Source: a virus
Taxonomy: Duplodnaviria; Heunggongvirae; Uroviricota; Caudoviricetes
Reading direction: 5' to 3' (one strand)
Length of the DNA: 36,117 nt
Virus record (IMG/VR): IMGVR_UViG_2563366924_000002
Span: 1 to 36,117 of that record
In this document: piece by piece, positions 1 through 36,117 of the stretch
How the letters are laid out: each line of letters opens with the position of its first letter
How positions within the stretch are numbered: position 1 is the stretch's first letter
Position numbers and translations under genes: made by a program
Notes under the pieces: model-generated
What the model saw: the letters and a program-made list of their open reading frames with translations, nothing else
Told to the model about the DNA's origin: nothing
The model's database searches: none

Positions 1-471
1 CTAATAAAATACCCAATTTTCTGTTTCTTGGTTGTGTCCAAAGTTATATTCAATATCTGGTGTTGATGTATCAATATTCTTCATCCCATCAACAAGAGTT
101 GATACAACAGCCAAATCTTGTTTGATTCTCATTAAATGGTACTTCTTCCGGCGCAATAAACTTTCAATGGCAAGTTTCTTCGTTGGGAATGCAAAAGATC
201 TTTCTGCATTTTTTGCTACTTTCTTAATTGCATATCTATTTCTCCTTTGTTTCCATTCCTGTAACCACTGATTTGGTGCTGGTTTAAAATTAACAATCCA
301 ATGCGCAGGAACCAACCATGCATAATGCTCTGTCTGATGAAAAGCTATATATTGAAGTGCGAATATTTTTATCCCATCTTCTTCAACTGTCGCCTGGAAT
401 CTCCAGAAAACAGGCATTCCATCATGTTCAGTTTCTGATTCAGGAAAAGGTACGCTCCATGATTTTGTCAT
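1..471 (-). CDS. Hypothetical protein, N-terminal 156 aa only (gene runs off the window start); AT-rich cargo gene distal to N
   Basis: ORF starting at 471 with GAGGTGA ribosome-binding site 4 nt upstream; strongly AT-rich; no motif recognised. Confidence 0.45.
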   Translation of the reverse strand: MTKSWSVPFPESETEHDGMPVFWRFQATVEEDGIKIFALQYIAFHQTEHYAWLVPAHWIVNFKPAPNQWLQEWKQRRNRYAIKKVAKNAERSFAFPTKKLAIESLLRRKKYHLMRIKQDLAVVSTLVDGMKNIDTSTPDIEYNFGHNQETENWVFY

Positions 472-551
472 ATCTCACCTCAAATAATTCAGTGCAGTGT
501 TTATTCTGTTGTTTATGCCAAAAGAAGGCCGACTATGCGGCATAATTATTT

Positions 552-740
552 TTAACTATCATCAATACATGGCACTTTATTCCAGTCGATATCGTTTTTA
601 TTGTCGTCCCACATGTCTTTGTTTTTGTATTTCTCGCTACATCCTAGGCAAATGTTGTATGGCCTACCGATAAGGTTTAACGAAATACGTTGCATTTCAT
701 TTGATTCAAACATGTATCCACAGAACTGACATTTATGCAT
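552..740 (-). CDS. Small zinc-ribbon-like protein (62 aa, CxxC...CxxC), in the position lambda uses for ral
   Basis: Two Cys pairs (CQFC, CLGC); AT-rich; follows N on the same strand; weak hairpin plus T-run after its stop. Confidence 0.5.
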   Translation of the reverse strand: MHKCQFCGYMFESNEMQRISLNLIGRPYNICLGCSEKYKNKDMWDDNKNDIDWNKVPCIDDS

Positions 741-799
741 ATCTCACCCCTCATACAGTAGCTTACTGCCTAATTTCATTTTCTGGCGACCAACACAAG

Positions 800-1183
800 T
801 CACCTCGCCGTCAGTTGTTTTGATTTCCGGTAGCCTGCCGCGTAAATGGCTACGTTTGGAAGACATACACCAGTTTCTGGTTGCTTATGTCCAAACTCAT
901 TCGCGTACACAATGGCCGCTCGCTCCAGATTGCGTCTGTATTCTTTCTGTTGCCAGATCACGTCCTGTGCCATGAACTTAATTGGCTTAGCGTCTTCTAT
1001 GCGCTCAGGCGTTTCGTGAGTACCTTTAGCCTGAATCTGCGCTCTGCTTAGAGTAGGGCGGTGTAATACTTCTGAACTTATTGCTTCTTCGCGGGCCAGT
1101 ACGCCGTTAGCTAATGCCTTTGCCTTTAAACGCTCACGACGACGAGAACGTGAATTGCCTTTGAACTGAGTTCTGCGTGTCAT
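800..1183 (-). CDS. N: Antitermination protein N (P22 gp24-like)
   Basis: N-terminal arginine-rich motif RSRRRERLKAKALANG resembling lambda N RRRERRAEKQAQWKAAN; C-terminus YAAGYRKSKQLTAR resembling P22 gp24; GGAGG ribosome-binding site; sits downstream of nutL and OL/PL. Confidence 0.8.
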   Translation of the reverse strand: MTRRTQFKGNSRSRRRERLKAKALANGVLAREEAISSEVLHRPTLSRAQIQAKGTHETPERIEDAKPIKFMAQDVIWQQKEYRRNLERAAIVYANEFGHKQPETGVCLPNVAIYAAGYRKSKQLTAR

Positions 1184-1200
1184 ATAGACCTCCTGATGAA

Positions 1201-1430
1201 CTTTGGTGGTGTGGTGGCTGGTAGTCTAGCTCCAGCTTGTTGAGTCTCATTCGGAGGGGTATAACCGGCACCCCAGTGATTTTTCCATGCGACAACGTGC
1301 GCGTTATGGCGGCCTTATCGCCCGCGGCTCCCCATCTCGTCCACGCTATTGCTAGCGTTGGGAGCGCTTCACCGCTCAACAGTAGGTAAGCACTTGCCAG
1401 TGACTAGCTGGCTTCACCACACCCCAAAGT
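1201..1430 (-). promoter_or_regulatory. N leader RNA with long-range inverted repeat enclosing about 200 nt immediately upstream of the N ribosome-binding site
   Basis: Plus 1201-1216 ctttggtggtgtggtg is near-perfect reverse complement of plus 1415-1429 caccacaccccaaag. Confidence 0.45.
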
Positions 1431-1444
1431 TCACTTTGGTTATT

Positions 1445-1459
1445 GCGCTTTGTCAGCGC
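1445..1459 (-). promoter_or_regulatory. nutL boxB hairpin (P22 type, GCGCUGACAAAGCGC on the transcribed strand)
   Basis: Plus gcgctttgtcagcgc; reverse complement matches the P22 boxB as I recall it; located between PL and N. Confidence 0.6.
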
Positions 1460-1517
1460 CGTAGATTCATATTCGAATCGTTGTATATTCACCGCCCTGG
1501 TGAGTAGTGCGTCCTGC

Positions 1518-1620
1518 TGATGGGCAAACTTTATCGGAATGATAAATTAATGGCAATAGCAAAATGATAAATTCTTTTGATTTTCAAATATCGTATTGAT
1601 TCTTATGGTGTTTTATTTTG
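1518..1620 (-). promoter_or_regulatory. OL/PL region: leftward early promoter with repeated TGATAAAT operator half-sites
   Basis: Minus-strand TTGCCA, 17 nt, TAAAGT; repeated atgataaatt motifs at about 1539-1585, shared with the OR region. Confidence 0.5.
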
Positions 1621-1737
1621 TTGTAGGAATTCGACAGGATAAATAAAGAGATTTGAGGGAGATCTGGATTGCGTGGTTTAGCAAGTTGTATCAATCAGTT
1701 TTTCAATAAATACAATGAGTTATGTTTTTTAGGTGGG

Positions 1738-1766
1738 GGATCGAGAGGCAAAGAAAACCCGGCGCT
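1738..1766 (-). terminator. Rho-independent terminator ending the cI operon (minus strand)
   Basis: Hairpin cccggc/gccggg (1748-1765) followed on the minus strand by TTTTCTTT; about 25 nt after the stop of the 118-aa gene. Confidence 0.6.
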
Positions 1767-1787
1767 GAGGCCGGGTTGTGTAGATTC

Positions 1788-2144
1788 TTAGTGAGGTAGT
1801 GATGGCATCATTTTTATTATTAACCCAACACCAGTTCCAACGGCTGCAAGAACTGAACCAATAATAGCCATGGCTTGGAGTCTCATTGCGCTGTGAAGTT
1901 CTGCTTTTGCATTAGCTATGTCTGTTTTAACAGATTCTACATTGGCAGATGTTGCATAGTTAGACTTAATTACAGCGATGTCGGTCGCCATGGTTGCGAC
2001 TTTATCTTCAAGAATTTTTATGCGCTGTAACATGTCACCACCTCCACCGTTACCACCACCATATGTCTCATCATTATGGTGGTTATGTGGAAAATTATCA
2101 ACTTTACTCCTGTCAAGAGGCACAGCGTACAGATGTCGTTTCAT
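1788..2144 (-). CDS. Small membrane protein (118 aa): His/Gly-rich N-terminus, coiled-coil-like middle, single C-terminal TM helix (XhlA-like architecture); second gene of the cI-linked cassette
   Basis: Hydrophobic stretch AMAIIGSVLAAVGTGVGLII near the C-terminus; GGGNGGGGD; start overlaps upstream stop by ATGA; AT-rich. Confidence 0.6.
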   Translation of the reverse strand: MKRHLYAVPLDRSKVDNFPHNHHNDETYGGGNGGGGDMLQRIKILEDKVATMATDIAVIKSNYATSANVESVKTDIANAKAELHSAMRLQAMAIIGSVLAAVGTGVGLIIKMMPSLPH

Positions 2145-2581
2145 TCCTTATCTCTGTTCGGGGTGGTTGAAATAAGAGCGCATTTTTTTTCATCAATAAC
2201 TTCGCTAAGATTACCATCAATGTCTTCAAAGATGCGATAAATTATGTCATATGTTCCTGTTTCTATAAGTTTGATGTTTTTAACGAAAAGATATGTGCCA
2301 ACCACAACATATTTTTCATTGACAGGAGAAAACATAAATGTTTGCAGTTGCTCTTGATTGCTAGAGATATCAGGTAAAACCGATTCTCCATTGAATACGA
2401 CATCAAGTTCGGTAGTGTATTTTTTTTCGTGCTCGAAGTACATTATTGCAGTTAGGTAAAATGAGCCGGAACAAGGGTATTCTTCCGACACTATTATAGG
2501 ATCTGGTGTCATAAAAGGAGTGATTGCCAGCCCGGGTTTTACCGCCGTTGTGTAGATTGTTATTATTTTTTCTTCTCTCAT
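2141..2581 (-). CDS. Hypothetical soluble protein (146 aa); first gene downstream of cI (rexA position)
   Basis: AAGGAAA ribosome-binding site; 69-bp gap after the cI stop; AT-rich; no motif recognised. Confidence 0.6.
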   Translation of the reverse strand: MREEKIITIYTTAVKPGLAITPFMTPDPIIVSEEYPCSGSFYLTAIMYFEHEKKYTTELDVVFNGESVLPDISSNQEQLQTFMFSPVNEKYVVVGTYLFVKNIKLIETGTYDIIYRIFEDIDGNLSEVIDEKKCALISTTPNRDKE

Positions 2582-2650
2582 GAAGATATTTCCTTAAAAT
2601 CATCCAAACGTCTCTTCAGGCCACTGGCTATCAGCTATGGGACGATGAAG

Positions 2651-3355
2651 TCACGAACTTTTCAGCCACTCCCTTGCCTCGATGTCATCCAGATGGCGAG
2701 ATTGCTTCAGAATACCAGCCACATACTCCACCTTTGCTACTTGATGATAAGGCAACGTTATTGGCCTGTGGTCTTGGTTGATGCTTGTAAATTGGTATTC
2801 TCCATCTCTGTCATAGCCAAGAACCTTAATCATGTTGTGTCCTTCAACGGTTCTGACAAACACCTCATCACCAGGGAATACTTTGGTGTTAGGCTCAATG
2901 AGTACATATTCTCCTGATTTTATTCTAGGCCACATGCTGTCTCCTTTCACACGAAGGCCAAAGGCATCTGGATCATCGCTATAAATTTTGAGCCACCCAT
3001 CGCGCTCTTCGGTCATCTCGATGGCACCATCAACACCAAGAATTGCCTCACCAACCACGCGCACTAACCCTTTTCTTACCTGACCGACAAAAGTTAAAGA
3101 ATCTGAGCATGATGCAATTGGTGTTACATCATGTACCAAATCAAGCCACCCATTAGGTAACCCAAGTGCGGCTTCAAATTTTCTTGCTAGTTTATCCCCT
3201 ATGTTTCGAGTGCTTTTTTCACCGGAGACTTGCGTGAGTTGAGAAGGGCTAACCCCAAGCTTATCGGCAAAGCTTGCATTAGTGTTACCCGCGATTTTTT
3301 TATGCTCATCTAGCAAAAACGCCAGATTCGATTTGCGAATATCTTTGTTTTCCAT
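2651..3355 (-). CDS. cI: CI-type prophage repressor (N-terminal HTH, C-terminal S24 LexA-like peptidase domain)
   Basis: HTH segment LGVSPSQLTQ; peptidase motif VKGDSMWPRIKSGEYVLIEP; divergent from the cro-like gene across an operator region. Confidence 0.9.
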   Translation of the reverse strand: MENKDIRKSNLAFLLDEHKKIAGNTNASFADKLGVSPSQLTQVSGEKSTRNIGDKLARKFEAALGLPNGWLDLVHDVTPIASCSDSLTFVGQVRKGLVRVVGEAILGVDGAIEMTEERDGWLKIYSDDPDAFGLRVKGDSMWPRIKSGEYVLIEPNTKVFPGDEVFVRTVEGHNMIKVLGYDRDGEYQFTSINQDHRPITLPYHQVAKVEYVAGILKQSRHLDDIEAREWLKSS

Positions 3356-3468
3356 CTCACAATTTTCCCTCTATTTAGCAAATGGATAAATACGCAATAT
3401 GATAAATTTACATTGCGGTTGATTTATCAAAATGGTAAAGTTATTCTGTATGATAAACGGAGGCACTA
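3356..3468. promoter_or_regulatory. OR region with divergent PR/PRM and repeated TGATAAAT operator half-sites
   Basis: Candidate PR -35 TTGATT (3419-3424), 17 nt, -10 TATTCT (3442-3447); tggataaat, atgataaat, gatttatca, atgataaac copies. Confidence 0.6.
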
Positions 3469-3702
3469 ATGAGTAATGAACTACTACGCTGGCGAAAAGA
3501 GGCTTCTAGTGAGGAATGGAAGCGACTCGCCGCATTAGCGAAAACTTCAGTTGGCTATCTTGACCAGATTGCATATGGATTTCGAAGAGCTTCCCCTGAT
3601 AAAGCGAATGCAATCGAAGAAGCTACTCGTAATTTCACGGCCTATAAACCCGTGAAAAAGGAAAACCTGGTGTTCGTATCGCGTAGAGCATCAGCAGCAT
3701 AA
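3469..3702 (+). CDS. Cro-like early repressor (YdaS-type HTH protein)
   Basis: 77 aa, GGAGG ribosome-binding site, first rightward gene after OR; HTH region resembling YdaS from the Rac prophage rather than lambda Cro. Confidence 0.6.
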   Translation: MSNELLRWRKEASSEEWKRLAALAKTSVGYLDQIAYGFRRASPDKANAIEEATRNFTAYKPVKKENLVFVSRRASAA

Positions 3703-3709
3703 GTAACAC

Positions 3710-3755
3710 CGCTCTTTTCACAATGGACATTCGTCCTACGTCGCTGACAAAGCGA
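3710..3755 (+). promoter_or_regulatory. nutR: boxA-like CGCTCTTTT plus boxB hairpin tcgctgacaaagcga
   Basis: boxA-like element at 3710-3718; boxB stem tcgc/gcga with loop tgacaaa at 3741-3755, same loop as nutL boxB. Confidence 0.5.
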
Positions 3756-3840
3756 GCCCCAAGATATCTGACCAACTAAGGTCATATGCGTTTCCACGCA
3801 TACCTTTCAACTAACTATTCACTATTGGAAATATTAAGAA

Positions 3841-4137
3841 ATGACACAAGCAAGTTACAGCAAGCCAACACAGCGAGAAATTGATCGCGCTGAAACTGAT
3901 TTACTCATCAACCTGTCAACGCTTACCCAGCGCGGTCTGGCAAAGATGATTGGCTGTCATGAATCGAAGATAAGCAGAACGGACTGGAGATTTATTGCTT
4001 CGGTCTTGTGTGCTTTCGGAATGGCATCAGACATCAGTCCGATTAGCAGGGCTTTTAAGTATGCGCTTGATGAAATCACAAAGAAAAAATCCCCGGCCGC
4101 CACCGAGGATTTTAAGCAAATTGATATGCAATTCTGA
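3841..4137 (+). CDS. cII: CII transcriptional activator
   Basis: C-terminus KKKSPAATEDFKQIDMQF closely resembles lambda CII KKRPAATERSEQIQMEF; HTH region; correct position. Confidence 0.85.
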   Translation: MTQASYSKPTQREIDRAETDLLINLSTLTQRGLAKMIGCHESKISRTDWRFIASVLCAFGMASDISPISRAFKYALDEITKKKSPAATEDFKQIDMQF

Positions 4138-4169
4138 GGTAATTACTGGATCAATCCACAGGAGTAATT

Positions 4170-4331
4170 ATGACAAAACGTCGTAAGAAATACCAGGAAA
4201 AAGAAGAGATTCGACACCCTGATTCACCTGAGGGATTAGTGGTAGCCGCAGCAAATAACAGGGCGTTCGCAGAGCGCCTTGTTGGTGTTTACAGACTAGC
4301 CAAAGCAGGAGTGAAACATGGGCGTCGTTAA
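4170..4331 (+). CDS. Small basic hypothetical protein (53 aa)
   Basis: GGAG ribosome-binding site 6 nt upstream of ATG; overlaps the O-like gene start; below the 60-aa track cutoff, found by hand translation. Confidence 0.3.
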   Translation: MTKRRKKYQEKEEIRHPDSPEGLVVAAANNRAFAERLVGVYRLAKAGVKHGRR

Positions 4332-5208
4332 GTTAGCTGATTACAGGCATAACCCTGTACAACATCAGGAGGCATCCAGTATGGGGTATGTCTCTATACA
4401 CCGCCAGTTTATGGACAGCAGGCTCTATAAGGACTCTCAGGCAGTACATCTTTGGCTTCACTTAATCCTCAAGGCTAATCACGAATCTACTGTCGTCAAT
4501 ACGGATATCGGGCCGATAACTGTTGATCGCGGTCAGATGATAACTGGACGCCCGTCGCTGGTCAGAGAAACATTCATCCCCGACAACAAAGTTCGGAGCT
4601 TATTGCGGACTTTTGAGTCGAAAGGGATGCTTAATATTTGCTCGATGGGGAAGAAATTTAGCCTGTTTACAATCGTTAAATATGACGATTTTCAGGCAAA
4701 AAATTGTCCAACGGTTGTCCAACGGTTGTCCAACGCAAACACCAGTAATTGCGCGGCTCTCAGCGGAGATTGTCCAACGGTTGTCCAACGGTTGTCCATA
4801 AACAATAATATAAATAATATCTCTAATACTGACGTATTAGAGAGTGCCACAGCAGACAAAAAGTCTGACAAGAAAAAACCTTCCGTCAGCTGTCAGGATG
4901 TTGTCGATGCTTACCACGAAATCCTTCCTGAAGCGCCAAGAATCCGCGCACTGAATGACAAGCGTAAAAACCAGATCCGAACGTTCTGGCGCAAAGCCGG
5001 AGTGATAACCCGCCAGCTTGACGGGCATGGGTTCACGATGCAGGACTGGAGAAATTATTTGAGCTACGTAGGCGAAAATTGCCGATGGATGTTCGAAGAA
5101 CGCCCAAACCATCAACGCGGAACCGTCTGGCACAAAAAGGGATTTGATTTCCTGCTTAACGACAATACCTACCTGAAAGTTCGTGAGGGTGAACACGATG
5201 ACCGATAA
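4318..5208 (+). CDS. Replication initiation protein (lambda O-like replisome organiser) with the origin inside its coding sequence
   Basis: Position before the helicase; iteron cluster inside the gene; stop overlaps the helicase start. Confidence 0.75.
   Translation: MGVVKLADYRHNPVQHQEASSMGYVSIHRQFMDSRLYKDSQAVHLWLHLILKANHESTVVNTDIGPITVDRGQMITGRPSLVRETFIPDNKVRSLLRTFESKGMLNICSMGKKFSLFTIVKYDDFQAKNCPTVVQRLSNANTSNCAALSGDCPTVVQRLSINNNINNISNTDVLESATADKKSDKKKPSVSCQDVVDAYHEILPEAPRIRALNDKRKNQIRTFWRKAGVITRQLDGHGFTMQDWRNYLSYVGENCRWMFEERPNHQRGTVWHKKGFDFLLNDNTYLKVREGEHDDR
4704..4830. repeat. Origin of replication: two clusters of three direct 11-bp iterons (ttgtccaacgg) followed by an AT-rich stretch
   Basis: ttgtccaacggttgtccaacggttgtccaacg at 4704-4736 and again at 4770-4800; then aacaataatataaataatatctctaatac. 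Confidence 0.75.
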
Positions 5209-6634
5209 TTTTTATGCGCCGCCCCATAGCATCGAGGCTGAGCAGGCGGTGATTGGTGGATTGCTTCTGGATGATGACAGCAGTGAGCGCGTCCAGAAAG
5301 TTCTGGCGATGCTGAAGCCTGATTCATTTTACAGCCGACCACACAAAATCCTTTTCGAAGAAATAACCAGAATGCACCGGGAGCAAAAGCCAGTAGATGG
5401 CCTGACGCTTTTCGATGAACTGGAGCGTAAATCGTTAACGGCGTCTGTTGGCGGTTTTGCTTATATCGCTGAGATCGCAAAGAACACGCCAAGCGCCGCA
5501 AACATCGTTGCCTATGCAATGCAGGTTCGTGAAACCGCAATGGAACGCTACGCCATTAACCGCATGACTGAAGCGACGGAATTGCTCTATTCACGCAACG
5601 GAATGACTGCAACGCAGAAGTACGAAGCTATTCAGGCGATTTTCACGCAACTGACAGACCATGCAAAAACCGGATCGCGTCGCGGCCTTCGCTCATTTGG
5701 TGAGGTCATGGAAGACTGGGTTAGCGACCTTGAGAAGCGATTTGACCCGTCAGGCGAACAACGAGGAATGAGCACAGGGATCCCATCGCTGGACAGGATG
5801 CTGTCACCGAAAGGTCTGGTGAAAGGCTCTCTGTTCGTCATTGGCGCTCGCCCTAAGATGGGGAAAACGACGCTATACAGCCAGATGGCAATCAACTGTG
5901 CGGTGCATGAGAAAAAGCCCGCTCTGATGTTCAGCCTTGAAATGCCAGGTGACCAGATACTGGAAAAACTGGTAGGACAGAAGTCAGGTGTTAACCCGAA
6001 TATTTTTTACCTTCCGGCGACAAATGACGCTGATGACGGCTATCAGGGTGATTACGATGGTGACTTCAACAGGGCGATCGAAACAGCCAATCGCTTGAGT
6101 GAAATCGACCTGCTTTACATCGACGACACGCCGGGATTATCTCTGGCTCAAATCGTCAGCGAAAGCCGTCGAATCAAGCGAGAAAAAGGATGCGTTGGCA
6201 TGATTCTGGTCGATTACCTGACACTAATGACTGCTGAGAAGGCCGATCGCAACGACCTTGCTTACGGCATGATCACCAAAGGATTGAAGAACCTTGCCAA
6301 AGAGCTTGATTGCGTTGTTGTGCTTCTGACACAGCTTAACCGCGCATTGGAAAGCCGAACCAATAAACGCCCATTACCAAGTGACTCGCGCGATACAGGG
6401 CAGATTGAACAGGATTGCGATTATTGGGTTGGGATCCATCGTGAAGGCGCTTTTGATGACAGTGTTCCACCTGGTGAAACCGAACTAATCCTTCGTCTCA
6501 ATCGTCATGGCAATACCGGCACGGTGTATTGCATTCAGGCAAATGGCGCTATTTATGACACAGACCAACAGTCTGCTGAAATGCGCCGACGTGAACGCGA
6601 GGAACCGCAGTCCAAGAAGAAAGGAGGATTCTGA
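5198..6634 (+). CDS. DnaB-family replicative helicase (P22 gp12-like)
   Basis: N-terminus PPHSIEAEQAVIGGLLLD is DnaB-like; Walker A GARPKMGKTT; start taken at MTDNFY, overlapping the O stop. Confidence 0.85.
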   Translation: MTDNFYAPPHSIEAEQAVIGGLLLDDDSSERVQKVLAMLKPDSFYSRPHKILFEEITRMHREQKPVDGLTLFDELERKSLTASVGGFAYIAEIAKNTPSAANIVAYAMQVRETAMERYAINRMTEATELLYSRNGMTATQKYEAIQAIFTQLTDHAKTGSRRGLRSFGEVMEDWVSDLEKRFDPSGEQRGMSTGIPSLDRMLSPKGLVKGSLFVIGARPKMGKTTLYSQMAINCAVHEKKPALMFSLEMPGDQILEKLVGQKSGVNPNIFYLPATNDADDGYQGDYDGDFNRAIETANRLSEIDLLYIDDTPGLSLAQIVSESRRIKREKGCVGMILVDYLTLMTAEKADRNDLAYGMITKGLKNLAKELDCVVVLLTQLNRALESRTNKRPLPSDSRDTGQIEQDCDYWVGIHREGAFDDSVPPGETELILRLNRHGNTGTVYCIQANGAIYDTDQQSAEMRRREREEPQSKKKGGF

Positions 6635-6661
6635 TGACCATCTACATCACTGAGCTTGTAA

Positions 6662-6694
6662 CAGGCCTGCTGGTAATCGCAGGCCTTTTTATTT
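6662..6694 (+). terminator. Rho-independent terminator after the replication genes
   Basis: Hairpin caggcctgc...gcaggcct followed by TTTTTATTT. Confidence 0.55.
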
Positions 6695-6723
6695 GGGGGA
6701 GAGGGAATTGGAGGCTTTAAGAA

Positions 6724-6939
6724 ATGAGTACGATAGCTGAGCTTGTCAGGGCTAATTTTCGTGAAGAGTTGGTGCGTTGGTATCGGTATCGTTCATCGTC
6801 CAGTTTGCCGATTGATGAGTTGTATGAGCATTCACCTGCTGCACGACGCTATCCGCGTGACCGTGTTCTTCGACGGTTGTTCAAACTCAACAATGAGTTT
6901 CAGCGCAACAGAATTATTCGGAGTCTGGATTTAAAGTAA
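6724..6939 (+). CDS. Hypothetical protein (71 aa) at the start of the nin region
   Basis: GGAGG ribosome-binding site upstream; an alternative overlapping frame (6743-6934) is less convincing. Confidence 0.4.
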   Translation: MSTIAELVRANFREELVRWYRYRSSSSLPIDELYEHSPAARRYPRDRVLRRLFKLNNEFQRNRIIRSLDLK

Positions 6940-6949
6940 AGGAGTGAGC

Positions 6950-7156
6950 ATGACAAATCAGCAGCAAATAGAGTTCATCCTTGAGCAGATTCGAAAAATG
7001 CGAGAAAAGAACCAGCCAGACATGATGGAAATATGGAGACGCCAGCAGGAAGAATACCGCAAGCATATTTTTGGTGAGAGAAAACAGGATGACTGGAGCC
7101 TATATGGCTATGGCACCAGGACAAATAAAAACGGATATAGCCTTTACACATATTGA
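6950..7156 (+). CDS. Hypothetical protein (68 aa)
   Basis: AAGGAG ribosome-binding site before the ATG at 6950. Confidence 0.45.
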   Translation: MTNQQQIEFILEQIRKMREKNQPDMMEIWRRQQEEYRKHIFGERKQDDWSLYGYGTRTNKNGYSLYTY

Positions 7157-7164
7157 GGAATTCC

Positions 7165-7575
7165 ATGAAACAGACAATTTTCCTCAGGAGTAAGCAACAA
7201 CAGCAAGCCGCAATCACCGCCATCCTCGCAACACCACTCGATAAAGACAAGCCAGTTACCATCCGCATTACTGACTACAAGCGCAACCTTGACCAGAACG
7301 CAAAATTTCACGCGATGCTGGCGGATATCGCAAGTCAGGTTCAATGGTGCGGCAAATGGTTAAAACCAGAACAATGGAAGGTTTTGTTGATAAGCGGTCA
7401 TGCAGTGGCAACAAAGCAGGAAGCTGATGTTTTGCCCGGCCTTGAAGGCGAATACGTCAACATTCGCGAAAGCAGCGCGCAGATGAGCGTGAAGCGTATG
7501 GCAAGTCTGATCGAGTACACAACAGCATGGGCTATTGGTCAGGGTGTCAGATTTACCGACAGGAGGTACGAATGA
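7165..7575 (+). CDS. ninB: NinB (Orf-family recombination mediator)
   Basis: [31 protein letters not shown] parallels lambda NinB VTIQERNRSLDQNRKLWACLGDVSRQVEW. Confidence 0.85.
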
Positions 7576-7748
7576 GACGACAGCGACGAAGTATCACCGA
7601 CATAATCTGCGAAAACTGCAAATACCTTCCAACGAAACGCTCCAGAAATAAACGCAAGCCAATCCCAAAAGAATCTGACGTAAAAACCTTCAACTACACG
7701 GCTCACCTGTGGGATATCCGGTGGCTAAGACATCGTGCGAGGAAATGA
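7572..7748 (+). CDS. Small basic nin-region protein (58 aa), NinD-like by position
   Basis: GGAGG ribosome-binding site; start overlaps the NinB stop. Confidence 0.4.
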
Positions 7749-8161
7749 CAATGGATTATTCACAGTTAAGTGATTTTGAAATTAACAGACGAGTATGTGA
7801 GGCTTTAGATATGGAGGAGCATTTCTTCATACCTGATGACGAAGCAGACTTCGATTCTGAGCTCCCAACTGACGAAAGAGGTCCTATTTGGCAGACGCAA
7901 AAAAGGGATATTAATGGCTTCCGTTCTTCAAACGGAAATTGCTTCAATCCTTGCAATAATCCTGAATATGCGTGGCCAATTATCACTGAAAACAAAATCA
8001 GCATAATGTTTGATAGTACCGATACGAGATATGAAGGCGAATATCACGAGTGGTGTGATGCGATTTCATCTTGTCAAAAGTTCGGAATTCAGTATCAGTC
8101 TAATCCACTCCGCGCCGCCATGATTGTCTTTCTCATGATGCAGGACGCCAATAATGCTTAG
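7745..8161 (+). CDS. Nin-region protein (NinX / DUF2591-like)
   Basis: ATGA overlap with the upstream gene; N-terminus [15 protein letters not shown] resembles NinX-family proteins from memory. Confidence 0.45.
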
Positions 8162-8330
8162 CCCATCCCAATCCCTTCAATACCAGAAAGAAAGCGTCGA
8201 GCGGGCTTTAACGTGCGCTAACTGCGGCCAGAAGCTGCATGTGCTGGAAGTTCACGTGTGTGAGCACTGCTGCGCAGAACTGATGAGCGATCCGAATAGC
8301 TCAATGTACGAGGAAGAAGACGATGAGTGA
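8154..8330 (+). CDS. ninF: NinF (58 aa zinc-finger protein)
   Basis: Hand translation [58 protein letters not shown], near-identical to lambda NinF as I recall it. Confidence 0.7.
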   Translation: MLSPSQSLQYQKESVERALTCANCGQKLHVLEVHVCEHCCAELMSDPNSSMYEEEDDE

Positions 8331-8535
8331 TTACCTGAAATGGTATCTCTGTTACCGCTGGTTAATTAAGTTTGCTGTAAAAGACTGGATGACAGCGGAT
8401 GCCAACAAACTTAAGCAAAGAAAGGACTATTACTACGCCAGAATGAAGGAAAACTACTGCTCAATTCGCACTCGCATATTTATTAAAAAAGACCTTCAGT
8501 CAATTCTTCAATTGCGAGGGAAGGTAAATGGCTAA
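8323..8535 (+). CDS. Hypothetical nin-region protein (70 aa)
   Basis: Start overlaps the NinF stop; no motif recognised. Confidence 0.45.
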   Translation: MSDYLKWYLCYRWLIKFAVKDWMTADANKLKQRKDYYYARMKENYCSIRTRIFIKKDLQSILQLRGKVNG

Positions 8536-8818
8536 TCTACGCAAAGAAGCACGTGGCAGAGAATGCCAGGTACGTATTTACGGCGTATGCAATGGCAATC
8601 CTGAAACTACAGTTCTGGCACATTACCGGATGGCTGGAATTTGCGGAACGGGAATGAAACCTGACGACCTGATCGGAGCATGGGCTTGTAGCGCGTGTCA
8701 CGATGAAATCGACCGACGCATCCATAATCTCGACAACAAAGACGCCAGACTTTACCACCTCGAAGGCGTGATCAGGACGCAGGCGATACTGCTGAAGGAG
8801 GGGAAGATTAAGTCATGA
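8528..8818 (+). CDS. DUF1364-family protein (YbcO-like, Cys/His-rich)
   Basis: 96 aa with CxVRxxGxC...C..CH pattern; same size and position as ybcO in the DLP12 prophage. Confidence 0.5.
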   Translation: MANLRKEARGRECQVRIYGVCNGNPETTVLAHYRMAGICGTGMKPDDLIGAWACSACHDEIDRRIHNLDNKDARLYHLEGVIRTQAILLKEGKIKS

Positions 8819-9210
8819 AAACCTACCGAATAAAATTGCCGTGGCCTCCTTCAAACAACCGATATTGGCGACACTCAAGAGGGATCCACTACATCAGCGA
8901 CTGGGGGAAGAGATACCGAAAAGAAGTAATCGAAATAATCCAGCAACAACAGCTAGACATCAAAATCACACCTCGCATCAGAATAACCATCCACGCAGCA
9001 CCTCCCGATAACCGCAAACGAGATTTGGACAATCTGCCCAAAGCCGTTTTTGACGCACTCACCAGTGCGGGCTTCTGGCTGGATGACGGTCAGATAGACG
9101 ATATGCGCATCAAGCGCTATCAGGCGATTAAAGGTGGAATGCTTGTGTTGGTTGTGACTGAAACATGCGGGAGTTTGCCAATGATTACAGAGCTACTGGA
9201 GGCCGCATGA
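8815..9210 (+). CDS. rusA: RusA Holliday-junction resolvase
   Basis: Acidic motif NRKRDLDNLPKAVFDALT typical of RusA; about 130 aa. Confidence 0.85.
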   Translation: MKTYRIKLPWPPSNNRYWRHSRGIHYISDWGKRYRKEVIEIIQQQQLDIKITPRIRITIHAAPPDNRKRDLDNLPKAVFDALTSAGFWLDDGQIDDMRIKRYQAIKGGMLVLVVTETCGSLPMITELLEAA

Positions 9211-9413
9211 CGTTCTCAGTAAAAACCATTCCAGACATGCTCGTTGAAGCATACGGAAACCAGACAGAAGTAGCACGCAGACTGAAATGTAGTCGCGGTA
9301 CGGTCAGAAAATACGTTGATGATAAAGACGGGAAAATGCACGCCATCGTCAACGACGTTCTTATGGTTCATCGCGGATGGAGTGAAAGAGATGCGCTATT
9401 ACGAAAGAATTGA
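9207..9413 (+). CDS. ninH: NinH
   Basis: [37 protein letters not shown] matches lambda NinH as recalled; ATGA overlap with rusA. Confidence 0.7.
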
Positions 9414-10059
9414 TGGCAGCAAATACCGAAATATTTGGGTAGTTGGCGATCTGCACGGATGCTACACGAACCTGATGAAAAAACTGGAGACGATAGGATT
9501 CGACACCAAAAAAGACCTGCTTATCTCGGTTGGCGATTTGGTCGATCGCGGTACAGAGAACGTCGAATGCCTGGAATTAATCACATTCCCCTGGTTCAGA
9601 GCTGTACGTGGAAACCATGAGCAAATGATGGTTGATGGCTTATCAGAGCGTGGAAACGTTAATCACTGGCTGTTTAATGGCGGTGGCTGGTTCTTTAATC
9701 TCGATTACGACAAAGAAATTCTGGCTAAAGCTCTTGCCCATAAAGCAGATGAACTTCCGTTAATCATTGAACTGGTGAGCAAAGGTAAAAAATATGTCAT
9801 CTGCCACGCCGATTATCCTTGTGACGAATACGAGTTTGGAAAGCCAGTTGATCATCAGCAGGTAATCTGGAACCGCGAACGAATCAGCAACTCACAAGAC
9901 GGGATCGTAAAAGAAATCAAAGGAGCGGACACGTTCATCTTTGGTCATACGCCAGCAGTGAAACCACTCAAGTTTGCCAACCAGATGTACATCGACACCG
10001 GCGCCGTGTTCTGCGGAAACCTCACGCTGGTAAAGGTGCAAGGCGGTGAACATGCGTAA
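9391..10059 (+). CDS. ninI: Ser/Thr protein phosphatase (lambda NinI-type)
   Basis: Metallophosphatase motifs GDLHG, GDLVDRG, GNHE; near-identical over long stretches to lambda phosphatase as recalled. Confidence 0.9.
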
Positions 10060-10693
10060 ACCATCCCGCCGTAAGTGCAAAGTATGCGGTGAATACTTCG
10101 TGCCTAAATTCCACGACATCCGGATCCGCTGGTGCAGCCCTGAGCACGGCACAATCCTCGCAATGGAAGAACGCGAAAAGGAGAAGGTGAAAGCCGCTGC
10201 TAAGCGCATCAAGGAGCAGAAGGACGCCGAGAAGGCCGGTCGCAAACGCCGCAAGGAACGGCTGGCAGAGCTTCGGCCTGCCGGTTACTACAAGGCGCAG
10301 GCTCAGCAGGCGTTCAACGCCTACATCCGAGCGCGTGACGCTGATTTGCCATGCATCAGCTGCGGAGAGACCAATCCACCTGATTTACATGGCGGCCAGT
10401 GGGACTGCGGCCACTTCAAAACGGTCGGCGCCAACCCAGAACTTCGCTTTGAAGAGCGCAACGCCCATAAGCAGTGCAAATCGTGTAATGCCGGTGCCGG
10501 AAAGTACACCGCCAAGGAGGCGACCGTAGCGCAGCAATACGAAGCCGGTCTGGTTGCTCGTTACGGACAGGAATACGTCGACTGGCTCAATGGCCCCCAC
10601 GAAATGACCAACTACCGCCGGGAAGATTTCATCCGGATCCGCGATGAGTACCGCGCCAAACTCAAAGCATTGAAACAACGGGAGGCCGCATGA
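10046..10693 (+). CDS. ninG: NinG (Rap) recombination-associated protein
   Basis: [28 protein letters not shown] and HKQCKSCN parallel lambda NinG motifs. Confidence 0.8.
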
Positions 10694-11073
10694 GCACAGA
10701 AACAGAAATTGAACTGGGCAAGGTTGTCGCTTTCCCGTCAAAGAATAACGACCTACAGGATGGGCTCGTTATTCAGCGCGAAGGACAGAAGGTAATGTGC
10801 CTGCACTCCACCGTTTGGGTTAACGAAAAGGACCGGACCTTACGCTGCAGGAAGTGCGAAACGTTGATCGAGCCTTTTGACTTCCTGATGACGCTCTGCG
10901 ACCAGGAGTCTCGCTATATGGAGAACGTGAAATATCTCCGCCGGGAAGAAAAGCAGCGCCGTCAGAATATCGAGAAACTCATTCAGATTGAGAAGAACGC
11001 CAAATCCCGCATACGCCGCGCTGGGGATAAGTCACCACTTCCTCTCTGGCAGAACGAGAGGGTGGACGAATGA
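10690..11073 (+). CDS. Hypothetical protein with Cys pairs (127 aa) between ninG and the Q-position gene
   Basis: CxxC-type pair (CRKCE) and basic C-terminal tail. Confidence 0.5.
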   Translation: MSTETEIELGKVVAFPSKNNDLQDGLVIQREGQKVMCLHSTVWVNEKDRTLRCRKCETLIEPFDFLMTLCDQESRYMENVKYLRREEKQRRQNIEKLIQIEKNAKSRIRRAGDKSPLPLWQNERVDE

Positions 11074-11187
11074 CACGTGACCAGATTATCCGCTACCAGG
11101 CAGAAAGCGTTAAGCGCGCCAACCTGCCGCCAATAGCAAAGCACAGCCAGACCAAAACCCACCAGCCACAGAAGGAAGCCGCATAAT
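11071..11187 (+). CDS. Small hypothetical ORF (38 aa)
   Basis: Hand translation; start overlaps the upstream stop; below the track cutoff. Confidence 0.25.
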
Positions 11188-11995
11188 GAACCTCGAATCA
11201 ATCGCTAAATACTTTGCGCCTAAATCACCGATGTTCAGTGACTCTCCTCGCGCAACCGCATCAGACAGTCTCACCGGCACTGACGTTATGGCGGCGCTTG
11301 GCCTTGCTGGCCACAAGTGCGGGTTTGGTTTCGATCTTTACCTCTCGAAAATCGGCATTAGCAGCCCAGATATAGCACTGGAGAGACTCTATGAGCAGGC
11401 ACGTAAGTTATCAGGTAAATTCAGAGCACTGTCTGAACTCGATGAATCAGCTCGGTCAGGCGTGCTTAAGGTTCTCTGCGCTTTTGCATACCAGGATTAT
11501 TCAAGAAGTGCTGCCAGCACTCGAAAATGTGATTGCTGTGATGGTGGCGGATTTACAGAGGCGCAAGTGTTTACCAACAAGGTCTCATACCCATGGGGGA
11601 AACCGCCTTACTGGTCGAAAATGTCGCGTGCCGTTCGCCCAAGCGACTGGGAGAGCTGGACACAGGCGCGTGAGGTGGTGCGAGTTAAGTGCAAGCCGTG
11701 TAACGGAAAAGGCGTTATCAGCAATTCGTGTCGCTGCCATGGCAAAGGTAAGGTGCTGGACAAGGCAGAAAGCGATCGCCAGGGCGTTCCAGTAATGAAA
11801 GCCTGCGACCGCTGCGGTGGTAGAGGTTACGCCAGGCTTAAGTTCTCAACGGTAATTGAGGGCGTTAATACTGTTGCGGAGATAAAGAAAACGGCGGCAT
11901 ATGAGCAACTTCAGCCGCTATTTGAGGAGTTGGTCGCCGAATGCCATAAACAGGAGTCTATGGCTGATTCCATTCTCTCAAAAGTAACGAGATGA
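11186..11995 (+). CDS. Putative late-gene antiterminator (Q position) with four DnaJ-type CxxCxGxG zinc-finger repeats
   Basis: Last gene before the late promoter, terminators and lysis cassette; repeats CDCCDGGG, CKPCNGKG, CRCHGKGK, CDRCGGRG. Confidence 0.6.
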   Translation: MNLESIAKYFAPKSPMFSDSPRATASDSLTGTDVMAALGLAGHKCGFGFDLYLSKIGISSPDIALERLYEQARKLSGKFRALSELDESARSGVLKVLCAFAYQDYSRSAASTRKCDCCDGGGFTEAQVFTNKVSYPWGKPPYWSKMSRAVRPSDWESWTQAREVVRVKCKPCNGKGVISNSCRCHGKGKVLDKAESDRQGVPVMKACDRCGGRGYARLKFSTVIEGVNTVAEIKKTAAYEQLQPLFEELVAECHKQESMADSILSKVTR

Positions 11996-12037
11996 AAATA
12001 ATTTTCCCTAATGTTGAAAATATATAGGAAATAGGTA

Positions 12038-12066
12038 TTGCATTTCGCGGAAAAACTGTATAGATT
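12038..12066 (+). promoter_or_regulatory. Candidate late promoter PR-prime
   Basis: TTGCAT (12038-12043), 17 nt, TAGATT (12061-12066), immediately downstream of the Q-position gene. Confidence 0.45.
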
Positions 12067-12116
12067 CATCTCTAACGCTGGGAATACGTTCAGTCGTTCC
12101 GAAGCCAAAAAAATTC

Positions 12117-12150
12117 AAGCCCGAGGTTAACGCCTTGGGCTTTTTTTATT
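12117..12150 (+). terminator. Rho-independent terminator (tR-prime-like) about 50 nt downstream of the candidate late promoter
   Basis: Hairpin aagcccgaggttaacgccttgggctt followed by TTTTTTTATTT. Confidence 0.6.
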
Positions 12151-12409
12151 TCTTTGTGGCCTAAATCGCTTCGAGCCAAAAAAACGCGGAGAACGACATC
12201 ACCCCTCTCCGCAATAACGACTCAATCTCATACCCGCTTGTCTTTCTTTTATCCACAAAGAGGTAAAGCCATAACTTAGTGGAAATGGTAACAGCTAAAA
12301 ACTATTTGAAAAGCTAATTATTTTTTGCATCAACTGGCTATTCTTAAGGATTGTTTAATTTTTTGCTTTCCTAGCGAGAAAGAAGCTCCGGAAACTATCA
12401 ATCAATACA

Positions 12410-12437
12410 AGGCTGCCGTTCGGCGGCCTTTTTTATT
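12410..12437 (+). terminator. Second rho-independent terminator upstream of the holin gene
   Basis: Hairpin aggctgccgttcggcggcct followed by TTTTTTATT. Confidence 0.6.
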
Positions 12438-12473
12438 CCTAGCAACAGCACTAGCACAAAGCGAGGTGAGAGT

Positions 12474-12698
12474 ATGTATCGCATGGACAAACTAACCATT
12501 GGTGCTGCCTATGGCGCTTCAGCCTGGAGCATCCTAAACGGCATGTTGAATGCCTACAGCCCCGAGCAGTGGAACGCTATCGGCGTGCTGGTGGGTATCA
12601 TCATTGCCGTAATGACGTATCTGACAAATCTCTATTTCAAAATCCGCGAAGACAACCGCCGCAGCAGGAGCCGAGATGAACCCAACGTTGAGGAATAA
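12474..12698 (+). CDS. Holin (phage 21 S21 pinholin-like, dual-start motif)
   Basis: MYRMDK dual start; [13 protein letters not shown] matches the S21 pinholin as recalled; two hydrophobic segments. Confidence 0.8.
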
Positions 12699-13170
12699 GC
12701 TGGTGGGTGCCATTGTTGGCGGATCAGGGGCAATCACTATTGCTGCAGTAATGCTGGGCAATGCGGATGGACTCGAAGGTCGGCGTTATTACGCCTATCA
12801 GGATGTGGTCGGCGTCTGGACCGTTTGCGATGGGCACACTGGTACCGACATTCGCCGCGGTCACCGATATACCGACAAAGAGTGTGACAACCTGCTTAAG
12901 GCAGATCTGCGAAAGGTGGCAAGCGCCATCGACCCGCTGATCAAGGTTCGCATCCCTGAGCCAACCCGCGCCGCGCTTTACTCCTTCACCTATAACGTTG
13001 GCTCTGGTGCTTTTGCCAGCTCGACGCTGCTGAAGAAGCTGAACTCCGGTGATGTTCCGGGTGCGTGTAAAGAACTGCAGCGCTGGACTTATGCTGGCGG
13101 CAAGCAGTGGAAGGGGCTGATCACCCGGCGCGAGATTGAGCGTGAAGTCTGCGAGTGGGGCCAGAAATGA
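12676..13170 (+). CDS. SAR endolysin (T4-lysozyme-like muramidase with signal-anchor-release N-terminus)
   Basis: Gly/Ala-rich weakly hydrophobic N-terminus [19 protein letters not shown]; catalytic E...D...T in [24 protein letters not shown]. Confidence 0.85.
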
Positions 13171-13634
13171 GCCGATTAACCGCAATCATCTGCGCTGTCG
13201 TTATCTGCCTGCTGGTTTCCATGGCCTGGGCCATTAACCACTACCGCGACAACGCCATCACCTACAAAGACCAGCGCGATAAAGCCACAAAGAACCTCCG
13301 CCTGGCTAATGCCACCATCAAAGATATGCAGACCCGCCAGCGTGATGTCGCTGCACTGGATGCCAAATACACGAAGGAGTTAGCTGATGCGAAAGCTGAA
13401 AATGATGCTCTTCGGCGCAAGCTTGATAATGGTGGCAGGGTGCTCGTCAAAGGAAAATGCCCTGTGCCATCCTCAGTCGAAGCCTCCAGCGCCTCCGGCA
13501 TGGGCAATGATGCCACCGTCGAACTCTCTCCAGTTGCTGGACGAAACGTTCTCGGTATCAGATCCGGAATCATCAGCGACCAAACATCACTGAGAGCGCT
13601 GCAGGAATACATCAACACGCAGTGCCTGAAATGA
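13167..13634 (+). CDS. Rz: Rz inner-membrane spanin
   Basis: [18 protein letters not shown] and [27 protein letters not shown] nearly identical to lambda Rz as recalled. Confidence 0.85.
13387..13593 (+). CDS. Rz1: Rz1 outer-membrane lipoprotein spanin, embedded in the +1 frame of Rz
   Basis: Lipobox LIMVAGC; Pro-rich [13 protein letters not shown] resembles lambda Rz1. Confidence 0.8.
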
Positions 13635-13684
13635 ACAATCATAGCCTCGTAATAGCGAGGCTTTTTACTACCCGAGGGTAAATA

Positions 13685-13873
13685 ATGTCATCTCCAATCA
13701 TGAAGTATTTCGCTTATCAACACCTCCCTGCGCATCTGCAGGAAGTAAGTAAGCCAATCGGTGACCTTGCGACACTGATGGATGAATCACTGCCGGACAG
13801 TGCTGAAAAGTCAGCAGGTCTCCGCAAGCTGCTCGAAGCTAAAGATGCGCTGGTGCGAGCAAAGCTGGGGTAA
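13685..13873 (+). CDS. Hypothetical protein (62 aa) downstream of the spanin genes
   Basis: ORF only; no motif recognised. Confidence 0.4.
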   Translation: MSSPIMKYFAYQHLPAHLQEVSKPIGDLATLMDESLPDSAEKSAGLRKLLEAKDALVRAKLG

Positions 13874-14326
13874 GTCATTACAAAGCCTATCTACGGGTGG
13901 GCTTGATAATGAAACCGTGATTTACATCCCCACAATCCTGGTATGTAAAAGATAGTTCAGGCGAGAACAGATTTAACTAAATCTGTGCACCACCAGTTAC
14001 GGCAGTACCACGAAGCAACCCAAGCCAGTAAGTGGGGAAATAACACTGGCATCCACTGAAAGATGAACCTCCAGCCTTATGGCAAAAAAGATTCTTTGTG
14101 GTGGCGGGCTGATGGAAAGACATCGGTTATTGCAGAGACCATTCAATGAGTGGTCTCGACAATAGCTTATACCCTACACGGGATAACTTAACTGATATCC
14201 CTTTTAACGGATAAACGGAGCCAACAATGGCAGAGATTATTCCCATGACTGAAGAACAGAAATTCCAGTTAGAGATTTACAAGCTGGTCATGAACCAGAA
14301 CGCCGCCGGGCGTGGAGGTTAGCTTG

Positions 14327-14683
14327 ATGCCTGCGTTAATACCGAGGGCATGCAGAAAACGCGGCTGCCCTGGCACAACCACATACCGCTCAGGCTATTG
14401 TCCCAAACACCTTAACGAAGGCTGGCAGCAGCATCAGCGAGGACAGAGCAGACATCAGCGAGGTTATGGCAGCAAGTGGGACAGGCTGCGCCAAATCGTT
14501 CTCGAAAGAGATAAACACCTTTGCCAGGAATGCCTGCGGAATGGAAGGTATACACCAGCTGAGACGGTGGACCACATAAAGCCGAAAGCTCACGGTGGCA
14601 CTGACGACCTTTCTAATCTGGAATTAATTTGCCGCGGCTGCCATAAAGCTAAGACAGCACGAGAGCGCCTGAACAGAAATTAA
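14327..14683 (+). CDS. HNH endonuclease (terminase-associated)
   Basis: CQECL...VDHIKPKAHGGTDDLSNLELICRGCH; located just upstream of cos and the terminase genes. Confidence 0.85.
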   Translation: MPALIPRACRKRGCPGTTTYRSGYCPKHLNEGWQQHQRGQSRHQRGYGSKWDRLRQIVLERDKHLCQECLRNGRYTPAETVDHIKPKAHGGTDDLSNLELICRGCHKAKTARERLNRN

Positions 14684-14696
14684 GTAACGAGGTGAA

Positions 14697-14852
14697 GATG
14701 ACTGAATCGAAACATGGTTCAGGGCTTCCGCACGCCCATGCTGCCTGCATAGCGGATGGATGCGAATTATCGGTACGATCCCGTAACAGCCACTACTGTG
14801 CAAAGCGCATCATGACTCAACGAAACAGAGAATGGAGAAGAGCGGCGTGGTA
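14697..14852 (+). CDS. Small Cys/His-containing hypothetical ORF (51 aa)
   Basis: Hand translation MTESKHGSGLPHAHAACIADGCELSVRSRNSHYCAKRIMTQRNREWRRAAW; below the track cutoff. Confidence 0.3.
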
Positions 14853-14908
14853 ATAGGCTGTGATGCAAACGGCTACCCGCTCGATCCTGCGTCTCACTGG
14901 AGGACATA

Positions 14909-15112
14909 ATGAAAGACCTCATCATTGAATACCGAGACGGTAAGTTTGTTCAGCTGGCGATTGATGGCGTGGAGATGAAGCACGTAACGTCTATCCAGTT
15001 CTCCCACACCGTAGGCGAGGACGTACCGACATTGACCGTCTCAGGACATGTGTGGTCCGAGTATGGGAAAGGCGATCACAAACTCGAACAGGTAGACAAA
15101 CATTCGGCATAG
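14909..15112 (+). CDS. Hypothetical protein (67 aa)
   Basis: ORF with GGAGG ribosome-binding site upstream. Confidence 0.45.
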   Translation: MKDLIIEYRDGKFVQLAIDGVEMKHVTSIQFSHTVGEDVPTLTVSGHVWSEYGKGDHKLEQVDKHSA

Positions 15113-15179
15113 CGCGGCGGCGGCAAGTCGATTATCTATCATGTGAAATCATTTCAAATGCAATTACATCAAATGAGAA

Positions 15180-15310
15180 TGAATCGCATCAGGGCAGGGG
15201 GGGGATCAAATCTTCAAAACCTTTGCCCCAAAGGACCGCCGCCTAACCTCTTTTCACATCGCCGCAGGTTAGAAAACTTTTTTATGGGGTCCCCCATTCG
15301 ATGATTAATA
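15180..15310. other. Candidate cos region (cohesive-end site) upstream of the small terminase gene
   Basis: G-run cagggcaggggggggatc, inverted repeat around cttcaaaacctttgcccc, palindrome atggggtcccccat; position between HNH and terminase. Confidence 0.3.
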
Positions 15311-15323
15311 GGAGTTTTCGATT

Positions 15324-15821
15324 ATGTCTGGACCGCCGAAAACCCCGACCCATCTACGTTTGGTGAGGGGTAACCCATCAAAACGCCCGATCAATGAGAA
15401 CGAACCAAAGCCAGCCGCATGGGTGCCCCCAACGCCGAAGTATTTCGACAAGCAGGGGAAATACTGGTTCAAGCGGATGGCCGACGAGCTAGATGCTATT
15501 GGTGTGATGTCCCAACTGGACGCCAGAGCCCTTGAGTTGCTAGTTGAGGCATATACCGAATACCGGCACCACTGCGACACGCTGGAGAGAGAAGGCTACA
15601 CCTACGCCGTTTATAGCGACGAAGAGCCAGACGAAGGTAAAGAGCGAGAGATTCGCATGATCAAGGCTCACCCGGCCGCCATTATGAAAGCTGATGCCTG
15701 GAAACGTCTGCGCGCCATGCTTGGTGAGTTCGGCATGACGCCAGCCAGTCGCTCGAAAGTGAATGCAAAAGGCCCTGATGCGGTTGACCCGCTGGCCGAG
15801 TTTATGAAAGAGAGGGATTAA
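15324..15821 (+). CDS. Terminase small subunit (P27-family type)
   Basis: 165 aa; immediately upstream of and abutting the large terminase; sequence resembles P27-family small subunits. Confidence 0.8.
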   Translation: MSGPPKTPTHLRLVRGNPSKRPINENEPKPAAWVPPTPKYFDKQGKYWFKRMADELDAIGVMSQLDARALELLVEAYTEYRHHCDTLEREGYTYAVYSDEEPDEGKEREIRMIKAHPAAIMKADAWKRLRAMLGEFGMTPASRSKVNAKGPDAVDPLAEFMKERD

Positions 15822-17557
15822 TGGCTAAGGTTGCAGAAGGCATCCGCTATGCCGAGAGGGTGGTGGCGGGGGAAATTATTGCCTGTGAGTATGTGCGCCT
15901 TGCCTGCCAGCGTTTTCTTGACGATCTGGCACACGGCGAAGAGCGCGGTATTTTCTTCAGTGAGCCGCGCGCGCAGCACATTCTGAATTTCTATAATTTT
16001 GTTCCTCACGTAAAAGGCGCCCTGGCAGGCCAGCCTATTGAGCTGATGGACTGGCATGTTTTCATCCTGATTAATATTTTTGGTTTTGTTATCCCGCTGG
16101 TGAACGAAGAGACGGGGGAAACCGTCCTGCGTAACGACGGCAGCGGTCGGCCGGTGATGGTTCGGCGTTTCCGTACAGCAGATGTTGAGGTGGCCCGTAA
16201 AAATGCCAAATCAACACTTTGCTCAGGTGTGGGGCTCTATATGGCTGGCGCTGACGGCGAGGGCGGGGCGGAGGTTTATTCCGCTGCAACCACCCGTGAC
16301 CAGGCGCGAATTGTTTTTGAAGACGCGAAAAATATGGTCAAGAAGGCGAAAGCCACTCTTGGGCGGATCTTCGAATTCAACAAGCTCGCTATCTACCAGG
16401 AGCAAACGGCCTCCAAATTCGAGCCTTTATCATCAGATGCGAACAACCTCGACGGCCTGAACATCCACTGTGCCATCGTCGACGAGCTGCATGCCCATAA
16501 AACGCGTGACGTATGGGACGTTCTGGAGACGGCCACCGGCGCGCGCCTGCAATCGCTGCTTTTCGGTATCACCACCGCTGGTTTCAACAAAGAAGGTATC
16601 TGTTACGAATTGCGTGATTACGCAATCAAGGTCCTGCGCGGCCTGGTTAAAGACGATACGTTTTTTGCCATCATCTACACCTTAGATGAAGGTGACGATC
16701 CCTTTGATGAAAAAGTCTGGCAGAAGGCGAATCCTGGGCTGGGTATCTGTAAGCGCTGGGATGACCTGCGCCGCCTGGCTAAAAAGGCGAAAGAGCAGGT
16801 TTCGGCCAGGATTAACTTTTTCACCAAACACATGAATATCTGGGTTGCCGCTGAGTCTGCCTGGATGGACATGATGAAATGGGAAAAATGCGAGTTTATC
16901 GCCCCGCAGCACGAACTTAAAACCTATCCCTCCTGGGTGGGCGTTGACCTTTCAAACAAAATTGATATCTGTGCAGCCGCTAAAGTCTGGCGGGCGCCAG
17001 ATGGCCACGTTCATGCGGATTTCAAATTCTGGCTACCGGAAGGACGCCTTGAGAAATGTTCACGCCAGATGGCAGAGCTCTATCGTAAGTGGGCCGGGAT
17101 GGACAAGCTGATCCTTACCGACGGTGATGTAATCGACCATGCTCAGATTAAGGAAGAGCTACAGCTGTGGGTTGCTGGCGAGAGTCTGAAAGAAATTGGC
17201 TTCGACCCGTGGAGTGCGACGCAGTTCAGCCTTGCGCTGGCAGAAGAAGGGTTGCCGCTGGTGGAAGTGCCGCAGACGGTTCGCAATTTCTCTGAGGCGA
17301 TGAAAGAGGTCGAAGCGCTGGTATACGGTGGCCGCTTCCATCACAGCGATCACCCGGTGATGAACTGGATGATGTCCAACGTAACCGTCAAACCTGACCG
17401 GAACGAGAACATTTTCCCGAATAAGCCCACACCAGAGGCCAAAATTGATGGCCCTGCGGCCTTGTTCACAGCAATGAGCCGCGTTCTGGTTAACGGTGGT
17501 AACGACCAGCAGGATCTCTCCGGATTCTTCAATAATCCCATCATGGTAGGTTTCTGA
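15821..17557 (+). CDS. Terminase large subunit
   Basis: 578 aa; Walker-type ATPase N-terminal region and nuclease C-terminal region; precedes the portal gene. Confidence 0.9.
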   Translation: MAKVAEGIRYAERVVAGEIIACEYVRLACQRFLDDLAHGEERGIFFSEPRAQHILNFYNFVPHVKGALAGQPIELMDWHVFILINIFGFVIPLVNEETGETVLRNDGSGRPVMVRRFRTADVEVARKNAKSTLCSGVGLYMAGADGEGGAEVYSAATTRDQARIVFEDAKNMVKKAKATLGRIFEFNKLAIYQEQTASKFEPLSSDANNLDGLNIHCAIVDELHAHKTRDVWDVLETATGARLQSLLFGITTAGFNKEGICYELRDYAIKVLRGLVKDDTFFAIIYTLDEGDDPFDEKVWQKANPGLGICKRWDDLRRLAKKAKEQVSARINFFTKHMNIWVAAESAWMDMMKWEKCEFIAPQHELKTYPSWVGVDLSNKIDICAAAKVWRAPDGHVHADFKFWLPEGRLEKCSRQMAELYRKWAGMDKLILTDGDVIDHAQIKEELQLWVAGESLKEIGFDPWSATQFSLALAEEGLPLVEVPQTVRNFSEAMKEVEALVYGGRFHHSDHPVMNWMMSNVTVKPDRNENIFPNKPTPEAKIDGPAALFTAMSRVLVNGGNDQQDLSGFFNNPIMVGF

Positions 17558-18861
17558 TGAAAAAAAACAAACAGCCAGGCAGGGTGAAAAGCGCTCTGCT
17601 TAACTGGCTTGGTGTGCCTATCAGCCTGACTACCGGCACGTTCTGGGAGGAATGGTTTGGTACCAGCAGCAGCGGAAAGGTGGTCACGGCCGATAAAGCC
17701 ATCCAGCTATCGGCTGTGTGGGCATGCGTAAGGCTGTTAAGCGAGTCTATTTCAACCCTTCCGCTGAAAATATACGTTCAACAGCCTGACGGTTCGCGTA
17801 AAGCGGCAACCGACCACCCGGCTTATTCTGTACTGTGTCGCCGTCCCAATTCAGAAATGACTCCATCACGCTTTATGCTGATGGTGGTTGCCAGTATTTG
17901 CCTGCGCGGGAACGCCTTCATTGAGAAGAAATTCATCGCAAATCGCCTGGTTTCGCTGGTGCCTTTGCTGCCGCAGAACATGGTGGTTAAACGTCTTACT
18001 ACCGGGGCGCTGGAATACAAATACACTGAAAACGGTAACGAGCGCGTCATTCCCGTCAAAAACATCATGCACATTCGCGGGTTCGGCCTGGATGGCGTTT
18101 GCGGCATGATGCCGATGAAGACTGGCCGGGATGTGATCGGTGCCGCGATGGCTGTTGAAGAATCTGCGGCAAAGATTTTTGAACAGGGGCTTCAGAGTTC
18201 AGGTTTTCTCTCCGCTGAAAATGCTCTCAGTGATGAACAACGTGAAAGGCTTCGCGGCTACATGGCTGCATTTACCGGCTCTAAAAATGCCGGAAAGATT
18301 ATGGTACTTGAAGGCGGGTTAAAGTATCAGGGCGTCACCATGAACCCTGAAGATGCCCAGATGCTGGAAAGCCGTTCTTTCAGTATTGAGGAAATTTGTC
18401 GCTGGTTTCGCGTGCCTCCTTTCATGGTCGGTCATACCACGAAACAAAGCAGCTGGGCATCCAGTCTTGAGGGGATGAACCTGCAGTTCCTGACGCATAC
18501 CCTTCGACCGCTGCTGGTAAATATTGAGCAGGAAATTGACCGGTGCTTACTCGACAGCGATGATGACGTGTTTGCAGAGTTCTCCGTTGAAGGTCTACTG
18601 CGAGCCGATAGTGCCGGTCGCGCGGCATACTATACCAGCGCGCTTCAAAATGGCTGGATGTCCCGTAATGACGTTCGTCGTCTTGAGAACATGCCGCCAA
18701 TTGAAGGGGGCGATATTTACACCGTTCAGCTCAACCTGACGCAACTGAAAAATATCGAAAGCAGCAATCCTGCTGTTCAGGCTCTGGCCCTGAGAGAACT
18801 GCATAACCACGTATTCCCCGATATTTCCTTTGAACAATCTCCGCTGAAACAGGCCGCTTAG
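17557..18861 (+). CDS. Portal protein (HK97 family)
   Basis: 434 aa; position between terminase and prohead protease; resembles HK97-type portals. Confidence 0.9.
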   Translation: MKKNKQPGRVKSALLNWLGVPISLTTGTFWEEWFGTSSSGKVVTADKAIQLSAVWACVRLLSESISTLPLKIYVQQPDGSRKAATDHPAYSVLCRRPNSEMTPSRFMLMVVASICLRGNAFIEKKFIANRLVSLVPLLPQNMVVKRLTTGALEYKYTENGNERVIPVKNIMHIRGFGLDGVCGMMPMKTGRDVIGAAMAVEESAAKIFEQGLQSSGFLSAENALSDEQRERLRGYMAAFTGSKNAGKIMVLEGGLKYQGVTMNPEDAQMLESRSFSIEEICRWFRVPPFMVGHTTKQSSWASSLEGMNLQFLTHTLRPLLVNIEQEIDRCLLDSDDDVFAEFSVEGLLRADSAGRAAYYTSALQNGWMSRNDVRRLENMPPIEGGDIYTVQLNLTQLKNIESSNPAVQALALRELHNHVFPDISFEQSPLKQAA

Positions 18862-18874
18862 GAGCACTTTCCTG

Positions 18875-19723
18875 ATGAGCAAAAAACAACTTCCGGTAGC
18901 ACCGGCGGGTCGCCCATGCGCGCGCGTTACCTGTGAAACATTACCGTCCGCACTGGACCGCTGGGACGGCGGGATCAAAGCGGCGGCCACCGACGATAAC
19001 AGTATTTCTGTTTTTGATGTTATCGGGCAGGACTACTGGGGCGAAGGGGTAACAGCTAAACGTATTGCTGGTGCGCTTCGGGCTATGAACGGCGCCGACG
19101 TCACGGTGAATATCAACTCACCGGGCGGCGACATGTTCGAAGGTCTGGCTATTTATAACCTGCTCCGCGAATACGAAGGCCGTGTCACGGTGAAGGTGCT
19201 GGGCATTGCCGCCAGCGCCGCCTCGATAATTGCGATGGCCGGGGATGATATTCAGATTGGCCGCGGTGCCTTCCTGATGATCCACAACTGCTGGGTATAT
19301 GCGATGGGAAACCGCCATGATTTTGCAGAACTGGCACAGTCACTGGAACCCTTCGATACCGCTATGGCTGACATCTACGCGGCGCGCTCCGGCCTTGATA
19401 TGGTAGCCGTTCAGAAACTGATGGACGCCGAGAGTTATATCGGTGGCAGTGACGCTGTGGCGAAGGGACTGGCAGACAGCCTGCTTTCTGCTGATGCGGT
19501 CAGCGACGGCGACGAATCGCCTGCAGCCGCGCTTCGCAAACTTGATGCATTGCTGGCTAAAACCAACACCCCGCGCTCTGAGCGCAGAAAACTCATTAAA
19601 GCCGTATCCGGTGGCATGCCTGGCGCTGTCACCACCCACGACGGTACGCCGGGCGCTGCCGAAGATATCAAACCTGAAACCCTCAATTCACTTGAAAGCG
19701 CTCTTGCGGCGTTAGTCAAATAA
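18875..19723 (+). CDS. Prohead maturation protease (ClpP-like, S14 family)
   Basis: ClpP-like motif NINSPGGDMFEGLAIYNLL; Ser-His catalytic context. Confidence 0.9.
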   Translation: MSKKQLPVAPAGRPCARVTCETLPSALDRWDGGIKAAATDDNSISVFDVIGQDYWGEGVTAKRIAGALRAMNGADVTVNINSPGGDMFEGLAIYNLLREYEGRVTVKVLGIAASAASIIAMAGDDIQIGRGAFLMIHNCWVYAMGNRHDFAELAQSLEPFDTAMADIYAARSGLDMVAVQKLMDAESYIGGSDAVAKGLADSLLSADAVSDGDESPAAALRKLDALLAKTNTPRSERRKLIKAVSGGMPGAVTTHDGTPGAAEDIKPETLNSLESALAALVK

Positions 19724-19732
19724 GGACCCTTT

Positions 19733-20953
19733 ATGTCTGAAGTAAACGAAATTCTGAAAAAAGTCACTGCCAGCATTGAAGAGGCAACCGGCAAATTCAA
19801 CGCGAAAGCAGAAGACGCACTCAAAGAGGCGCAGAAGTCAGGCAGGCTGTCAGAAGAAACAAAAGCTGCCGTTGATAAAATGGCTTCTGAGTTCAATGCG
19901 CTGCGTGAAGCTGAAAAAACCATGAAGGCCGCAATGGGCGAACTGGAGCAACATGTTGCCCAGATGCCGCTGGCCAACGCTGCAAAGGTGATCGAGACCG
20001 TTGGCCAGACCGTCATCAGCAGCGAAGCACTGAAAGCATTCGCGGCAAGCGTGGAAGGCGGTAAGCGCGTCAGCGTACCGGTGAACGCCGCGCTTATTTC
20101 CACGGATGTCGTCACCGGCGTGGTTGAACCGCAGCGTCTGCCGGGTATCGACACCGCACCGAAACAGCGCCTTTTCATCCGCGATCTGATCGCGCCTGGC
20201 CGCACCTCAGCACCGGCCATCTTCTGGGTGCAGCAAACCGGCTTCACCAATGCGGCGAAAGTTGTGCCGGAAGGCACCGCCAAGCCGTACAGCGATATCC
20301 AGTTCGCCACGCAGATCACGCCGGTCACCACCATCGCGCACATGTTCAAGGCGTCCAAACAGATTCTGGATGACTTCGCGCAGCTGCAGTCCACTATCGA
20401 CGCCGAGATGCGTTACGGACTGAAGTATGTGGAAGAACAGGAAATTCTCTTTGGCGACGGTACCGGTGCGCACCTGAAAGGCATCGTGCCGCAGGCCTCG
20501 GCGTACGATGCTGCGTTCGCCGTAGAACAACAGAACGGCATCGACGATCTGCGCCTCGCAATGCTGCAGGCTCAGCTGGCACGCTTCCCGGCTTCCGGCC
20601 ACGTCCTGCACTTCATCGACTGGGCGAAGATTGAACTCACCAAAGACACGCTGGGCCGCTATATCCTGGCGAACCCAGCGGCCCTGACTGGTCCTACCCT
20701 TTGGGGCCTGCCGGTGGTAGCAACCGAAGCCGCAGCATTCCAGGGCAATTTCCTGACCGGTGCATTCAACGCTGCGGCACAGCTGTTTGACCGTGAAGAC
20801 GCCAACGTGGTGATCTCCACTGAGAACGCCGACGACTTTGAGAAAAACATGATCTCGATTCGCTGCGAAGAGCGTCTGGCCCTGGCGGTGAAACGCCCTG
20901 AAGCGTTCATCTACGGCTCCTTCACTGCGCCTGCAGCAGGTGGCGGCGCGTAA
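19733..20953 (+). CDS. Major capsid protein (HK97 fold family)
   Basis: 406 aa; N-terminal coiled-coil-like delta domain followed by capsid domain; follows the protease. Confidence 0.9.
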   Translation: MSEVNEILKKVTASIEEATGKFNAKAEDALKEAQKSGRLSEETKAAVDKMASEFNALREAEKTMKAAMGELEQHVAQMPLANAAKVIETVGQTVISSEALKAFAASVEGGKRVSVPVNAALISTDVVTGVVEPQRLPGIDTAPKQRLFIRDLIAPGRTSAPAIFWVQQTGFTNAAKVVPEGTAKPYSDIQFATQITPVTTIAHMFKASKQILDDFAQLQSTIDAEMRYGLKYVEEQEILFGDGTGAHLKGIVPQASAYDAAFAVEQQNGIDDLRLAMLQAQLARFPASGHVLHFIDWAKIELTKDTLGRYILANPAALTGPTLWGLPVVATEAAAFQGNFLTGAFNAAAQLFDREDANVVISTENADDFEKNMISIRCEERLALAVKRPEAFIYGSFTAPAAGGGA

Positions 20954-20994
20954 TCCTTAACGGCGGCCTGCGGGCCGCTTTCACAGGTGGGAAA

Positions 20995-21207
20995 ATGAAA
21001 CTGATCGCACTCAAACCGATTTATTTCGGCGGTACCGTCGTTACTGAAGGGCTTCCGCTGGAAACTCTGGAACAGCACGGGCGCGAGCTCATCAAGAAAG
21101 GTTATGCGAAGCTCGAAGAATCAGAAAATCCTGCAAAGCAGGAACAGCAGCAGGAACAGCAGCAGGAACAGCCGGAATTAAAAGCGGAAAAGAAGGCGAA
21201 AAAATAA
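20995..21207 (+). CDS. Small hypothetical protein with Glu/Gln-rich repeat (70 aa)
   Basis: ORF after capsid; contains tandem caggaacagcag repeats encoding QEQQQEQQQEQ. Confidence 0.5.
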   Translation: MKLIALKPIYFGGTVVTEGLPLETLEQHGRELIKKGYAKLEESENPAKQEQQQEQQQEQPELKAEKKAKK

Positions 21208-21533
21208 TGGTCGATCTTGATGTGGTGAAACAGCACTGCCGCATTGATACCGATTTTTCCGGAGACGATGCCCTGCTGACTTTATACACCGGTGCGGCGG
21301 AGCGTTACGTCCAGACATGGACAAGGCGAACGCTCTATGAAAACCAAAGCTCCCCTGGCTACGCAGACGACCAGGACCCGATTCTACTGAATGATGATGT
21401 TAAAGCGGCCATGTTATTGCTGATAGGTCACTGGTATGCCAACAGAGAATCAGTTGCCATCGGTCAGACCGTTGCAGAGGTCCCGTTTGCAGTTGAAGCC
21501 TTGCTGCAGCCATACCGAATTTACGGTGTATAG
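21207..21533 (+). CDS. Head-tail connector protein (gp6-like)
   Basis: 108 aa; position and resemblance to gp6-type connector proteins. Confidence 0.7.
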   Translation: MVDLDVVKQHCRIDTDFSGDDALLTLYTGAAERYVQTWTRRTLYENQSSPGYADDQDPILLNDDVKAAMLLLIGHWYANRESVAIGQTVAEVPFAVEALLQPYRIYGV

Positions 21534-21542
21534 GAGGACTTT

Positions 21543-21881
21543 ATGCAGGCCGGAAGACTGAGAGACAGGGTGGTGGTTCAGAACATCACAACATCCAGAG
21601 ATCCTTCTGGCCAGCCGGTTGAAACATGGCATGACGGCGCAGAAACCTGGGCAGAAGTAAAGGGCATTAGTGGGCGCGAGCTGGTAGCCGCTGGTGCTGA
21701 AACCGCAGTCGCCACTATCAGGGTATGGACACGATTTCGTAGCGATATAACTGCTGCGTCCAGACTCAGGGTTATGACTGGCCCGTTCAAGGGCGCCATT
21801 TTGAATATCATTGGTCCGCCAATCCCTGATTCTCGTGGTATTCAACTCGAAATTCTTTGCAAACAGGGTACCGAAAAATGA
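21543..21881 (+). CDS. Head closure / head-tail adaptor protein
   Basis: 112 aa; position in the connector cluster. Confidence 0.65.
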   Translation: MQAGRLRDRVVVQNITTSRDPSGQPVETWHDGAETWAEVKGISGRELVAAGAETAVATIRVWTRFRSDITAASRLRVMTGPFKGAILNIIGPPIPDSRGIQLEILCKQGTEK

Positions 21882-22327
21882 TTGATACGAGGCTCGATTT
21901 TTCCGGGCTGAATGACATCGCAAAGGATCTGGATGCGCTTAGCCGCGCAGAAAACAATAAGGTTCTGCGTGATGCCACGCGCGCCGGCGCCGAAGTGCTT
22001 AAGGAAGAAGTGATCGCCCGCGCTCCGGTGCGTACCGGGAAACTGAAAAAAAACGTGGTGGTGGTGACCCAAAAAAGCCGTCGCCGCGGGGAAATTTCTT
22101 CCGGCGTCCATATTCGTGGCGTTAACCCGCGCACCGGCAACAGCGATAACACGATGAAGGCTAATAACCCGAGAAACGCCTTTTACTGGCGCTTTGTGGA
22201 GCTTGGCACTGCGAACATGCCTGCGCATCCTTTTGTGCGACCCGCTTACGATACGCGCGAGGAAGAGGCCGCCAGCGTCGCCATTGCCAGGATGAATCAG
22301 GCTATTGATGAGGTGCTGAGCAAGTGA
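21878..22327 (+). CDS. HK97 gp10-family tail component
   Basis: About 150 aa; start overlaps the upstream stop (ATGA); position. Confidence 0.65.
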   Translation: MIDTRLDFSGLNDIAKDLDALSRAENNKVLRDATRAGAEVLKEEVIARAPVRTGKLKKNVVVVTQKSRRRGEISSGVHIRGVNPRTGNSDNTMKANNPRNAFYWRFVELGTANMPAHPFVRPAYDTREEEAASVAIARMNQAIDEVLSK

Positions 22328-22671
22328 ATGAAGATAATATCTACGCCTTGCTTTCTACCCTGGCAGAGGGACGGGTATACCCCTATGTTGCGCCATTAGG
22401 TAGTGACGGGAAACCGTCTGTCTCTCCACCATGGATTATCTTTTCCATCGTCGATGATGTTTCCGCTGACGTACTGTGTGGCCAGGCAGAGAGCAGGGTT
22501 TCCGTTCAGGTCGATGTGTATTCAACGACCATAAAAGAATCACGCTCTCTGAGAGATTTGGCGCTCTCTTCGCTTAAGCCGTTAAACCCTACAGAGGTGG
22601 TAAAAATCCACGGATACGAGCCAGACCGTCGGCTCTACCGTGCCACCCTGGATTTTAAAGTTACCCCCTGA
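22324..22671 (+). CDS. Tail completion / tail terminator protein
   Basis: 115 aa; last gene before the major tail protein. Confidence 0.55.
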   Translation: MNEDNIYALLSTLAEGRVYPYVAPLGSDGKPSVSPPWIIFSIVDDVSADVLCGQAESRVSVQVDVYSTTIKESRSLRDLALSSLKPLNPTEVVKIHGYEPDRRLYRATLDFKVTP

Positions 22672-22689
22672 CAATTAATTCACCCAACG

Positions 22690-22716
22690 AGCCCGCTAAT
22701 GGCGGGTTTTCTTTTT
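22690..22716 (+). terminator. Hairpin plus T-run immediately upstream of the major tail gene
   Basis: Stem cccgc/gcggg, loop taatg, then TTTTCTTTTT. Confidence 0.45.
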
Positions 22717-22729
22717 CCAGGAGACAGAT

Positions 22730-23194
22730 ATGTCTGCACTTTATGAAAAATCGCAGCTGACGAAGATCCTTATTTCCTCCCTGCCAGCCACCAAAGAAAC
22801 GATGGATTCAGCAACCTTCCTCGATCTGAGTTGCACCATCAAAGAAATTCAGTTCACCGGTGGTCAGAAGCAGGATATCGACGTAACAACACTTTGCTCT
22901 ACCGAGCAGGAGAACATCAACGGCCTGTCTTCTCCGTCAGAAATCTCTCTGTCCGGCAACTTCTACAAGAATCCGGCGCAGGACGCCTTGCGTGAAGCGT
23001 ATGACAACGATACGACCTACGCGTTCCAGGTTATCTTCCCGTCCGGCAAGGGCTTTAAGTTCCTGGCTGAAATCCGCCAGCACACCTGGTCTTCCGGTAC
23101 CAACGGCGTAGTGGCGGCAACGTTCTCCCTGCGCCTGAAAGGTAAGCCTGAAAACATCGAGCTGGCTCCTGAGAGGTCTCATGAAGAATATTAA
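22730..23194 (+). CDS. Major tail (tube) protein
   Basis: 154 aa; precedes the tail assembly chaperone pair and tape measure. Confidence 0.7.
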   Translation: MSALYEKSQLTKILISSLPATKETMDSATFLDLSCTIKEIQFTGGQKQDIDVTTLCSTEQENINGLSSPSEISLSGNFYKNPAQDALREAYDNDTTYAFQVIFPSGKGFKFLAEIRQHTWSSGTNGVVAATFSLRLKGKPENIELAPERSHEEY

Positions 23195-23564
23195 AAATCT
23201 CGCCCTGGCTAAGATGTCGGGATTTCGTCATAAGACGGTCGCCGTTCCTGAGTGGGAAGGCGTCAAAGTGGTTCTCCGTGAGCCGTCAGGTGAAGCCTGG
23301 CTGCGCTGGCAGGAAGTGGTGAAAGCGGGTGCTGATGATGAAAATGTGTCAGTATCGGAAAAGGCACACCGTAATCTTTGCGCTGACGTGGTGCTCTTCA
23401 TTGACGTTCTGTGTGACACCGATAAGCAGCCGGTATTCAGCGTAGACGAAGAAGAGCAGGTGCGTGAAATCTACGGCCCCGTCCATTCACGCCTGCTCAA
23501 ACAGGCGCTTGACCTGATCAACAACGCGGACGAAGCGCGGGAAAAGTCTCAACCCCCGGCGTAA
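23181..23564 (+). CDS. Tail assembly chaperone (lambda gpG analogue)
   Basis: 127 aa acidic protein directly upstream of tape measure; -1 frame ORF overlaps its 3-prime end. Confidence 0.7.
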   Translation: MKNIKNLALAKMSGFRHKTVAVPEWEGVKVVLREPSGEAWLRWQEVVKAGADDENVSVSEKAHRNLCADVVLFIDVLCDTDKQPVFSVDEEEQVREIYGPVHSRLLKQALDLINNADEAREKSQPPA

Positions 23565-23572
23565 AGTTTCTG

Positions 23573-23851
23573 ATGTCGCTTGCGCTCCGTATGGGGCGCA
23601 CGCTCTCAGAGCTTCGACAGAATATGACGGCAAGCGAGCTTCTGATGTGGATTGAGTACGACAGGCAAAGTCCGGTTGGCGATATCCGTGGCGACATTCA
23701 GGCAGCCCAGCTCGTCTCTGCCATCTACGGCTCGCAGGGGGCAAAAGTACCGCTGGACGATGCGATCCTGCGCTGGGGTGGTGATGAGCAATCAGAACCG
23801 AAGGACCCGTTTGCAGGGCTTGAGGCTGCACTTACAGCTGCAACTCAGTGA
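23573..23851 (+). CDS. Tail assembly chaperone, frameshift-extension part (lambda gpT analogue)
   Basis: Open in the -1 frame relative to the G-like gene from upstream of that gene's stop; likely made as a G-T fusion. Confidence 0.6.
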   Translation: MSLALRMGRTLSELRQNMTASELLMWIEYDRQSPVGDIRGDIQAAQLVSAIYGSQGAKVPLDDAILRWGGDEQSEPKDPFAGLEAALTAATQ

Positions 23852-23904
23852 CAAATGAACTACAAAATAATAGGATTATTTTTTTTAATGATTTGGTGAA
23901 GGCA

Positions 23905-24198
23905 ATGAAAAAACTAGTCTTATTTGTATTATTTTTTGGTTTCAGTTGTGTTTCAAATGCAACTCAAACACTGGCTCCATTAGAACCAAATGAGTTGCAA
24001 AGCTATACGTCTACGATTTGCTCTGATCATGCAAATCCTGAATTGTGTAAAAAGGCTTTTTTTAAATTCATGGGCTATATAAAAACAAACGATGATTACT
24101 ACTATTTCTGTCAAAAGCAAAAAGAGGCAGGGATGACGATTAATAAAGATTCATGCAATAAATCGGAAGCTCTGAGAGAATTTTTAGACAAGCCATGA
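23905..24198 (+). CDS. Moron: small secreted Cys-containing protein (98-aa precursor with Sec signal peptide)
   Basis: Signal peptide MKKLVLFVLFFGFSCVSNA; strongly AT-rich; own terminator; inserted between the chaperone and tape measure genes. Confidence 0.6.
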   Translation: MKKLVLFVLFFGFSCVSNATQTLAPLEPNELQSYTSTICSDHANPELCKKAFFKFMGYIKTNDDYYYFCQKQKEAGMTINKDSCNKSEALREFLDKP

Positions 24199-24214
24199 GG
24201 TTTATATCACAACA

Positions 24215-24242
24215 AAAAGCCCGTTGATGGGCTTTTTTTTTC
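24215..24242 (+). terminator. Rho-independent terminator after the moron
   Basis: Hairpin agcccgttgatgggct followed by a run of nine T. Confidence 0.6.
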
Positions 24243-24257
24243 GCCTGGAGAAAATTG

Positions 24258-27200
24258 ATGGCAACATTACGTGAGTTAATAATCAAAATTTCCGCTAACT
24301 CGCAGTCATTCCAGTCGGAAATTTCCCGCGCCTCACGCATGGGGCAGGATTATTACCGAACCATGCAAAATGGCGGTCGGCAGGCTGCCGCTGCCGCCCG
24401 AGAGAGCGAAAGGGCGTTATCTGATCTGACCGCTGGGTTTGCATCGGCAGGAAGAGCCGCTGCTGCTGCTACGGCCGCTTTTGCGACTGGTAAGCTCGTG
24501 CAGATTGCTGATGAGTGGAATTCAGTAAACGCCCGTCTTAAGCAGGCATCATCTTCAGCTGATGATTTTGCTGCCTCTCAGCGCCAGTTAATGGAAATCA
24601 GCCAAAGAACTGGCACCGCGTTTTCAGACAACGCAAACCTTTTTTCACGCGCAGCTGCTTCAATGCGTGAGTTTGGGTATAGCTCTGACGAAGTTCTGAA
24701 AATTACCGAAGCTGTTTCTACCGGCCTTAAACTTTCGGGGGCTAATACTCAGGAAGCGAGTTCTGTTATCACTCAATTCAGCCAGGCTCTGGCGCAGGGC
24801 GTTCTTCGCGGTGAAGAATTCAACGCCGTTAACGAAGCAGGTGATCGTGTTATCCGCGCACTTGCCGCCGGAATGGGCGTGGCCCGCAAAGACCTGAAGA
24901 GCATGGCTGACCAGGGGCAACTTACGATTGATAAGGTTGTTCCTGCATTAATGAGCCAGTTGGGCTCATTACAGGGTGAGTTTGCCAGCATGCCGCAAAC
25001 AGTTTCCGGATCCCTGCAAAAAGTCACAAACTCGTTCATGGCATGGGTTGGAGGTGTCAACCAGGCTACAGGTGCTACCGATGCGCTATCTGGTGGCCTA
25101 TACGGAGTTGCCCAAACGCTTGATTCATTTACCTCTTCGGCAGTAAGTGGCGCACTAAGTGATGTTGCAGACAATATGTCCACGATCACAACAGTGGCGG
25201 GTGCACTTGTTGGCGTTGGGCTGGCAAGGTATCTCAGTGGAGTAGTAACAAGCGCCACGAGCGCAACCGGCGCGCTAATTTCTGCGGCTAAGTCAGAGGT
25301 TGCTCTTGCCGTTGCACAGGATAAGGCTGCACAGTCTGCCGTTGCCGCCTCAAGGGCGGAGGTTTATAGGGCTCAGCAAGCTGTACAGAGATCGCGTAGC
25401 GCAGATGTTCAGGCTGCTCAGCAAGAGAAAATTGCCGCAGCAGAAGCAAAGGTTACAGCAGCTCAAGCCAGGCTGACTACTGCTCTTGCAACTGGTACCG
25501 CTACGGAAAAAGTCAGGGCCAGAACAGCTCTTGAGCGTGCTCAGGCAAGCCTGGTTGCAGCCAAAAATGCTGATGCTCAGGCCGTTTCTGAAAGGCGCCT
25601 TGCTGCTGCTCAGGCTGCCTTAAGTCGTAACCTTGCAAACCGTGTTTCAGCTCAAAGCAATCTCAATAGCGTTACATCAGTAGGCTCACGCCTTATGGGT
25701 GGGGCACTCGGGCTTATTGGTGGCGTGCCCGGGTTGGTAATGCTTGGGGCCGGTGCCTGGTATGCGATGTACCAAAACCAGGAGCAGGCCCGTCGTTCTG
25801 CCCAGGAATACGCCAGTCAAATTGACGAAATTAGAGAAAAAACATCCCGAATGTCTTTGTCGGAAACAGACGACAATAGGGGGAAAACTGTTGGTGCCCT
25901 AGTTGAGCAAAATCGCCTGGTTGATGAGCAATCCAGAAAAGTTGGTGAGCTGAAAGCTCAAATAGACGATTTGAATACTTCTCGCGGCAAACCAGGTATT
26001 ACCAGCGAGAACGATGCAAATATACTGAGAGCGATAGCTATTGTTACGGATCAACTTGCTGTTGAAGAGGGAAAATTAAATGACATGCGAGATAAATCTC
26101 GCGGCATACAGCAGGCTCTGGAAGAAATTGAACGGCGTCGTAATGATTTAATTCGCGAACAAGCCTGGCGACAAAATGCGGTATATCAGTCGATGATCAT
26201 GATGAATGGTCAACATACTGAATTTAACCGCCTGTTAGGGCTGGGCAATCAACTCCTTATGGTTCGCCAGGGGCTTGCTAATGTTCCGCTCAGACTTCCT
26301 CAGGCAGACCTCGACAAAAAGCAAACTGATGCTCTCGAAAAGAGTCGCCGGGATCTTGAGTTGTCACGCCTGAAGGGTGAGGCCAAAGAGCGCCTGCGTC
26401 TGAGTTATGCAGCCGATGACCTGGGGTTAACCAGTGATCCGCAATTCCAGACAGGCCGTCAGGAGTTGATTAATAACGGTCTTGCTGAATGGCGGAATAA
26501 TGAGGCCAACAAACCTAAGGCGAAGGGTGGTAAAACCGAAGGCGAGAAAACCGAGGATGTGTATAAGCGCCTTATCAAGCAGCAAAAAGAGCAGATTGCC
26601 CTGCAAGGCCAGAATACTGAACTGGCGAAGGTTAAATACCAGGTCAGCCAGGGCGAACTTGCTTCTCTGACAGAAGCCCAGAAAAAGACGGTATTGCAGA
26701 ATGCTGCGCTGATTGACCAGGTTAAATTACGTGAGCAACTGCGAAATTACGAAGCCAACCTTGCCGACAGTAACGCCAGCGCCCGCGCAGCCAATGAAGC
26801 GCAACTGCTGGGATACGGGCAGGGCTCCCGGTTCCGTGAAAGACTTCAGGAGCAGTTCAATCTGCGTAAGGAGTTTGAGCAGAAGAATACCGATCTTCTC
26901 CGCCAGCGTCAGGCTGGTGAAATCGACGAGACGTTCTATCAGCAGGGGCGGGCACTTAATAAGCGCTACCTCGAAGAGCGCCTGCGCGACCAGGAGGGAT
27001 ATTACGCAGCTTCTGATGCGCAGCGTGACGACTGGATGACGGGCTTGTCTGAAGGCTATGCAAACTGGGTGGATGAGGCGACGGATTATTCCTCTATGGC
27101 GGCAGATGGCATGAAGCAGGCTATGGGCGGGGCGGTTACCACCATTACTGACATGCTTAACGGTAACGTCGACAGCTGGAAAGACTGGGGCGTTAGTGTA

Positions 27201-27722
27201 CTGAAGATCATCCAGAATGTTCTGGTCAATATGGCTGTTGCCAACGGCGTCAGTTCGATTGGTTCTCTCTTCAGTTTCGGCGCATCTTCGGCAGCGACCG
27301 CCAGTAGCGGTACCGCTATTCAGAATGCTGGTGCTAACTTCACCTTTAATGCCAAAGGTAATGTTTACGACTCCCCATCCCTGAGCGCATACAGCAATGG
27401 CGTTTTTCAGACGCCTCAGCTGTTTGCTTTTGCCAAAGGTGCGGGGATTTTCGGCGAGGCAGGTCCTGAAGCCATTATGCCACTCACGCGGGCACCTAAT
27501 GGTGATCTTGCTGTTCGCGCAGTAGGGATGCCGCAGGTCTCTGGCGGCGTGCCTTCAGTTAACTTCGGCGATATCAATATTCAGGGCGGATCTCCACAGG
27601 CGTCCAGTCATGGTACTGCCGGAGCAGCAGGCTGGCAGCTTAAGGATGCCATCACTGGCGTCATTAACGAACAGGCCAGCATGCCTGGATCGCCTCTGTG
27701 GCGTTTAATCAAGGGGGTTTAA
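24258..27722 (+). CDS. Tail tape measure protein
   Basis: About 1150 aa, Ala/Gln-rich, coiled-coil; GGAG ribosome-binding site; precedes M-L-K-I. Confidence 0.9.
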   Translation: MATLRELIIKISANSQSFQSEISRASRMGQDYYRTMQNGGRQAAAAARESERALSDLTAGFASAGRAAAAATAAFATGKLVQIADEWNSVNARLKQASSSADDFAASQRQLMEISQRTGTAFSDNANLFSRAAASMREFGYSSDEVLKITEAVSTGLKLSGANTQEASSVITQFSQALAQGVLRGEEFNAVNEAGDRVIRALAAGMGVARKDLKSMADQGQLTIDKVVPALMSQLGSLQGEFASMPQTVSGSLQKVTNSFMAWVGGVNQATGATDALSGGLYGVAQTLDSFTSSAVSGALSDVADNMSTITTVAGALVGVGLARYLSGVVTSATSATGALISAAKSEVALAVAQDKAAQSAVAASRAEVYRAQQAVQRSRSADVQAAQQEKIAAAEAKVTAAQARLTTALATGTATEKVRARTALERAQASLVAAKNADAQAVSERRLAAAQAALSRNLANRVSAQSNLNSVTSVGSRLMGGALGLIGGVPGLVMLGAGAWYAMYQNQEQARRSAQEYASQIDEIREKTSRMSLSETDDNRGKTVGALVEQNRLVDEQSRKVGELKAQIDDLNTSRGKPGITSENDANILRAIAIVTDQLAVEEGKLNDMRDKSRGIQQALEEIERRRNDLIREQAWRQNAVYQSMIMMNGQHTEFNRLLGLGNQLLMVRQGLANVPLRLPQADLDKKQTDALEKSRRDLELSRLKGEAKERLRLSYAADDLGLTSDPQFQTGRQELINNGLAEWRNNEANKPKAKGGKTEGEKTEDVYKRLIKQQKEQIALQGQNTELAKVKYQVSQGELASLTEAQKKTVLQNAALIDQVKLREQLRNYEANLADSNASARAANEAQLLGYGQGSRFRERLQEQFNLRKEFEQKNTDLLRQRQAGEIDETFYQQGRALNKRYLEERLRDQEGYYAASDAQRDDWMTGLSEGYANWVDEATDYSSMAADGMKQAMGGAVTTITDMLNGNVDSWKDWGVSVLKIIQNVLVNMAVANGVSSIGSLFSFGASSAATASSGTAIQNAGANFTFNAKGNVYDSPSLSAYSNGVFQTPQLFAFAKGAGIFGEAGPEAIMPLTRAPNGDLAVRAVGMPQVSGGVPSVNFGDINIQGGSPQASSHGTAGAAGWQLKDAITGVINEQASMPGSPLWRLIKGV

Positions 27723-27724
27723 CC

Positions 27725-28063
27725 ATGGCAGTCGAAACCTTCAGCTGGTGCCCAAAGGTTGCCTCTCAGGTTGATACAAATTTTCGTACCCGAAAGGCAC
27801 AGTTTGGCGATGGCTATGCGCAGGTGGCCGGAGACGGTATCAACCCGGTAACACCTCAGTGGAGCGTGAGCTTTACCGGTGACGAGGCTTACATTCAGGC
27901 CATTAAAAACTTTCTCAACAGACATGCCGGGTGGAAGTCATTTATCTGGAAGCCGCCGCTTGAGCCTTCATGTTTATGGCGCGCGGAATCCTTCCAGATA
28001 TCTACCCACGGCAACAAAAAATACACCCTCAGCAGCACATTCATACAGGCATACCATCCATGA
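27725..28063 (+). CDS. M: Minor tail protein M
   Basis: FGDGYAQ and HAGWKSFIW parallel lambda gpM motifs FGDGYSQ and HGGWKSFLW. Confidence 0.85.
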   Translation: MAVETFSWCPKVASQVDTNFRTRKAQFGDGYAQVAGDGINPVTPQWSVSFTGDEAYIQAIKNFLNRHAGWKSFIWKPPLEPSCLWRAESFQISTHGNKKYTLSSTFIQAYHP

Positions 28064-28818
28064 GTATTTCATCTGATGTCCAGAAACTGGAACCGGGTAA
28101 GCGCGTCCGCCTGATCGAGGTGGACGGCTCAGCGTTCGGTGCGGGTATTCTTCGCTTTCACAACGAGACAATCCCGCATACCGAGGCGGAAATCATCGCC
28201 GCAGGCGGCGACGAGTCAAAACTTGAGCCGAAGTCGGTGTGGTGGCATGGGCAGGAGTATGGCGCGTGGCCGTATGAACTGACCGGCATATCTGTCAGCA
28301 GTGACGGGCAGAGTTCACGGCCGTCTCTCACCGTGGCAAACATCAGCGGCACGATTGGCGCGCTGTGCCGAAGATTTCAGGGGATGGCTAAAGCAAAGGT
28401 GATCATCCATGACACCTTTGCACACTACCTGGACGCAAGAAATTTTCCTGGCGGGAACCCGACTGCGAATCCAAACGAGGAGCGCAAACAGGTTTATTAC
28501 ATTGACCGTAAATCAGGGTCAGACGATGAAACCGTAGAGTTTGAGCTTTCCAGTCCAGCCGATCTGCGCGGGCAACTTATTCCGACCCGGCAAATTCAGC
28601 CAATGTGCACGTGGTGCATGCGGGGCTGGTACAAAACCGGGAACGGCTGCACCTACGCCGGGCAAAACGGCTGGTTCGATAAAGACGGCAACCGTGTGGA
28701 CGATCCTTCACAGGATGTTTGCTCCGGACTGCTGTCAACGGGCTGCAAACCTCGTTTCGGAGAGAATGAGCAGCTGGATTATGGCGGGTTCCCCGGGGCT
28801 TCACTTCTGAGAGGATAA
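28060..28818 (+). CDS. L: Minor tail protein L
   Basis: SSRPSLTVANISG and C-terminal CTWxxRG...C motifs parallel lambda gpL; ATGA overlap with M. Confidence 0.85.
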   Translation: MSISSDVQKLEPGKRVRLIEVDGSAFGAGILRFHNETIPHTEAEIIAAGGDESKLEPKSVWWHGQEYGAWPYELTGISVSSDGQSSRPSLTVANISGTIGALCRRFQGMAKAKVIIHDTFAHYLDARNFPGGNPTANPNEERKQVYYIDRKSGSDDETVEFELSSPADLRGQLIPTRQIQPMCTWCMRGWYKTGNGCTYAGQNGWFDKDGNRVDDPSQDVCSGLLSTGCKPRFGENEQLDYGGFPGASLLRG

Positions 28819-28820
28819 TC

Positions 28821-29531
28821 ATGCGCGACAAAACAGTTAGCGCCATTCTGGCGCACGCGGCCGCATCGTGTCCAGACGAATGCTGTGGCGTTGTCATACA
28901 GAAGTGGCGAGTAGAGAAATACATCCCTTGCAGAAATCAGGCTGAATCCCCGACTGAGCAGTTTGAATTGTCTCCTGAAGATTATGCAGCGGCTGAAGAG
29001 CAGGGCACAGTAGTTGCTATCGTGCACAGCCATCCTGGTGACGGCGCGACAACCCAGCCCAGTGAACTCGACATGCTGATGTGCGATGCCACTGAATTGC
29101 CCTGGGTAATTGCATCCTGGCCTGAAGGGGATATTCGTACCGTCATGCCTCGTGGTGATCGCCCGTTAACTGGTCGCCAGTTTGTGCTCGGTCACGCCGA
29201 CTGCTGGTCTCTCATCATGGATTACTTCCGTACTGAGCACGGTATTACGTTACCGAATTACAGCGTGGATCGTCACTGGTGGGAGCAGGGCGAAAACCTC
29301 TACATGGACAACTGGTATGAGTGTGGATTCAGGGAGTTCGACGGGCCTTCCCAGCCAGGTGACATGGTGATCATGCAGGTACAGTCCGCAGTCCCAAACC
29401 ACGCGGGTATTTTGCTTGAGGGTAATGTGCTCCTTCACCACATGTATGGCCAGCTAAGTCAGCGCATTCCATACGGTGGCTATTATCGTGACCGTACCAT
29501 CAAAATTCTGCGCTATAAGGATTTGATGTAA
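28821..29531 (+). CDS. K: Tail assembly protein K (JAB/MPN plus NlpC/P60 domains)
   Basis: JAMM-like HSHP...S..D motif; Cys/His peptidase C-terminal region. Confidence 0.9.
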   Translation: MRDKTVSAILAHAAASCPDECCGVVIQKWRVEKYIPCRNQAESPTEQFELSPEDYAAAEEQGTVVAIVHSHPGDGATTQPSELDMLMCDATELPWVIASWPEGDIRTVMPRGDRPLTGRQFVLGHADCWSLIMDYFRTEHGITLPNYSVDRHWWEQGENLYMDNWYECGFREFDGPSQPGDMVIMQVQSAVPNHAGILLEGNVLLHHMYGQLSQRIPYGGYYRDRTIKILRYKDLM

Positions 29532-30118
29532 TGGAAAGAAAAACCGTCATTAAACTCAGTGGTTCAATGGCTCAGCGATTTGGCAGGACCCACCGCCGCG
29601 CGTTAACGTCTGCCAGTGAGGTATTCAGGGCGCTATCTAACACAATTGATGGATTTGATGCCTACCTGCGTGAGACCAGAGCGAAGGGGCTGGACTTTGT
29701 CATCTTCCGAAACCAAATAAACATAGGAAAGGAAGAGTTTGATCTTCTTGGACCTGGCGATGAACTTCGCATTATCCCTGTAATACGCGGCAGTAAAAGG
29801 GCGGGCCTCTTTCAAATTGTTACTGCCGCCGCAATTGCGGCTTTTACCTGGTGGAACCCAATAGGATGGGCAGCAGGTACACAAATGGCGCTATATGCCG
29901 CAGCTGGTTCTATGGCTGTGGGTGGTGTAGTGCAAATGCTTTCCCCTCAGGTTGCTGGTCTGAGGATGCGACAGGACCCAGATAATAAGCCTTCCTATGC
30001 GTTTGGCGGACCCGTCAATACTACGGCATCCGGTAACCCCGTTCCTTTGCTTTACGGACAGAGGGAAATAGGCGGTGCGATTATCTCAGCCGGGATTTAT
30101 GCAGAAGATCAGCAATAA
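29531..30118 (+). CDS. I: Tail assembly protein I
   Basis: 195 aa; position between K and J. Confidence 0.8.
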   Translation: MERKTVIKLSGSMAQRFGRTHRRALTSASEVFRALSNTIDGFDAYLRETRAKGLDFVIFRNQINIGKEEFDLLGPGDELRIIPVIRGSKRAGLFQIVTAAAIAAFTWWNPIGWAAGTQMALYAAAGSMAVGGVVQMLSPQVAGLRMRQDPDNKPSYAFGGPVNTTASGNPVPLLYGQREIGGAIISAGIYAEDQQ

Positions 30119-30135
30119 ACCAAACTACCCATTTC

Positions 30136-30160
30136 AAGCCACCTGACGGTGGCTTCTTTT
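30136..30160 (+). terminator. Hairpin plus T-run between I and J (possible attenuator)
   Basis: agccacctgacggtggct followed by TCTTTTAT. Confidence 0.4.
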
Positions 30161-30171
30161 ATGGACGCGAT

Positions 30172-33100
30172 ATGACGACGACGATCATCAAAGGCCGCGG
30201 TAAAGGTGGCAGCAATCAGACCCGAACACCCGTTGAAGCACCGGACAGCATTCAGTCCATTGCAAGGGCAAAGGTGCTGATTGCGCTTGGAGAGGGTGAG
30301 TTCGCTGGCGGGCTTGATGGTAAAAACATTTTTCTTGGTGACTCATCTTCGTACACGCCTCTTCAGAACGCCGACGGAAGTTATAACTTCAATAATGTGA
30401 AATATGAGTTCCGTTCCGGTACTCAGGACCAGGACTACATTCAGGGCTTCCCCGGCATTGAAAACGAACTTCAGGTTTCATACGAGCTGAAACAGGCTGT
30501 GCCGTACGTGCGCGCGGTATCCAACACGCAGCTCTCTGCGCTGCGAATTCGCCTGGGATGGCCAACTCTCTTGCTCCAGAAAAACAACGGCGACAAAGTC
30601 GGCACCCGCGTCGAGTATGCTATCGATCTGTCGGTAGATGGCGGGCCGTATGAAACGGTGGTTAACGGTGCTGTCGATGACAAAACCACGTCGCTTTATG
30701 AGCGCAGTCACCGCGTTAACCTTCCAAAATCCTCGACTGGCTGGCAGTTACGGGTTCGCAGAATCACGCCGGATTCCACGAGCGTGAATATCGTGGACAC
30801 CATGCGCGTTGTAGCTGTAACTGAAATTATTGACGCCAAACTTCGCTACGTTAACACAGCGCTGCTGTATGTAGAGTTTGACGCAAAGCAGTTCCCTAAT
30901 GGCATTCCTCAGGTTGTGTGCAATCCGAAGGGGAGAATCATCCGTGTACCTGATACCTACGATCCTGAAACCCGCACTTACTCTGGTACATGGGAAGGTG
31001 TGTTTAAATGGGCATGGACGGATAACCCAGCCTGGATTTATTACGACATCATTCTGAACGAGCGTTTCGGGCTGGGGCAAAGAATCGATGCGACTCAGAT
31101 AGACAAGTGGGAACTTTATCGCATCGCCCAGTATTGCGATCAGCTGGTACCAGACGGCAAGGGCGGCAGCGGGACGGAGCCGCGTTTTCGTTGCAACGTT
31201 TATATCCAGGACCGTAATGACGCCTGGACCGTACTTCGTGATCTGGCGGGTATATTTCGCGGCATGACGTACTGGGGTGACAATAAGATGTATGTCCTGG
31301 CTGATATGCCCCGCGATGTGTGGCATATCTATAACCACGCCAGCGTAGTTGAGGGTAAATTTACCTTTGCGGACCCGAGTGAAACCACCCGAAACACTGC
31401 CGCGCTGGTGAACTGGTCAGACCCTGCCAACCACTACAAAGATACGCCTGAGCCTGTTTACGATAGCGATCTGGCCATGCGCTTCGATTATCGTCAGCTC
31501 GAAATGACTGCGATCGGCTGCACCAGGCAGTCAGAGGCAAACCGGCGGGGGCGCTGGGCGCTGCTTACCAACGGTATCGGCGAGGTGGTGACCTTCAGCA
31601 CAGGCATGGACGTCCCCCCTGTTGGTGAGGTGATCGGCGTGGCTGCTAACGAGCTGGCCGGAAGAACTATCGGCGGCAGGGTGAGTGCGGTTAACGGCCG
31701 CAACATAACCCTCGATCGCGCTGCTGATGTGAAAGCCGGTAACAGGCTGTTTTTGAATCTTCCGTCAGGCACAGCTCAGGCCAGAACCGTCCAGGCCGTT
31801 AACGGAAACACAGTCACTGTCACCACACCCTACAGCGAAACGCCGGAGGCTGAATGTAACTGGGGTGTGGACTCTGACGATCTGTTTATAGCGCTTTTCC
31901 GTGTTACGGGAACGCGGGACAACAACGACGGTACTTTCGAGGTCACCGGGACGACTTACAACCCTGATATCTATTCCGCTGTTGATACCGGCGCAAGACT
32001 GGACGAGCGGCCAGTCAGTGTCATTCCGCCAGGGGTTCAGGCTCCCCCAGGAAATATCGTCGTAGACAGTTACTCTACGGTTAACCAGAACATTGCGATT
32101 ACCACCATGCGCGTTGCCTGGGATGCTGTTCAGGGTGCAGTTGCGTACGAGGCGGAATGGCGGCGTGACAGCGGCAACTGGATTAGTGTGCCACGAACGT
32201 CTTCTCTCGGCTTTGAAGTGCAGGGTATCTACTCGGGTCGCTATCTGGTCCGCGTCAGGGCGGTGAACGCCAGCGACGTTTCATCAGTGTGGTCGACATC
32301 ACCAGAAGTAAATCTTACGGGTAAAGTGGGCAATCCACCGAAGCCGGTTGGCTTCATCGCTTCTGAAAATGTGGATTTCGGCATCGAGCTGAACTGGGGA
32401 TTCCCGGCGAATACCGACGACACGCTGAAGACGGAAATTCAGTACAGCCTGACCGGAACCGAGGACGATGCGATGCTGCTGGCCGATGTGCCTTATCCGC
32501 AGCGCAAATATCAGCAGATGGGCCTCAAGGCTGGGCAGATTTTCTGGTACCGCGCTCAGCTGGTGGACCGCAGCGGCAACGAATCAGGGTACACAGAATG
32601 GGTGCGAGGACAGGCCAGCATCGATGTTTCCGACATCACAGATGTGATCCTGGAGGACATGAAAGGCTCCGATACGTTCAAAGACATGATCGAGAACGCT
32701 GTGGACAGCAATGAAAAAATTGCTGGCATGGCTGACGAAATTAAAAACCATGCCGACGAACTCGAGCAGCAGGCGAAAGACATCCTGGAGAACGCTGACG
32801 GGCTGGCTCAGGCCGAAGTGAAGATCGACGAGATTTCTGTGTCGATGGACGGCATGACGGGCGGGGTGAAGAACTCTGCAATTGCGATAATCCAGGCCAA
32901 CCTCGCTCAGGTGGCCACGCGTAAAACCCTTTCTGCATCGGTCGCCGGCAACAGCGCGAATCTGGACCGTATTGATGAGGTGATTGCCAACGACAGGGAG
33001 GCAACGGCGCGCTCGCTGCTGAGCCTGCAGACGGACGTTAACGGCAACAAGGCATCCATCAACAGCCTGAACCAGACGTTCTCCGACTATCAGCAGGCCA

Positions 33101-34026
33101 CCGCCACGCAGATAAACGGCATTACGGCTACGGTGAACGGGCATACCTCAGCCATCACCACTAATGCTCAGGCGATAGCCAACGTTAATGGCGACCTCAG
33201 CGCGATGTATAACATCAAGGTTGGCGTTTCCAGCAACGGTCAGTATTACGCCTCGGGCATGGGGATTGGCGTTGGGAACACGCCGTCAGGCATGCAGTCG
33301 CAGGTTATCTTCCTGGCTGACCGCTTCGCCGTCACCACGGCAGCCGGAAATAGCGTAGCTTTGCCGTTCGTGATCCAGAACGGGCAGACATTCATCCGGG
33401 CCAGCTTCATCCAGGACGGCACCATTGAGAACGCCAAAATCGGCAACTATATCCAGTCCAACAACTATGCAGCTGGTTCTGCTGGCTGGAAGTTGAATAA
33501 AGCTGGAGATGCTGAATTCAACAATGTGACCGTCAGAGGTGTAGTATATGCTAGTGGCGGTAGCTTTACTGGTGAGATCCAAGCAACAAGCGGTAAGTTC
33601 AAAGGAACTGTAGAAGCGCAAAGTTTTATCGGTGATGTATGTAACATGGGTGTTGCTGACGATTTATACGGCGAAGGTAGTACATTTGACATGACGCGTA
33701 CAATCACCTATATGGATACAGCTAATACAACCAAGACCATCACAGTCATGGCTAACATTTCTGGTGTTCCTAACTATCCAGGGTCGTTACTAGGGGTGGA
33801 GATCACCGTGAATGGTGTTACAAAAAGCGCATCCGCAGGTACATCCATTCGGGATTCAGAAAGAGGTATGCTGTCCACGTCTGGTACAGTTATGGCCACT
33901 TTTATAGGTGTTACTTCGGCAACTGTAACTGCAAAAATTGTATTTAAGCAGGGCGCTACTAAAAGATGGCTAAGAAGTCCAACCATGATTGTGACAAGGG
34001 GATCAGGATCATTTAGTTACTCATAA
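30172..34026 (+). CDS. J: Host specificity protein J (central tail fibre)
   Basis: 1284 aa; conserved N-terminal two thirds; compositionally distinct AT-rich C-terminal region. Confidence 0.9.
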   Translation: MTTTIIKGRGKGGSNQTRTPVEAPDSIQSIARAKVLIALGEGEFAGGLDGKNIFLGDSSSYTPLQNADGSYNFNNVKYEFRSGTQDQDYIQGFPGIENELQVSYELKQAVPYVRAVSNTQLSALRIRLGWPTLLLQKNNGDKVGTRVEYAIDLSVDGGPYETVVNGAVDDKTTSLYERSHRVNLPKSSTGWQLRVRRITPDSTSVNIVDTMRVVAVTEIIDAKLRYVNTALLYVEFDAKQFPNGIPQVVCNPKGRIIRVPDTYDPETRTYSGTWEGVFKWAWTDNPAWIYYDIILNERFGLGQRIDATQIDKWELYRIAQYCDQLVPDGKGGSGTEPRFRCNVYIQDRNDAWTVLRDLAGIFRGMTYWGDNKMYVLADMPRDVWHIYNHASVVEGKFTFADPSETTRNTAALVNWSDPANHYKDTPEPVYDSDLAMRFDYRQLEMTAIGCTRQSEANRRGRWALLTNGIGEVVTFSTGMDVPPVGEVIGVAANELAGRTIGGRVSAVNGRNITLDRAADVKAGNRLFLNLPSGTAQARTVQAVNGNTVTVTTPYSETPEAECNWGVDSDDLFIALFRVTGTRDNNDGTFEVTGTTYNPDIYSAVDTGARLDERPVSVIPPGVQAPPGNIVVDSYSTVNQNIAITTMRVAWDAVQGAVAYEAEWRRDSGNWISVPRTSSLGFEVQGIYSGRYLVRVRAVNASDVSSVWSTSPEVNLTGKVGNPPKPVGFIASENVDFGIELNWGFPANTDDTLKTEIQYSLTGTEDDAMLLADVPYPQRKYQQMGLKAGQIFWYRAQLVDRSGNESGYTEWVRGQASIDVSDITDVILEDMKGSDTFKDMIENAVDSNEKIAGMADEIKNHADELEQQAKDILENADGLAQAEVKIDEISVSMDGMTGGVKNSAIAIIQANLAQVATRKTLSASVAGNSANLDRIDEVIANDREATARSLLSLQTDVNGNKASINSLNQTFSDYQQATATQINGITATVNGHTSAITTNAQAIANVNGDLSAMYNIKVGVSSNGQYYASGMGIGVGNTPSGMQSQVIFLADRFAVTTAAGNSVALPFVIQNGQTFIRASFIQDGTIENAKIGNYIQSNNYAAGSAGWKLNKAGDAEFNNVTVRGVVYASGGSFTGEIQATSGKFKGTVEAQSFIGDVCNMGVADDLYGEGSTFDMTRTITYMDTANTTKTITVMANISGVPNYPGSLLGVEITVNGVTKSASAGTSIRDSERGMLSTSGTVMATFIGVTSATVTAKIVFKQGATKRWLRSPTMIVTRGSGSFSYS

Positions 34027-34029
34027 AAT

Positions 34030-34058
34030 AAGGGCCTTATGGCCCTTATTTATTATTT
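34030..34058 (+). terminator. Hairpin plus AT-rich run after J
   Basis: aagggccttatggccctt followed by ATTTATTATTT. Confidence 0.45.
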
Positions 34059-34317
34059 ACAACCTTCAGACCAACCAACACGGTTCATAGCTGGTGAGCA
34101 ATCAGGTTTAACTTTTTTACCTTTCATCCACTCAGCTTTAGCTTTACCAGCGGTAGTGCCTTCATAGATGGCAGTCTGGTGCTCAATATTAATGCCCACC
34201 TAGTGATGAACCACCGGCTCCACCATTACCTGGGCCACCAGTACCACTGGAATGACCAGTTGCATAAGCAAAAGTAGCAGTCATAGAAAGAATAATGGCG
34301 CAGATTAAAGTCTTCAT
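34053..34317 (-). pseudogene. Small secreted Gly-rich protein gene, apparently disrupted by a frameshift (two consecutive frames)
   Basis: Minus-strand AGGAG ribosome-binding site and ATG at 34317; signal peptide MKTLICAIILSMTATFAYA; stop at 34189; adjacent frame continues open to 34053. Confidence 0.35.
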
Positions 34318-34397
34318 TTCGAACTCCTTTATGTTTGTGTGTAACAACTATATAGGGATATAATTTAAGATGTAAACCCCGATCTTATATAAGGGCA

Positions 34398-34505
34398 CAA
34401 CTCATGGCAATTCGTTTACAAGGTATTTTAGTTGATGGATTGAATAAACCAATCGTCAACGCAAACGTCTTCTTACTTGCACGAAGCCATTCATTTTTGA
34501 TGGGA
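34398..34505 (+). pseudogene. Remnant of a side tail fibre (Stf-like) N-terminus
   Basis: MAIRLQGILVDGLNKPIVNANVFLLARS parallels the Stf N-terminus MAVKISGVLKDGTGKPVQNCTIQLKAR as recalled; frame collapses after 35 codons. Confidence 0.4.
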
Positions 34506-34827
34506 CAATAAATATCGCCAATGCGAACCTGAATATTGGTGATGAATTTTGCCAGATTGTTTATACCGGGGCTAACTGTCGACACGTTGGTGGTTACGGA
34601 AATATTAGGTATAAAGGAATTGTAATGACAGGTGGGAATGTCATAGCGGAAAGGAATAAAGTAGTCGGCAATTATTATTTGGGTGGGTGGTCAATGGCAT
34701 TTGATACAACTATAGCTATGCCAACACTGGCGTTGCCCAACATGTATTAAAAACCAATTCAGAAATTATTTCTGGTGATGGTTATATACCTCTCCGGGAT
34801 TCATGTTGTCTAAATTTAGGAGTTGTT

Positions 34828-35655
34828 ATGATTTATAGCACCGGAACTATCTCTATTAACGGAAATACCGCAACCGGCTCCGGTACAAACTGGACTGCAC
34901 CGGCCAGCCAGGTTCGCGCTGGCCAGACGATTATTGTCATGTCTAACCCGGTTCAGATGTTCCAGATTTCATCCGTGAATAGCGCCACGTCAATGACGGT
35001 AACGCCTGCTGCATCACCGGCGCTGAGCGGCCAGAAGTACGGCATTCTGGTATCAGACAATATCTCGGTTGATGGGCTGGCGCTGGCCATGTCGCAGCTT
35101 ATCAAGGAGTATGACGAGAATATTGGTGCGTGGGAGACGTTCGCCACAACCTCAGCCAACCAGAACATTACCGTTACGATCAATGGCACCAGTTTATCAA
35201 TCCCAGCTCTTGGGAAATTACTGCAGAAGGGGAGCAACGGAGCTTTGCCGGTTAATCAAGGTGGTACCGGCGCAACGAATGCCGCAGACGCTCGCACAAA
35301 CCTTGGTTTGGGAGAAGCGGCTAAAAGGAATGTAGGGACAGGGGCGAATCAGATACCTGATATGGGTAGCTTCACGCTTTCTGTTTCAGGTACTGGATAT
35401 CAAAAATTACCATCAGGTTTTATTCTTCAGTGGGGCTCAATCGGCGCACCAGGCATTGCACAGGATGTAGTAACCCATTTCCCGATTGCATTTCCAAACA
35501 GATGTCTGCGTGTTTTGGTCTCACAAGACTACACACCAGATAGCGGGGCTGTTGGTTATATTGCCTGTGTAGGTTTTAGTCCCGACCCGGTTAAATTTAT
35601 ATCCAGAGCCTGTATTCCTGGCCTCGGCGCTTCATTTTTAGCGTTAGGCTGTTAA
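34828..35655 (+). CDS. Tail fibre protein (short, 275 aa)
   Basis: Ser/Thr/Gly-rich; followed by a tail fibre assembly gene. Confidence 0.65.
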
Positions 35656-35676
35656 TTTAGCTATATGGAGTGAAAA

Positions 35677-36117
35677 ATGAATTACATATATTCCGCGACT
35701 ACAAACTCTTTCTATCCGCTGGAGATGAAAGAGGATTACACTCAAGCTGACTCATGGCCAGATGATGCTGTTGAAGTTGATGAGCAAGTGTATATTGAGT
35801 TTTCCGGATTACCGCCGAAAGGAAAAATCCGTATCGCTGGAGAAAATGGTTTTCCTGCATGGTCTGAAATTCCACCACCAACACATGAGGAACAAATTGC
35901 TGCAGCCGAACTGGAAAAGCAGCAACTGATTAATCAGGCCAACGATTATATGAACAGTAAACAATGGCCTGGTAAAGCGGCTATTGGCCGGCTGAAAGGT
36001 GAGGAACTGGCGCAATATAATTTGTGGCTGGATTATCTGGACGCACTGGAACTGGTCGATACTTCCGGTGCGCCAGATATTGAATGGCCTACGCCTCCGG
36101 CAGTTCAGGCCAGATAA
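35677..36117 (+). CDS. tfa: Tail fibre assembly protein (Tfa-like chaperone)
   Basis: 146 aa; N-terminal region typical of Tfa-family chaperones; directly downstream of the tail fibre gene. Confidence 0.75.
   Translation: MNYIYSATTNSFYPLEMKEDYTQADSWPDDAVEVDEQVYIEFSGLPPKGKIRIAGENGFPAWSEIPPPTHEEQIAAAELEKQQLINQANDYMNSKQWPGKAAIGRLKGEELAQYNLWLDYLDALELVDTSGAPDIEWPTPPAVQAR

Follow-up and report, generated by a model that had tools for sequence, protein, structure and literature searches.

Two conserved small genes downstream of N in a lambdoid phage: an L0079-family protein and a predicted Cys4 zinc protein in the ral position

The N-proximal part of the early-left operon

The window, that is the whole stretch of DNA that was analysed (36,117 nt; positions 1 to 36,117 of the IMG/VR record IMGVR_UViG_2563366924_000002), is assigned by sequence comparison to a mosaic lambdoid phage of the HK97-like type, and its first 25 kb form a patchwork of mEp235-, mEp234- and HK106-like sequence, i.e. 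of HK97-like phages. Three minus-strand genes are found in the first 1.2 kb, encoding N, a 62-aa protein (ORF B) and a 156-aa protein (ORF A), and the region is the early-left (pL) operon of a lambdoid phage (Table 1). On the minus strand the order is cI (an S24 peptidase), a pL-like promoter, a structured leader, N, ORF B and ORF A, with cro-like, cII and replication genes on the opposite strand. The N antiterminator sets the identity of the operon and the timing of its expression. A consensus scan of window 1-1800 retrieved the pL-like site as the sole sigma-70-like promoter match, with no promoter-like site directly 5' of ORF A or ORF B, and this site is presumed to be the source of a transcript spanning all three genes.

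A first-pass annotation, made from the sequence alone, had described two strongly AT-rich minus-strand ORFs downstream of N. Both the arrangement and the composition are as described, bases 1-740 having 35.9% GC against 50.1% for the whole window, with no 740-bp window lower. It had also taken the 156-aa ORF to run off the window, which is incorrect: the window starts precisely at the stop codon of this ORF (bases 1-3, cta, read as TAG on the minus strand), and the ORF is collinear with the entire 471-nt gene L0079 of phage 933W (AAD25424.1 / NP_049479.1), with 99.6% nucleotide identity.

Table 1. Coordinates of the features at the left end of the window.
Feature	Position	Strand	Remarks
ORF A, complete, 156 aa	1..471	-	ATG 471-469, TAG 3-1; complete in the program's ORF list
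ORF A translation-initiation region	472..489	-	GAGGTGAGAT 5' of the ATG; junction of 933W-like and mEp213-like sequence
Conserved boundary	490..546	-	short GC hairpin and T-run (weakened here), then GGCATAAACAACAGAATAAACACTGCACTG
ORF B, 62 aa	552..740	-	CxxC-x23-CxxC; phrog_19863; = mEp213 gp50, Louie CDS0039
N-ORF B intergenic region	741..799	-	upstream conserved flank of the slot; contains the ribosome-binding site GAGGGGTGAGAT of ORF B
N antiterminator, 127 aa, 933W/H-19B type	800..1183	-	PF25694 (N_peptide), E 2e-15; phrog_271
Sigma-70-like promoter match	1528..1556	-	TTGCCA-17-TAAAGT (consensus scan); position expected for pL
Terminator	1777-1756		strong, 8 pairs, 6 GC; after the 118-aa gene
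118-aa gene	1788..2144		Gly/His-rich N-terminal part, C-terminal hydrophobic segment; PHROG of unknown function
146-aa gene	2141..2581		directly downstream of the repressor gene, overlaps the 118-aa gene; PHROG of unknown function
S24-peptidase repressor	2651..3355		upstream of the pL-like site, the two small genes and the terminator

Between the pL-like promoter and N, the leader (window 1184-1460, minus strand) folds into a large closed structure with an MFE of -111 kcal/mol (z = -4.24, with none of 200 shuffles equally stable), in which a helix of about 25 bp ends shortly 5' of the N ribosome-binding site. At its 5' end it carries GCGCUGACAAAGCGC, which we take to be a P22-type boxB hairpin; Rfam gave zero matches across the window, leader included. 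As for the 146-aa and 118-aa genes downstream of the repressor gene, which are on the minus strand like the repressor gene itself, PADLOC gave no match and the only PHROG matches were phrog_5893 and phrog_6324; the pair stands in a rexAB-like position, the place of lysogen-expressed genes.

Two conserved gene families

ORF A and ORF B are real genes under selection, conserved across genera. The good ribosome-binding site that had been noted for the 156-aa ORF is present before both, with the strong Shine-Dalgarno sequence GAGG(G)GTGAGAT directly 5' of the ATG. At curated cut-offs, or near them, neither ORF is matched in Pfam, NCBIfam or PADLOC, in line with the earlier statement that the 156-aa protein has no recognisable motif, and in PHROGs both fall into families of unknown function only. 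The HMM and fold searches proposed in the first-pass annotation were run, and they returned no homology to ordinary early families such as those of recombination; in the PDB and fold comparison no match assigns a function to either ORF, all fold matches being below the level that indicates a relationship.

ORF B matches the phrog_19863 profile over its full length (E 5.6e-47, residues 1-62 of 62) and is the same gene as mEp213 gp50 (AFM76390.1 / YP_007112393.1), with 100% nucleotide identity over window 505-803, although its partner N allele differs between the two phages. It is also (near-)identical to Louie CDS0039, and shares 72% nucleotide and 68% protein identity with a gene of HK225 (gp39/40). 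In these three phages the homologue lies immediately 3' of N or its equivalent and is annotated as hypothetical, and homologues in Providencia and other prophages are likewise found early in an operon running away from the repressor gene. The family is small, with only 16 clusters among 5.8 billion proteins, and the gene is rare in E. coli, being present in 8 of 5,426 complete genomes. In all eight of these RefSeq genomes (loci L023, H136-H143) the gene is unannotated. In a prophage of E. coli ECONIH4, the same pair of ORF B and ORF A stands behind a different N allele.

The two Cys pairs singled out in the earlier reading of the 62-aa protein, CQFC and CLGC, are a family trait: C4, C7, C31 and C34 are invariant in nine sequences of 68-98% identity, as are K3, Q5-Y9, M16-S20, N22, G25-Y28, I30, Y38, K41, W44, D45, N49 and D50. 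The full-length homologues found all keep the length of 62 aa, with 27-28 invariant residues. In comparisons with four homologues of equal length, spanning E. coli to Providencia, pN is 0.19-0.20 and pS is 0.81-1.06 (saturated). Thus, ORF B is under purifying selection, since pN stays near 0.2 while the synonymous sites are saturated.

The AF2 model of ORF B (pLDDT 84) contains a zinc knuckle and a second CxxC that starts a helix (residues 32-40), and on this model the protein is predicted to be a one-site Cys4 zinc protein with a treble-clef arrangement. If folded as modelled, it would share the CxxC knuckle and the CxxC at the N-terminus of a helix, as well as its small size, with generic treble-clef and zinc-ribbon modules (RING-like, ClpX ZBD, CsfB/Gin), and a protein-binding role, as in these modules, appears likely from the model, which predicts a binder that is small, rigid and stabilised by zinc, and whose surface outside the cysteines is conserved. 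ORF B is mildly acidic (pI 5.1, net charge -2.5) and soluble. In one homologue (P0046, at L013 4001-4189), a fifth, near-invariant cysteine, C58 of the 'VPC' motif, is replaced by His, a swap that, as far as the sequences go, is compatible with a role of this position in metal binding or in function, as opposed to one of structural filling.

Two known types of protein were considered and rejected. A TraR/DksA-type C4 zinc-finger modulator of RNA polymerase finds no backing in Pfam, where PF01258 gave no match even at E <= 1. DNA-mimic anti-restriction proteins (Ocr, ArdA) gave zero profile matches; ORF B, being only mildly acidic, is not a DNA mimic, and the pI of ORF A is 9.1.

ORF A likewise gives a full-length profile match, to phrog_1636 (E 2.7e-112, residues 1-156 of 156), and it is much more widespread. 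With >=95% identity required, 598 of the 5,426 complete E. coli genomes carry it (~11%, roughly one in nine), in up to four copies each and always annotated as 'hypothetical protein', so that over these 598 genomes it is stably conserved rather than hypervariable; many Stx phages carry it, 933W among them. Closer relatives, with 55-99% identity, are found in Escherichia, Pectobacterium, Brenneria, Cronobacter and Rosenbergiella, and the family alignment, in which 22 sequences represent several genera, has 40 invariant columns. When 1.84 billion representatives were searched with a profile, some 70 distant relatives were added, of 130-155 aa (phrog_13631, phrog_25384), which have in common a YR...G beta segment, an (H)ET motif and the basic helix K..K...RFAF.TKEEA...L..RK..QL.HLKR; Pfam domains are absent from all 42 that were sampled, and the ORF A profile has no sequence relative in the PDB.

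The ORF A protein is basic (pI 9.1), hydrophilic and soluble, with a conserved Lys/Arg-rich helix; GRAVY is -0.6 and -0.8 for the two proteins. Its predicted structure is a poor model (pLDDT 59), which would correspond to a beta-rich N-terminal half followed by a long basic helix. An AP2 or integrase arm-type DNA-binding fold was considered and set aside, as there is no profile similarity to AP2 or to the N-terminal domain of lambda Int. The sole PADLOC match of ORF A, Cas1_II at E 0.018, is at chance level (significance being E <= 0.001).

The genomic context of ORF A varies: the gene follows N in Stx phages and lies beside xis-int in Pectobacterium, other relatives are within runs of small early genes, and no conserved partner gene was found across the contexts of the relatives compared. 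On the 3' side of ORF A/L0079, relatives have either ea10/ssb or a TolA-like 340-aa gene. A distant relative (149 aa) in an unrelated 40-kb phage (L015 3801-6080) is located 3' of a 65-aa HTH gene and is followed by pRha, YopX and Nmad5 genes, of which Nmad5 is also an N-proximal slot occupant in E. coli phages.

The slot between N and the boundary sequence

The left end of the window is a mosaic of two sources. Identity to 933W is 98-99.6% over window 1-487 and 738-1224, and identity to mEp213 and Louie is 98.7-100% over window 490-804. In 933W L0079 directly abuts N, whereas in this phage the ORF B cassette and a boundary sequence lie between N and ORF A. An 11-nt string comprising start codon and Shine-Dalgarno sequence, CATATCTCACC (plus strand), is repeated before both ORFs (window 468-480 and 736-748, the latter copy at 738-748), and its copies coincide with the junctions between 933W-like and mEp213-like sequence, suggesting cassette exchange at the translation-initiation region. 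By sequence comparison, then, ORF A and ORF B are exchangeable cassettes of the N-proximal part of the pL operon.

The flanks of ORF B identify the place into which it is inserted. The sequences on the two sides of phage 21 ral share 86-87% identity with window 490-542 and 738-803, and since both flanks match, ORF B occupies the true ral slot, as had been supposed from gene order when the 62-aa gene was placed in the ral position. The downstream flank is a boundary of about 55 bp that follows every slot occupant examined. The mEp234 record labels the homologous hairpin a rho-independent terminator; in our window its stability is no better than that of shuffled sequence (z 0.09), and for this reason we do not claim a functional terminator here. 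The HK542 and mEp234 records annotate 'boundary sequence 4', and the term 'boundary sequence' for the linkers of lambdoid immunity regions reportedly goes back to Degnan et al. 2007. Those boundary (linker) sequences are likewise short conserved flanks of exchangeable modules beside N, and short conserved boundaries would explain the movement of cassettes by homologous recombination.

Another copy of the boundary is present 3' of the L0079-type gene in some loci only (L042 and L054), and none was found there in 933W, ECONIH4 or L134. The last of these loci (L134 4637-6211) contains a stacked array, consisting of N, ORF B, boundary, a 149-aa hydrophobic protein, boundary and ORF A, in which exact copies of a 32-bp boundary core stand 526 bp apart, and ORF A and ORF B are identical to those of the window. 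It differs from the known lambdoid boundary sequences in that the boundary is repeated within one genome, giving a stacked array, and we found no description of a stacked cassette array with a repeated boundary.

In order to survey the occupants of the slot, we scanned IMG/VR for the boundary and obtained at least 120 loci, 113 of which, among the matches listed, have a callable upstream ORF. The gene just upstream of the boundary belongs to at least 11 unrelated families among these 113 listed loci. Ral is the most frequent, at 62 loci, followed by Nmad5 (16), a 149-aa membrane-like protein with hydrophobic segments (15) and H0090 (7); an 80-aa protein and orf184 occur at three loci each, ORF A and ORF B at two each, and three families at a single locus each. 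Individual genomes give the same picture, with ral in lambda, phage 21 and HK544, the 83-aa H0090 in VT2-Sakai and mEp234, further occupants in the form of the 207-aa Nmad5 and of 147-aa, 149-aa and 107-aa proteins, and an empty slot in 933W. The slot is thus part of the 'Ral' accessory hot spot of enterobacterial lambdoid phages, with variable gene content between conserved flanks, a region ranked second in diversity score by Silas et al. (bioRxiv 10.1101/2023.04.06.535777).

Ral itself (lambda, phage 21, P22; PF11058, phrog_1055) lies in the same slot as ORF B, between N and the boundary, and is a Cys-rich protein of 66 aa, against 62 aa for ORF B, but the spacing of the cysteines differs. 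As a restriction-alleviation protein, Ral stimulates methylation by HsdM of type IA systems. The possibility that ORF B is a Ral homologue was rejected: it has no match to PF11058, which detects phage 21 Ral at E 1.6e-48, and the hhalign probability is 0.2%, so that the dissimilarity to Ral noticed at first sight is upheld by profile methods. As judged from these sequences, ORF B replaces ral by position without being related to Ral. In phage 21 it is ral that comes first behind N, so that the two would be expressed at the same time.

Several occupants have been linked to defence, which supports the view, taken over from lambda in the first-pass annotation, that the region distal to N is a site of accessory cargo: the 'Ral' region is one of published high diversity, and Ral, orf184 and Nmad5 have defence-related phenotypes or predictions. 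Ral speeds up or enhances methylation by type IA enzymes only (review PMC12707154). The place of ORF B, between N and an L0079-type gene, is taken in E. coli USDA5905 by a 107-aa gene with 98% identity to orf184 (mEp213_045, 107 aa), which belongs to the same 'Ral' accessory region and is unrelated in sequence to ORF B; for orf184 there is an experimental phenotype, as the gop-beta-cII system of abortive infection is triggered by it (Silas et al., bioRxiv 10.1101/2023.04.06.535777). A point mutation in nmad5 lets Dhillonvirus phages escape the Tmn defence, with altered sensing (PMC11846954). The H0090 family (orf60) was also screened and is absent from the genes named with a phenotype (Silas et al., bioRxiv 10.1101/2023.04.06.535777). 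Both ORFs of our window are absent from the list of the 200-gene accessory screen (Silas et al.) and from the supplements of the follow-up paper, and our literature search found no paper on L0079 or on the accessions of either protein.

Possible roles of the two cassettes

In our preferred reading, which we advance tentatively and at somewhat less than even odds, ORF A and ORF B are two independent accessory cassettes of the pL operon, expressed early and probably encoding binders of host or competitor macromolecules, with ORF B as the better candidate for counter-defence. Transcription from pL would run through ORF B and ORF A by virtue of N antitermination, and the products would appear within minutes of infection or induction and be silent in the repressed prophage. 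We infer this early expression and lysogen silence from the lack of own promoter-like sites and the position downstream of N, that is, from gene order and the consensus promoter scan. ORF B may have been swapped into the ral slot by recombination at the short conserved boundary sequences, and during infection both proteins would bind, and thereby act on, a macromolecule of the host or of a competitor. Judged by position only, these are probably N-dependent, infection-phase cassettes for host- or defence-modulating binders.

ORF B is preferred for counter-defence because it is the first product after N, because the characterised occupants of its slot interact with defence, and because it is predicted to be a small rigid binder. 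It might counter a defence outside the range of Ral, which acts on type IA only, for example a restriction or abortive-infection system. That ORF B is a counter-defence protein, a non-homologous functional replacement for Ral neutralising defences beyond type IA, is nevertheless a doubtful proposition, which we rate clearly below the preferred reading as a whole. In its broader form, the repeated boundary would define a stackable array of counter-defence cassettes beside N, with ORF A as another member. Guilt by location is a weak argument here, as the slot occupant H0090 was tested and is not among the named phenotype genes.

Nearly as likely as our preferred reading, though still rather improbable, is that the two proteins serve host takeover or regulation and have no part in defence. 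On this view ORF B might bind a host regulator or enzyme, by analogy with the anti-sigma CsfB, the ClpX zinc-binding domain, TraR-like modulators of RNA polymerase or Kil, an inhibitor of cell division, and ORF A would be a nucleic-acid-binding early protein. The basic character of ORF A, its conserved Lys/Arg-rich helix and its stable rather than hypervariable sequence fit such a role, as do the early regulatory genes (HTH, pRha, YopX) among which its distant relatives lie and the presence of kil and cIII in the same operon of related phages. However, neither TraR/DksA nor any other regulator is matched in Pfam, the fold matches all fall short of a relationship, and the characterised occupants of the ORF B slot are defence-related.

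Superinfection exclusion, or another prophage-encoded defence shielding the lysogen in a sieB-like way, has a low probability. Lambda and P22 carry sieB in this N-distal neighbourhood, one alternative cassette of the same array is the 149-aa protein with hydrophobic segments, and the AT-rich, moron-like composition would fit. Both proteins are, however, hydrophilic (GRAVY -0.59 and -0.83) and have no match to SieB or a membrane-protein family in Pfam; neither gene is preceded by a promoter-like site, and both follow N in the repressed pL operon; and PADLOC gave no significant match (E <= 0.001), the chance-level Cas1_II match of ORF A being the only one of any kind. With both proteins soluble and no promoter-like site before either, exclusion is the weaker half of the original suggestion that these genes are anti-defence or exclusion cargo. 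Still less probable are proteins of the ordinary early core, serving recombination, replication or the control of lysogeny, whose sequences have diverged beyond recognition. ORF A is indeed widespread in Stx phages, between N and ea10/ssb, cIII, kil, gam, bet and exo, but there is no homology to any recombination, replication or lysogeny family, many close relatives do without these genes (ORF B is missing from 933W, and ORF A from VT2-Sakai, lambda and phage 21), and the two are exchanged as cassettes. As for one or both being chance reading frames in an AT-rich spacer, an idea that could draw on the failure of the NCBI pipeline to annotate ORF B in eight of eight complete E. coli genomes, it is effectively refuted by the conservation pattern, namely the constant length, the invariant residues and the low pN of ORF B against saturated synonymous change, together with the 40 invariant columns of ORF A and the strong Shine-Dalgarno sequences of both.

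Public databases hold both proteins as hypothetical, L0079 since 1999 and mEp213 gp50 since 2012, and the hot spot has already been described, so that we do not regard this as a new kind of system. What is new here is the corrected end of ORF A, the definition of the slot and its boundary at the base level, the census of occupants, the example of stacked cassettes and the systematic non-annotation of ORF B. The N-adjacent position is the one expressed first after infection and is home to the classical anti-restriction gene of lambda, and the definition of the slot, with its cargo list, yields a short, concrete set of candidates for counter-defence or defence-trigger functions. One of these, ORF A/L0079, is present in 933W, in many Shiga-toxin phages and in roughly one ninth of the complete E. 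coli genomes, and the other, ORF B, is missed by standard annotation; both proteins are small and can be tested with ease. Should neither turn out to have a defence phenotype, hot-spot location would be a poor predictor of function.

The mEp213 genome (L002 2815-4572) has two different N genes, mEp213_047 and mEp213_051, each with its own small cassettes, ORF B following one N and orf184 the other, as if the N-proximal region had been duplicated.

Follow-up and report, generated by a model that had tools for sequence, protein, structure and literature searches.

In bacteriophage lambda, the N leader comprises NUTL, an RNase III-sensitive hairpin, and the N ribosome-binding site, in this order. 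The hairpin was reportedly described by Steege et al. in 1987, Kameyama et al. in 1991, and Wilson et al. in 1997 and 2002, and the succession of NUTL, hairpin, and ribosome-binding site is said to have been given in the study of 2002. A 'reducer' stem-loop was reportedly found in the nut spacer of H-19B by Neely and Friedman in 2000, and lambda boxC is a sequence which we take to be GGUGUGUG. The lambda N-leader hairpin and its control of N translation are partly confirmed by PMC5725501, and the lambda nut sites have been described as boxA, boxB, and boxC (PMC2724277). In the rrn operons of E. coli, boxC (UCUGUGUGGG) forms the 5' strand of the leader-trailer helix, the stalk at which RNase III processes 16S rRNA (PMC10250234).

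The window analyzed here, i.e. the whole stretch of 36,117 nt, is a lambdoid prophage according to its ORF list and Pfam matches. Its pL leader was aligned with those of lambda, HK544, and 933W, and the features of the region are collected in Table 1. The pL transcript probably starts at A1521, since the lambda pL transcript begins with the same sequence, AUCAGCAGGACGC; this start would give an N leader of approximately 338 nt. The initial 110 nt of the leader were approximately 97-98% identical to those of 933W and H-19B, including the annotated nutL of 933W, and the three nutL hairpins were all present in the MFE structure of the nascent leader. The aligned initial 33 nt of the N coding region were those of the annotated N gene of 933W. 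The short spacer dyad of nutL corresponds to the 'reducer' of H-19B, a stem-loop that shares its leader and phage group with the helix described below but differs in being short and local, situated between boxA and boxB, and in acting in antitermination.

Table 1. Features of the pL region, the N leader, and the neighboring genes in the window.
Feature	Position	Strand	Basis or detail
cI repressor, LexA-type	2651..3355	minus	Peptidase_S24
Two small ORFs (118 and 146 aa), rex position		minus	without Pfam match
Terminator-like hairpin	1777..1756	minus	terminator scan
pL promoter-like site	1528..1556	minus	-35 TTGCCA 1556..1551, 17-nt spacer, -10 TAAAGT 1533..1528; consensus scan
nutL region, 933W/H-19B type	1445..1502	minus	~97% identity to annotated nutL of 933W and 27deltatox
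nutL hairpin 1, CACC-AGGGC-GGUG	1502..1490	minus	
nutL short spacer dyad, GAUUC-GAAUAU-GAAUC	1479..1464	minus	
boxB, GCGCU-GACAA-AGCGC	1459..1445	minus	
R1, upstream CCAAAG copy	1434..1439	minus	pairs with CUUUGG 1429..1424 over UGAA loop
5' arm, UGAA-CUUUGG-GGUGUGGUG	1415..1433	minus	R2 = 1429..1424; upper strand = 1423..1415
Variable interior, 198 nt, type B cassette	1217..1414	minus	BLAST and E. coli genome survey
Type B first hairpin, GCCAG-CUAGUCA-CUGGC	1412..1396	minus	
Type B last hairpin, GCUGG-AGCUAGACUA-CCAGC	1236..1217	minus	
3' arm, CACCACACC-A-CCAAAG-UUCA	1197..1216	minus	upper strand 1216..1208; bulged A 1207
3' arm, lower parts		minus	R3 CCAAAG 1206..1201; outer extension 1200..1197
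N Shine-Dalgarno, AGGAGG	1189..1194	minus	read from sequence; 2 nt (UC) past helix
N AUG	1183..1181	minus	
N antiterminator gene, 127 aa, 933W/H-19B type	800..1183	minus	Pfam N_peptide PF25694, 57.5 bits

The first-pass annotation had noted that the plus-strand segments 1201-1216 (ctttggtggtgtggtg) and 1415-1429 (caccacaccccaaag) form an inverted repeat and that, on the leftward transcript, the 3' arm ends just 5' of the N Shine-Dalgarno sequence. Both statements held when the sequence was re-read, with the base of the helix lying 2 nt from AGGAGG. The repeat search returned the arms 1203-1216/1415-1428 and 1197-1206/1424-1433, which merge into a single helix on the minus strand and exceed the earlier version of the repeat by 4 bp. 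In this helix, 5' UGAACUUUGGGGUGUGGUG (1433..1415) pairs with CACCACACC-A-CCAAAGUUCA (1216..1197) through 19 Watson-Crick pairs with one bulged A (1207), and 198 nt separate the arms. When positions 1100-1800 were shuffled 200 times with dinucleotides preserved, the longest inverted repeat, one bulge being allowed, measured 8-13 bp, compared with the 19 bp observed. Folding, which had been proposed as a check together with a comparison of related phages, was carried out on the 351-nt leader and the 241-nt element, and the long-range helix was kept in both the MFE and the centroid structures. The z-score of the 241-nt element was -5.4, none of 200 shuffles being equally stable, and the duplex energy of the helix was -33.4 kcal/mol. 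The folds show a stable duplex, approximately two helical turns in length, and the covariation described below indicates that selection acts on it at the RNA level. An intrinsic terminator or attenuator was rejected: there is no U tract, the helix is followed by UCAGGAGG, and the terminator scan gave sites only at 1777..1756 and 881..869. A search of Rfam with the whole window at gathering score and with positions 1100-1800 at E up to 10 yielded only a terminator-like chance match.

On the pL transcript, the helix is flanked by the boxB of nutL and the N Shine-Dalgarno sequence, and its arms match those of lambda (CUUUGGGGUGUG...CACACC-A-CCAAAG; CUUUGGGGUGUG...CACACCACCAAAG), which occupy the same place. 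The lambda leader, in which CUUUGGGGUGUGUG...CACACACC-A-CCAAAG stands between boxB and the N Shine-Dalgarno sequence, folds with the same closing helix. The same arms were found at 74 loci and occur at the equivalent place in 933W, HK544, H-19B, phi80, and P22, each with its own upper stem. Judged from these shared arms, their position, and the closing helix, the repeat of the window is a homologue, and not a mere analogue, of the base of the lambda N-leader hairpin. The first-pass annotation had proposed a lambda-like control element by analogy; the identity of arms and position, together with compensatory changes across lambdoid pL leaders, supports this proposal and carries it beyond analogy. 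The two leaders are alike in the order of pL, nutL boxA/boxB, hairpin, and N Shine-Dalgarno sequence, in the bulged A followed by CCAAAG, and in an upstream CAAAG copy, which lambda also possesses. They differ in the interior (198 nt in the window versus approximately 90 nt in lambda, with unrelated sequences), in the upper stem (GGUGUGGUG versus GGUGUGUG), and in the distance from the helix to the Shine-Dalgarno sequence (2 nt versus 7 nt); moreover, the nutL and N of the window are of the 933W/H-19B type, unlike those of lambda.

The pL leaders in which conservation of the helix was examined were collected from IMG/VR through their conserved transcript start CATCAGCAGGACGC, so that the arms played no part in the sampling. 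Nearly all leaders with a boxA-like sequence had a long helix ending just 5' of the Shine-Dalgarno sequence of the first gene, and the leaders of P22, phi80, and H-19B also carried it. An ungapped alignment of 45 distinct stems was used for the covariation analysis; 85.5% of its cells were paired, in stems that came from MFE folds and were thereby biased toward pairing, and 18 of the 24 pairs varied on both sides. There were 173 compensatory cells, compared with 52 +/- 6 in column shuffles (0/500), and the covariation score of 0.484 fell to 0.07-0.11 when the partner strand was slid by 1-3 columns. Despite the bias of the MFE folds, the many pair types per column are hard to explain otherwise. 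Upper stems that differ wholly in sequence were nevertheless complementary, as in GGUGUGG/CCACACC, ACUGGCG/CGCCAGU (P22), GAUUGGAUG/CAUCCAAUC, GCAAGAG/CUCUUGC, and GAUGUGG/CCACAUC (phi80), and the outer extension co-varied with the type of the first gene (UGAA/UUCA, GAGAUGGG/CCAUUUC, and GUUGG/CCAAU). By comparison, the lower UUUGG/CCAAA, the single bulged purine (A in 36 stems, G in 9), and the CC after the bulge were invariant or nearly so: CC was present in 45/45 stems and CCA in 37/45, while the first upper pair was G-C in 42 stems and A-U in 3. The invariant purine bulge and CC are not a known requirement of RNase III, which counts against the lambda-like reading given below. The strict helix-plus-purine-bulge motif was found in 83/97 leaders, but also in 35/97 shuffled leaders; the motif alone is therefore too permissive, and only its position beside the Shine-Dalgarno sequence is telling, the helix ending 6-11 nt before a Shine-Dalgarno-like sequence in 70 of the 83 leaders that fit. 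On the transcript strand, G.U pairs outnumbered A.C pairs (65 versus 39), which is weak evidence for the functional strand. Covariation within the interior class of the window, referred to as type B, was uninformative, since no copy falls below 97.8% identity.

The CUUUGG of the 5' arm (R2) has a second possible partner besides the CCAAAG of the 3' arm (R3), namely the upstream copy R1. The R1:R2 local hairpin (-4.8 kcal/mol) was present in the MFE structure of the nascent transcript and cannot coexist with the lower pairs of the long-range helix, for which it is a competitor. Complementarity between R1 and R2 was 6/6 in all but two of 20 leader classes, the exceptions being the L378 class (5/6) and phi80 (4/6). 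Where R2 varied, R1 was fully compensated in two classes (CCGAAG/CUUCGG and CCAAAC/GUUUGG) and partly compensated in the L378 class (CCACA/UGUGG within CCACAU/CUGUGG, 5/6), whereas R3 was not compensated in any of these; in one further class, the 3' arm has CCUAAG, which no longer matches CUUUGG fully, and R1 retains its perfect complementarity. The outer extension, which is also the loop of the local hairpin, co-varied with the 3' flank. Thus, the lower 6 bp were compensated better in the local hairpin than in the long-range helix, and the full-length duplex may accordingly be transient or conditional; since the loop and the 3' flank co-vary as well, both conformations appear to be under selection. 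These results suggest that R2 switches, pairing with R1 at first and, subsequently or under certain conditions, with the 3' arm beside the ribosome-binding site, and the N/Nus complex at boxB could bias its choice of partner.

The interior enclosed by the arms is highly variable. Twenty-five interior classes were distinguished among 79 distinct leaders, ranging from 4 to approximately 200 nt with type B as the longest, and the distance from upper stem to upper stem was 48 to 217 nt in the clustered leaders. BLAST analysis divided the leader of the window into modules: its initial 110 nt (pL start, nutL, and 5' arm) and its final 17 nt match 933W-type phages, whereas the 229 nt from arm to arm match HK544, HK633, mEp043, and others at 99.6%, phages whose nutL and N are of the lambda type. 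In a three-way alignment, the arms were common to the window, HK544, and 933W, but the flanks were not, nor was the 933W interior. The type B interior was at least 99% identical in HK544, HK633, HK446, mEp043, mEp213, Sf6, Sf101, and others, and it was detected in 19 phage records and in 60 of 5426 complete E. coli genomes (69 places), always in a pL/N leader, with a median of one copy per genome having it; the BLAST match mostly stopped exactly at the arms. No similarity was detected between type B and the other interiors, and a contig scan with the type B core GGTGCCGGTTATACCCC gave 29 chance matches in unrelated taxa, none of them enterobacterial. The interior classes assorted independently of the nutL and N types. 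Type B was paired with four different N-termini, lambda-type N with five interior classes, and the nutL/N type of the window with three interiors (those of H-19B and 933W, and type B). Read by eye, natural minimal leaders had an interior consisting of a tetraloop (L328) or a 6-nt loop (L297). Since natural interiors can shrink to this extent, we conclude that conservation and function center on the helix and that its core function does not need the interior. In the window, the 198 nt between the arms are most likely an insert that can be dispensed with and that is exchanged horizontally; from the near-identity of type B, we conclude that phages have exchanged it recently. Elements of this kind are classic, and the present one, which joins a 198-nt interior to a leader of the 933W type, is a new member.

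Taken by analogy with lambda, the element is probably an RNase III-sensitive leader hairpin that sets the translation of N and is coupled to nutL. Transcription from pL would yield nutL and then the 5' arm, which would initially be held in the weak local hairpin with the upstream CCAAAG copy, if folding follows the order of synthesis. Approximately 200 nt further on, the 3' arm would emerge and the 19-bp helix would form (approximately -33 kcal/mol), its base next to the Shine-Dalgarno sequence. The duplex beside the ribosome-binding site, together with the N/Nus complex at nutL, would be expected to limit N translation as in lambda, and a cut by RNase III in the duplex should then abolish this structure and separate nutL from the N message. 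Such a cut would raise N synthesis and tie it to the cellular level of RNase III. The H-19B-type N presumably has a reduced requirement for Nus factors, and N-mediated autorepression may therefore not work as it does in lambda.

The 5' arm was also compared with the rrn leader-trailer helix. Its upper strand (1423..1415) is GU-rich and resembles boxC. In both systems, a boxA/boxB signal is followed by a GU-rich boxC-like strand (GGUGUGG in the window versus UCUGUGUGGG in rrn), and pairing of this strand with a distant trailer gives a duplex of RNase III size around a folded RNA. In each, the 5' strand may be kept close to the RNA exit channel by the antitermination complex until its 3' partner has been transcribed. 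The two differ in that the family of the window encloses a variable RNA of 4-200 nt instead of a ribosomal RNA, in the order of the boxes (boxA-boxB-boxC versus boxB-boxA-boxC in rrn), and in the position of the trailer, which in the window adjoins the ribosome-binding site, so that the outcome would be translational control.

The invariant purine and CC raise an alternative in which the arms are a tRNA-like signal, cut at G+1 by RNase P or other tRNA enzymes instead of, or besides, RNase III. The upper stem and bulge of the window form an acceptor-type end (GGUGUGG/CCACACC-A-CCA, 1423..1417 and 1214..1204), in which G1423 would be +1, A1207 the discriminator, and 1206..1204 the CCA. The local CCAAAG/CUUUGG hairpin would free the 3' ACCA, and the cut would sever nutL and release a stable RNA; this hairpin is both conserved and compensated, as described above, and the bulge is always a purine followed by CC. 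E. coli RNase P is known to cut substrates consisting of a hairpin plus RCCA, including the phage RNAs phi80 M3, P1/P7 C4, and P4 CI (PMC5499578, PMC11143913). These substrates, like pre-4.5S RNA and pre-tmRNA, share with the window a +1/72 G-C pair, an unpaired purine, and CCA; unlike them, the window has its CCA paired with the 5' leader in the long-range form and lacks a T-loop. The clearest case is the relative L352, whose whole hairpin scored 37.1 bits on the Rfam tRNA model RF00005 (gathering 29, E = 1.5e-6) and was called a tRNA by ARAGORN, with the family arms as its acceptor stem, the third G of CUUUGG|GG as +1, and the bulge as position 73. Canonical T-arms (GGUUCRANUCC) adjoin the 3' arm in three more leaders of two interior classes (L141; L146/L308), one of which gave a weak tmRNA-like match (E = 0.18). 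The window itself received no tRNA or tmRNA call from Rfam (gathering score or E up to 10) or ARAGORN, nor did ARAGORN report anything for 13 related loci. The interiors of lambda, 933W, and type B have no T-loop, the stem measures 9-11 bp in most classes and not 7, and, as minimal leaders have a mere tetraloop, no tRNA body is required. Furthermore, the three-way constraint among R1, R2, and R3 alone can explain the frozen CUUUGG/CCAAAG, and lambda genetics implicate RNase III. We therefore regard processing by tRNA enzymes as unlikely and treat the tRNA-likeness as a lead, not as a classification.

It is also quite improbable, in our assessment, that the arms serve as a processing and recombination cassette from which the interiors are cut out of the pL transcript to act in trans as early-expressed, non-coding small RNAs, among them the 198-nt RNA of the window. 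Such a role would fit the 25 unrelated classes held within the same arms independently of nutL and N type, as well as the conservation of type B and the ending of its matches at the arms, although recent horizontal spread explains the identity of type B equally well. The loops of the first and last type B hairpins are complementary (UAGUC/GACUA) and remain so in the most diverged copy (L180). An abundant 96-nt RNA of P22, P22B, described as lying '16 bp upstream of gene 24' (PMC13397905), maps to the interior and 3' arm of the homologous hairpin of P22; its ends, however, are unlike a staggered RNase III cut, and it could be a decay intermediate. Folded alone, the interior was no more stable than shuffles (z = -0.32). 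K-mer enrichment over the 25 classes revealed no common motif except UGAA(U)G at the 5' edge, where UGAA comes directly after the seventh pair of the upper stem across classes; GAUAAG, which seemed recurrent by eye, was present in only 3 classes. The interiors have no Rfam match, and their natural shrinkage to 4-6 nt also argues against a cargo. A purely DNA-level explanation, with the arms as recombination junctions of mosaic modules or as MITE-like terminal inverted repeats without RNA function, accounts for the module boundaries at the arms and for the reassortment of interior, nutL, and N types. It is very improbable, because compensatory double changes keep the arms complementary even where their sequence changes completely, the flanks UGAA/UUCA are complementary and not direct repeats, and the element never occurs outside pL leaders. 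The arms may have a secondary role as recombination homology.

Several known kinds of element were rejected as well. A MITE or other transposable element was excluded, as no target site is duplicated and every one of the 69 E. coli places and 19 phage records is a pL/N leader. A retron msr/msd has no adjacent reverse transcriptase here, the neighbors being N, the 118- and 146-aa ORFs, and cI; the first-pass annotation was right to dismiss it on this ground. The prophage anti-sRNAs of Tree et al. 2014 are located at pR', outside the N leader.

A broader reading, which joins several of these observations and which we consider doubtful, is that the pL-leader hairpins, including that of lambda, are tRNA-acceptor mimics in a three-way switch and that their interiors are excised as stable early RNAs. 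The switch would consist of R2 and the two CCAAAG copies that can pair with it, R1 upstream and R3 downstream. In one state, the full-length duplex beside the Shine-Dalgarno sequence would be a substrate of RNase III, with translation held down; in the other, the leader would be in the local hairpin and the free 3' RCCA would make a substrate of the RNase P type. The excised interiors, including the 198-nt cassette, would then have class-specific functions.

The lambda-like leader hairpin remains the preferred reading. None of the records examined carries an annotation of the element, and Rfam has no family for it; a family model would therefore improve prophage annotation. Older lambda literature aside, no earlier description was seen of the competing hairpin of the upstream CCAAAG copy or of the acceptor-like reading of the upper stem and bulge; with the same reservation, the cassette behavior, the competing upstream hairpin, the purine-CC signature, and the occasional tRNA form may be new. 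N is the first gene transcribed from pL and gates all delayed-early expression, including, in Stx-type phages, the route to the toxin. A conserved RNA device that made N synthesis depend on the level of RNase III, and through it on the physiology of the host, would affect both induction and the choice between lysis and lysogeny in a large group of prophages of E. coli, Shigella, and Salmonella. If the three-way switch were true, the long-unexplained boxC of the nut sites would gain a role parallel to that of boxC in the rrn leader-trailer helix. In summary, the comparative picture of one helix with a purine bulge, a competing hairpin, more than 20 swappable interiors, and an occasional true tRNA shape opens cheap and concrete experiments on a classic system and suggests a function for the nut-site boxC.

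In the 198-nt interior of the window's leader hairpin, the loops of the first and last hairpins share a 5-nt complementarity, UAGUC/GACUA, for which a rough estimate of the chance expectation is about 2%. Both segments were unchanged in the most diverged copy of this interior (L180) despite other substitutions in those loops, and the two loops could form a kissing interaction. In the predicted fold of the nascent leader, the 5'-proximal CACUAC near +13 pairs with GUGUGG of the GU-rich upper 5' arm. On this model, CACUAC is a possible additional, temporary partner of the boxC-like strand until the 3' arm is transcribed.

Features of the window and of related phage leaders
Feature	Sequence	Position	Strand	Remark
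Complementary loops, first and last interior hairpins	window	1396-1412 and 1217-1236	minus	
Nascent-leader fold	window	1405-1521	minus	z = -4.4
Two ORFs in the rex position	window	1788-2581	minus	cI to pL interval
62-aa ORF	window	552-740	minus	downstream of N
L352 hairpin	IMG/VR contig, lambdoid phage pL leader	681-768		nutL on one side, first pL gene on the other
L328 and L297 hairpins	IMG/VR pL leaders			minimal forms occurring naturally
P22 hairpin homologue (L279)	AF217253	~650..520	minus	gene-24 leader
phi80 family hairpin (L381)	JX871397	~8975..8830	minus	N leader
H-19B hairpin (L382)	AF034975	598-700		pL leader

The L328 version of the hairpin reads CUUUGG-GAUAUC-UGAG-GAUAUC-G-CCAAAG, and that of L297 has an upper stem of 5 bp and a loop of 6 nt. 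In both, a CCAAAG copy is still present upstream, the bulged purine is kept, and a Shine-Dalgarno sequence adjoins the hairpin. The L352 hairpin was recognized by ARAGORN as a 70-nt tRNA-Leu (anticodon tag) and scored 37.1 bits against the Rfam tRNA model (threshold 29). The anticodon arm is shortened, and the acceptor stem exactly matches the conserved arms of the hairpin family.

The P22 homologue reads UUUGG-ACUGGCG...CGCCAGU-A-CCAAA, and its interior and 3' arm were matched by the recently published 96-nt sncRNA P22B, for which the authors' sole description is "16 bp upstream of gene 24" (PMC13397905). The phi80 hairpin combines an interior of the 933W type with the arms GAUGUGG/CCACAUC-G-CCAAAG. 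M3 RNA, one of the classic RNase P substrates other than tRNA, comes from phi80 (PMC5499578, PMC11143913).

Of the two ORFs in the rex position, one encodes 146 aa. The product of the other, 118 aa long, contains a segment rich in glycine and has a hydrophobic C-terminus. A terminator-like hairpin (1777..1756, minus strand) follows the two ORFs. Neither ORF had a match in Pfam, and the pair may constitute a prophage-expressed exclusion or defence module. The 62-aa ORF, which likewise had no Pfam match, carries two CxxC pairs (CQFCG...CLGC) and from its sequence looks like a zinc ribbon.

The experimentally studied phage H-19B has the same nutL and N as the window, but its hairpin contains a third interior for this nutL/N combination, with about 70 nt separating the strands of the upper stem. 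That stem is GGUGAAUGCAG/CUGUAUUCACC, and the bulged base is G. Accordingly, the published work on H-19B nut and N was carried out with a leader hairpin other than that of the window.

Follow-up and report, generated by a model that had tools for sequence, protein, structure and literature searches.

The window examined here, that is, the whole stretch of DNA analyzed (36,117 nt, positions 1 to 36,117 of IMG/VR record IMGVR_UViG_2563366924_000002, from a virus of the Caudoviricetes), carries two adjoining genes, A and B, behind its repressor gene cI and on the same strand. Gene A (2141..2581, minus strand) encodes a protein of 146 aa, a cytoplasmic Ig-like β-sandwich by prediction and the variable partner of the pair. 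Gene B (1788..2144, minus strand) encodes, in its long form, a protein of 118 aa with an N-terminal peptide (N-peptide), a glycine linker, a coiled coil, and a C-terminal transmembrane (TM) segment. Between cI and A there is a gap of 69 nt (2650..2582), within which a Shine–Dalgarno-like AAGGAAA (2589..2595, minus strand) can be read in the sequence, with AAGGA 9 nt 5′ of the ATG of A. The start of B overlaps the stop of A in an ATGA (2144..2141). In all these points (two minus-strand genes behind cI, the 69-nt gap with AAGGAAA, and the coupling overlap at 2141–2144) the sequence agrees with a preliminary description of this DNA.

Past the end of B lies an intrinsic terminator (8-bp GC-rich stem, 6-nt loop, TTTTCTTTG; 1748..1777, minus strand; dG −15.2 kcal/mol, z −3.15). 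The stem occupies 1777..1756 and the T tract runs down to about 1748, ∼200 bp from the OL operator. A terminator had been announced after the cassette, and one is present, but the coordinates then given (1738–1766) have to be replaced by these. There is no terminator in the cI-to-A interval, and the cassette ends at a terminator that belongs to the phage backbone (see below). A candidate internal promoter (2101→2073) does not rise above chance, and a search of Rfam over positions 1–5000 of the window found no RNA family.

The cI-type repressor (234 aa; 2651..3355, minus strand) contains an HTH and a Peptidase_S24 domain (Pfam PF00717, E 3.8e-16; phrog_4, E 6e-38). With 97%–99% DNA identity to the cI genes of mEp506, H-19B, and BP-4795, it is, as judged by this identity, a backbone gene of the H-19B/mEp506/BP-4795 immunity type. 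The OR operators (3374..3457; sites at 3374–3390, 3423–3439, and 3441–3457) lie in the cI–cro interval, the expected place of PRM and PR, and are followed by a cro-like ORF (3469..3702, plus strand). On the other side, the OL operator is a perfect palindrome, TTTATCATTCCGATAAA (1530–1546), inside an overlapping PL-like promoter (TTGCCA-17-TAAAGT; 1528..1556, minus strand). The operator pattern has 18 matches against 4.2 expected, and these are clustered at OL and OR. With an N-like ORF at 800..1183, the elements follow one another as cI–A–B–terminator–OL/PL–N. Beyond this region, the window is that of an HK97-like siphophage, complete with terminase, capsid, and tail genes of its own. The GC content is 0.36–0.41 in the cassette, 0.43–0.46 in cI, and 0.49–0.52 in the replication genes. 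The AT-richness of the cassette with respect to its flanking genes, as first described, is thus real; it is modest rather than marked, and the region to the left of N is as AT-rich as the cassette.

The limits of the cassette are sharp. The backbone flanks are 96%–99% identical to those of mEp506 and BP-4795, and in blastn comparisons the homology stops at 1776–1778 and resumes at 2599–2604. These break points place the terminator in the backbone and delimit a swapped segment (about 1779..2600, minus strand) made of the ribosome-binding site of A, gene A, and gene B. The terminator is kept in mEp506 and BP-4795 and also, next to different cargo, in E. coli prophages numbering in the hundreds. 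In mEp506, the same interval contains HicA, HicB, and HicC. In BP-4795, it contains genes for a HigB toxin, a transcriptional regulator, and a hypothetical protein, a three-gene set that matches the HigBAC of lambdoid prophages (10.1101/2024.02.24.581848). In other E. coli prophages, P63C or DUF2335 genes fill the same place. The view of the two genes as cargo acquired in the cI-to-PL slot is borne out by the breaks in backbone identity (1778 and 2599–2604) and by the HicABC or HigBAC genes of the sister phages.

The full-length cassette is present in only four of 5,426 complete E. coli genomes, and a tblastn search with A and B against 50,697 GenBank phage records gave no match. A prophage of ECONIH5 contains a 100% match to the cassette. 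That prophage and the window have only 1412–4179 in common, which rules out that they are the same phage. The order repressor→A→B is conserved between genera of the Enterobacterales: it recurs in prophages of Salmonella, Enterobacter, Serratia, and Pantoea, each time with a different repressor (217, 231, 234, and 226 aa). Among 80 viral contigs collected via B, an A-family gene abuts B in 37, and in 32 of these 37 a cI-like ORF lies directly upstream on the same strand. On these comparisons, the cassette is rare, mobile, and exchangeable cargo, one of several alternatives at exactly this site. Late genes are present elsewhere in the phage, and most of its relatives on this backbone are without the cassette, which is therefore dispensable for the lytic cycle. 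The cI-to-PL interval has been described as a variable defence locus (10.1101/2024.02.24.581848; PMC8585504), in agreement with the hotspot named in the preliminary description; it is also the site of BstA (PMC8585504) and a hotspot of mosaicism (Degnan 2007, as cited in PMC8585504). Such a location is suggestive of defence, not diagnostic.

Against diverged orthologues, dN/dS is 0.12 for A and 0.11–0.21 for B, so that both ORFs are genuine genes under purifying selection. This extends to the N-terminal 37 codons of B (dN/dS 0.13–0.25 in five of six comparisons). Protein A has no hydrophobic segment (Kyte–Doolittle maximum 1.19) and is acidic (23 D+E vs. 13 K+R). Its predicted structure (pLDDT 89.4) is an eight-strand β-sandwich of two sheets, within the range of 7–9 strands of Ig-like folds, and has significant structural matches to Ig-like domains. 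The Ig-like β-sandwich is confidently predicted; such a fold is generic and gives no indication of a ligand. The family of A comprises 59 clusters at 50% identity, nearly all of them single-domain proteins of 143–153 aa, and its distant members fall in PHROG families of unknown function.

Neither A nor B has a match in Pfam (E ≤ 1), NCBIfam, or PADLOC (E ≤ 10), and the search of PHROGs yielded only families of unknown function. Against the 5,027 models of PADLOC-DB 2.0, the two proteins gave no match and their variants only noise-level coiled-coil matches. No papers were found in a literature search with the accessions WP_001549084 and WP_001549085. The earlier reading of A as a soluble protein with no recognisable motif therefore stands, since it has no hydrophobic segment and Pfam, NCBIfam, and PADLOC are all negative; by the same profile searches, neither protein belongs to a known family.

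In protein B, residues 1–37 (2034..2144, minus strand) contain the partner-linked N-peptide (MKRHLYAVPLD...PHN) and the Gly-rich linker, with GGGNGGGGD at residues 29–37. The AF2 model has disorder over residues 1–35 and helices over 36–64 and 66–112. The only hydrophobic segment, AMAIIGSVLAAVGTGVGLII, covers residues 91–110 (1815..1874, minus strand), with a 19-residue Kyte–Doolittle maximum of 2.23 at residue 92; it is rich in small residues (GxxxA, GxGxG). The three elements seen at first sight, the glycine-rich GGGNGGGGD, the coiled-coil-like middle, and the single C-terminal TM, are thus all recovered. With no signal sequence and a TM segment at its very end, B should be tail-anchored, with nearly all of the protein in the cytoplasm. 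From this topology, B should sit in the inner membrane, anchored by its tail, with the coiled coil on the cytoplasmic side.

Gene B contains a second start. An internal Shine–Dalgarno sequence, GGAGG (2041..2045, minus strand), lies in the glycine codons of the linker, 7 nt before an in-frame ATG (2033..2031, Met38). The predicted short form of B (1788..2033, minus strand) has 81 aa, from Met38 to His118, and consists of the coiled coil and the TM segment only. The GGAGG is kept in 43 of 48 distinct sequences of the family, in 41 of them with a spacer of exactly 7 nt. When the Gly codons were resampled synonymously under three usage models, the mean was between 16 and 30 of 48 and none of 5,000 runs reached 43; GGAGG is therefore selected at the nucleotide level and not only as glycines. 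The internal start codon is ATG in 51 of the 54 linker-bearing genes; the other three, all distinct, have valine at this position, encoded every time by GTG. Independent gene callers have chosen the internal start (the 69-aa calls in contigs L005 and L007; the 81-aa proteins P0041 and P0042), and the short form matches, in length and in sequence, 78-aa forms of B that occur solo.

The long form has a start of a different kind. In all 46 distinct junctions, an in-frame start for the long form lies within −23 to +5 nt of the stop of the partner gene. In the window, this start is without a properly spaced Shine–Dalgarno sequence, AAGGA abutting the ATG, and initiation of long B probably relies on ribosomes that have just finished A. 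The B family thus has two conserved in-frame starts, each with its own means of initiation. From this layout, gene B very likely gives two products, one of 118 aa tied to A and one of 81 aa laid out like the solo proteins.

The partner of B varies. Of 64 distinct B genes, 31 occur with A and 23 with an unrelated protein of 90–131 aa containing two CxxC pairs (the 4-Cys partner, with weak zinc-ribbon and Lar-like matches only); seven have another partner (five of them a divergent A) and three have none. In Pantoea, a partner of 136 aa has no similarity to A in BLASTP and a weak match to the family HMM (E 1e-4), and is treated here as a divergent A. Pairs of the 4-Cys partner and B can occupy another accessory-gene (moron) slot, directly upstream of the tape-measure gene, where their neighbors are genes for a lipoprotein and for a KilA-N or Arc-like protein. 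Sequence divergence is far quicker in A than in B. In contig L019, B is 80% identical to B of the window and A only 23%; between L028 and L030, short B is 95% identical and A again 23%. The C-terminal TM segments of B are of three types, which combine freely with either class of partner. On this pattern, B is the constant module and the upstream partner (A or 4-Cys) the interchangeable and faster-evolving one. The design first proposed for the pair, a soluble partner with a small membrane protein, is supported by these comparisons; the roles of sensor and effector assigned to the two remain a proposal.

The N-peptide of B goes with the partner. A motif of the type N[VI]..FP occurs in 12 of 18 sequences with the 4-Cys partner and in one of 31 with A (Fisher p 2e-6), and one of the type PH[NT] in 17 of 31 with A and two of 18 with the 4-Cys partner (Fisher p 0.003), where the motifs were defined after inspection of the data and the B sequences are mutually related, so that the counts are not independent. 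Among the A-bearing pairs, the identity of A correlates weakly with that of the N-peptide (Mantel rho 0.15, p 0.0045) and more weakly with that of the rest of B (rho 0.08, p 0.05). The solo relatives of B start at the coiled coil and are without N-peptide, linker, and partner. In Pseudescherichia they lie in the chromosome, between DUF903 and TerC/mutH, and they are widespread also in Xenorhabdus and Oxalobacteraceae. Their presence at chromosomal sites outside prophages indicates that the core of B also has a housekeeping-type role. Because the N-peptide tracks the partner and is absent from the partnerless forms, it is the suggested docking site of the partner; from this co-variation, A probably docks on the N-peptide of B. 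Three points go beyond the preliminary description: the internal start of B, the 4-Cys protein as an alternative to A, and the tie of the N-peptide to the partner.

In phage λ, rexA and rexB lie in the same place, after cI and before the terminator and OL/PL, as two genes on the strand of cI, a soluble protein being followed by a membrane protein. The likeness is one of layout. A and B have no homology to RexA or RexB (no Pfam match at E ≤ 1, no PADLOC match at E ≤ 10), as had been judged by eye. RexB has four TM helices, whereas B has one, at its C terminus. In contrast to Rex, B has an internal start and an interchangeable partner. RexA is a DNA-binding protein of 279 aa (PMC11077077), whereas A is an Ig-like domain of 146 aa. 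In the view given in the literature, RexA activates RexB, which then acts on the membrane, and the ratio of the two proteins is important (PMC8585504).

Other occupants of repressor-proximal sites resemble the cassette in position. The HigBAC and HicABC systems of the BP-4795, NT1F31, and mEp506 prophages have the identical insertion site, cI, and flanks, and HigBAC has been described as anti-phage (10.1101/2024.02.24.581848). Unlike the cassette, each is made up of three genes, has a toxin of the RNase type and a SecB-like chaperone, and lacks a membrane component; in Pfam, NCBIfam, and PADLOC, no homology of A or B to toxin or antitoxin families was found. BstA of the Salmonella phage BTP1 is likewise encoded directly downstream from a prophage repressor, is highly expressed in the lysogen, and is abortive (PMC8585504). 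It differs in being a single large DNA-associated protein of unrelated sequence with a DNA-based self-immunity element. Three other systems of immunity regions, Gifsy gipd474, remAIN, and HepS, were considered as identities of the cassette and rejected as different systems.

Protein B has also been compared with XhlA of phage PBSX. Like XhlA, B is a small protein in which a short coiled coil leads into one TM segment at the C terminus, and in PBSX a soluble β-sandwich gene, xepA, directly precedes xhlA (PMC6834076), as A precedes B. Lysis by PBSX is reported to require XhlA (Krogh 1998, as cited in PMC6834076). Some databases label relatives of B “hemolysin XhlA.” With the XhlA profile (Pfam PF10779), B of the window gives no match, and its relatives score 15.8–19.8 bits (E 9e-4 to 2e-2), against a gathering threshold of 34.7, in alignments most of which run over profile positions 3–66 of 67. 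Of the XhlA-type membrane protein of the preliminary description, the architecture can thus be kept and membership in the family cannot (at most 19.8 vs. 34.7 bits). XhlA belongs to the late lysis operon of a Gram-positive phage, whereas the cassette belongs to an immunity region, and B is not found in a late lysis context with holin and endolysin. In the relatives, the cassette is flanked by a repressor gene, by N or Kil genes, or by genes of the tail. As far as these comparisons go, the cassette is not RexAB, not a demonstrable member of XhlA, not a known toxin–antitoxin system, and not in PADLOC.

A single gene with two in-frame products that differ at the N terminus is found in the holin–antiholin pair S105/S107 of λ and in sieB/esc of P22, where the ratio of the two products controls a membrane event or an abortive one. 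The two starts are two codons apart in λ S and 37 codons apart in B. B is not known to be homologous to these genes, and the extra part of its long form, unlike that of λ S or sieB/esc, is a peptide specific to the partner and tethered by glycines.

The position of the cassette, its company in the slot, and its pattern of evolution make exclusion the most likely reading. The cassette would be a phage-exclusion or abortive-infection module expressed in the lysogen and acting by permeabilisation of the membrane, Rex-like in its logic and close to holin and antiholin in its regulation, and we give a role of this kind, in defence or exclusion, an even chance. An exclusion that acts at the entry step is unlikely. 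In such a scheme, B in the inner membrane would block injection of the genome as do SieA of P22 or gp15 of HK97, and the partner would modulate or stabilise it. HK97 gp15 is a small inner-membrane exclusion protein encoded, as a moron, just before the tape-measure gene, which is presumably the same position as that of the 4-Cys pairs found upstream of the tape-measure gene, beside a lipoprotein gene; B is, by prediction, also a small inner-membrane protein. Compared by description only, gp15 is a single gene with a different topology, as opposed to a cassette of two genes. SieA is an inner-membrane blocker of injection (10.1101/2023.08.15.553423). Known blockers are single proteins, whereas the cassette has a tightly coupled, fast-evolving cytoplasmic partner in nearly every prophage copy. 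Moreover, only about eight residues of B would face the periplasm, a small surface for contacts with an injection apparatus. Somewhat less probable still is an addiction pair in which B is a membrane toxin and A its antitoxin, with stabilisation of the prophage as the main role. The upstream partner with an overlapping start, the acidic character of A, and the toxin–antitoxin–chaperone systems HicABC and HigBAC in the same slot of sister phages would fit such a pair. However, there is no homology to any toxin–antitoxin family, and the short B initiated internally, which lacks the peptide on which A would dock, would escape the antitoxin. In addition, the toxin–antitoxin systems of the slot are reported to be anti-phage (10.1101/2024.02.24.581848), and with that the addiction reading largely merges with exclusion.

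Two further roles would be unrelated to other phages, and for each we see only a slight chance. B could assist lysis, or set its timing, in the cycle of its own phage, either as an XhlA-like helper of the holin or as a regulator of the antiholin type. The dual-start layout is typical of holins, such as λ S105/S107, and together with the architecture of B, the sub-threshold similarity to XhlA, and the β-sandwich gene ahead of XhlA in the PBSX lysis cassette (PMC6834076) it speaks for this role. But the cassette is part of the immunity region, where it shares the strand of cI and precedes the backbone terminator, and stands outside the late operon; most phages with the same backbone are without it. 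The other role is a lysogenic conversion, for example by a factor of stress or membrane physiology. The E. coli proteins ElaB and YqjD are tail-anchored coiled-coil proteins that act in stationary phase, and solo genes for the core of B do occur at conserved chromosomal sites (DUF903–TerC/mutH) and, without phage context, widely in Oxalobacteraceae and in Xenorhabdus. Yet the partnered form is almost confined to the accessory-gene (moron) slots of prophages, and the rapid turnover of partners and the shuffling of modules fit an arms race better than housekeeping.

If the cassette does act in exclusion, its parts suggest how it may work, and we propose the following two-isoform scheme tentatively, as a possibility well short of the exclusion reading itself. 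A and B would be made in the lysogen as accessory cargo behind cI. B would be the constant membrane effector, with its TM helix rich in small residues. Long B, started at the stop of A by translational coupling, would be the regulatory form and carry the N-terminal peptide on its glycine tether; short B, from the internal GGAGG-7nt-ATG, would consist of the coiled coil and TM segment alone and act as the membrane effector. A would be a fast-evolving Ig-like binder that docks on the peptide of long B and is thereby held at the membrane, and A and the N-peptide would form one unit of recombination. Elsewhere among phages, the place of A would be taken by the zinc-ribbon-like 4-Cys protein, which comes with a cognate N-peptide of its own. 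Upon infection, A would recognise a component of the incoming phage; this recognition would change the assembly of long and short B, as an antiholin controls a holin. The membrane would then be permeabilised or depolarised and the infection stopped.

The relatives, on the same guarded footing, may represent a hitherto unrecognised family of modular immunity cassettes carried by prophages of Gamma- and Betaproteobacteria, with an effector in two isoforms and sensors that dock on the peptide of the long one. Conceivably, then, abortive infection is a new use of the logic of holin and antiholin, in which a sensor and its docking peptide are exchanged together as one unit of recombination. What sets the cassette apart is that its parts are unrelated to those of Rex and have a distinctive architecture, with dual starts and exchange of partners.

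More than 60 years on, how Rex works is still understood only poorly (PMC8585504). Being much smaller and placed in the same slot, a cassette that consists of a binder of 146 aa and a single-TM protein of 81 or 118 aa could be an easier model for the passage from a cytoplasmic sensor to a membrane effector. The conserved internal start offers precise mutants that can be tested, and the swaps between Ig-like and 4-Cys partners, with matching peptides, constitute a natural set of specificity variants. If active, the cassette would represent a compact defence family missed by current detection tools (PADLOC), and the cI–N interval and the moron slot before the tape-measure gene would draw on one pool of cargo.

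Within the 5′ part of gene B (the 118-aa tail-anchored protein), a promoter-like sequence TTGATA-17-CATAAT (10/12) lies on the minus strand at 2073-2101, about 20-30 nt 5′ of the internal ribosome-binding site of B. The promoter scan, taken as a whole, does not rise above chance (6 sites found vs. 5.4 expected). From its position, a transcript from this candidate promoter would cover only B-short, the predicted 81-aa isoform. By analogy, the candidate resembles PLIT of lambda, which serves rexB.

The B core (coiled coil and C-terminal TM) also occurs in solo genes of 78-92 aa, devoid of N-peptide, Gly linker and partner (L013-L015, 5001-5237; L100-L102, about 4001-4270; positions local to each locus). 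In Escherichia sp. ESNIH1 and Pseudescherichia, these lie outside prophages, at a conserved position on the chromosome with a DUF903 (ygdR-like) gene on one side and TerC/mutH on the other. Longer solo relatives, ORFs of 130-440 aa with an AVIKSNYAT core, are numerous in Xenorhabdus genomes, often several per genome (L114, L116, L121, L122, L126, L129, L130, L132, L134, L137, L142, L145, L149 and L156, with the match at about 4001 in most).

In other phages, B follows the 4-Cys protein, unrelated to the Ig-like A. Two such cassettes lie directly 5′ of the tape-measure gene (L052, 2934-4706; L086, 3260-4684), with a lipoprotein gene 3′ of B in both; the gene before the cassette encodes KilA-N in L052 and an Arc-like ribbon-helix-helix protein in L086. 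This pre-tape-measure position is a second accessory-gene (moron) slot drawing the same cargo.

In E. coli C 236-04A (NZ_CP109924.1), the match to the cassette extends only over positions 1-782 of the query, and the annotated A has 122 aa (77% coverage); this looks like a 5′-truncated copy with a different upstream junction.

The ECONIH5 prophage shares with the window the immunity region including the cassette (1412-4179, 99.9% identity), whereas identity in the flanking modules drops to 89-98% or no relationship is seen. That prophage (L099, about 3685-22659) contains an IS5 as well as a satellite-like insert, in place of which the late region of the window is of another, HK97-like type. The insert, flanked by duplicated DUF2280 genes, contains two tyrosine recombinases, a TOPRIM/DUF927 primase, an Icd-like gene, an Ash gene and a TumE-family TA gene. 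Judged from the sequence comparison, the immunity module has passed from one lambdoid backbone to another.

Follow-up and report, generated by a model that had tools for sequence, protein, structure and literature searches.

The junction between the tail genes G-T and the tape measure gene

The window, that is, the whole 36,117-nucleotide stretch of DNA that was analyzed (IMG/VR record IMGVR_UViG_2563366924_000002), is the genome of an HK97-like (Hendrixvirinae-type) temperate siphovirus, with genes for a cI-like repressor, replication, lysis, terminase, portal, protease, capsid and tail. Its tail module is 93-98% identical to that of HK97 at the protein level; the C-terminus of its J protein is 69% identical to the C-terminus of HK97 J. 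Between the T and tape measure genes lies a 394-bp cassette (23852-24245, in window coordinates) with a single ORF, the product of which is referred to here as the 4-Cys protein. The features of the junction are the following:

23181-23564, plus strand: tail assembly chaperone G, the homologue of HK97 gp13 (PF06222 Phage_TAC_1, E 2.9e-59; 93% identity to HK97 gp13)
23573-23851, plus strand: T part of the G-T frameshift product, the homologue of HK97 gp14 (PF06223 Phage_tail_T, E 3.3e-20)
23848-23853, plus strand: GTGACA, putative -35 hexamer that overlaps the stop codon of T (consensus promoter scan, 9/12 match with 17-nt spacing)
23871-23876, plus strand: putative -10 hexamer TAGGAT (consensus promoter scan)
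23895-23902, plus strand: Shine-Dalgarno-like GGTGAAGG, 2-5 nt before the ATG (read from the sequence)
23905-24198, plus strand: ORF of 97 aa, from ATG at 23905 to TGA at 24196-24198 (read from the sequence)
23905-23961, plus strand: predicted signal peptide, residues 1-19 (MKKLVLFVLFFGFSCVSNA; n/h/c layout by eye, conserved in the family)
23962-24198, plus strand: predicted mature domain of 78 aa plus stop codon (9.0 kDa, pI 5.7, hydrophilic)
24214-24241, plus strand: putative intrinsic terminator with 9-bp stem, 6-nt loop and T run (by folding; hairpin kept in the family)
24258-27722, plus strand: tail tape measure protein (PF20155, PF06120, PF09718; phrog_339)

T is read in the -1 frame relative to G and stops at the TGA at 23849-23851 (the annotation of HK97 gp14 specifies translation by -1 frameshift); the tape measure gene is preceded by the ribosome-binding site GGAG at 24247-24250. 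When the window is aligned to HK97, homology ends at the T stop codon (23851) and restarts at the tape measure ribosome-binding site (~24246), and around G/T-tape measure only the cassette differs. The points at which homology breaks off and resumes are the boundaries that the original prediction, which had been made from the letters of this DNA, had assigned to an AT-rich insert. Its further claim, that the insert is very poor in GC relative to its neighbors, is matched by the numbers: GC is 0.327 in the cassette (GC3 0.30), 0.553 in G+T and 0.523 in the tape measure gene. The cassette has the lowest GC of all 394-nt stretches of the window, of which only 0.17% are at or below 0.34. No RNA families were found by Rfam search of the segment 23600-24500.

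The attributes by which a moron is recognized under the Juhala/Hendrix definition, for which PMC3594210 gives a summary, can be read off this junction: the cassette is extra DNA between genes that are adjacent or differently occupied in relatives, its base composition is unlike that of its neighbors and, in silico, it has a promoter and a terminator of its own. By the evidence of its sequence, the cassette is a moron (promoter, one ORF and terminator) in the HK97 gene 15 slot, and it is an insert of foreign composition with a selected gene. Composition, promoter, terminator and the break in homology to HK97 all fit the moron-type insert that had been proposed.

Promoter prediction, one of the checks that the original prediction had suggested, yields a putative σ70-type promoter, GTGACA-17 nt-TAGGAT. 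The same pair of hexamers is present in 18 of 24 distinct family upstream sequences, where it is conserved over 11 different spacers that are always 17 nt long; between the window and the Klebsiella types the spacer is ~24% identical. In L034 and in L049, a distant member from Salmonella, TAGGAT is likewise found about as far from the start codon; the -10 element of a Citrobacter variant is TATTAT. At least four cassette classes of the slot have a common promoter design, with the -35 element built from the T stop codon: the arrangement GTGAC[A/T]-17-TA..AT is also found in three classes other than that of the 4-Cys protein.

At the downstream end, AAAAAGCCC-GTTGAT-GGGCTTTTT followed by TTTT forms the putative terminator (fold z = -1.75, in a 55-nt context). 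A consensus terminator scan missed this hairpin, in our reading because an A/T extension of the stem probably uses up the T tail. The hairpin and T run are kept in all family loci, right before the tape measure ribosome-binding site, and the stem sequences differ among relatives (GCCCGTTGATGGGC, GCCTGCTTAGCAGG, ACCTGCTTCGGCAGGT, CCTCGCTCCGGCGGGG and others); in HK97 a "putative terminator" is annotated at the equivalent place. Maintenance of the fold with different stems sustains the earlier claim that the insert has its own terminator. Together, the conserved promoter-like and terminator elements support the existence of an independent transcription unit of the moron type.

The precursor protein and its mature domain

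The ORF had previously been put at 98 aa: the ORF itself is borne out, and its length is 97 aa. A 116-aa version that starts at GTG 23848 (present in the ORF list and in cluster P0001, and chosen by some gene callers) is an artefact. It is rejected because the upstream extension is frame-shifted by indels or absent in close variants, and the MKK start is conserved. In close variants GGTGAAG or GGTAA is also kept at the Shine-Dalgarno position.

The leader, read by eye, has the layout MKK/LVLFVLFFGFSCV/SNA, in which a basic n-region is followed by a hydrophobic core of 13 residues and by S-N-A at -3/-1: these are the characteristics of a Sec-exported protein that is cleaved by signal peptidase I, with cleavage predicted to occur after A19. 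Equivalent n/h/c regions are present in 12/12 aligned family members, the sequence of the leader drifting among them, and the Sec signal peptide that had been called at first sight is upheld by this by-eye comparison. In the structure model residues 1-21, with pLDDT <50, are disordered.

The leader also contains a cysteine (C15, in FGFSC) within its hydrophobic segment, and three other alleles of the slot are lipoproteins; the protein could, accordingly, be imagined as lipidated at C15 and anchored to a membrane rather than soluble in the periplasm. However, G-F-S-C misfits the lipobox [LVI][ASTVI][GAS]C, C15 is not invariant in the family (P0004 lacks it, as do all members that are distant or of the Klebsiella type), and it is the signal peptidase I-type c-region that is conserved. 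With C15 unconserved and lying outside any lipobox, the lipoprotein alternative is therefore very improbable.

The cysteines of the mature part are another matter: C39, C48, C69 and C84, the four that the original prediction had counted, are invariant across the family, down to 28% identity, and would fit two periplasmic disulfides. In an AlphaFold2 model built on a 7-sequence alignment, pLDDT exceeds 90 over most of the mature part, and three helices are formed by residues 28-39, 45-74 and 81-95. The mature product, as predicted in silico, is soluble, with three helices and the four invariant cysteines in its 78 aa.

The search for homologous sequences and structures, which had also been proposed as a check, placed the protein in no known family of Pfam, NCBIfam, PADLOC, PDB or BFVD. 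Scans against Pfam, PHROGs, NCBIfam and PADLOC returned noise only (RhoGEF, E 0.06; phrog_21025, E 0.05; PME_inhib, E 0.07), none of the families of the PADLOC-DB v2 defense models matched at E<=0.1, no relative of the 4-Cys family was found in PDB or BFVD by sequence or by structure, and no similarity to tail proteins was found in Pfam or PHROGs.

A small ORF without a database family, in an AT-rich spacer, invites the suspicion that it is spurious, or that it is the decayed fragment of a structural gene; the latter is a finding that the original prediction had named as fatal to itself. Between family members, however, dN/dS is 0.07-0.33 (pairwise, over the whole ORF; synonymous sites are saturated between subfamilies), and therefore this is a real gene under purifying selection rather than a decayed fragment: at the level of sequence, the selection analysis disposes of decay. 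The invariance of four cysteines over such divergence, the confident structure model, the conservation of ribosome-binding site and start codon, and the failure of the Pfam and PHROGs searches to find any similarity to tail proteins all speak against the same suspicion, the probability of which is next to negligible.

The HK97 gene 15 slot and its alleles

In the annotation of HK97, gene 15 ("moron product") and a terminator lie between gene 14 (G-T) and the tape measure gene. It is for this gene 15 element that the word moron is reported to have been coined (PMC3594210). As described in the same source, the prophage expresses gp15, which takes its place in the inner membrane and stops genome injection by HK97 and HK75; the block is lifted when tail regions are swapped, and the mechanism is given there as unknown as of 2012 (PMC3594210). 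The original prediction had taken the location of the insert to be unusual and had seen in it the interruption of a universal adjacency between chaperone and tape measure genes. The location is, instead, the slot of the founding moron, and the premise of universal adjacency is wrong for this phage group because HK97 carries gene 15 in the same slot. On sequence grounds, the earlier reading was right in kind (a moron, with a secreted product and independent expression) and wrong on the rarity of the site.

The presence or absence of the insert in relatives, to which the original prediction had also directed attention, was surveyed in 80 IMG/VR loci with a gpT >=98% identical to that of the window. 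No empty slot was found among these loci (80/80 are occupied). The slot holds at least six alternative cassettes, distributed as follows:

gp15 (YebO-like, PF13974): 10 loci
4-Cys family: 12 loci
zinc ribbon protein of 111 aa (PF13248) that also has two predicted membrane helices: 25 loci
113-aa lipoprotein: 14 loci
121-aa lipoprotein: 12 loci
Cor, the exclusion lipoprotein that inactivates FhuA (NF047972, E 1.4e-39): 6 loci
Cor interrupted by an insertion sequence: 1 locus

The cassettes are all AT-rich (GC 0.32-0.44) and have similar right-hand boundaries, each ending in a hairpin/T run directly before the tape measure ribosome-binding site. Their cargo, in the 80 loci of the survey, is always a small envelope-targeted protein (membrane, lipid-anchored or secreted). 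A further allele of the slot, in reverse orientation, occurs in one E. coli genome. The 4-Cys protein is still uncharacterized, as had been stated at the outset, but the range of its likely functions has been narrowed: two of the alleles, gp15 and Cor, are exclusion proteins and all of them are envelope-targeted.

The 4-Cys family is small. A word-indexed search of 5.8 billion proteins retrieves 6 close clusters, and 23 with a profile; an exhaustive profile search of 1.84 billion representatives retrieves 10 proteins only. The named sources are Citrobacter, Leclercia, Klebsiella, Salmonella and Pantoea, and three deposited phages have a copy: "Aeromonas" phage AsXd-1, Escherichia phage SaltyDalty (PP925825; 99% identical) and Klebsiella phage ST13-OXA48phi12.2. 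No family copies were found on plasmids, no member was found in a one-genome-per-species collection, and a search of 5,426 complete E. coli genomes, with the sensitivity of megablast or blastn, found none either. This last absence says little, because only 11 of the 5,426 genomes carry the G/T module. Two IMG/VR matches, L047 and L048 (= L179/L180), with 26-31% identity over 50 residues, were rejected as chance; the contigs on which they lie, adjoining two ~470-480-aa ORFs that are capsid-like by eye, appear giant-virus-like.

The place of the gene is nearly constant. In 41/41 close IMG/VR loci it follows T by ~55 nt and precedes the tape measure gene by ~60 nt, while the identity of the flanking G, T and tape measure N-terminus ranges, independently of one another, from 55% to 100%. 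The Klebsiella subfamily (51% identical) and the Citrobacter loci have it at the same place upstream of the tape measure gene; one Klebsiella-type locus has a 1.6-kb upstream insertion with a duplicated T 3' end, so that the cassette keeps its left boundary there as well. The distant members inspected, which are 28-39% identical, come from Salmonella, Citrobacter koseri, Pantoea and metagenomes: 7/7 lie upstream of a tape measure gene, 6/7 of them directly, with a gap of ~60 nt. The tail modules of these distant members have a different chaperone (DUF6246), and between chaperone and tape measure they have other accessory genes (KilA-N, Bro-N, DUF2335, YdcA), the 4-Cys gene being the last of these before the tape measure gene in all distant loci except Pantoea L050, in which a 144-aa ORF intervenes.

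Cargo allele and tape measure clusters are associated, with an adjusted mutual information of 0.25-0.48 over most of the first two-thirds of the tape measure (near zero in two invariant segments) and of 0.11-0.17 in the last third. An association that falls off in this manner is what physical linkage alone would predict, and recombinational linkage, rather than a coupling of functions, could account for the strict adjacency to the tape measure gene.

Location inside the late operon, in the same orientation as its genes, adjacency to the tape measure gene in every context (apart from the intervening ORF of L050) and presence in the plaque-forming phages SaltyDalty and AsXd-1 would also suit an accessory protein of the lytic cycle, made mainly by read-through of the late operon and acting in the periplasm, for example by masking receptors on debris or by modulating lysis. 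The Llp protein of phage T5 is of this kind: it masks receptors so that progeny are not wasted on cell debris. A lytic role is nevertheless quite unlikely for the 4-Cys protein. A promoter and a terminator that are both conserved suggest that the gene has a transcript of its own. Near-identical tail modules, moreover, do without the gene and have other alleles at its place, so that it is dispensable. Receptor masking is itself a form of exclusion, so that the two readings overlap. The prophage expression of HK97 gp15 from the same slot (PMC3594210) also counts against a mainly lytic function.

A candidate superinfection-exclusion protein and its known counterparts

The 4-Cys cassette is an uncharacterized cargo of the HK97 gene 15 slot, and by analogy the cargo is probably an exclusion protein. 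The full reading, that the 4-Cys protein is a prophage-expressed periplasmic superinfection-exclusion protein, is assigned a probability of roughly 0.5; we infer the exclusion function only from position and from allelism with gp15 and Cor. The events can be pictured as follows. In the lysogen, the cassette would be transcribed from its own σ70 promoter (GTGACA/TAGGAT) and transcripts would end at the hairpin (24214-24241); during lytic growth, antiterminated late transcripts would read through that hairpin into the tape measure gene. The precursor would be exported by Sec and cleaved after A19, and its four remaining cysteines would form two DsbA-dependent disulfides in the periplasm. In the periplasm of the lysogen, the protein would block the entry of incoming siphophages (superinfection exclusion), either by binding the ejected tape measure/tail-tip conduit or by masking an envelope co-factor that the conduit needs (a receptor, a periplasmic chaperone or an inner-membrane transporter).

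The argument for exclusion by analogy is that two alleles of the slot, gp15 and Cor, are known exclusion proteins. Against it stand the searches, which found no similarity in sequence or fold to known exclusion proteins, and the consideration that cargo of unrelated function could occupy a moron slot: of the six allele classes, four are uncharacterized. These objections, taken with the moron architecture and the predicted export of the product, would be accommodated by a lysogenic-conversion factor that has nothing to do with exclusion and, periplasmic or secreted, serves the host in some other way: for example, an orphan immunity protein (for a periplasm-acting bacteriocin or type VI effector), an inhibitor of an envelope enzyme of the host or of foreign origin, or a factor for stress or virulence. 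Among immunity and inhibitor proteins, small periplasmic proteins with disulfide bonds are typical. The slot allele Cor is, furthermore, reported to protect against colicin M as well (PMC3594210). A conversion factor of this kind deserves serious consideration as a minority reading, if an unlikely one: the copies that were found all lie in phage tail modules, just upstream of the tape measure gene, the searches turned up no chromosomal, plasmid or defense-island copies and no similarity to known immunity or inhibitor families, and both characterized alleles of the slot act on phage entry.

A wider proposal can also be put forward, tentatively. The G-T/tape measure junction would be a dedicated, hot-swappable superinfection-exclusion locus, as would the position upstream of the tape measure gene in other enterobacterial siphoviruses. 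As a soluble protein of the periplasm that blocks siphophage genome injection, the 4-Cys protein would be the first in Gram-negative bacteria, acting by direct binding of the ejected tape measure conduit: a "Spackle for siphoviruses". To our knowledge, none of the proteins known to block siphophage entry in Gram-negative hosts is soluble and periplasmic. The characterized alleles of the slot, gp15 in the inner membrane and the lipoprotein Cor, are both described as membrane-associated (PMC3594210).

The transit of siphophage DNA across the periplasm, and the block that prophages impose on this step, are still poorly understood. A small, soluble and confidently modeled protein should be easier to handle biochemically than the membrane protein gp15, and the survey of the slot supplies, in near-isogenic tail backgrounds, a set of at least six proteins that are candidates for exclusion. 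It also suggests a rule for annotation: a small ORF for an envelope protein immediately upstream of a siphovirus tape measure gene is a candidate entry blocker. Should the function of the 4-Cys protein prove to be other than exclusion, the gene would be one more uncharacterized moron.

Outside the slot, two proteins invite comparison. Spackle (gp61.3) of phage T4, the 97-aa precursor of which yields a compact, α-helical, disulfide-bonded periplasmic protein of 75 aa, blocks superinfection by binding a component of the tail tip, the gp5 lysozyme (PMC7677548). The 4-Cys protein is alike in format (97-aa precursor; helical mature protein of 78 vs 75 aa), but Spackle is the product of an early gene of a lytic myovirus, whereas the 4-Cys gene is a prophage moron. 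No PDB chain, Spackle (PDB 6X6O) included, matches the family profile at E<=1, and Pfam detects no lysozyme domain in the tape measure protein of the window. Ltp of Streptococcus phage TP-J34 is reported to be an extracytoplasmic, prophage-encoded exclusion protein that prevents the injection of DNA and targets the tape measure protein (as cited in PMC10883804). Ltp is, in contrast, a lipoprotein of a Gram-positive host, and the 4-Cys protein shows no match to it in sequence or fold. Spackle and Ltp being unrelated to the 4-Cys protein in these respects, the comparisons are therefore of the "works-like" kind only.

Inside the slot, the likeness is one of architecture. The HK97 gene 15 cassette, between gene 14 (G-T) and the tape measure gene, is AT-rich (GC 0.37) and consists, as here, of one small ORF for an envelope protein and a terminator before the tape measure ribosome-binding site. 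The two products differ: gp15 has 62 aa and no cysteine and is reported to insert into the inner membrane (PMC3594210), whereas the 4-Cys protein has a predicted cleavable signal peptide and a soluble disulfide-type domain. gp15 matches PF13974 YebO (E 1.2e-8), whereas the 4-Cys protein has no Pfam match above noise; neither the profile match nor the uncleaved hydrophobic N-terminus of the YebO family is found in the 4-Cys protein, in which the hydrophobic segment is followed by the S-N-A cleavage motif. Cor (of HK022, phi80 and N15; NF047972) is described as a prophage-encoded entry blocker that inactivates FhuA (PMC3594210). It is a lipoprotein with the lipobox LSGC, whereas the 4-Cys protein has neither a lipobox nor a match to NF047972; it is, like the 4-Cys protein, small, exported and cysteine-containing, and it occupies the same slot in 6-7 of the 80 relatives. 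On the exclusion reading, the 4-Cys protein would be the soluble equivalent, in function, of gp15, which is anchored in the membrane, and of the lipoprotein Cor, with both of which it alternates as an allele of the slot.

Alternative occupants and boundaries of the G-T/tape-measure slot

The junction between the G-T tail chaperone genes and the tape-measure gene, which in the window holds the cassette of the 4-Cys protein, accommodates other cargo in related genomes. The known superinfection-exclusion lipoprotein Cor (NF047972, E 1.4e-39) is the occupant in 6/80 relatives whose gpT is at least 98% identical to that of the window (for example, loci L054 and L092). In another locus, L086, Cor is itself interrupted by an insertion encoding, on the opposite strand, a 224-aa ORF that looks like a candidate transposase. 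A further slot allele is found in E. coli ECONIH5 (NZ_CP026202; locus L260, 2073-2492): here the gene located between gpT and the tape measure runs in the opposite direction and encodes a 139-aa hypothetical protein.

In a Klebsiella-type IMG/VR contig (L040), the 4-Cys cassette is preceded by inserted DNA:

L040 1375-2990: insertion of ~1.6 kb between gpT and the 4-Cys gene

The insertion codes for a 279-aa protein, which by eye looks KilA-N-like, and two small ORFs. A second copy of the C-terminal coding end of T (…GDPFAGLEAALLAASQ) lies directly 5' of the 4-Cys cassette; the left boundary of the cassette is thus kept.

Tail genes preceding the slot

Two features of the window's tail genes, at the two ends of G, bear separate comment:

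22730-23194: major tail (tube) protein gene, 154 aa, overlapping the start of G
23538-23546: CGGGAAAAG, close to the end of G, at a point where the T frame (-1) is open

The major tail protein of HK97 has 234 aa, whereas that of the window has only 154, and the equivalent short gene in two E. coli genomes is labeled by PGAP as a pseudogene, 'missing C-terminus'. Because the deposited phages SaltyDalty and AsXd-1 also have this short form, the 154-aa protein is probably functional. The AsXd-1 record (MH178096, 'Aeromonas phage AsXd-1'; locus L001) is attributed to Aeromonas salmonicida, and 52/52 of its features are annotated 'hypothetical protein'. Its tail region is 92-100% identical to that of enterobacterial HK97-like phages; the attribution to an A. 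salmonicida host looks doubtful.

The element CGGGAAAAG is presumably the G-T slippery site. Its zero-frame codons, in the G frame as read here, are CGG GAA AAG, and differ from the lambda-type register, G GGA AAG.

Other low-GC islands of the window

Two further islands of low GC content lie outside the slot:

34189-34347 (-): small ORF, in an AT-rich island (~34241-34725) downstream of the tail gene J
1431-2640: island of GC 0.35, with two overlapping ORFs, 1788-2144 (-) and 2141-2581 (-)

The product of the first, in which a Gly-rich tail (TGHSSGTGGPGNGGAGGSSLGGH) comes after MKTLICAIILSMTATFAYA, looks like a candidate secreted peptide; the region downstream of J is a frequent moron site in lambdoid phages. 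Of the two ORF products of the second island, one (118 aa) has a hydrophobic segment at its C-terminus as well as a Gly-rich stretch; the other is 146 aa long. Both ORFs adjoin the cI-like repressor gene (2651-3355), just downstream of it, which is the position of prophage-expressed genes of the rexAB/sieB type in other lambdoid phages.

Follow-up and report, generated by a model that had tools for sequence, protein, structure and literature searches.

In the side tail fibre protein (Stf) of lambda and Ur-lambda, residues 1-91 form a collar domain by which the fibre is clamped onto the tip of the tail (PMC12617516). Lambda Stf and StfR of the Rac prophage belong to the same phage_tail_N collar family as the long side fibre of the Nonagvirus phages 9g, JenK1, and HdK1; in 9g gp70 (1211 aa), Pfam phage_tail_N (PF08400) covers residues 1-131 (E 3.8e-22). 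Conservation of the lateral fibre gene among small siphoviruses is confined to its extreme 5' end (PMC8594841), and the region just 3' of gpJ is a variable RBP and superinfection-exclusion locus (Maffei et al. 2021, PMC8594841). Mosaic joints occur in lambdoid tail-fibre regions (e.g., De Paepe et al. 2014, PMC3945230), where recombination with other phages and prophages is known.

Another occupant of this region is DUF6453, a family of proteins of ~320 aa annotated 'membrane protein' (SPN3UB gp38, Shigella phage Shfl1 p51). In Salmonella phage SPN3UB, a full-length DUF6453 gene (gp38, ~320 aa) is flanked directly by J and the fibre gene, and in T1-like phages such as Shfl1 it adjoins J; to judge from position, DUF6453 would occupy the RBP locus 3' of gpJ. 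We found one incidental mention of DUF6453 in the literature. The undetected RBPs downstream of J in a 2025 paper are other, smaller proteins (PMC12309495).

We analyzed a stretch of viral DNA of 36,117 nucleotides (hereafter, the window), which is the genome or prophage of a lambdoid temperate siphovirus resembling HK97 and mEp235, with head and tail genes ~90% identical to those of mEp235, HK97, HK446, and others. Its fibre locus resembles several known systems in part. With the Nonagvirus side fibre it shares the first 28 codons, the 56-bp leader, the small gene, and the position 3' of J, but it keeps only 28 of ~1200 codons, the rest being foreign and the collar incomplete. With DUF6453 members it shares the last ~87 residues, which end in P-N-M-Y, and the slot between J and a fibre gene with an N-terminus of the HK97 / SPN3UB gp39 kind, but the start codon and the first ~232 codons are missing. 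With the HK97 Stf group it shares the N-terminal 163 residues, the 80-bp spacer, the following Tfa, and the size class, whereas the C-terminal receptor-binding part is a Collar domain in HK97 Stf and Gp53-like_C in the window. This block structure matches the pattern of a conserved 5' end within a variable locus seen in small siphoviruses. As in the window, a side tail fibre gene is disrupted in the lambdoid phage lambda PaPa (orf-401 / orf-314); there, however, a 1-base frameshift affects one gene, whereas the window has two unrelated fragments and another, complete fibre gene.

Features of the fibre locus

The fragments, hereafter the scars, lie at the right end of the late operon, 3' of J (Table 1). 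Homologues of J are annotated J or tail tip protein in HK97, mEp235, and relatives, and DUF1983 or TipJ in E. coli relatives. A hairpin of the same architecture as that following J in the window occurs at the matching position in HdK1 and 9g. The stop codon of tfa is the last codon of the window. A search of six products against NCBIfam returned no match, and an Rfam scan of 33900-35000 returned nothing meaningful. A promoter scan found 4 sites, versus 3.1 +/- 1.7 in shuffled sequences; because this count is no higher than in shuffles, a separate promoter for the fibre gene cannot be claimed.

Table 1. Features of the window from J to its right end
Feature	Position	Strand	Remark
J, central tail fibre / host specificity protein, 1284 aa	30172..34026	+	start of fibre locus
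Terminator-like hairpin between J and convergent small gene	34026..34051	.	11-pair stem, then T run
Small secreted-protein gene, HdK1 type (phrog_2243), pseudogene in window	34053..34347	-	
Intergenic leader 5' of stf start	34348..34403	+	56/56 bases as in HdK1
stf 5' remnant, collar (phage_tail_N) codons 1-28 of long lambda/9g-type gene	34404..34487	+	
DUF6453 3' remnant, last ~87 codons and stop	34488..34750	+	-1 frame relative to stf stub
Spacer with fibre-gene ribosome-binding site, common to HK97	34751..34827	+	
Intact side tail fibre gene, HK97 type, 275 aa	34828..35655	+	Pfam and PHROG matches
Probable Din-family serine invertase crossover site inside fibre gene	35291..35316	.	
Tfa, tail fibre assembly chaperone, 146 aa	35677..36117	+	Caudo_TAP

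Sequence on either side of the joint

The 35-codon ORF at 34404-34511 reads MAIRLQGILVDGLNKPIVNANVFLLARSHSFLMGQ. When its first 28 residues were searched by tblastn against 2.3 Gb of phage DNA, the long tail fibre starts of HdK1 (28/28), JenK1, and 9g (27/28 each) were recovered at 96-100% identity (E 1e-10 to 1e-9). At the DNA level, these codons agree with HdK1 in 83/84 bases and with 9g in 81/84. More distantly, 13/30 residues are identical to the lambda Stf N-terminus (orf-401; pairwise E 8e-8), and hits to tail fibre families in PHROG cover positions 1-30 (E 7e-6). The 35-aa ORF alone scored 14 bits against PF08400 (E 0.053), below the cut-off of 26.6, because it is too short to pass by itself. 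The first-pass annotation had proposed that this ORF begins like an Stf and had made the proposal depend on nucleotide similarity to stf; the near-identity to HdK1 stf and the tblastn match (E 1e-10) bear out both points. Sequence homology thus identifies the ORF as the beginning of a long gene of the Stf type. The homologous part is codons 1-28; seven foreign codons and a stop codon (34509-34511) come next. The ORF does not run in one frame through a full collar (~91-131 residues), a fibre shaft, and a receptor-binding tip. With 28 residues against a collar of ~91, the stub cannot fix an Stf to the tail.

Upstream of the stub, similarity to HdK1 reaches back to the small reverse gene, the homologous block starting with that gene's stop codon (~34053). 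Across 34053-34487, identity to HdK1 is ~94% in aligned positions (388/405 bases), rising to 139/140 in the last 140 bases (34348-34487), and 34053-34487 is thus a 9g/HdK1-type cassette. The 3' end of J in the window shows no homology to HdK1 and lies outside the cassette. The small gene (PHROG match, E 8.6e-30) is whole in E. coli ET245, where it encodes 102 aa from a TTG; alignments to ET245 and HdK1 place a 14-nt deletion near 34192 that splits the window copy into ORFs of 52 aa and 48 aa.

The ~300 bp that follow the stub had been taken for collapsed, stop-rich stf. Between 34512 and 34827, two frames do contain seven stops each, but the frame at -1 to the stub is open from 34448 for 100 codons until the stop at 34748-34750, with no stop before 34748. 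This frame matches the C-terminal end of DUF6453: it scored 74.8 bits against PF20051 (cut-off 25; E 9.6e-21) over profile positions 223-289 of 291, and matched phrog_1265 over positions 244-332 of 332 (E 3.5e-23). In an exhaustive HMMER search, the whole piece aligned with residues 233-321 of proteins that are 321 aa long; it is 45-46% identical to gp38 of the SPN3UB type. A DUF6453 C-terminus in an open frame indicates a second gene fragment rather than a mutated stf, and the view of the stretch as collapsed stf was therefore abandoned. 

The rest of the DUF6453 gene is missing from the window: profile positions before 223 (of ~290 expected, or ~320 aa) are not covered, and the frame contains no ATG, GTG, or TTG start before the ATG at 34625. 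The N-terminal sequence MAIRL... of the stub was considered as DUF6453's own N-terminus and ruled out; full-length members start MPEGILIDYNDGRP or MGQGIYINLNDGRP. The nearest full-length DUF6453 proteins are 46-49% identical, and a search of a representative library found none above 49%. A protein homologue search with the frame yielded only near-identical fragments of 85 aa and 63 aa, a scan of genome contigs gave one spurious Planctomycetota locus, and distant blastn of 34488-34830 against E. coli genomes recovered the same fragment only and no full-length DUF6453 gene. In the absence of a close full-length donor, the joint cannot be reconstructed base by base on its DUF6453 side.

On the stf side, the joint is sharp. 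Identity to HdK1 is 56/56 in the leader and 83/84 in the stub, and drops to 11/33, the random level, past 34487. A fall of this size at a single point marks a breakpoint, not gradual decay, and places it at 34487/34488, where stf codons 1-28 are joined to approximately codon 233 of a DUF6453 gene. Because the DUF6453 part is shifted by one base (-1 frame), the stub ends after its seven foreign codons. Taken together, these findings make it very probable that 34404-34750 is a dead recombination joint between two gene fragments and not a gene.

The arrangement suggests the following course. A DUF6453 gene would have sat just 5' of an HK97-type side tail fibre gene, and one illegitimate crossover would have fused stf codon 28 to approximately codon 233 of DUF6453, out of frame. 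Along with the stf stub would have come the leader upstream of it and the small convergent gene for a secreted protein. The DUF6453 piece has no usable start codon, and both scars would merely be transcribed as leader of the late operon, the working unit being the 275-aa HK97-type Stf, read from its own Shine-Dalgarno sequence, with Tfa as its chaperone.

The 275-aa fibre gene and its candidate crossover site

The first-pass annotation had noted an intact 275-aa fibre gene with a Tfa-like chaperone downstream, and profile searches agreed: the fibre ORF matched Gp53-like_C (E 5.9e-13) and several tail-fibre PHROGs, and the ORF behind it matched Caudo_TAP (PF02413; E 8.4e-38) and phrog_188 (E 1.8e-66). 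The fibre gene consists of a constant part (34828-35317) and an exchangeable C-terminal part (35318-35655) with Gp53-like_C, and is preceded by an AGGAG ribosome-binding site at 34818-34822. Over 34827-35317, DNA identity to stf of HK97, mEp213, phi80, mEp043, HK446, and HK106 is 82-95%; the match to HK97 stf begins at 34747 (87% identity), and in the spacer HK97 and E. coli CX21 are homologous from 34747 onwards at 98-99%. The N-terminal 163 residues and 80 bp upstream are thus common to the window fibre and lambdoid stf genes. Among the phages sharing the constant part, HK97, mEp213, and phi80 are viable, and at 275 aa the window protein stands beside HK97 gp28 (321 aa) and mEp213 Stf (310 aa). 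More distantly related is the N-terminus of SPN3UB gp39, encoded by the gene after DUF6453. The gene had been regarded as a short replacement fibre; by homology it is instead a standard HK97-type Stf, with the same N-terminal 163 residues, and not an unusual short substitute.

An AAACC-NN-GGTTT core was found at 35298-35309, inside the fibre gene. The crossover core AAACCTTGGTTT occurs as a single copy in the window, against 0.05 expected, and lies within CTCGCACAAACCTTGGTTTGGGAGAA (35291-35316), which encodes the residues ..ARTNLGLGE. The protein alignment breaks right after this ARTNLGLGE, the point at which all fibre homologues diverge. The site presumably fits the 26-bp consensus of Din-family (Gin/Cin/Pin/Hin-type) sites. 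In two relatives, the homologous site forms the left arm of an inverted repeat whose partner lies 1.5-1.8 kb downstream, the right arm adjoining a Resolvase+HTH_7 recombinase gene. In the closest E. coli relatives, another tfa and another fibre end with Gp53-like_C, both on the opposite strand, lie before the right arm, and ET245 and EC2001 carry the full set of inverted partner site, alternative fibre end with tfa, and adjacent serine invertase.

The same arrangement is found in the invertible segments of Mu (G/Gin), P1 (C/Cin), and e14 (P/Pin). As there, the crossover site of the window lies inside the fibre gene at the boundary between constant and variable parts, where it encodes ..NLGLGE.., and relatives have an inverted partner, an alternative fibre end with its tfa on the other strand, and a serine invertase. 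The window differs in holding the first site and one orientation only, and in belonging to a lambdoid siphovirus whose fibre is of the HK97 type rather than to a myovirus. Because a Din-invertase site lies inside the fibre gene, the C-terminus is probably switchable by inversion, which would swap the C-terminal receptor-binding part together with its chaperone. Judging from the relatives, the switch would be completed beyond the end of the window (36117). The host-range determinant that works in these prophages is this HK97-type, probably invertible fibre gene that follows the scars, an identity that matters for prophage host-range prediction and for fibre engineering.

Spread of the joint and order of events

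Of 5426 complete E. coli genomes, 37 carry the same joint, every Nissle 1917 assembly among them. In none of the 5426 was its stf start attached to a full-length stf. The island containing the scars (34404-34830) is 97-100% identical among all copies, and its flanks vary: the small reverse gene is 81-100% identical, with the HdK1-type allele of the window in addition, and the constant part of the fibre gene 78-99%. On the simplest reading, we infer a single, fairly recent origin of the joint, with flanks, which have many diverged homologues in other phages, later replaced by homologous recombination.

Two orders of events would lead to this structure, each needing one illegitimate and one homologous crossover. 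In the first, a resident 9g-type long stf was overwritten from codon 29 onwards by the 3' part of DUF6453, an HK97-type stf, and tfa. This is a serious possibility, although we put it somewhat short of even. An intact order of J, convergent small gene, long stf, and tfa exists in 9g, JenK1, and HdK1, and the block at 34053-34487 is contiguous with J as in those phages; against it, the 3' end of the window's J is not homologous to that of HdK1, the stf start is never seen with its full-length gene in the complete E. coli genomes, and the backbone is HK97/mEp235-like, the HK97-type stf being the native partner in such phages. The first-pass proposal that recombination replaced most of an ancestral long stf accordingly survives in part: recombination took place, with a joint after codon 28 and an N-terminal remnant, but a resident long fibre is one of two equally likely starting points.

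The reverse order, to which we assign a chance likewise a little below one half, has a 9g/HdK1-type cassette imported into a J-DUF6453-stf locus, with deletion of the first ~232 DUF6453 codons. The synteny of J, DUF6453, and fibre in temperate phages of the SPN3UB type agrees with it, as does the nativeness of HK97-type stf in this phage group. Moreover, the identical joint has next to it several different versions of the small gene, which are 81-100% identical or of the HdK1 type, and this indicates that the cassette moves. This order is countered by the lack of a known close full-length DUF6453 in E. coli prophages and by the distance from DUF6453 to the fibre gene, which is 10 nt in SPN3UB versus 77 nt in the window.

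Several observations speak against a mere scar. A near-invariant island between variable flanks might equally reflect selective constraint; none of the five inspected copies has lost the open DUF6453 frame; in most genomes, PGAP calls the piece as an 85-aa CDS with an ATT start; and the best full-length DUF6453 match, at 46-49% identity, is not a close donor. We considered whether the island is functional, either through a -1 frameshift fusing stub and DUF6453 piece (~115 aa) or through an 85-aa (ATT) or 41-aa (ATG 34625) product, for example as a fibre adaptor. Both frames run through 34448-34511, a stretch that contains a T5 run (34494-34498). On inspection of the sequence, however, this overlap held no X XXY YYZ slippery heptamer, the nearest candidate, A TTT TTG, having a mismatch at the first position, and on that ground a programmed -1 frameshift was judged unlikely and rejected. 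Nor is there a canonical start or a convincing Shine-Dalgarno sequence before 34493, and no Rfam match was obtained.

The substitutions in the most diverged copy likewise argue against a functional product: its DUF6453 frame shows five non-synonymous and three synonymous changes, one of which removes the Cys, conserved in SPN3UB, of a YCQIV motif. Small as these counts are, they suit relaxed constraint, and with no more than 8 substitutions an open frame in five copies is expected by chance. In one strain, 730V1, PGAP itself labels the piece a pseudogene with 'missing N-terminus'. E. coli CX21 corresponds to an EC2001-type locus minus a clean deletion of 616 bp, which takes the small gene, the stf stub, and all of the DUF6453 piece except its last 19 bases and leaves the fibre gene intact. 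HK97, a viable phage, has none of the scars and keeps the spacer alone, from 34747 on. The scars are therefore dispensable in nature, and we consider a functional island very unlikely.

Even less credible, indeed close to negligible, is decay in place of a resident long stf into ~300 bp full of stops, its role being taken by a newly acquired short fibre gene; this reading has in its favour that the stub is truly stf and that two of three frames after it are stop-rich with seven stops each, and against it the loss of stf identity at one point, the significant DUF6453 C-terminus in an open frame, and the normal HK97-type character of the 275-aa gene.

A dead joint thus remains the preferred reading, and the joint appears functionless and of single origin. 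The locus is an ordinary case of phage mosaicism, a recombination scar in a prophage tail-fibre locus, which leaves the known picture of how such loci evolve unaltered; its practical value is mainly one of annotation. What Nissle 1917 and about 35 other genomes list as an 85-aa "DUF6453 family protein" starting at ATT is a gene fragment mis-called as a CDS, and the unannotated 35-codon ORF 5' of it is what is left of a long side tail fibre gene. The 435-bp block near-identical to virulent Queuovirinae phages is a small but concrete case of genes passing between virulent and temperate phages at a receptor-recognition locus.

A more speculative idea, which we think doubtful, is that the 84-bp stf start works as a homology anchor for the exchange of flanking modules. 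Temperate lambdoid prophages might then trade a J-proximal small-gene cassette with strictly virulent, DNA-modified Nonagvirus phages on one side and swap fibre modules on the other, a scheme that we also hold to be rather improbable. If true, it would explain why a near-invariant joint is flanked by four or more divergent versions of the upstream gene and by very different fibre alleles, and would be a record of DNA moving recently from one to the other of the virulent and temperate groups.

Uniformity of the scar island and variation around it

Across all 37 E. coli copies, the scar island, in which the start of the side tail fibre gene (the stf stub) is joined out of frame to a DUF6453 fragment, was 97–100% identical. 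By contrast, the genes flanking it were much more varied (81–100% on one side and 78–99% on the other). A uniform island between diverse flanks probably reflects a single origin followed by flank replacement; alternatively, the same contrast could arise if the stf start acts as a recombination anchor.

One of the variable neighbors is a small reverse gene encoding a secreted protein, of which at least four diverged alleles adjoin the same joint in E. coli. The window copy is of the type found in phages HdK1 and JenK1 and is disrupted by a 14-nt deletion near 34192; the gene is unbroken in E. coli ET245 and in HdK1. It occupies the slot downstream of J that in small siphoviruses holds genes for receptor-binding proteins or superinfection exclusion (PMC8594841). 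In E. coli CX21, this gene and the stf stub were lost through a clean deletion that spared just 19 bases of the DUF6453 fragment, and the fibre gene comes almost directly behind J.

Features of the tail fibre locus and of related loci
Feature	Sequence	Positions	Strand	Remark
phrog_2243 gene	window	34053-34347	-	broken
Scar island	window	34404-34830		
DUF6453 fragment	window	34493-34750		
Same	ET245 (L001)	3479-3736		
Same	EC2001 (L002)	3090-3347		
Same	Nissle 1917 (L011)	3006-3263		
Same	730V1 (L010)	3000-3263		pseudogene call
DUF6453 sharing the C-terminal end	Salmonella lambdoid phage (L003)	4323-5282		
Same	T1-like phage (L004)	4329-5285		
Same	window	34736-34750		
Deletion	CX21 (L007)	3935-4100		616 bp, vs EC2001-type locus
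Probable Din-invertase type crossover site	window	35291-35316		within fibre gene; encodes ARTNLGLGE
Partner site, other fibre end plus tfa, and invertase	ET245 (L001)	4284-6484		
Same	EC2001 (L002)	3895-6399		
Long fibre gene	HdK1 (L005)	6001-9667		two overlapping ORFs

DUF6453 and the annotation of the remnants

The DUF6453 proteins of Salmonella lambdoid phages and T1-like phages and the window fragment share the C-terminal end P-(N/D)-M-Y. RefSeq and PHROGs label the family 'membrane protein', the basis for which is not evident; because DUF6453 adjoins J, a role at the tail tip or in receptor binding is suggested. In RefSeq the fragment is annotated as a protein of 85 aa that starts at an ATT codon (WP_219098492.1, with WP_220408889.1 in Nissle 1917); in strain 730V1 the same stretch is marked as a pseudogene that lacks the N-terminus. 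No annotation covers the 35-codon stf stub in ET245, EC2001, 730V1 or the first Nissle record; a few other genomes have an unnamed 'hypothetical protein' at this position.

Fibre genes

Relatives ET245 and EC2001 carry a partner for the probable crossover site, an alternative fibre end accompanied by its tfa, and an invertase; the window stops at 36117, short of all three. In the virulent phage HdK1, the long fibre gene is annotated as two overlapping ORFs, one for a collar part of 111 aa and one for a remainder of 1112 aa; the gene may truly be split, or a sequencing error may have introduced a frameshift.
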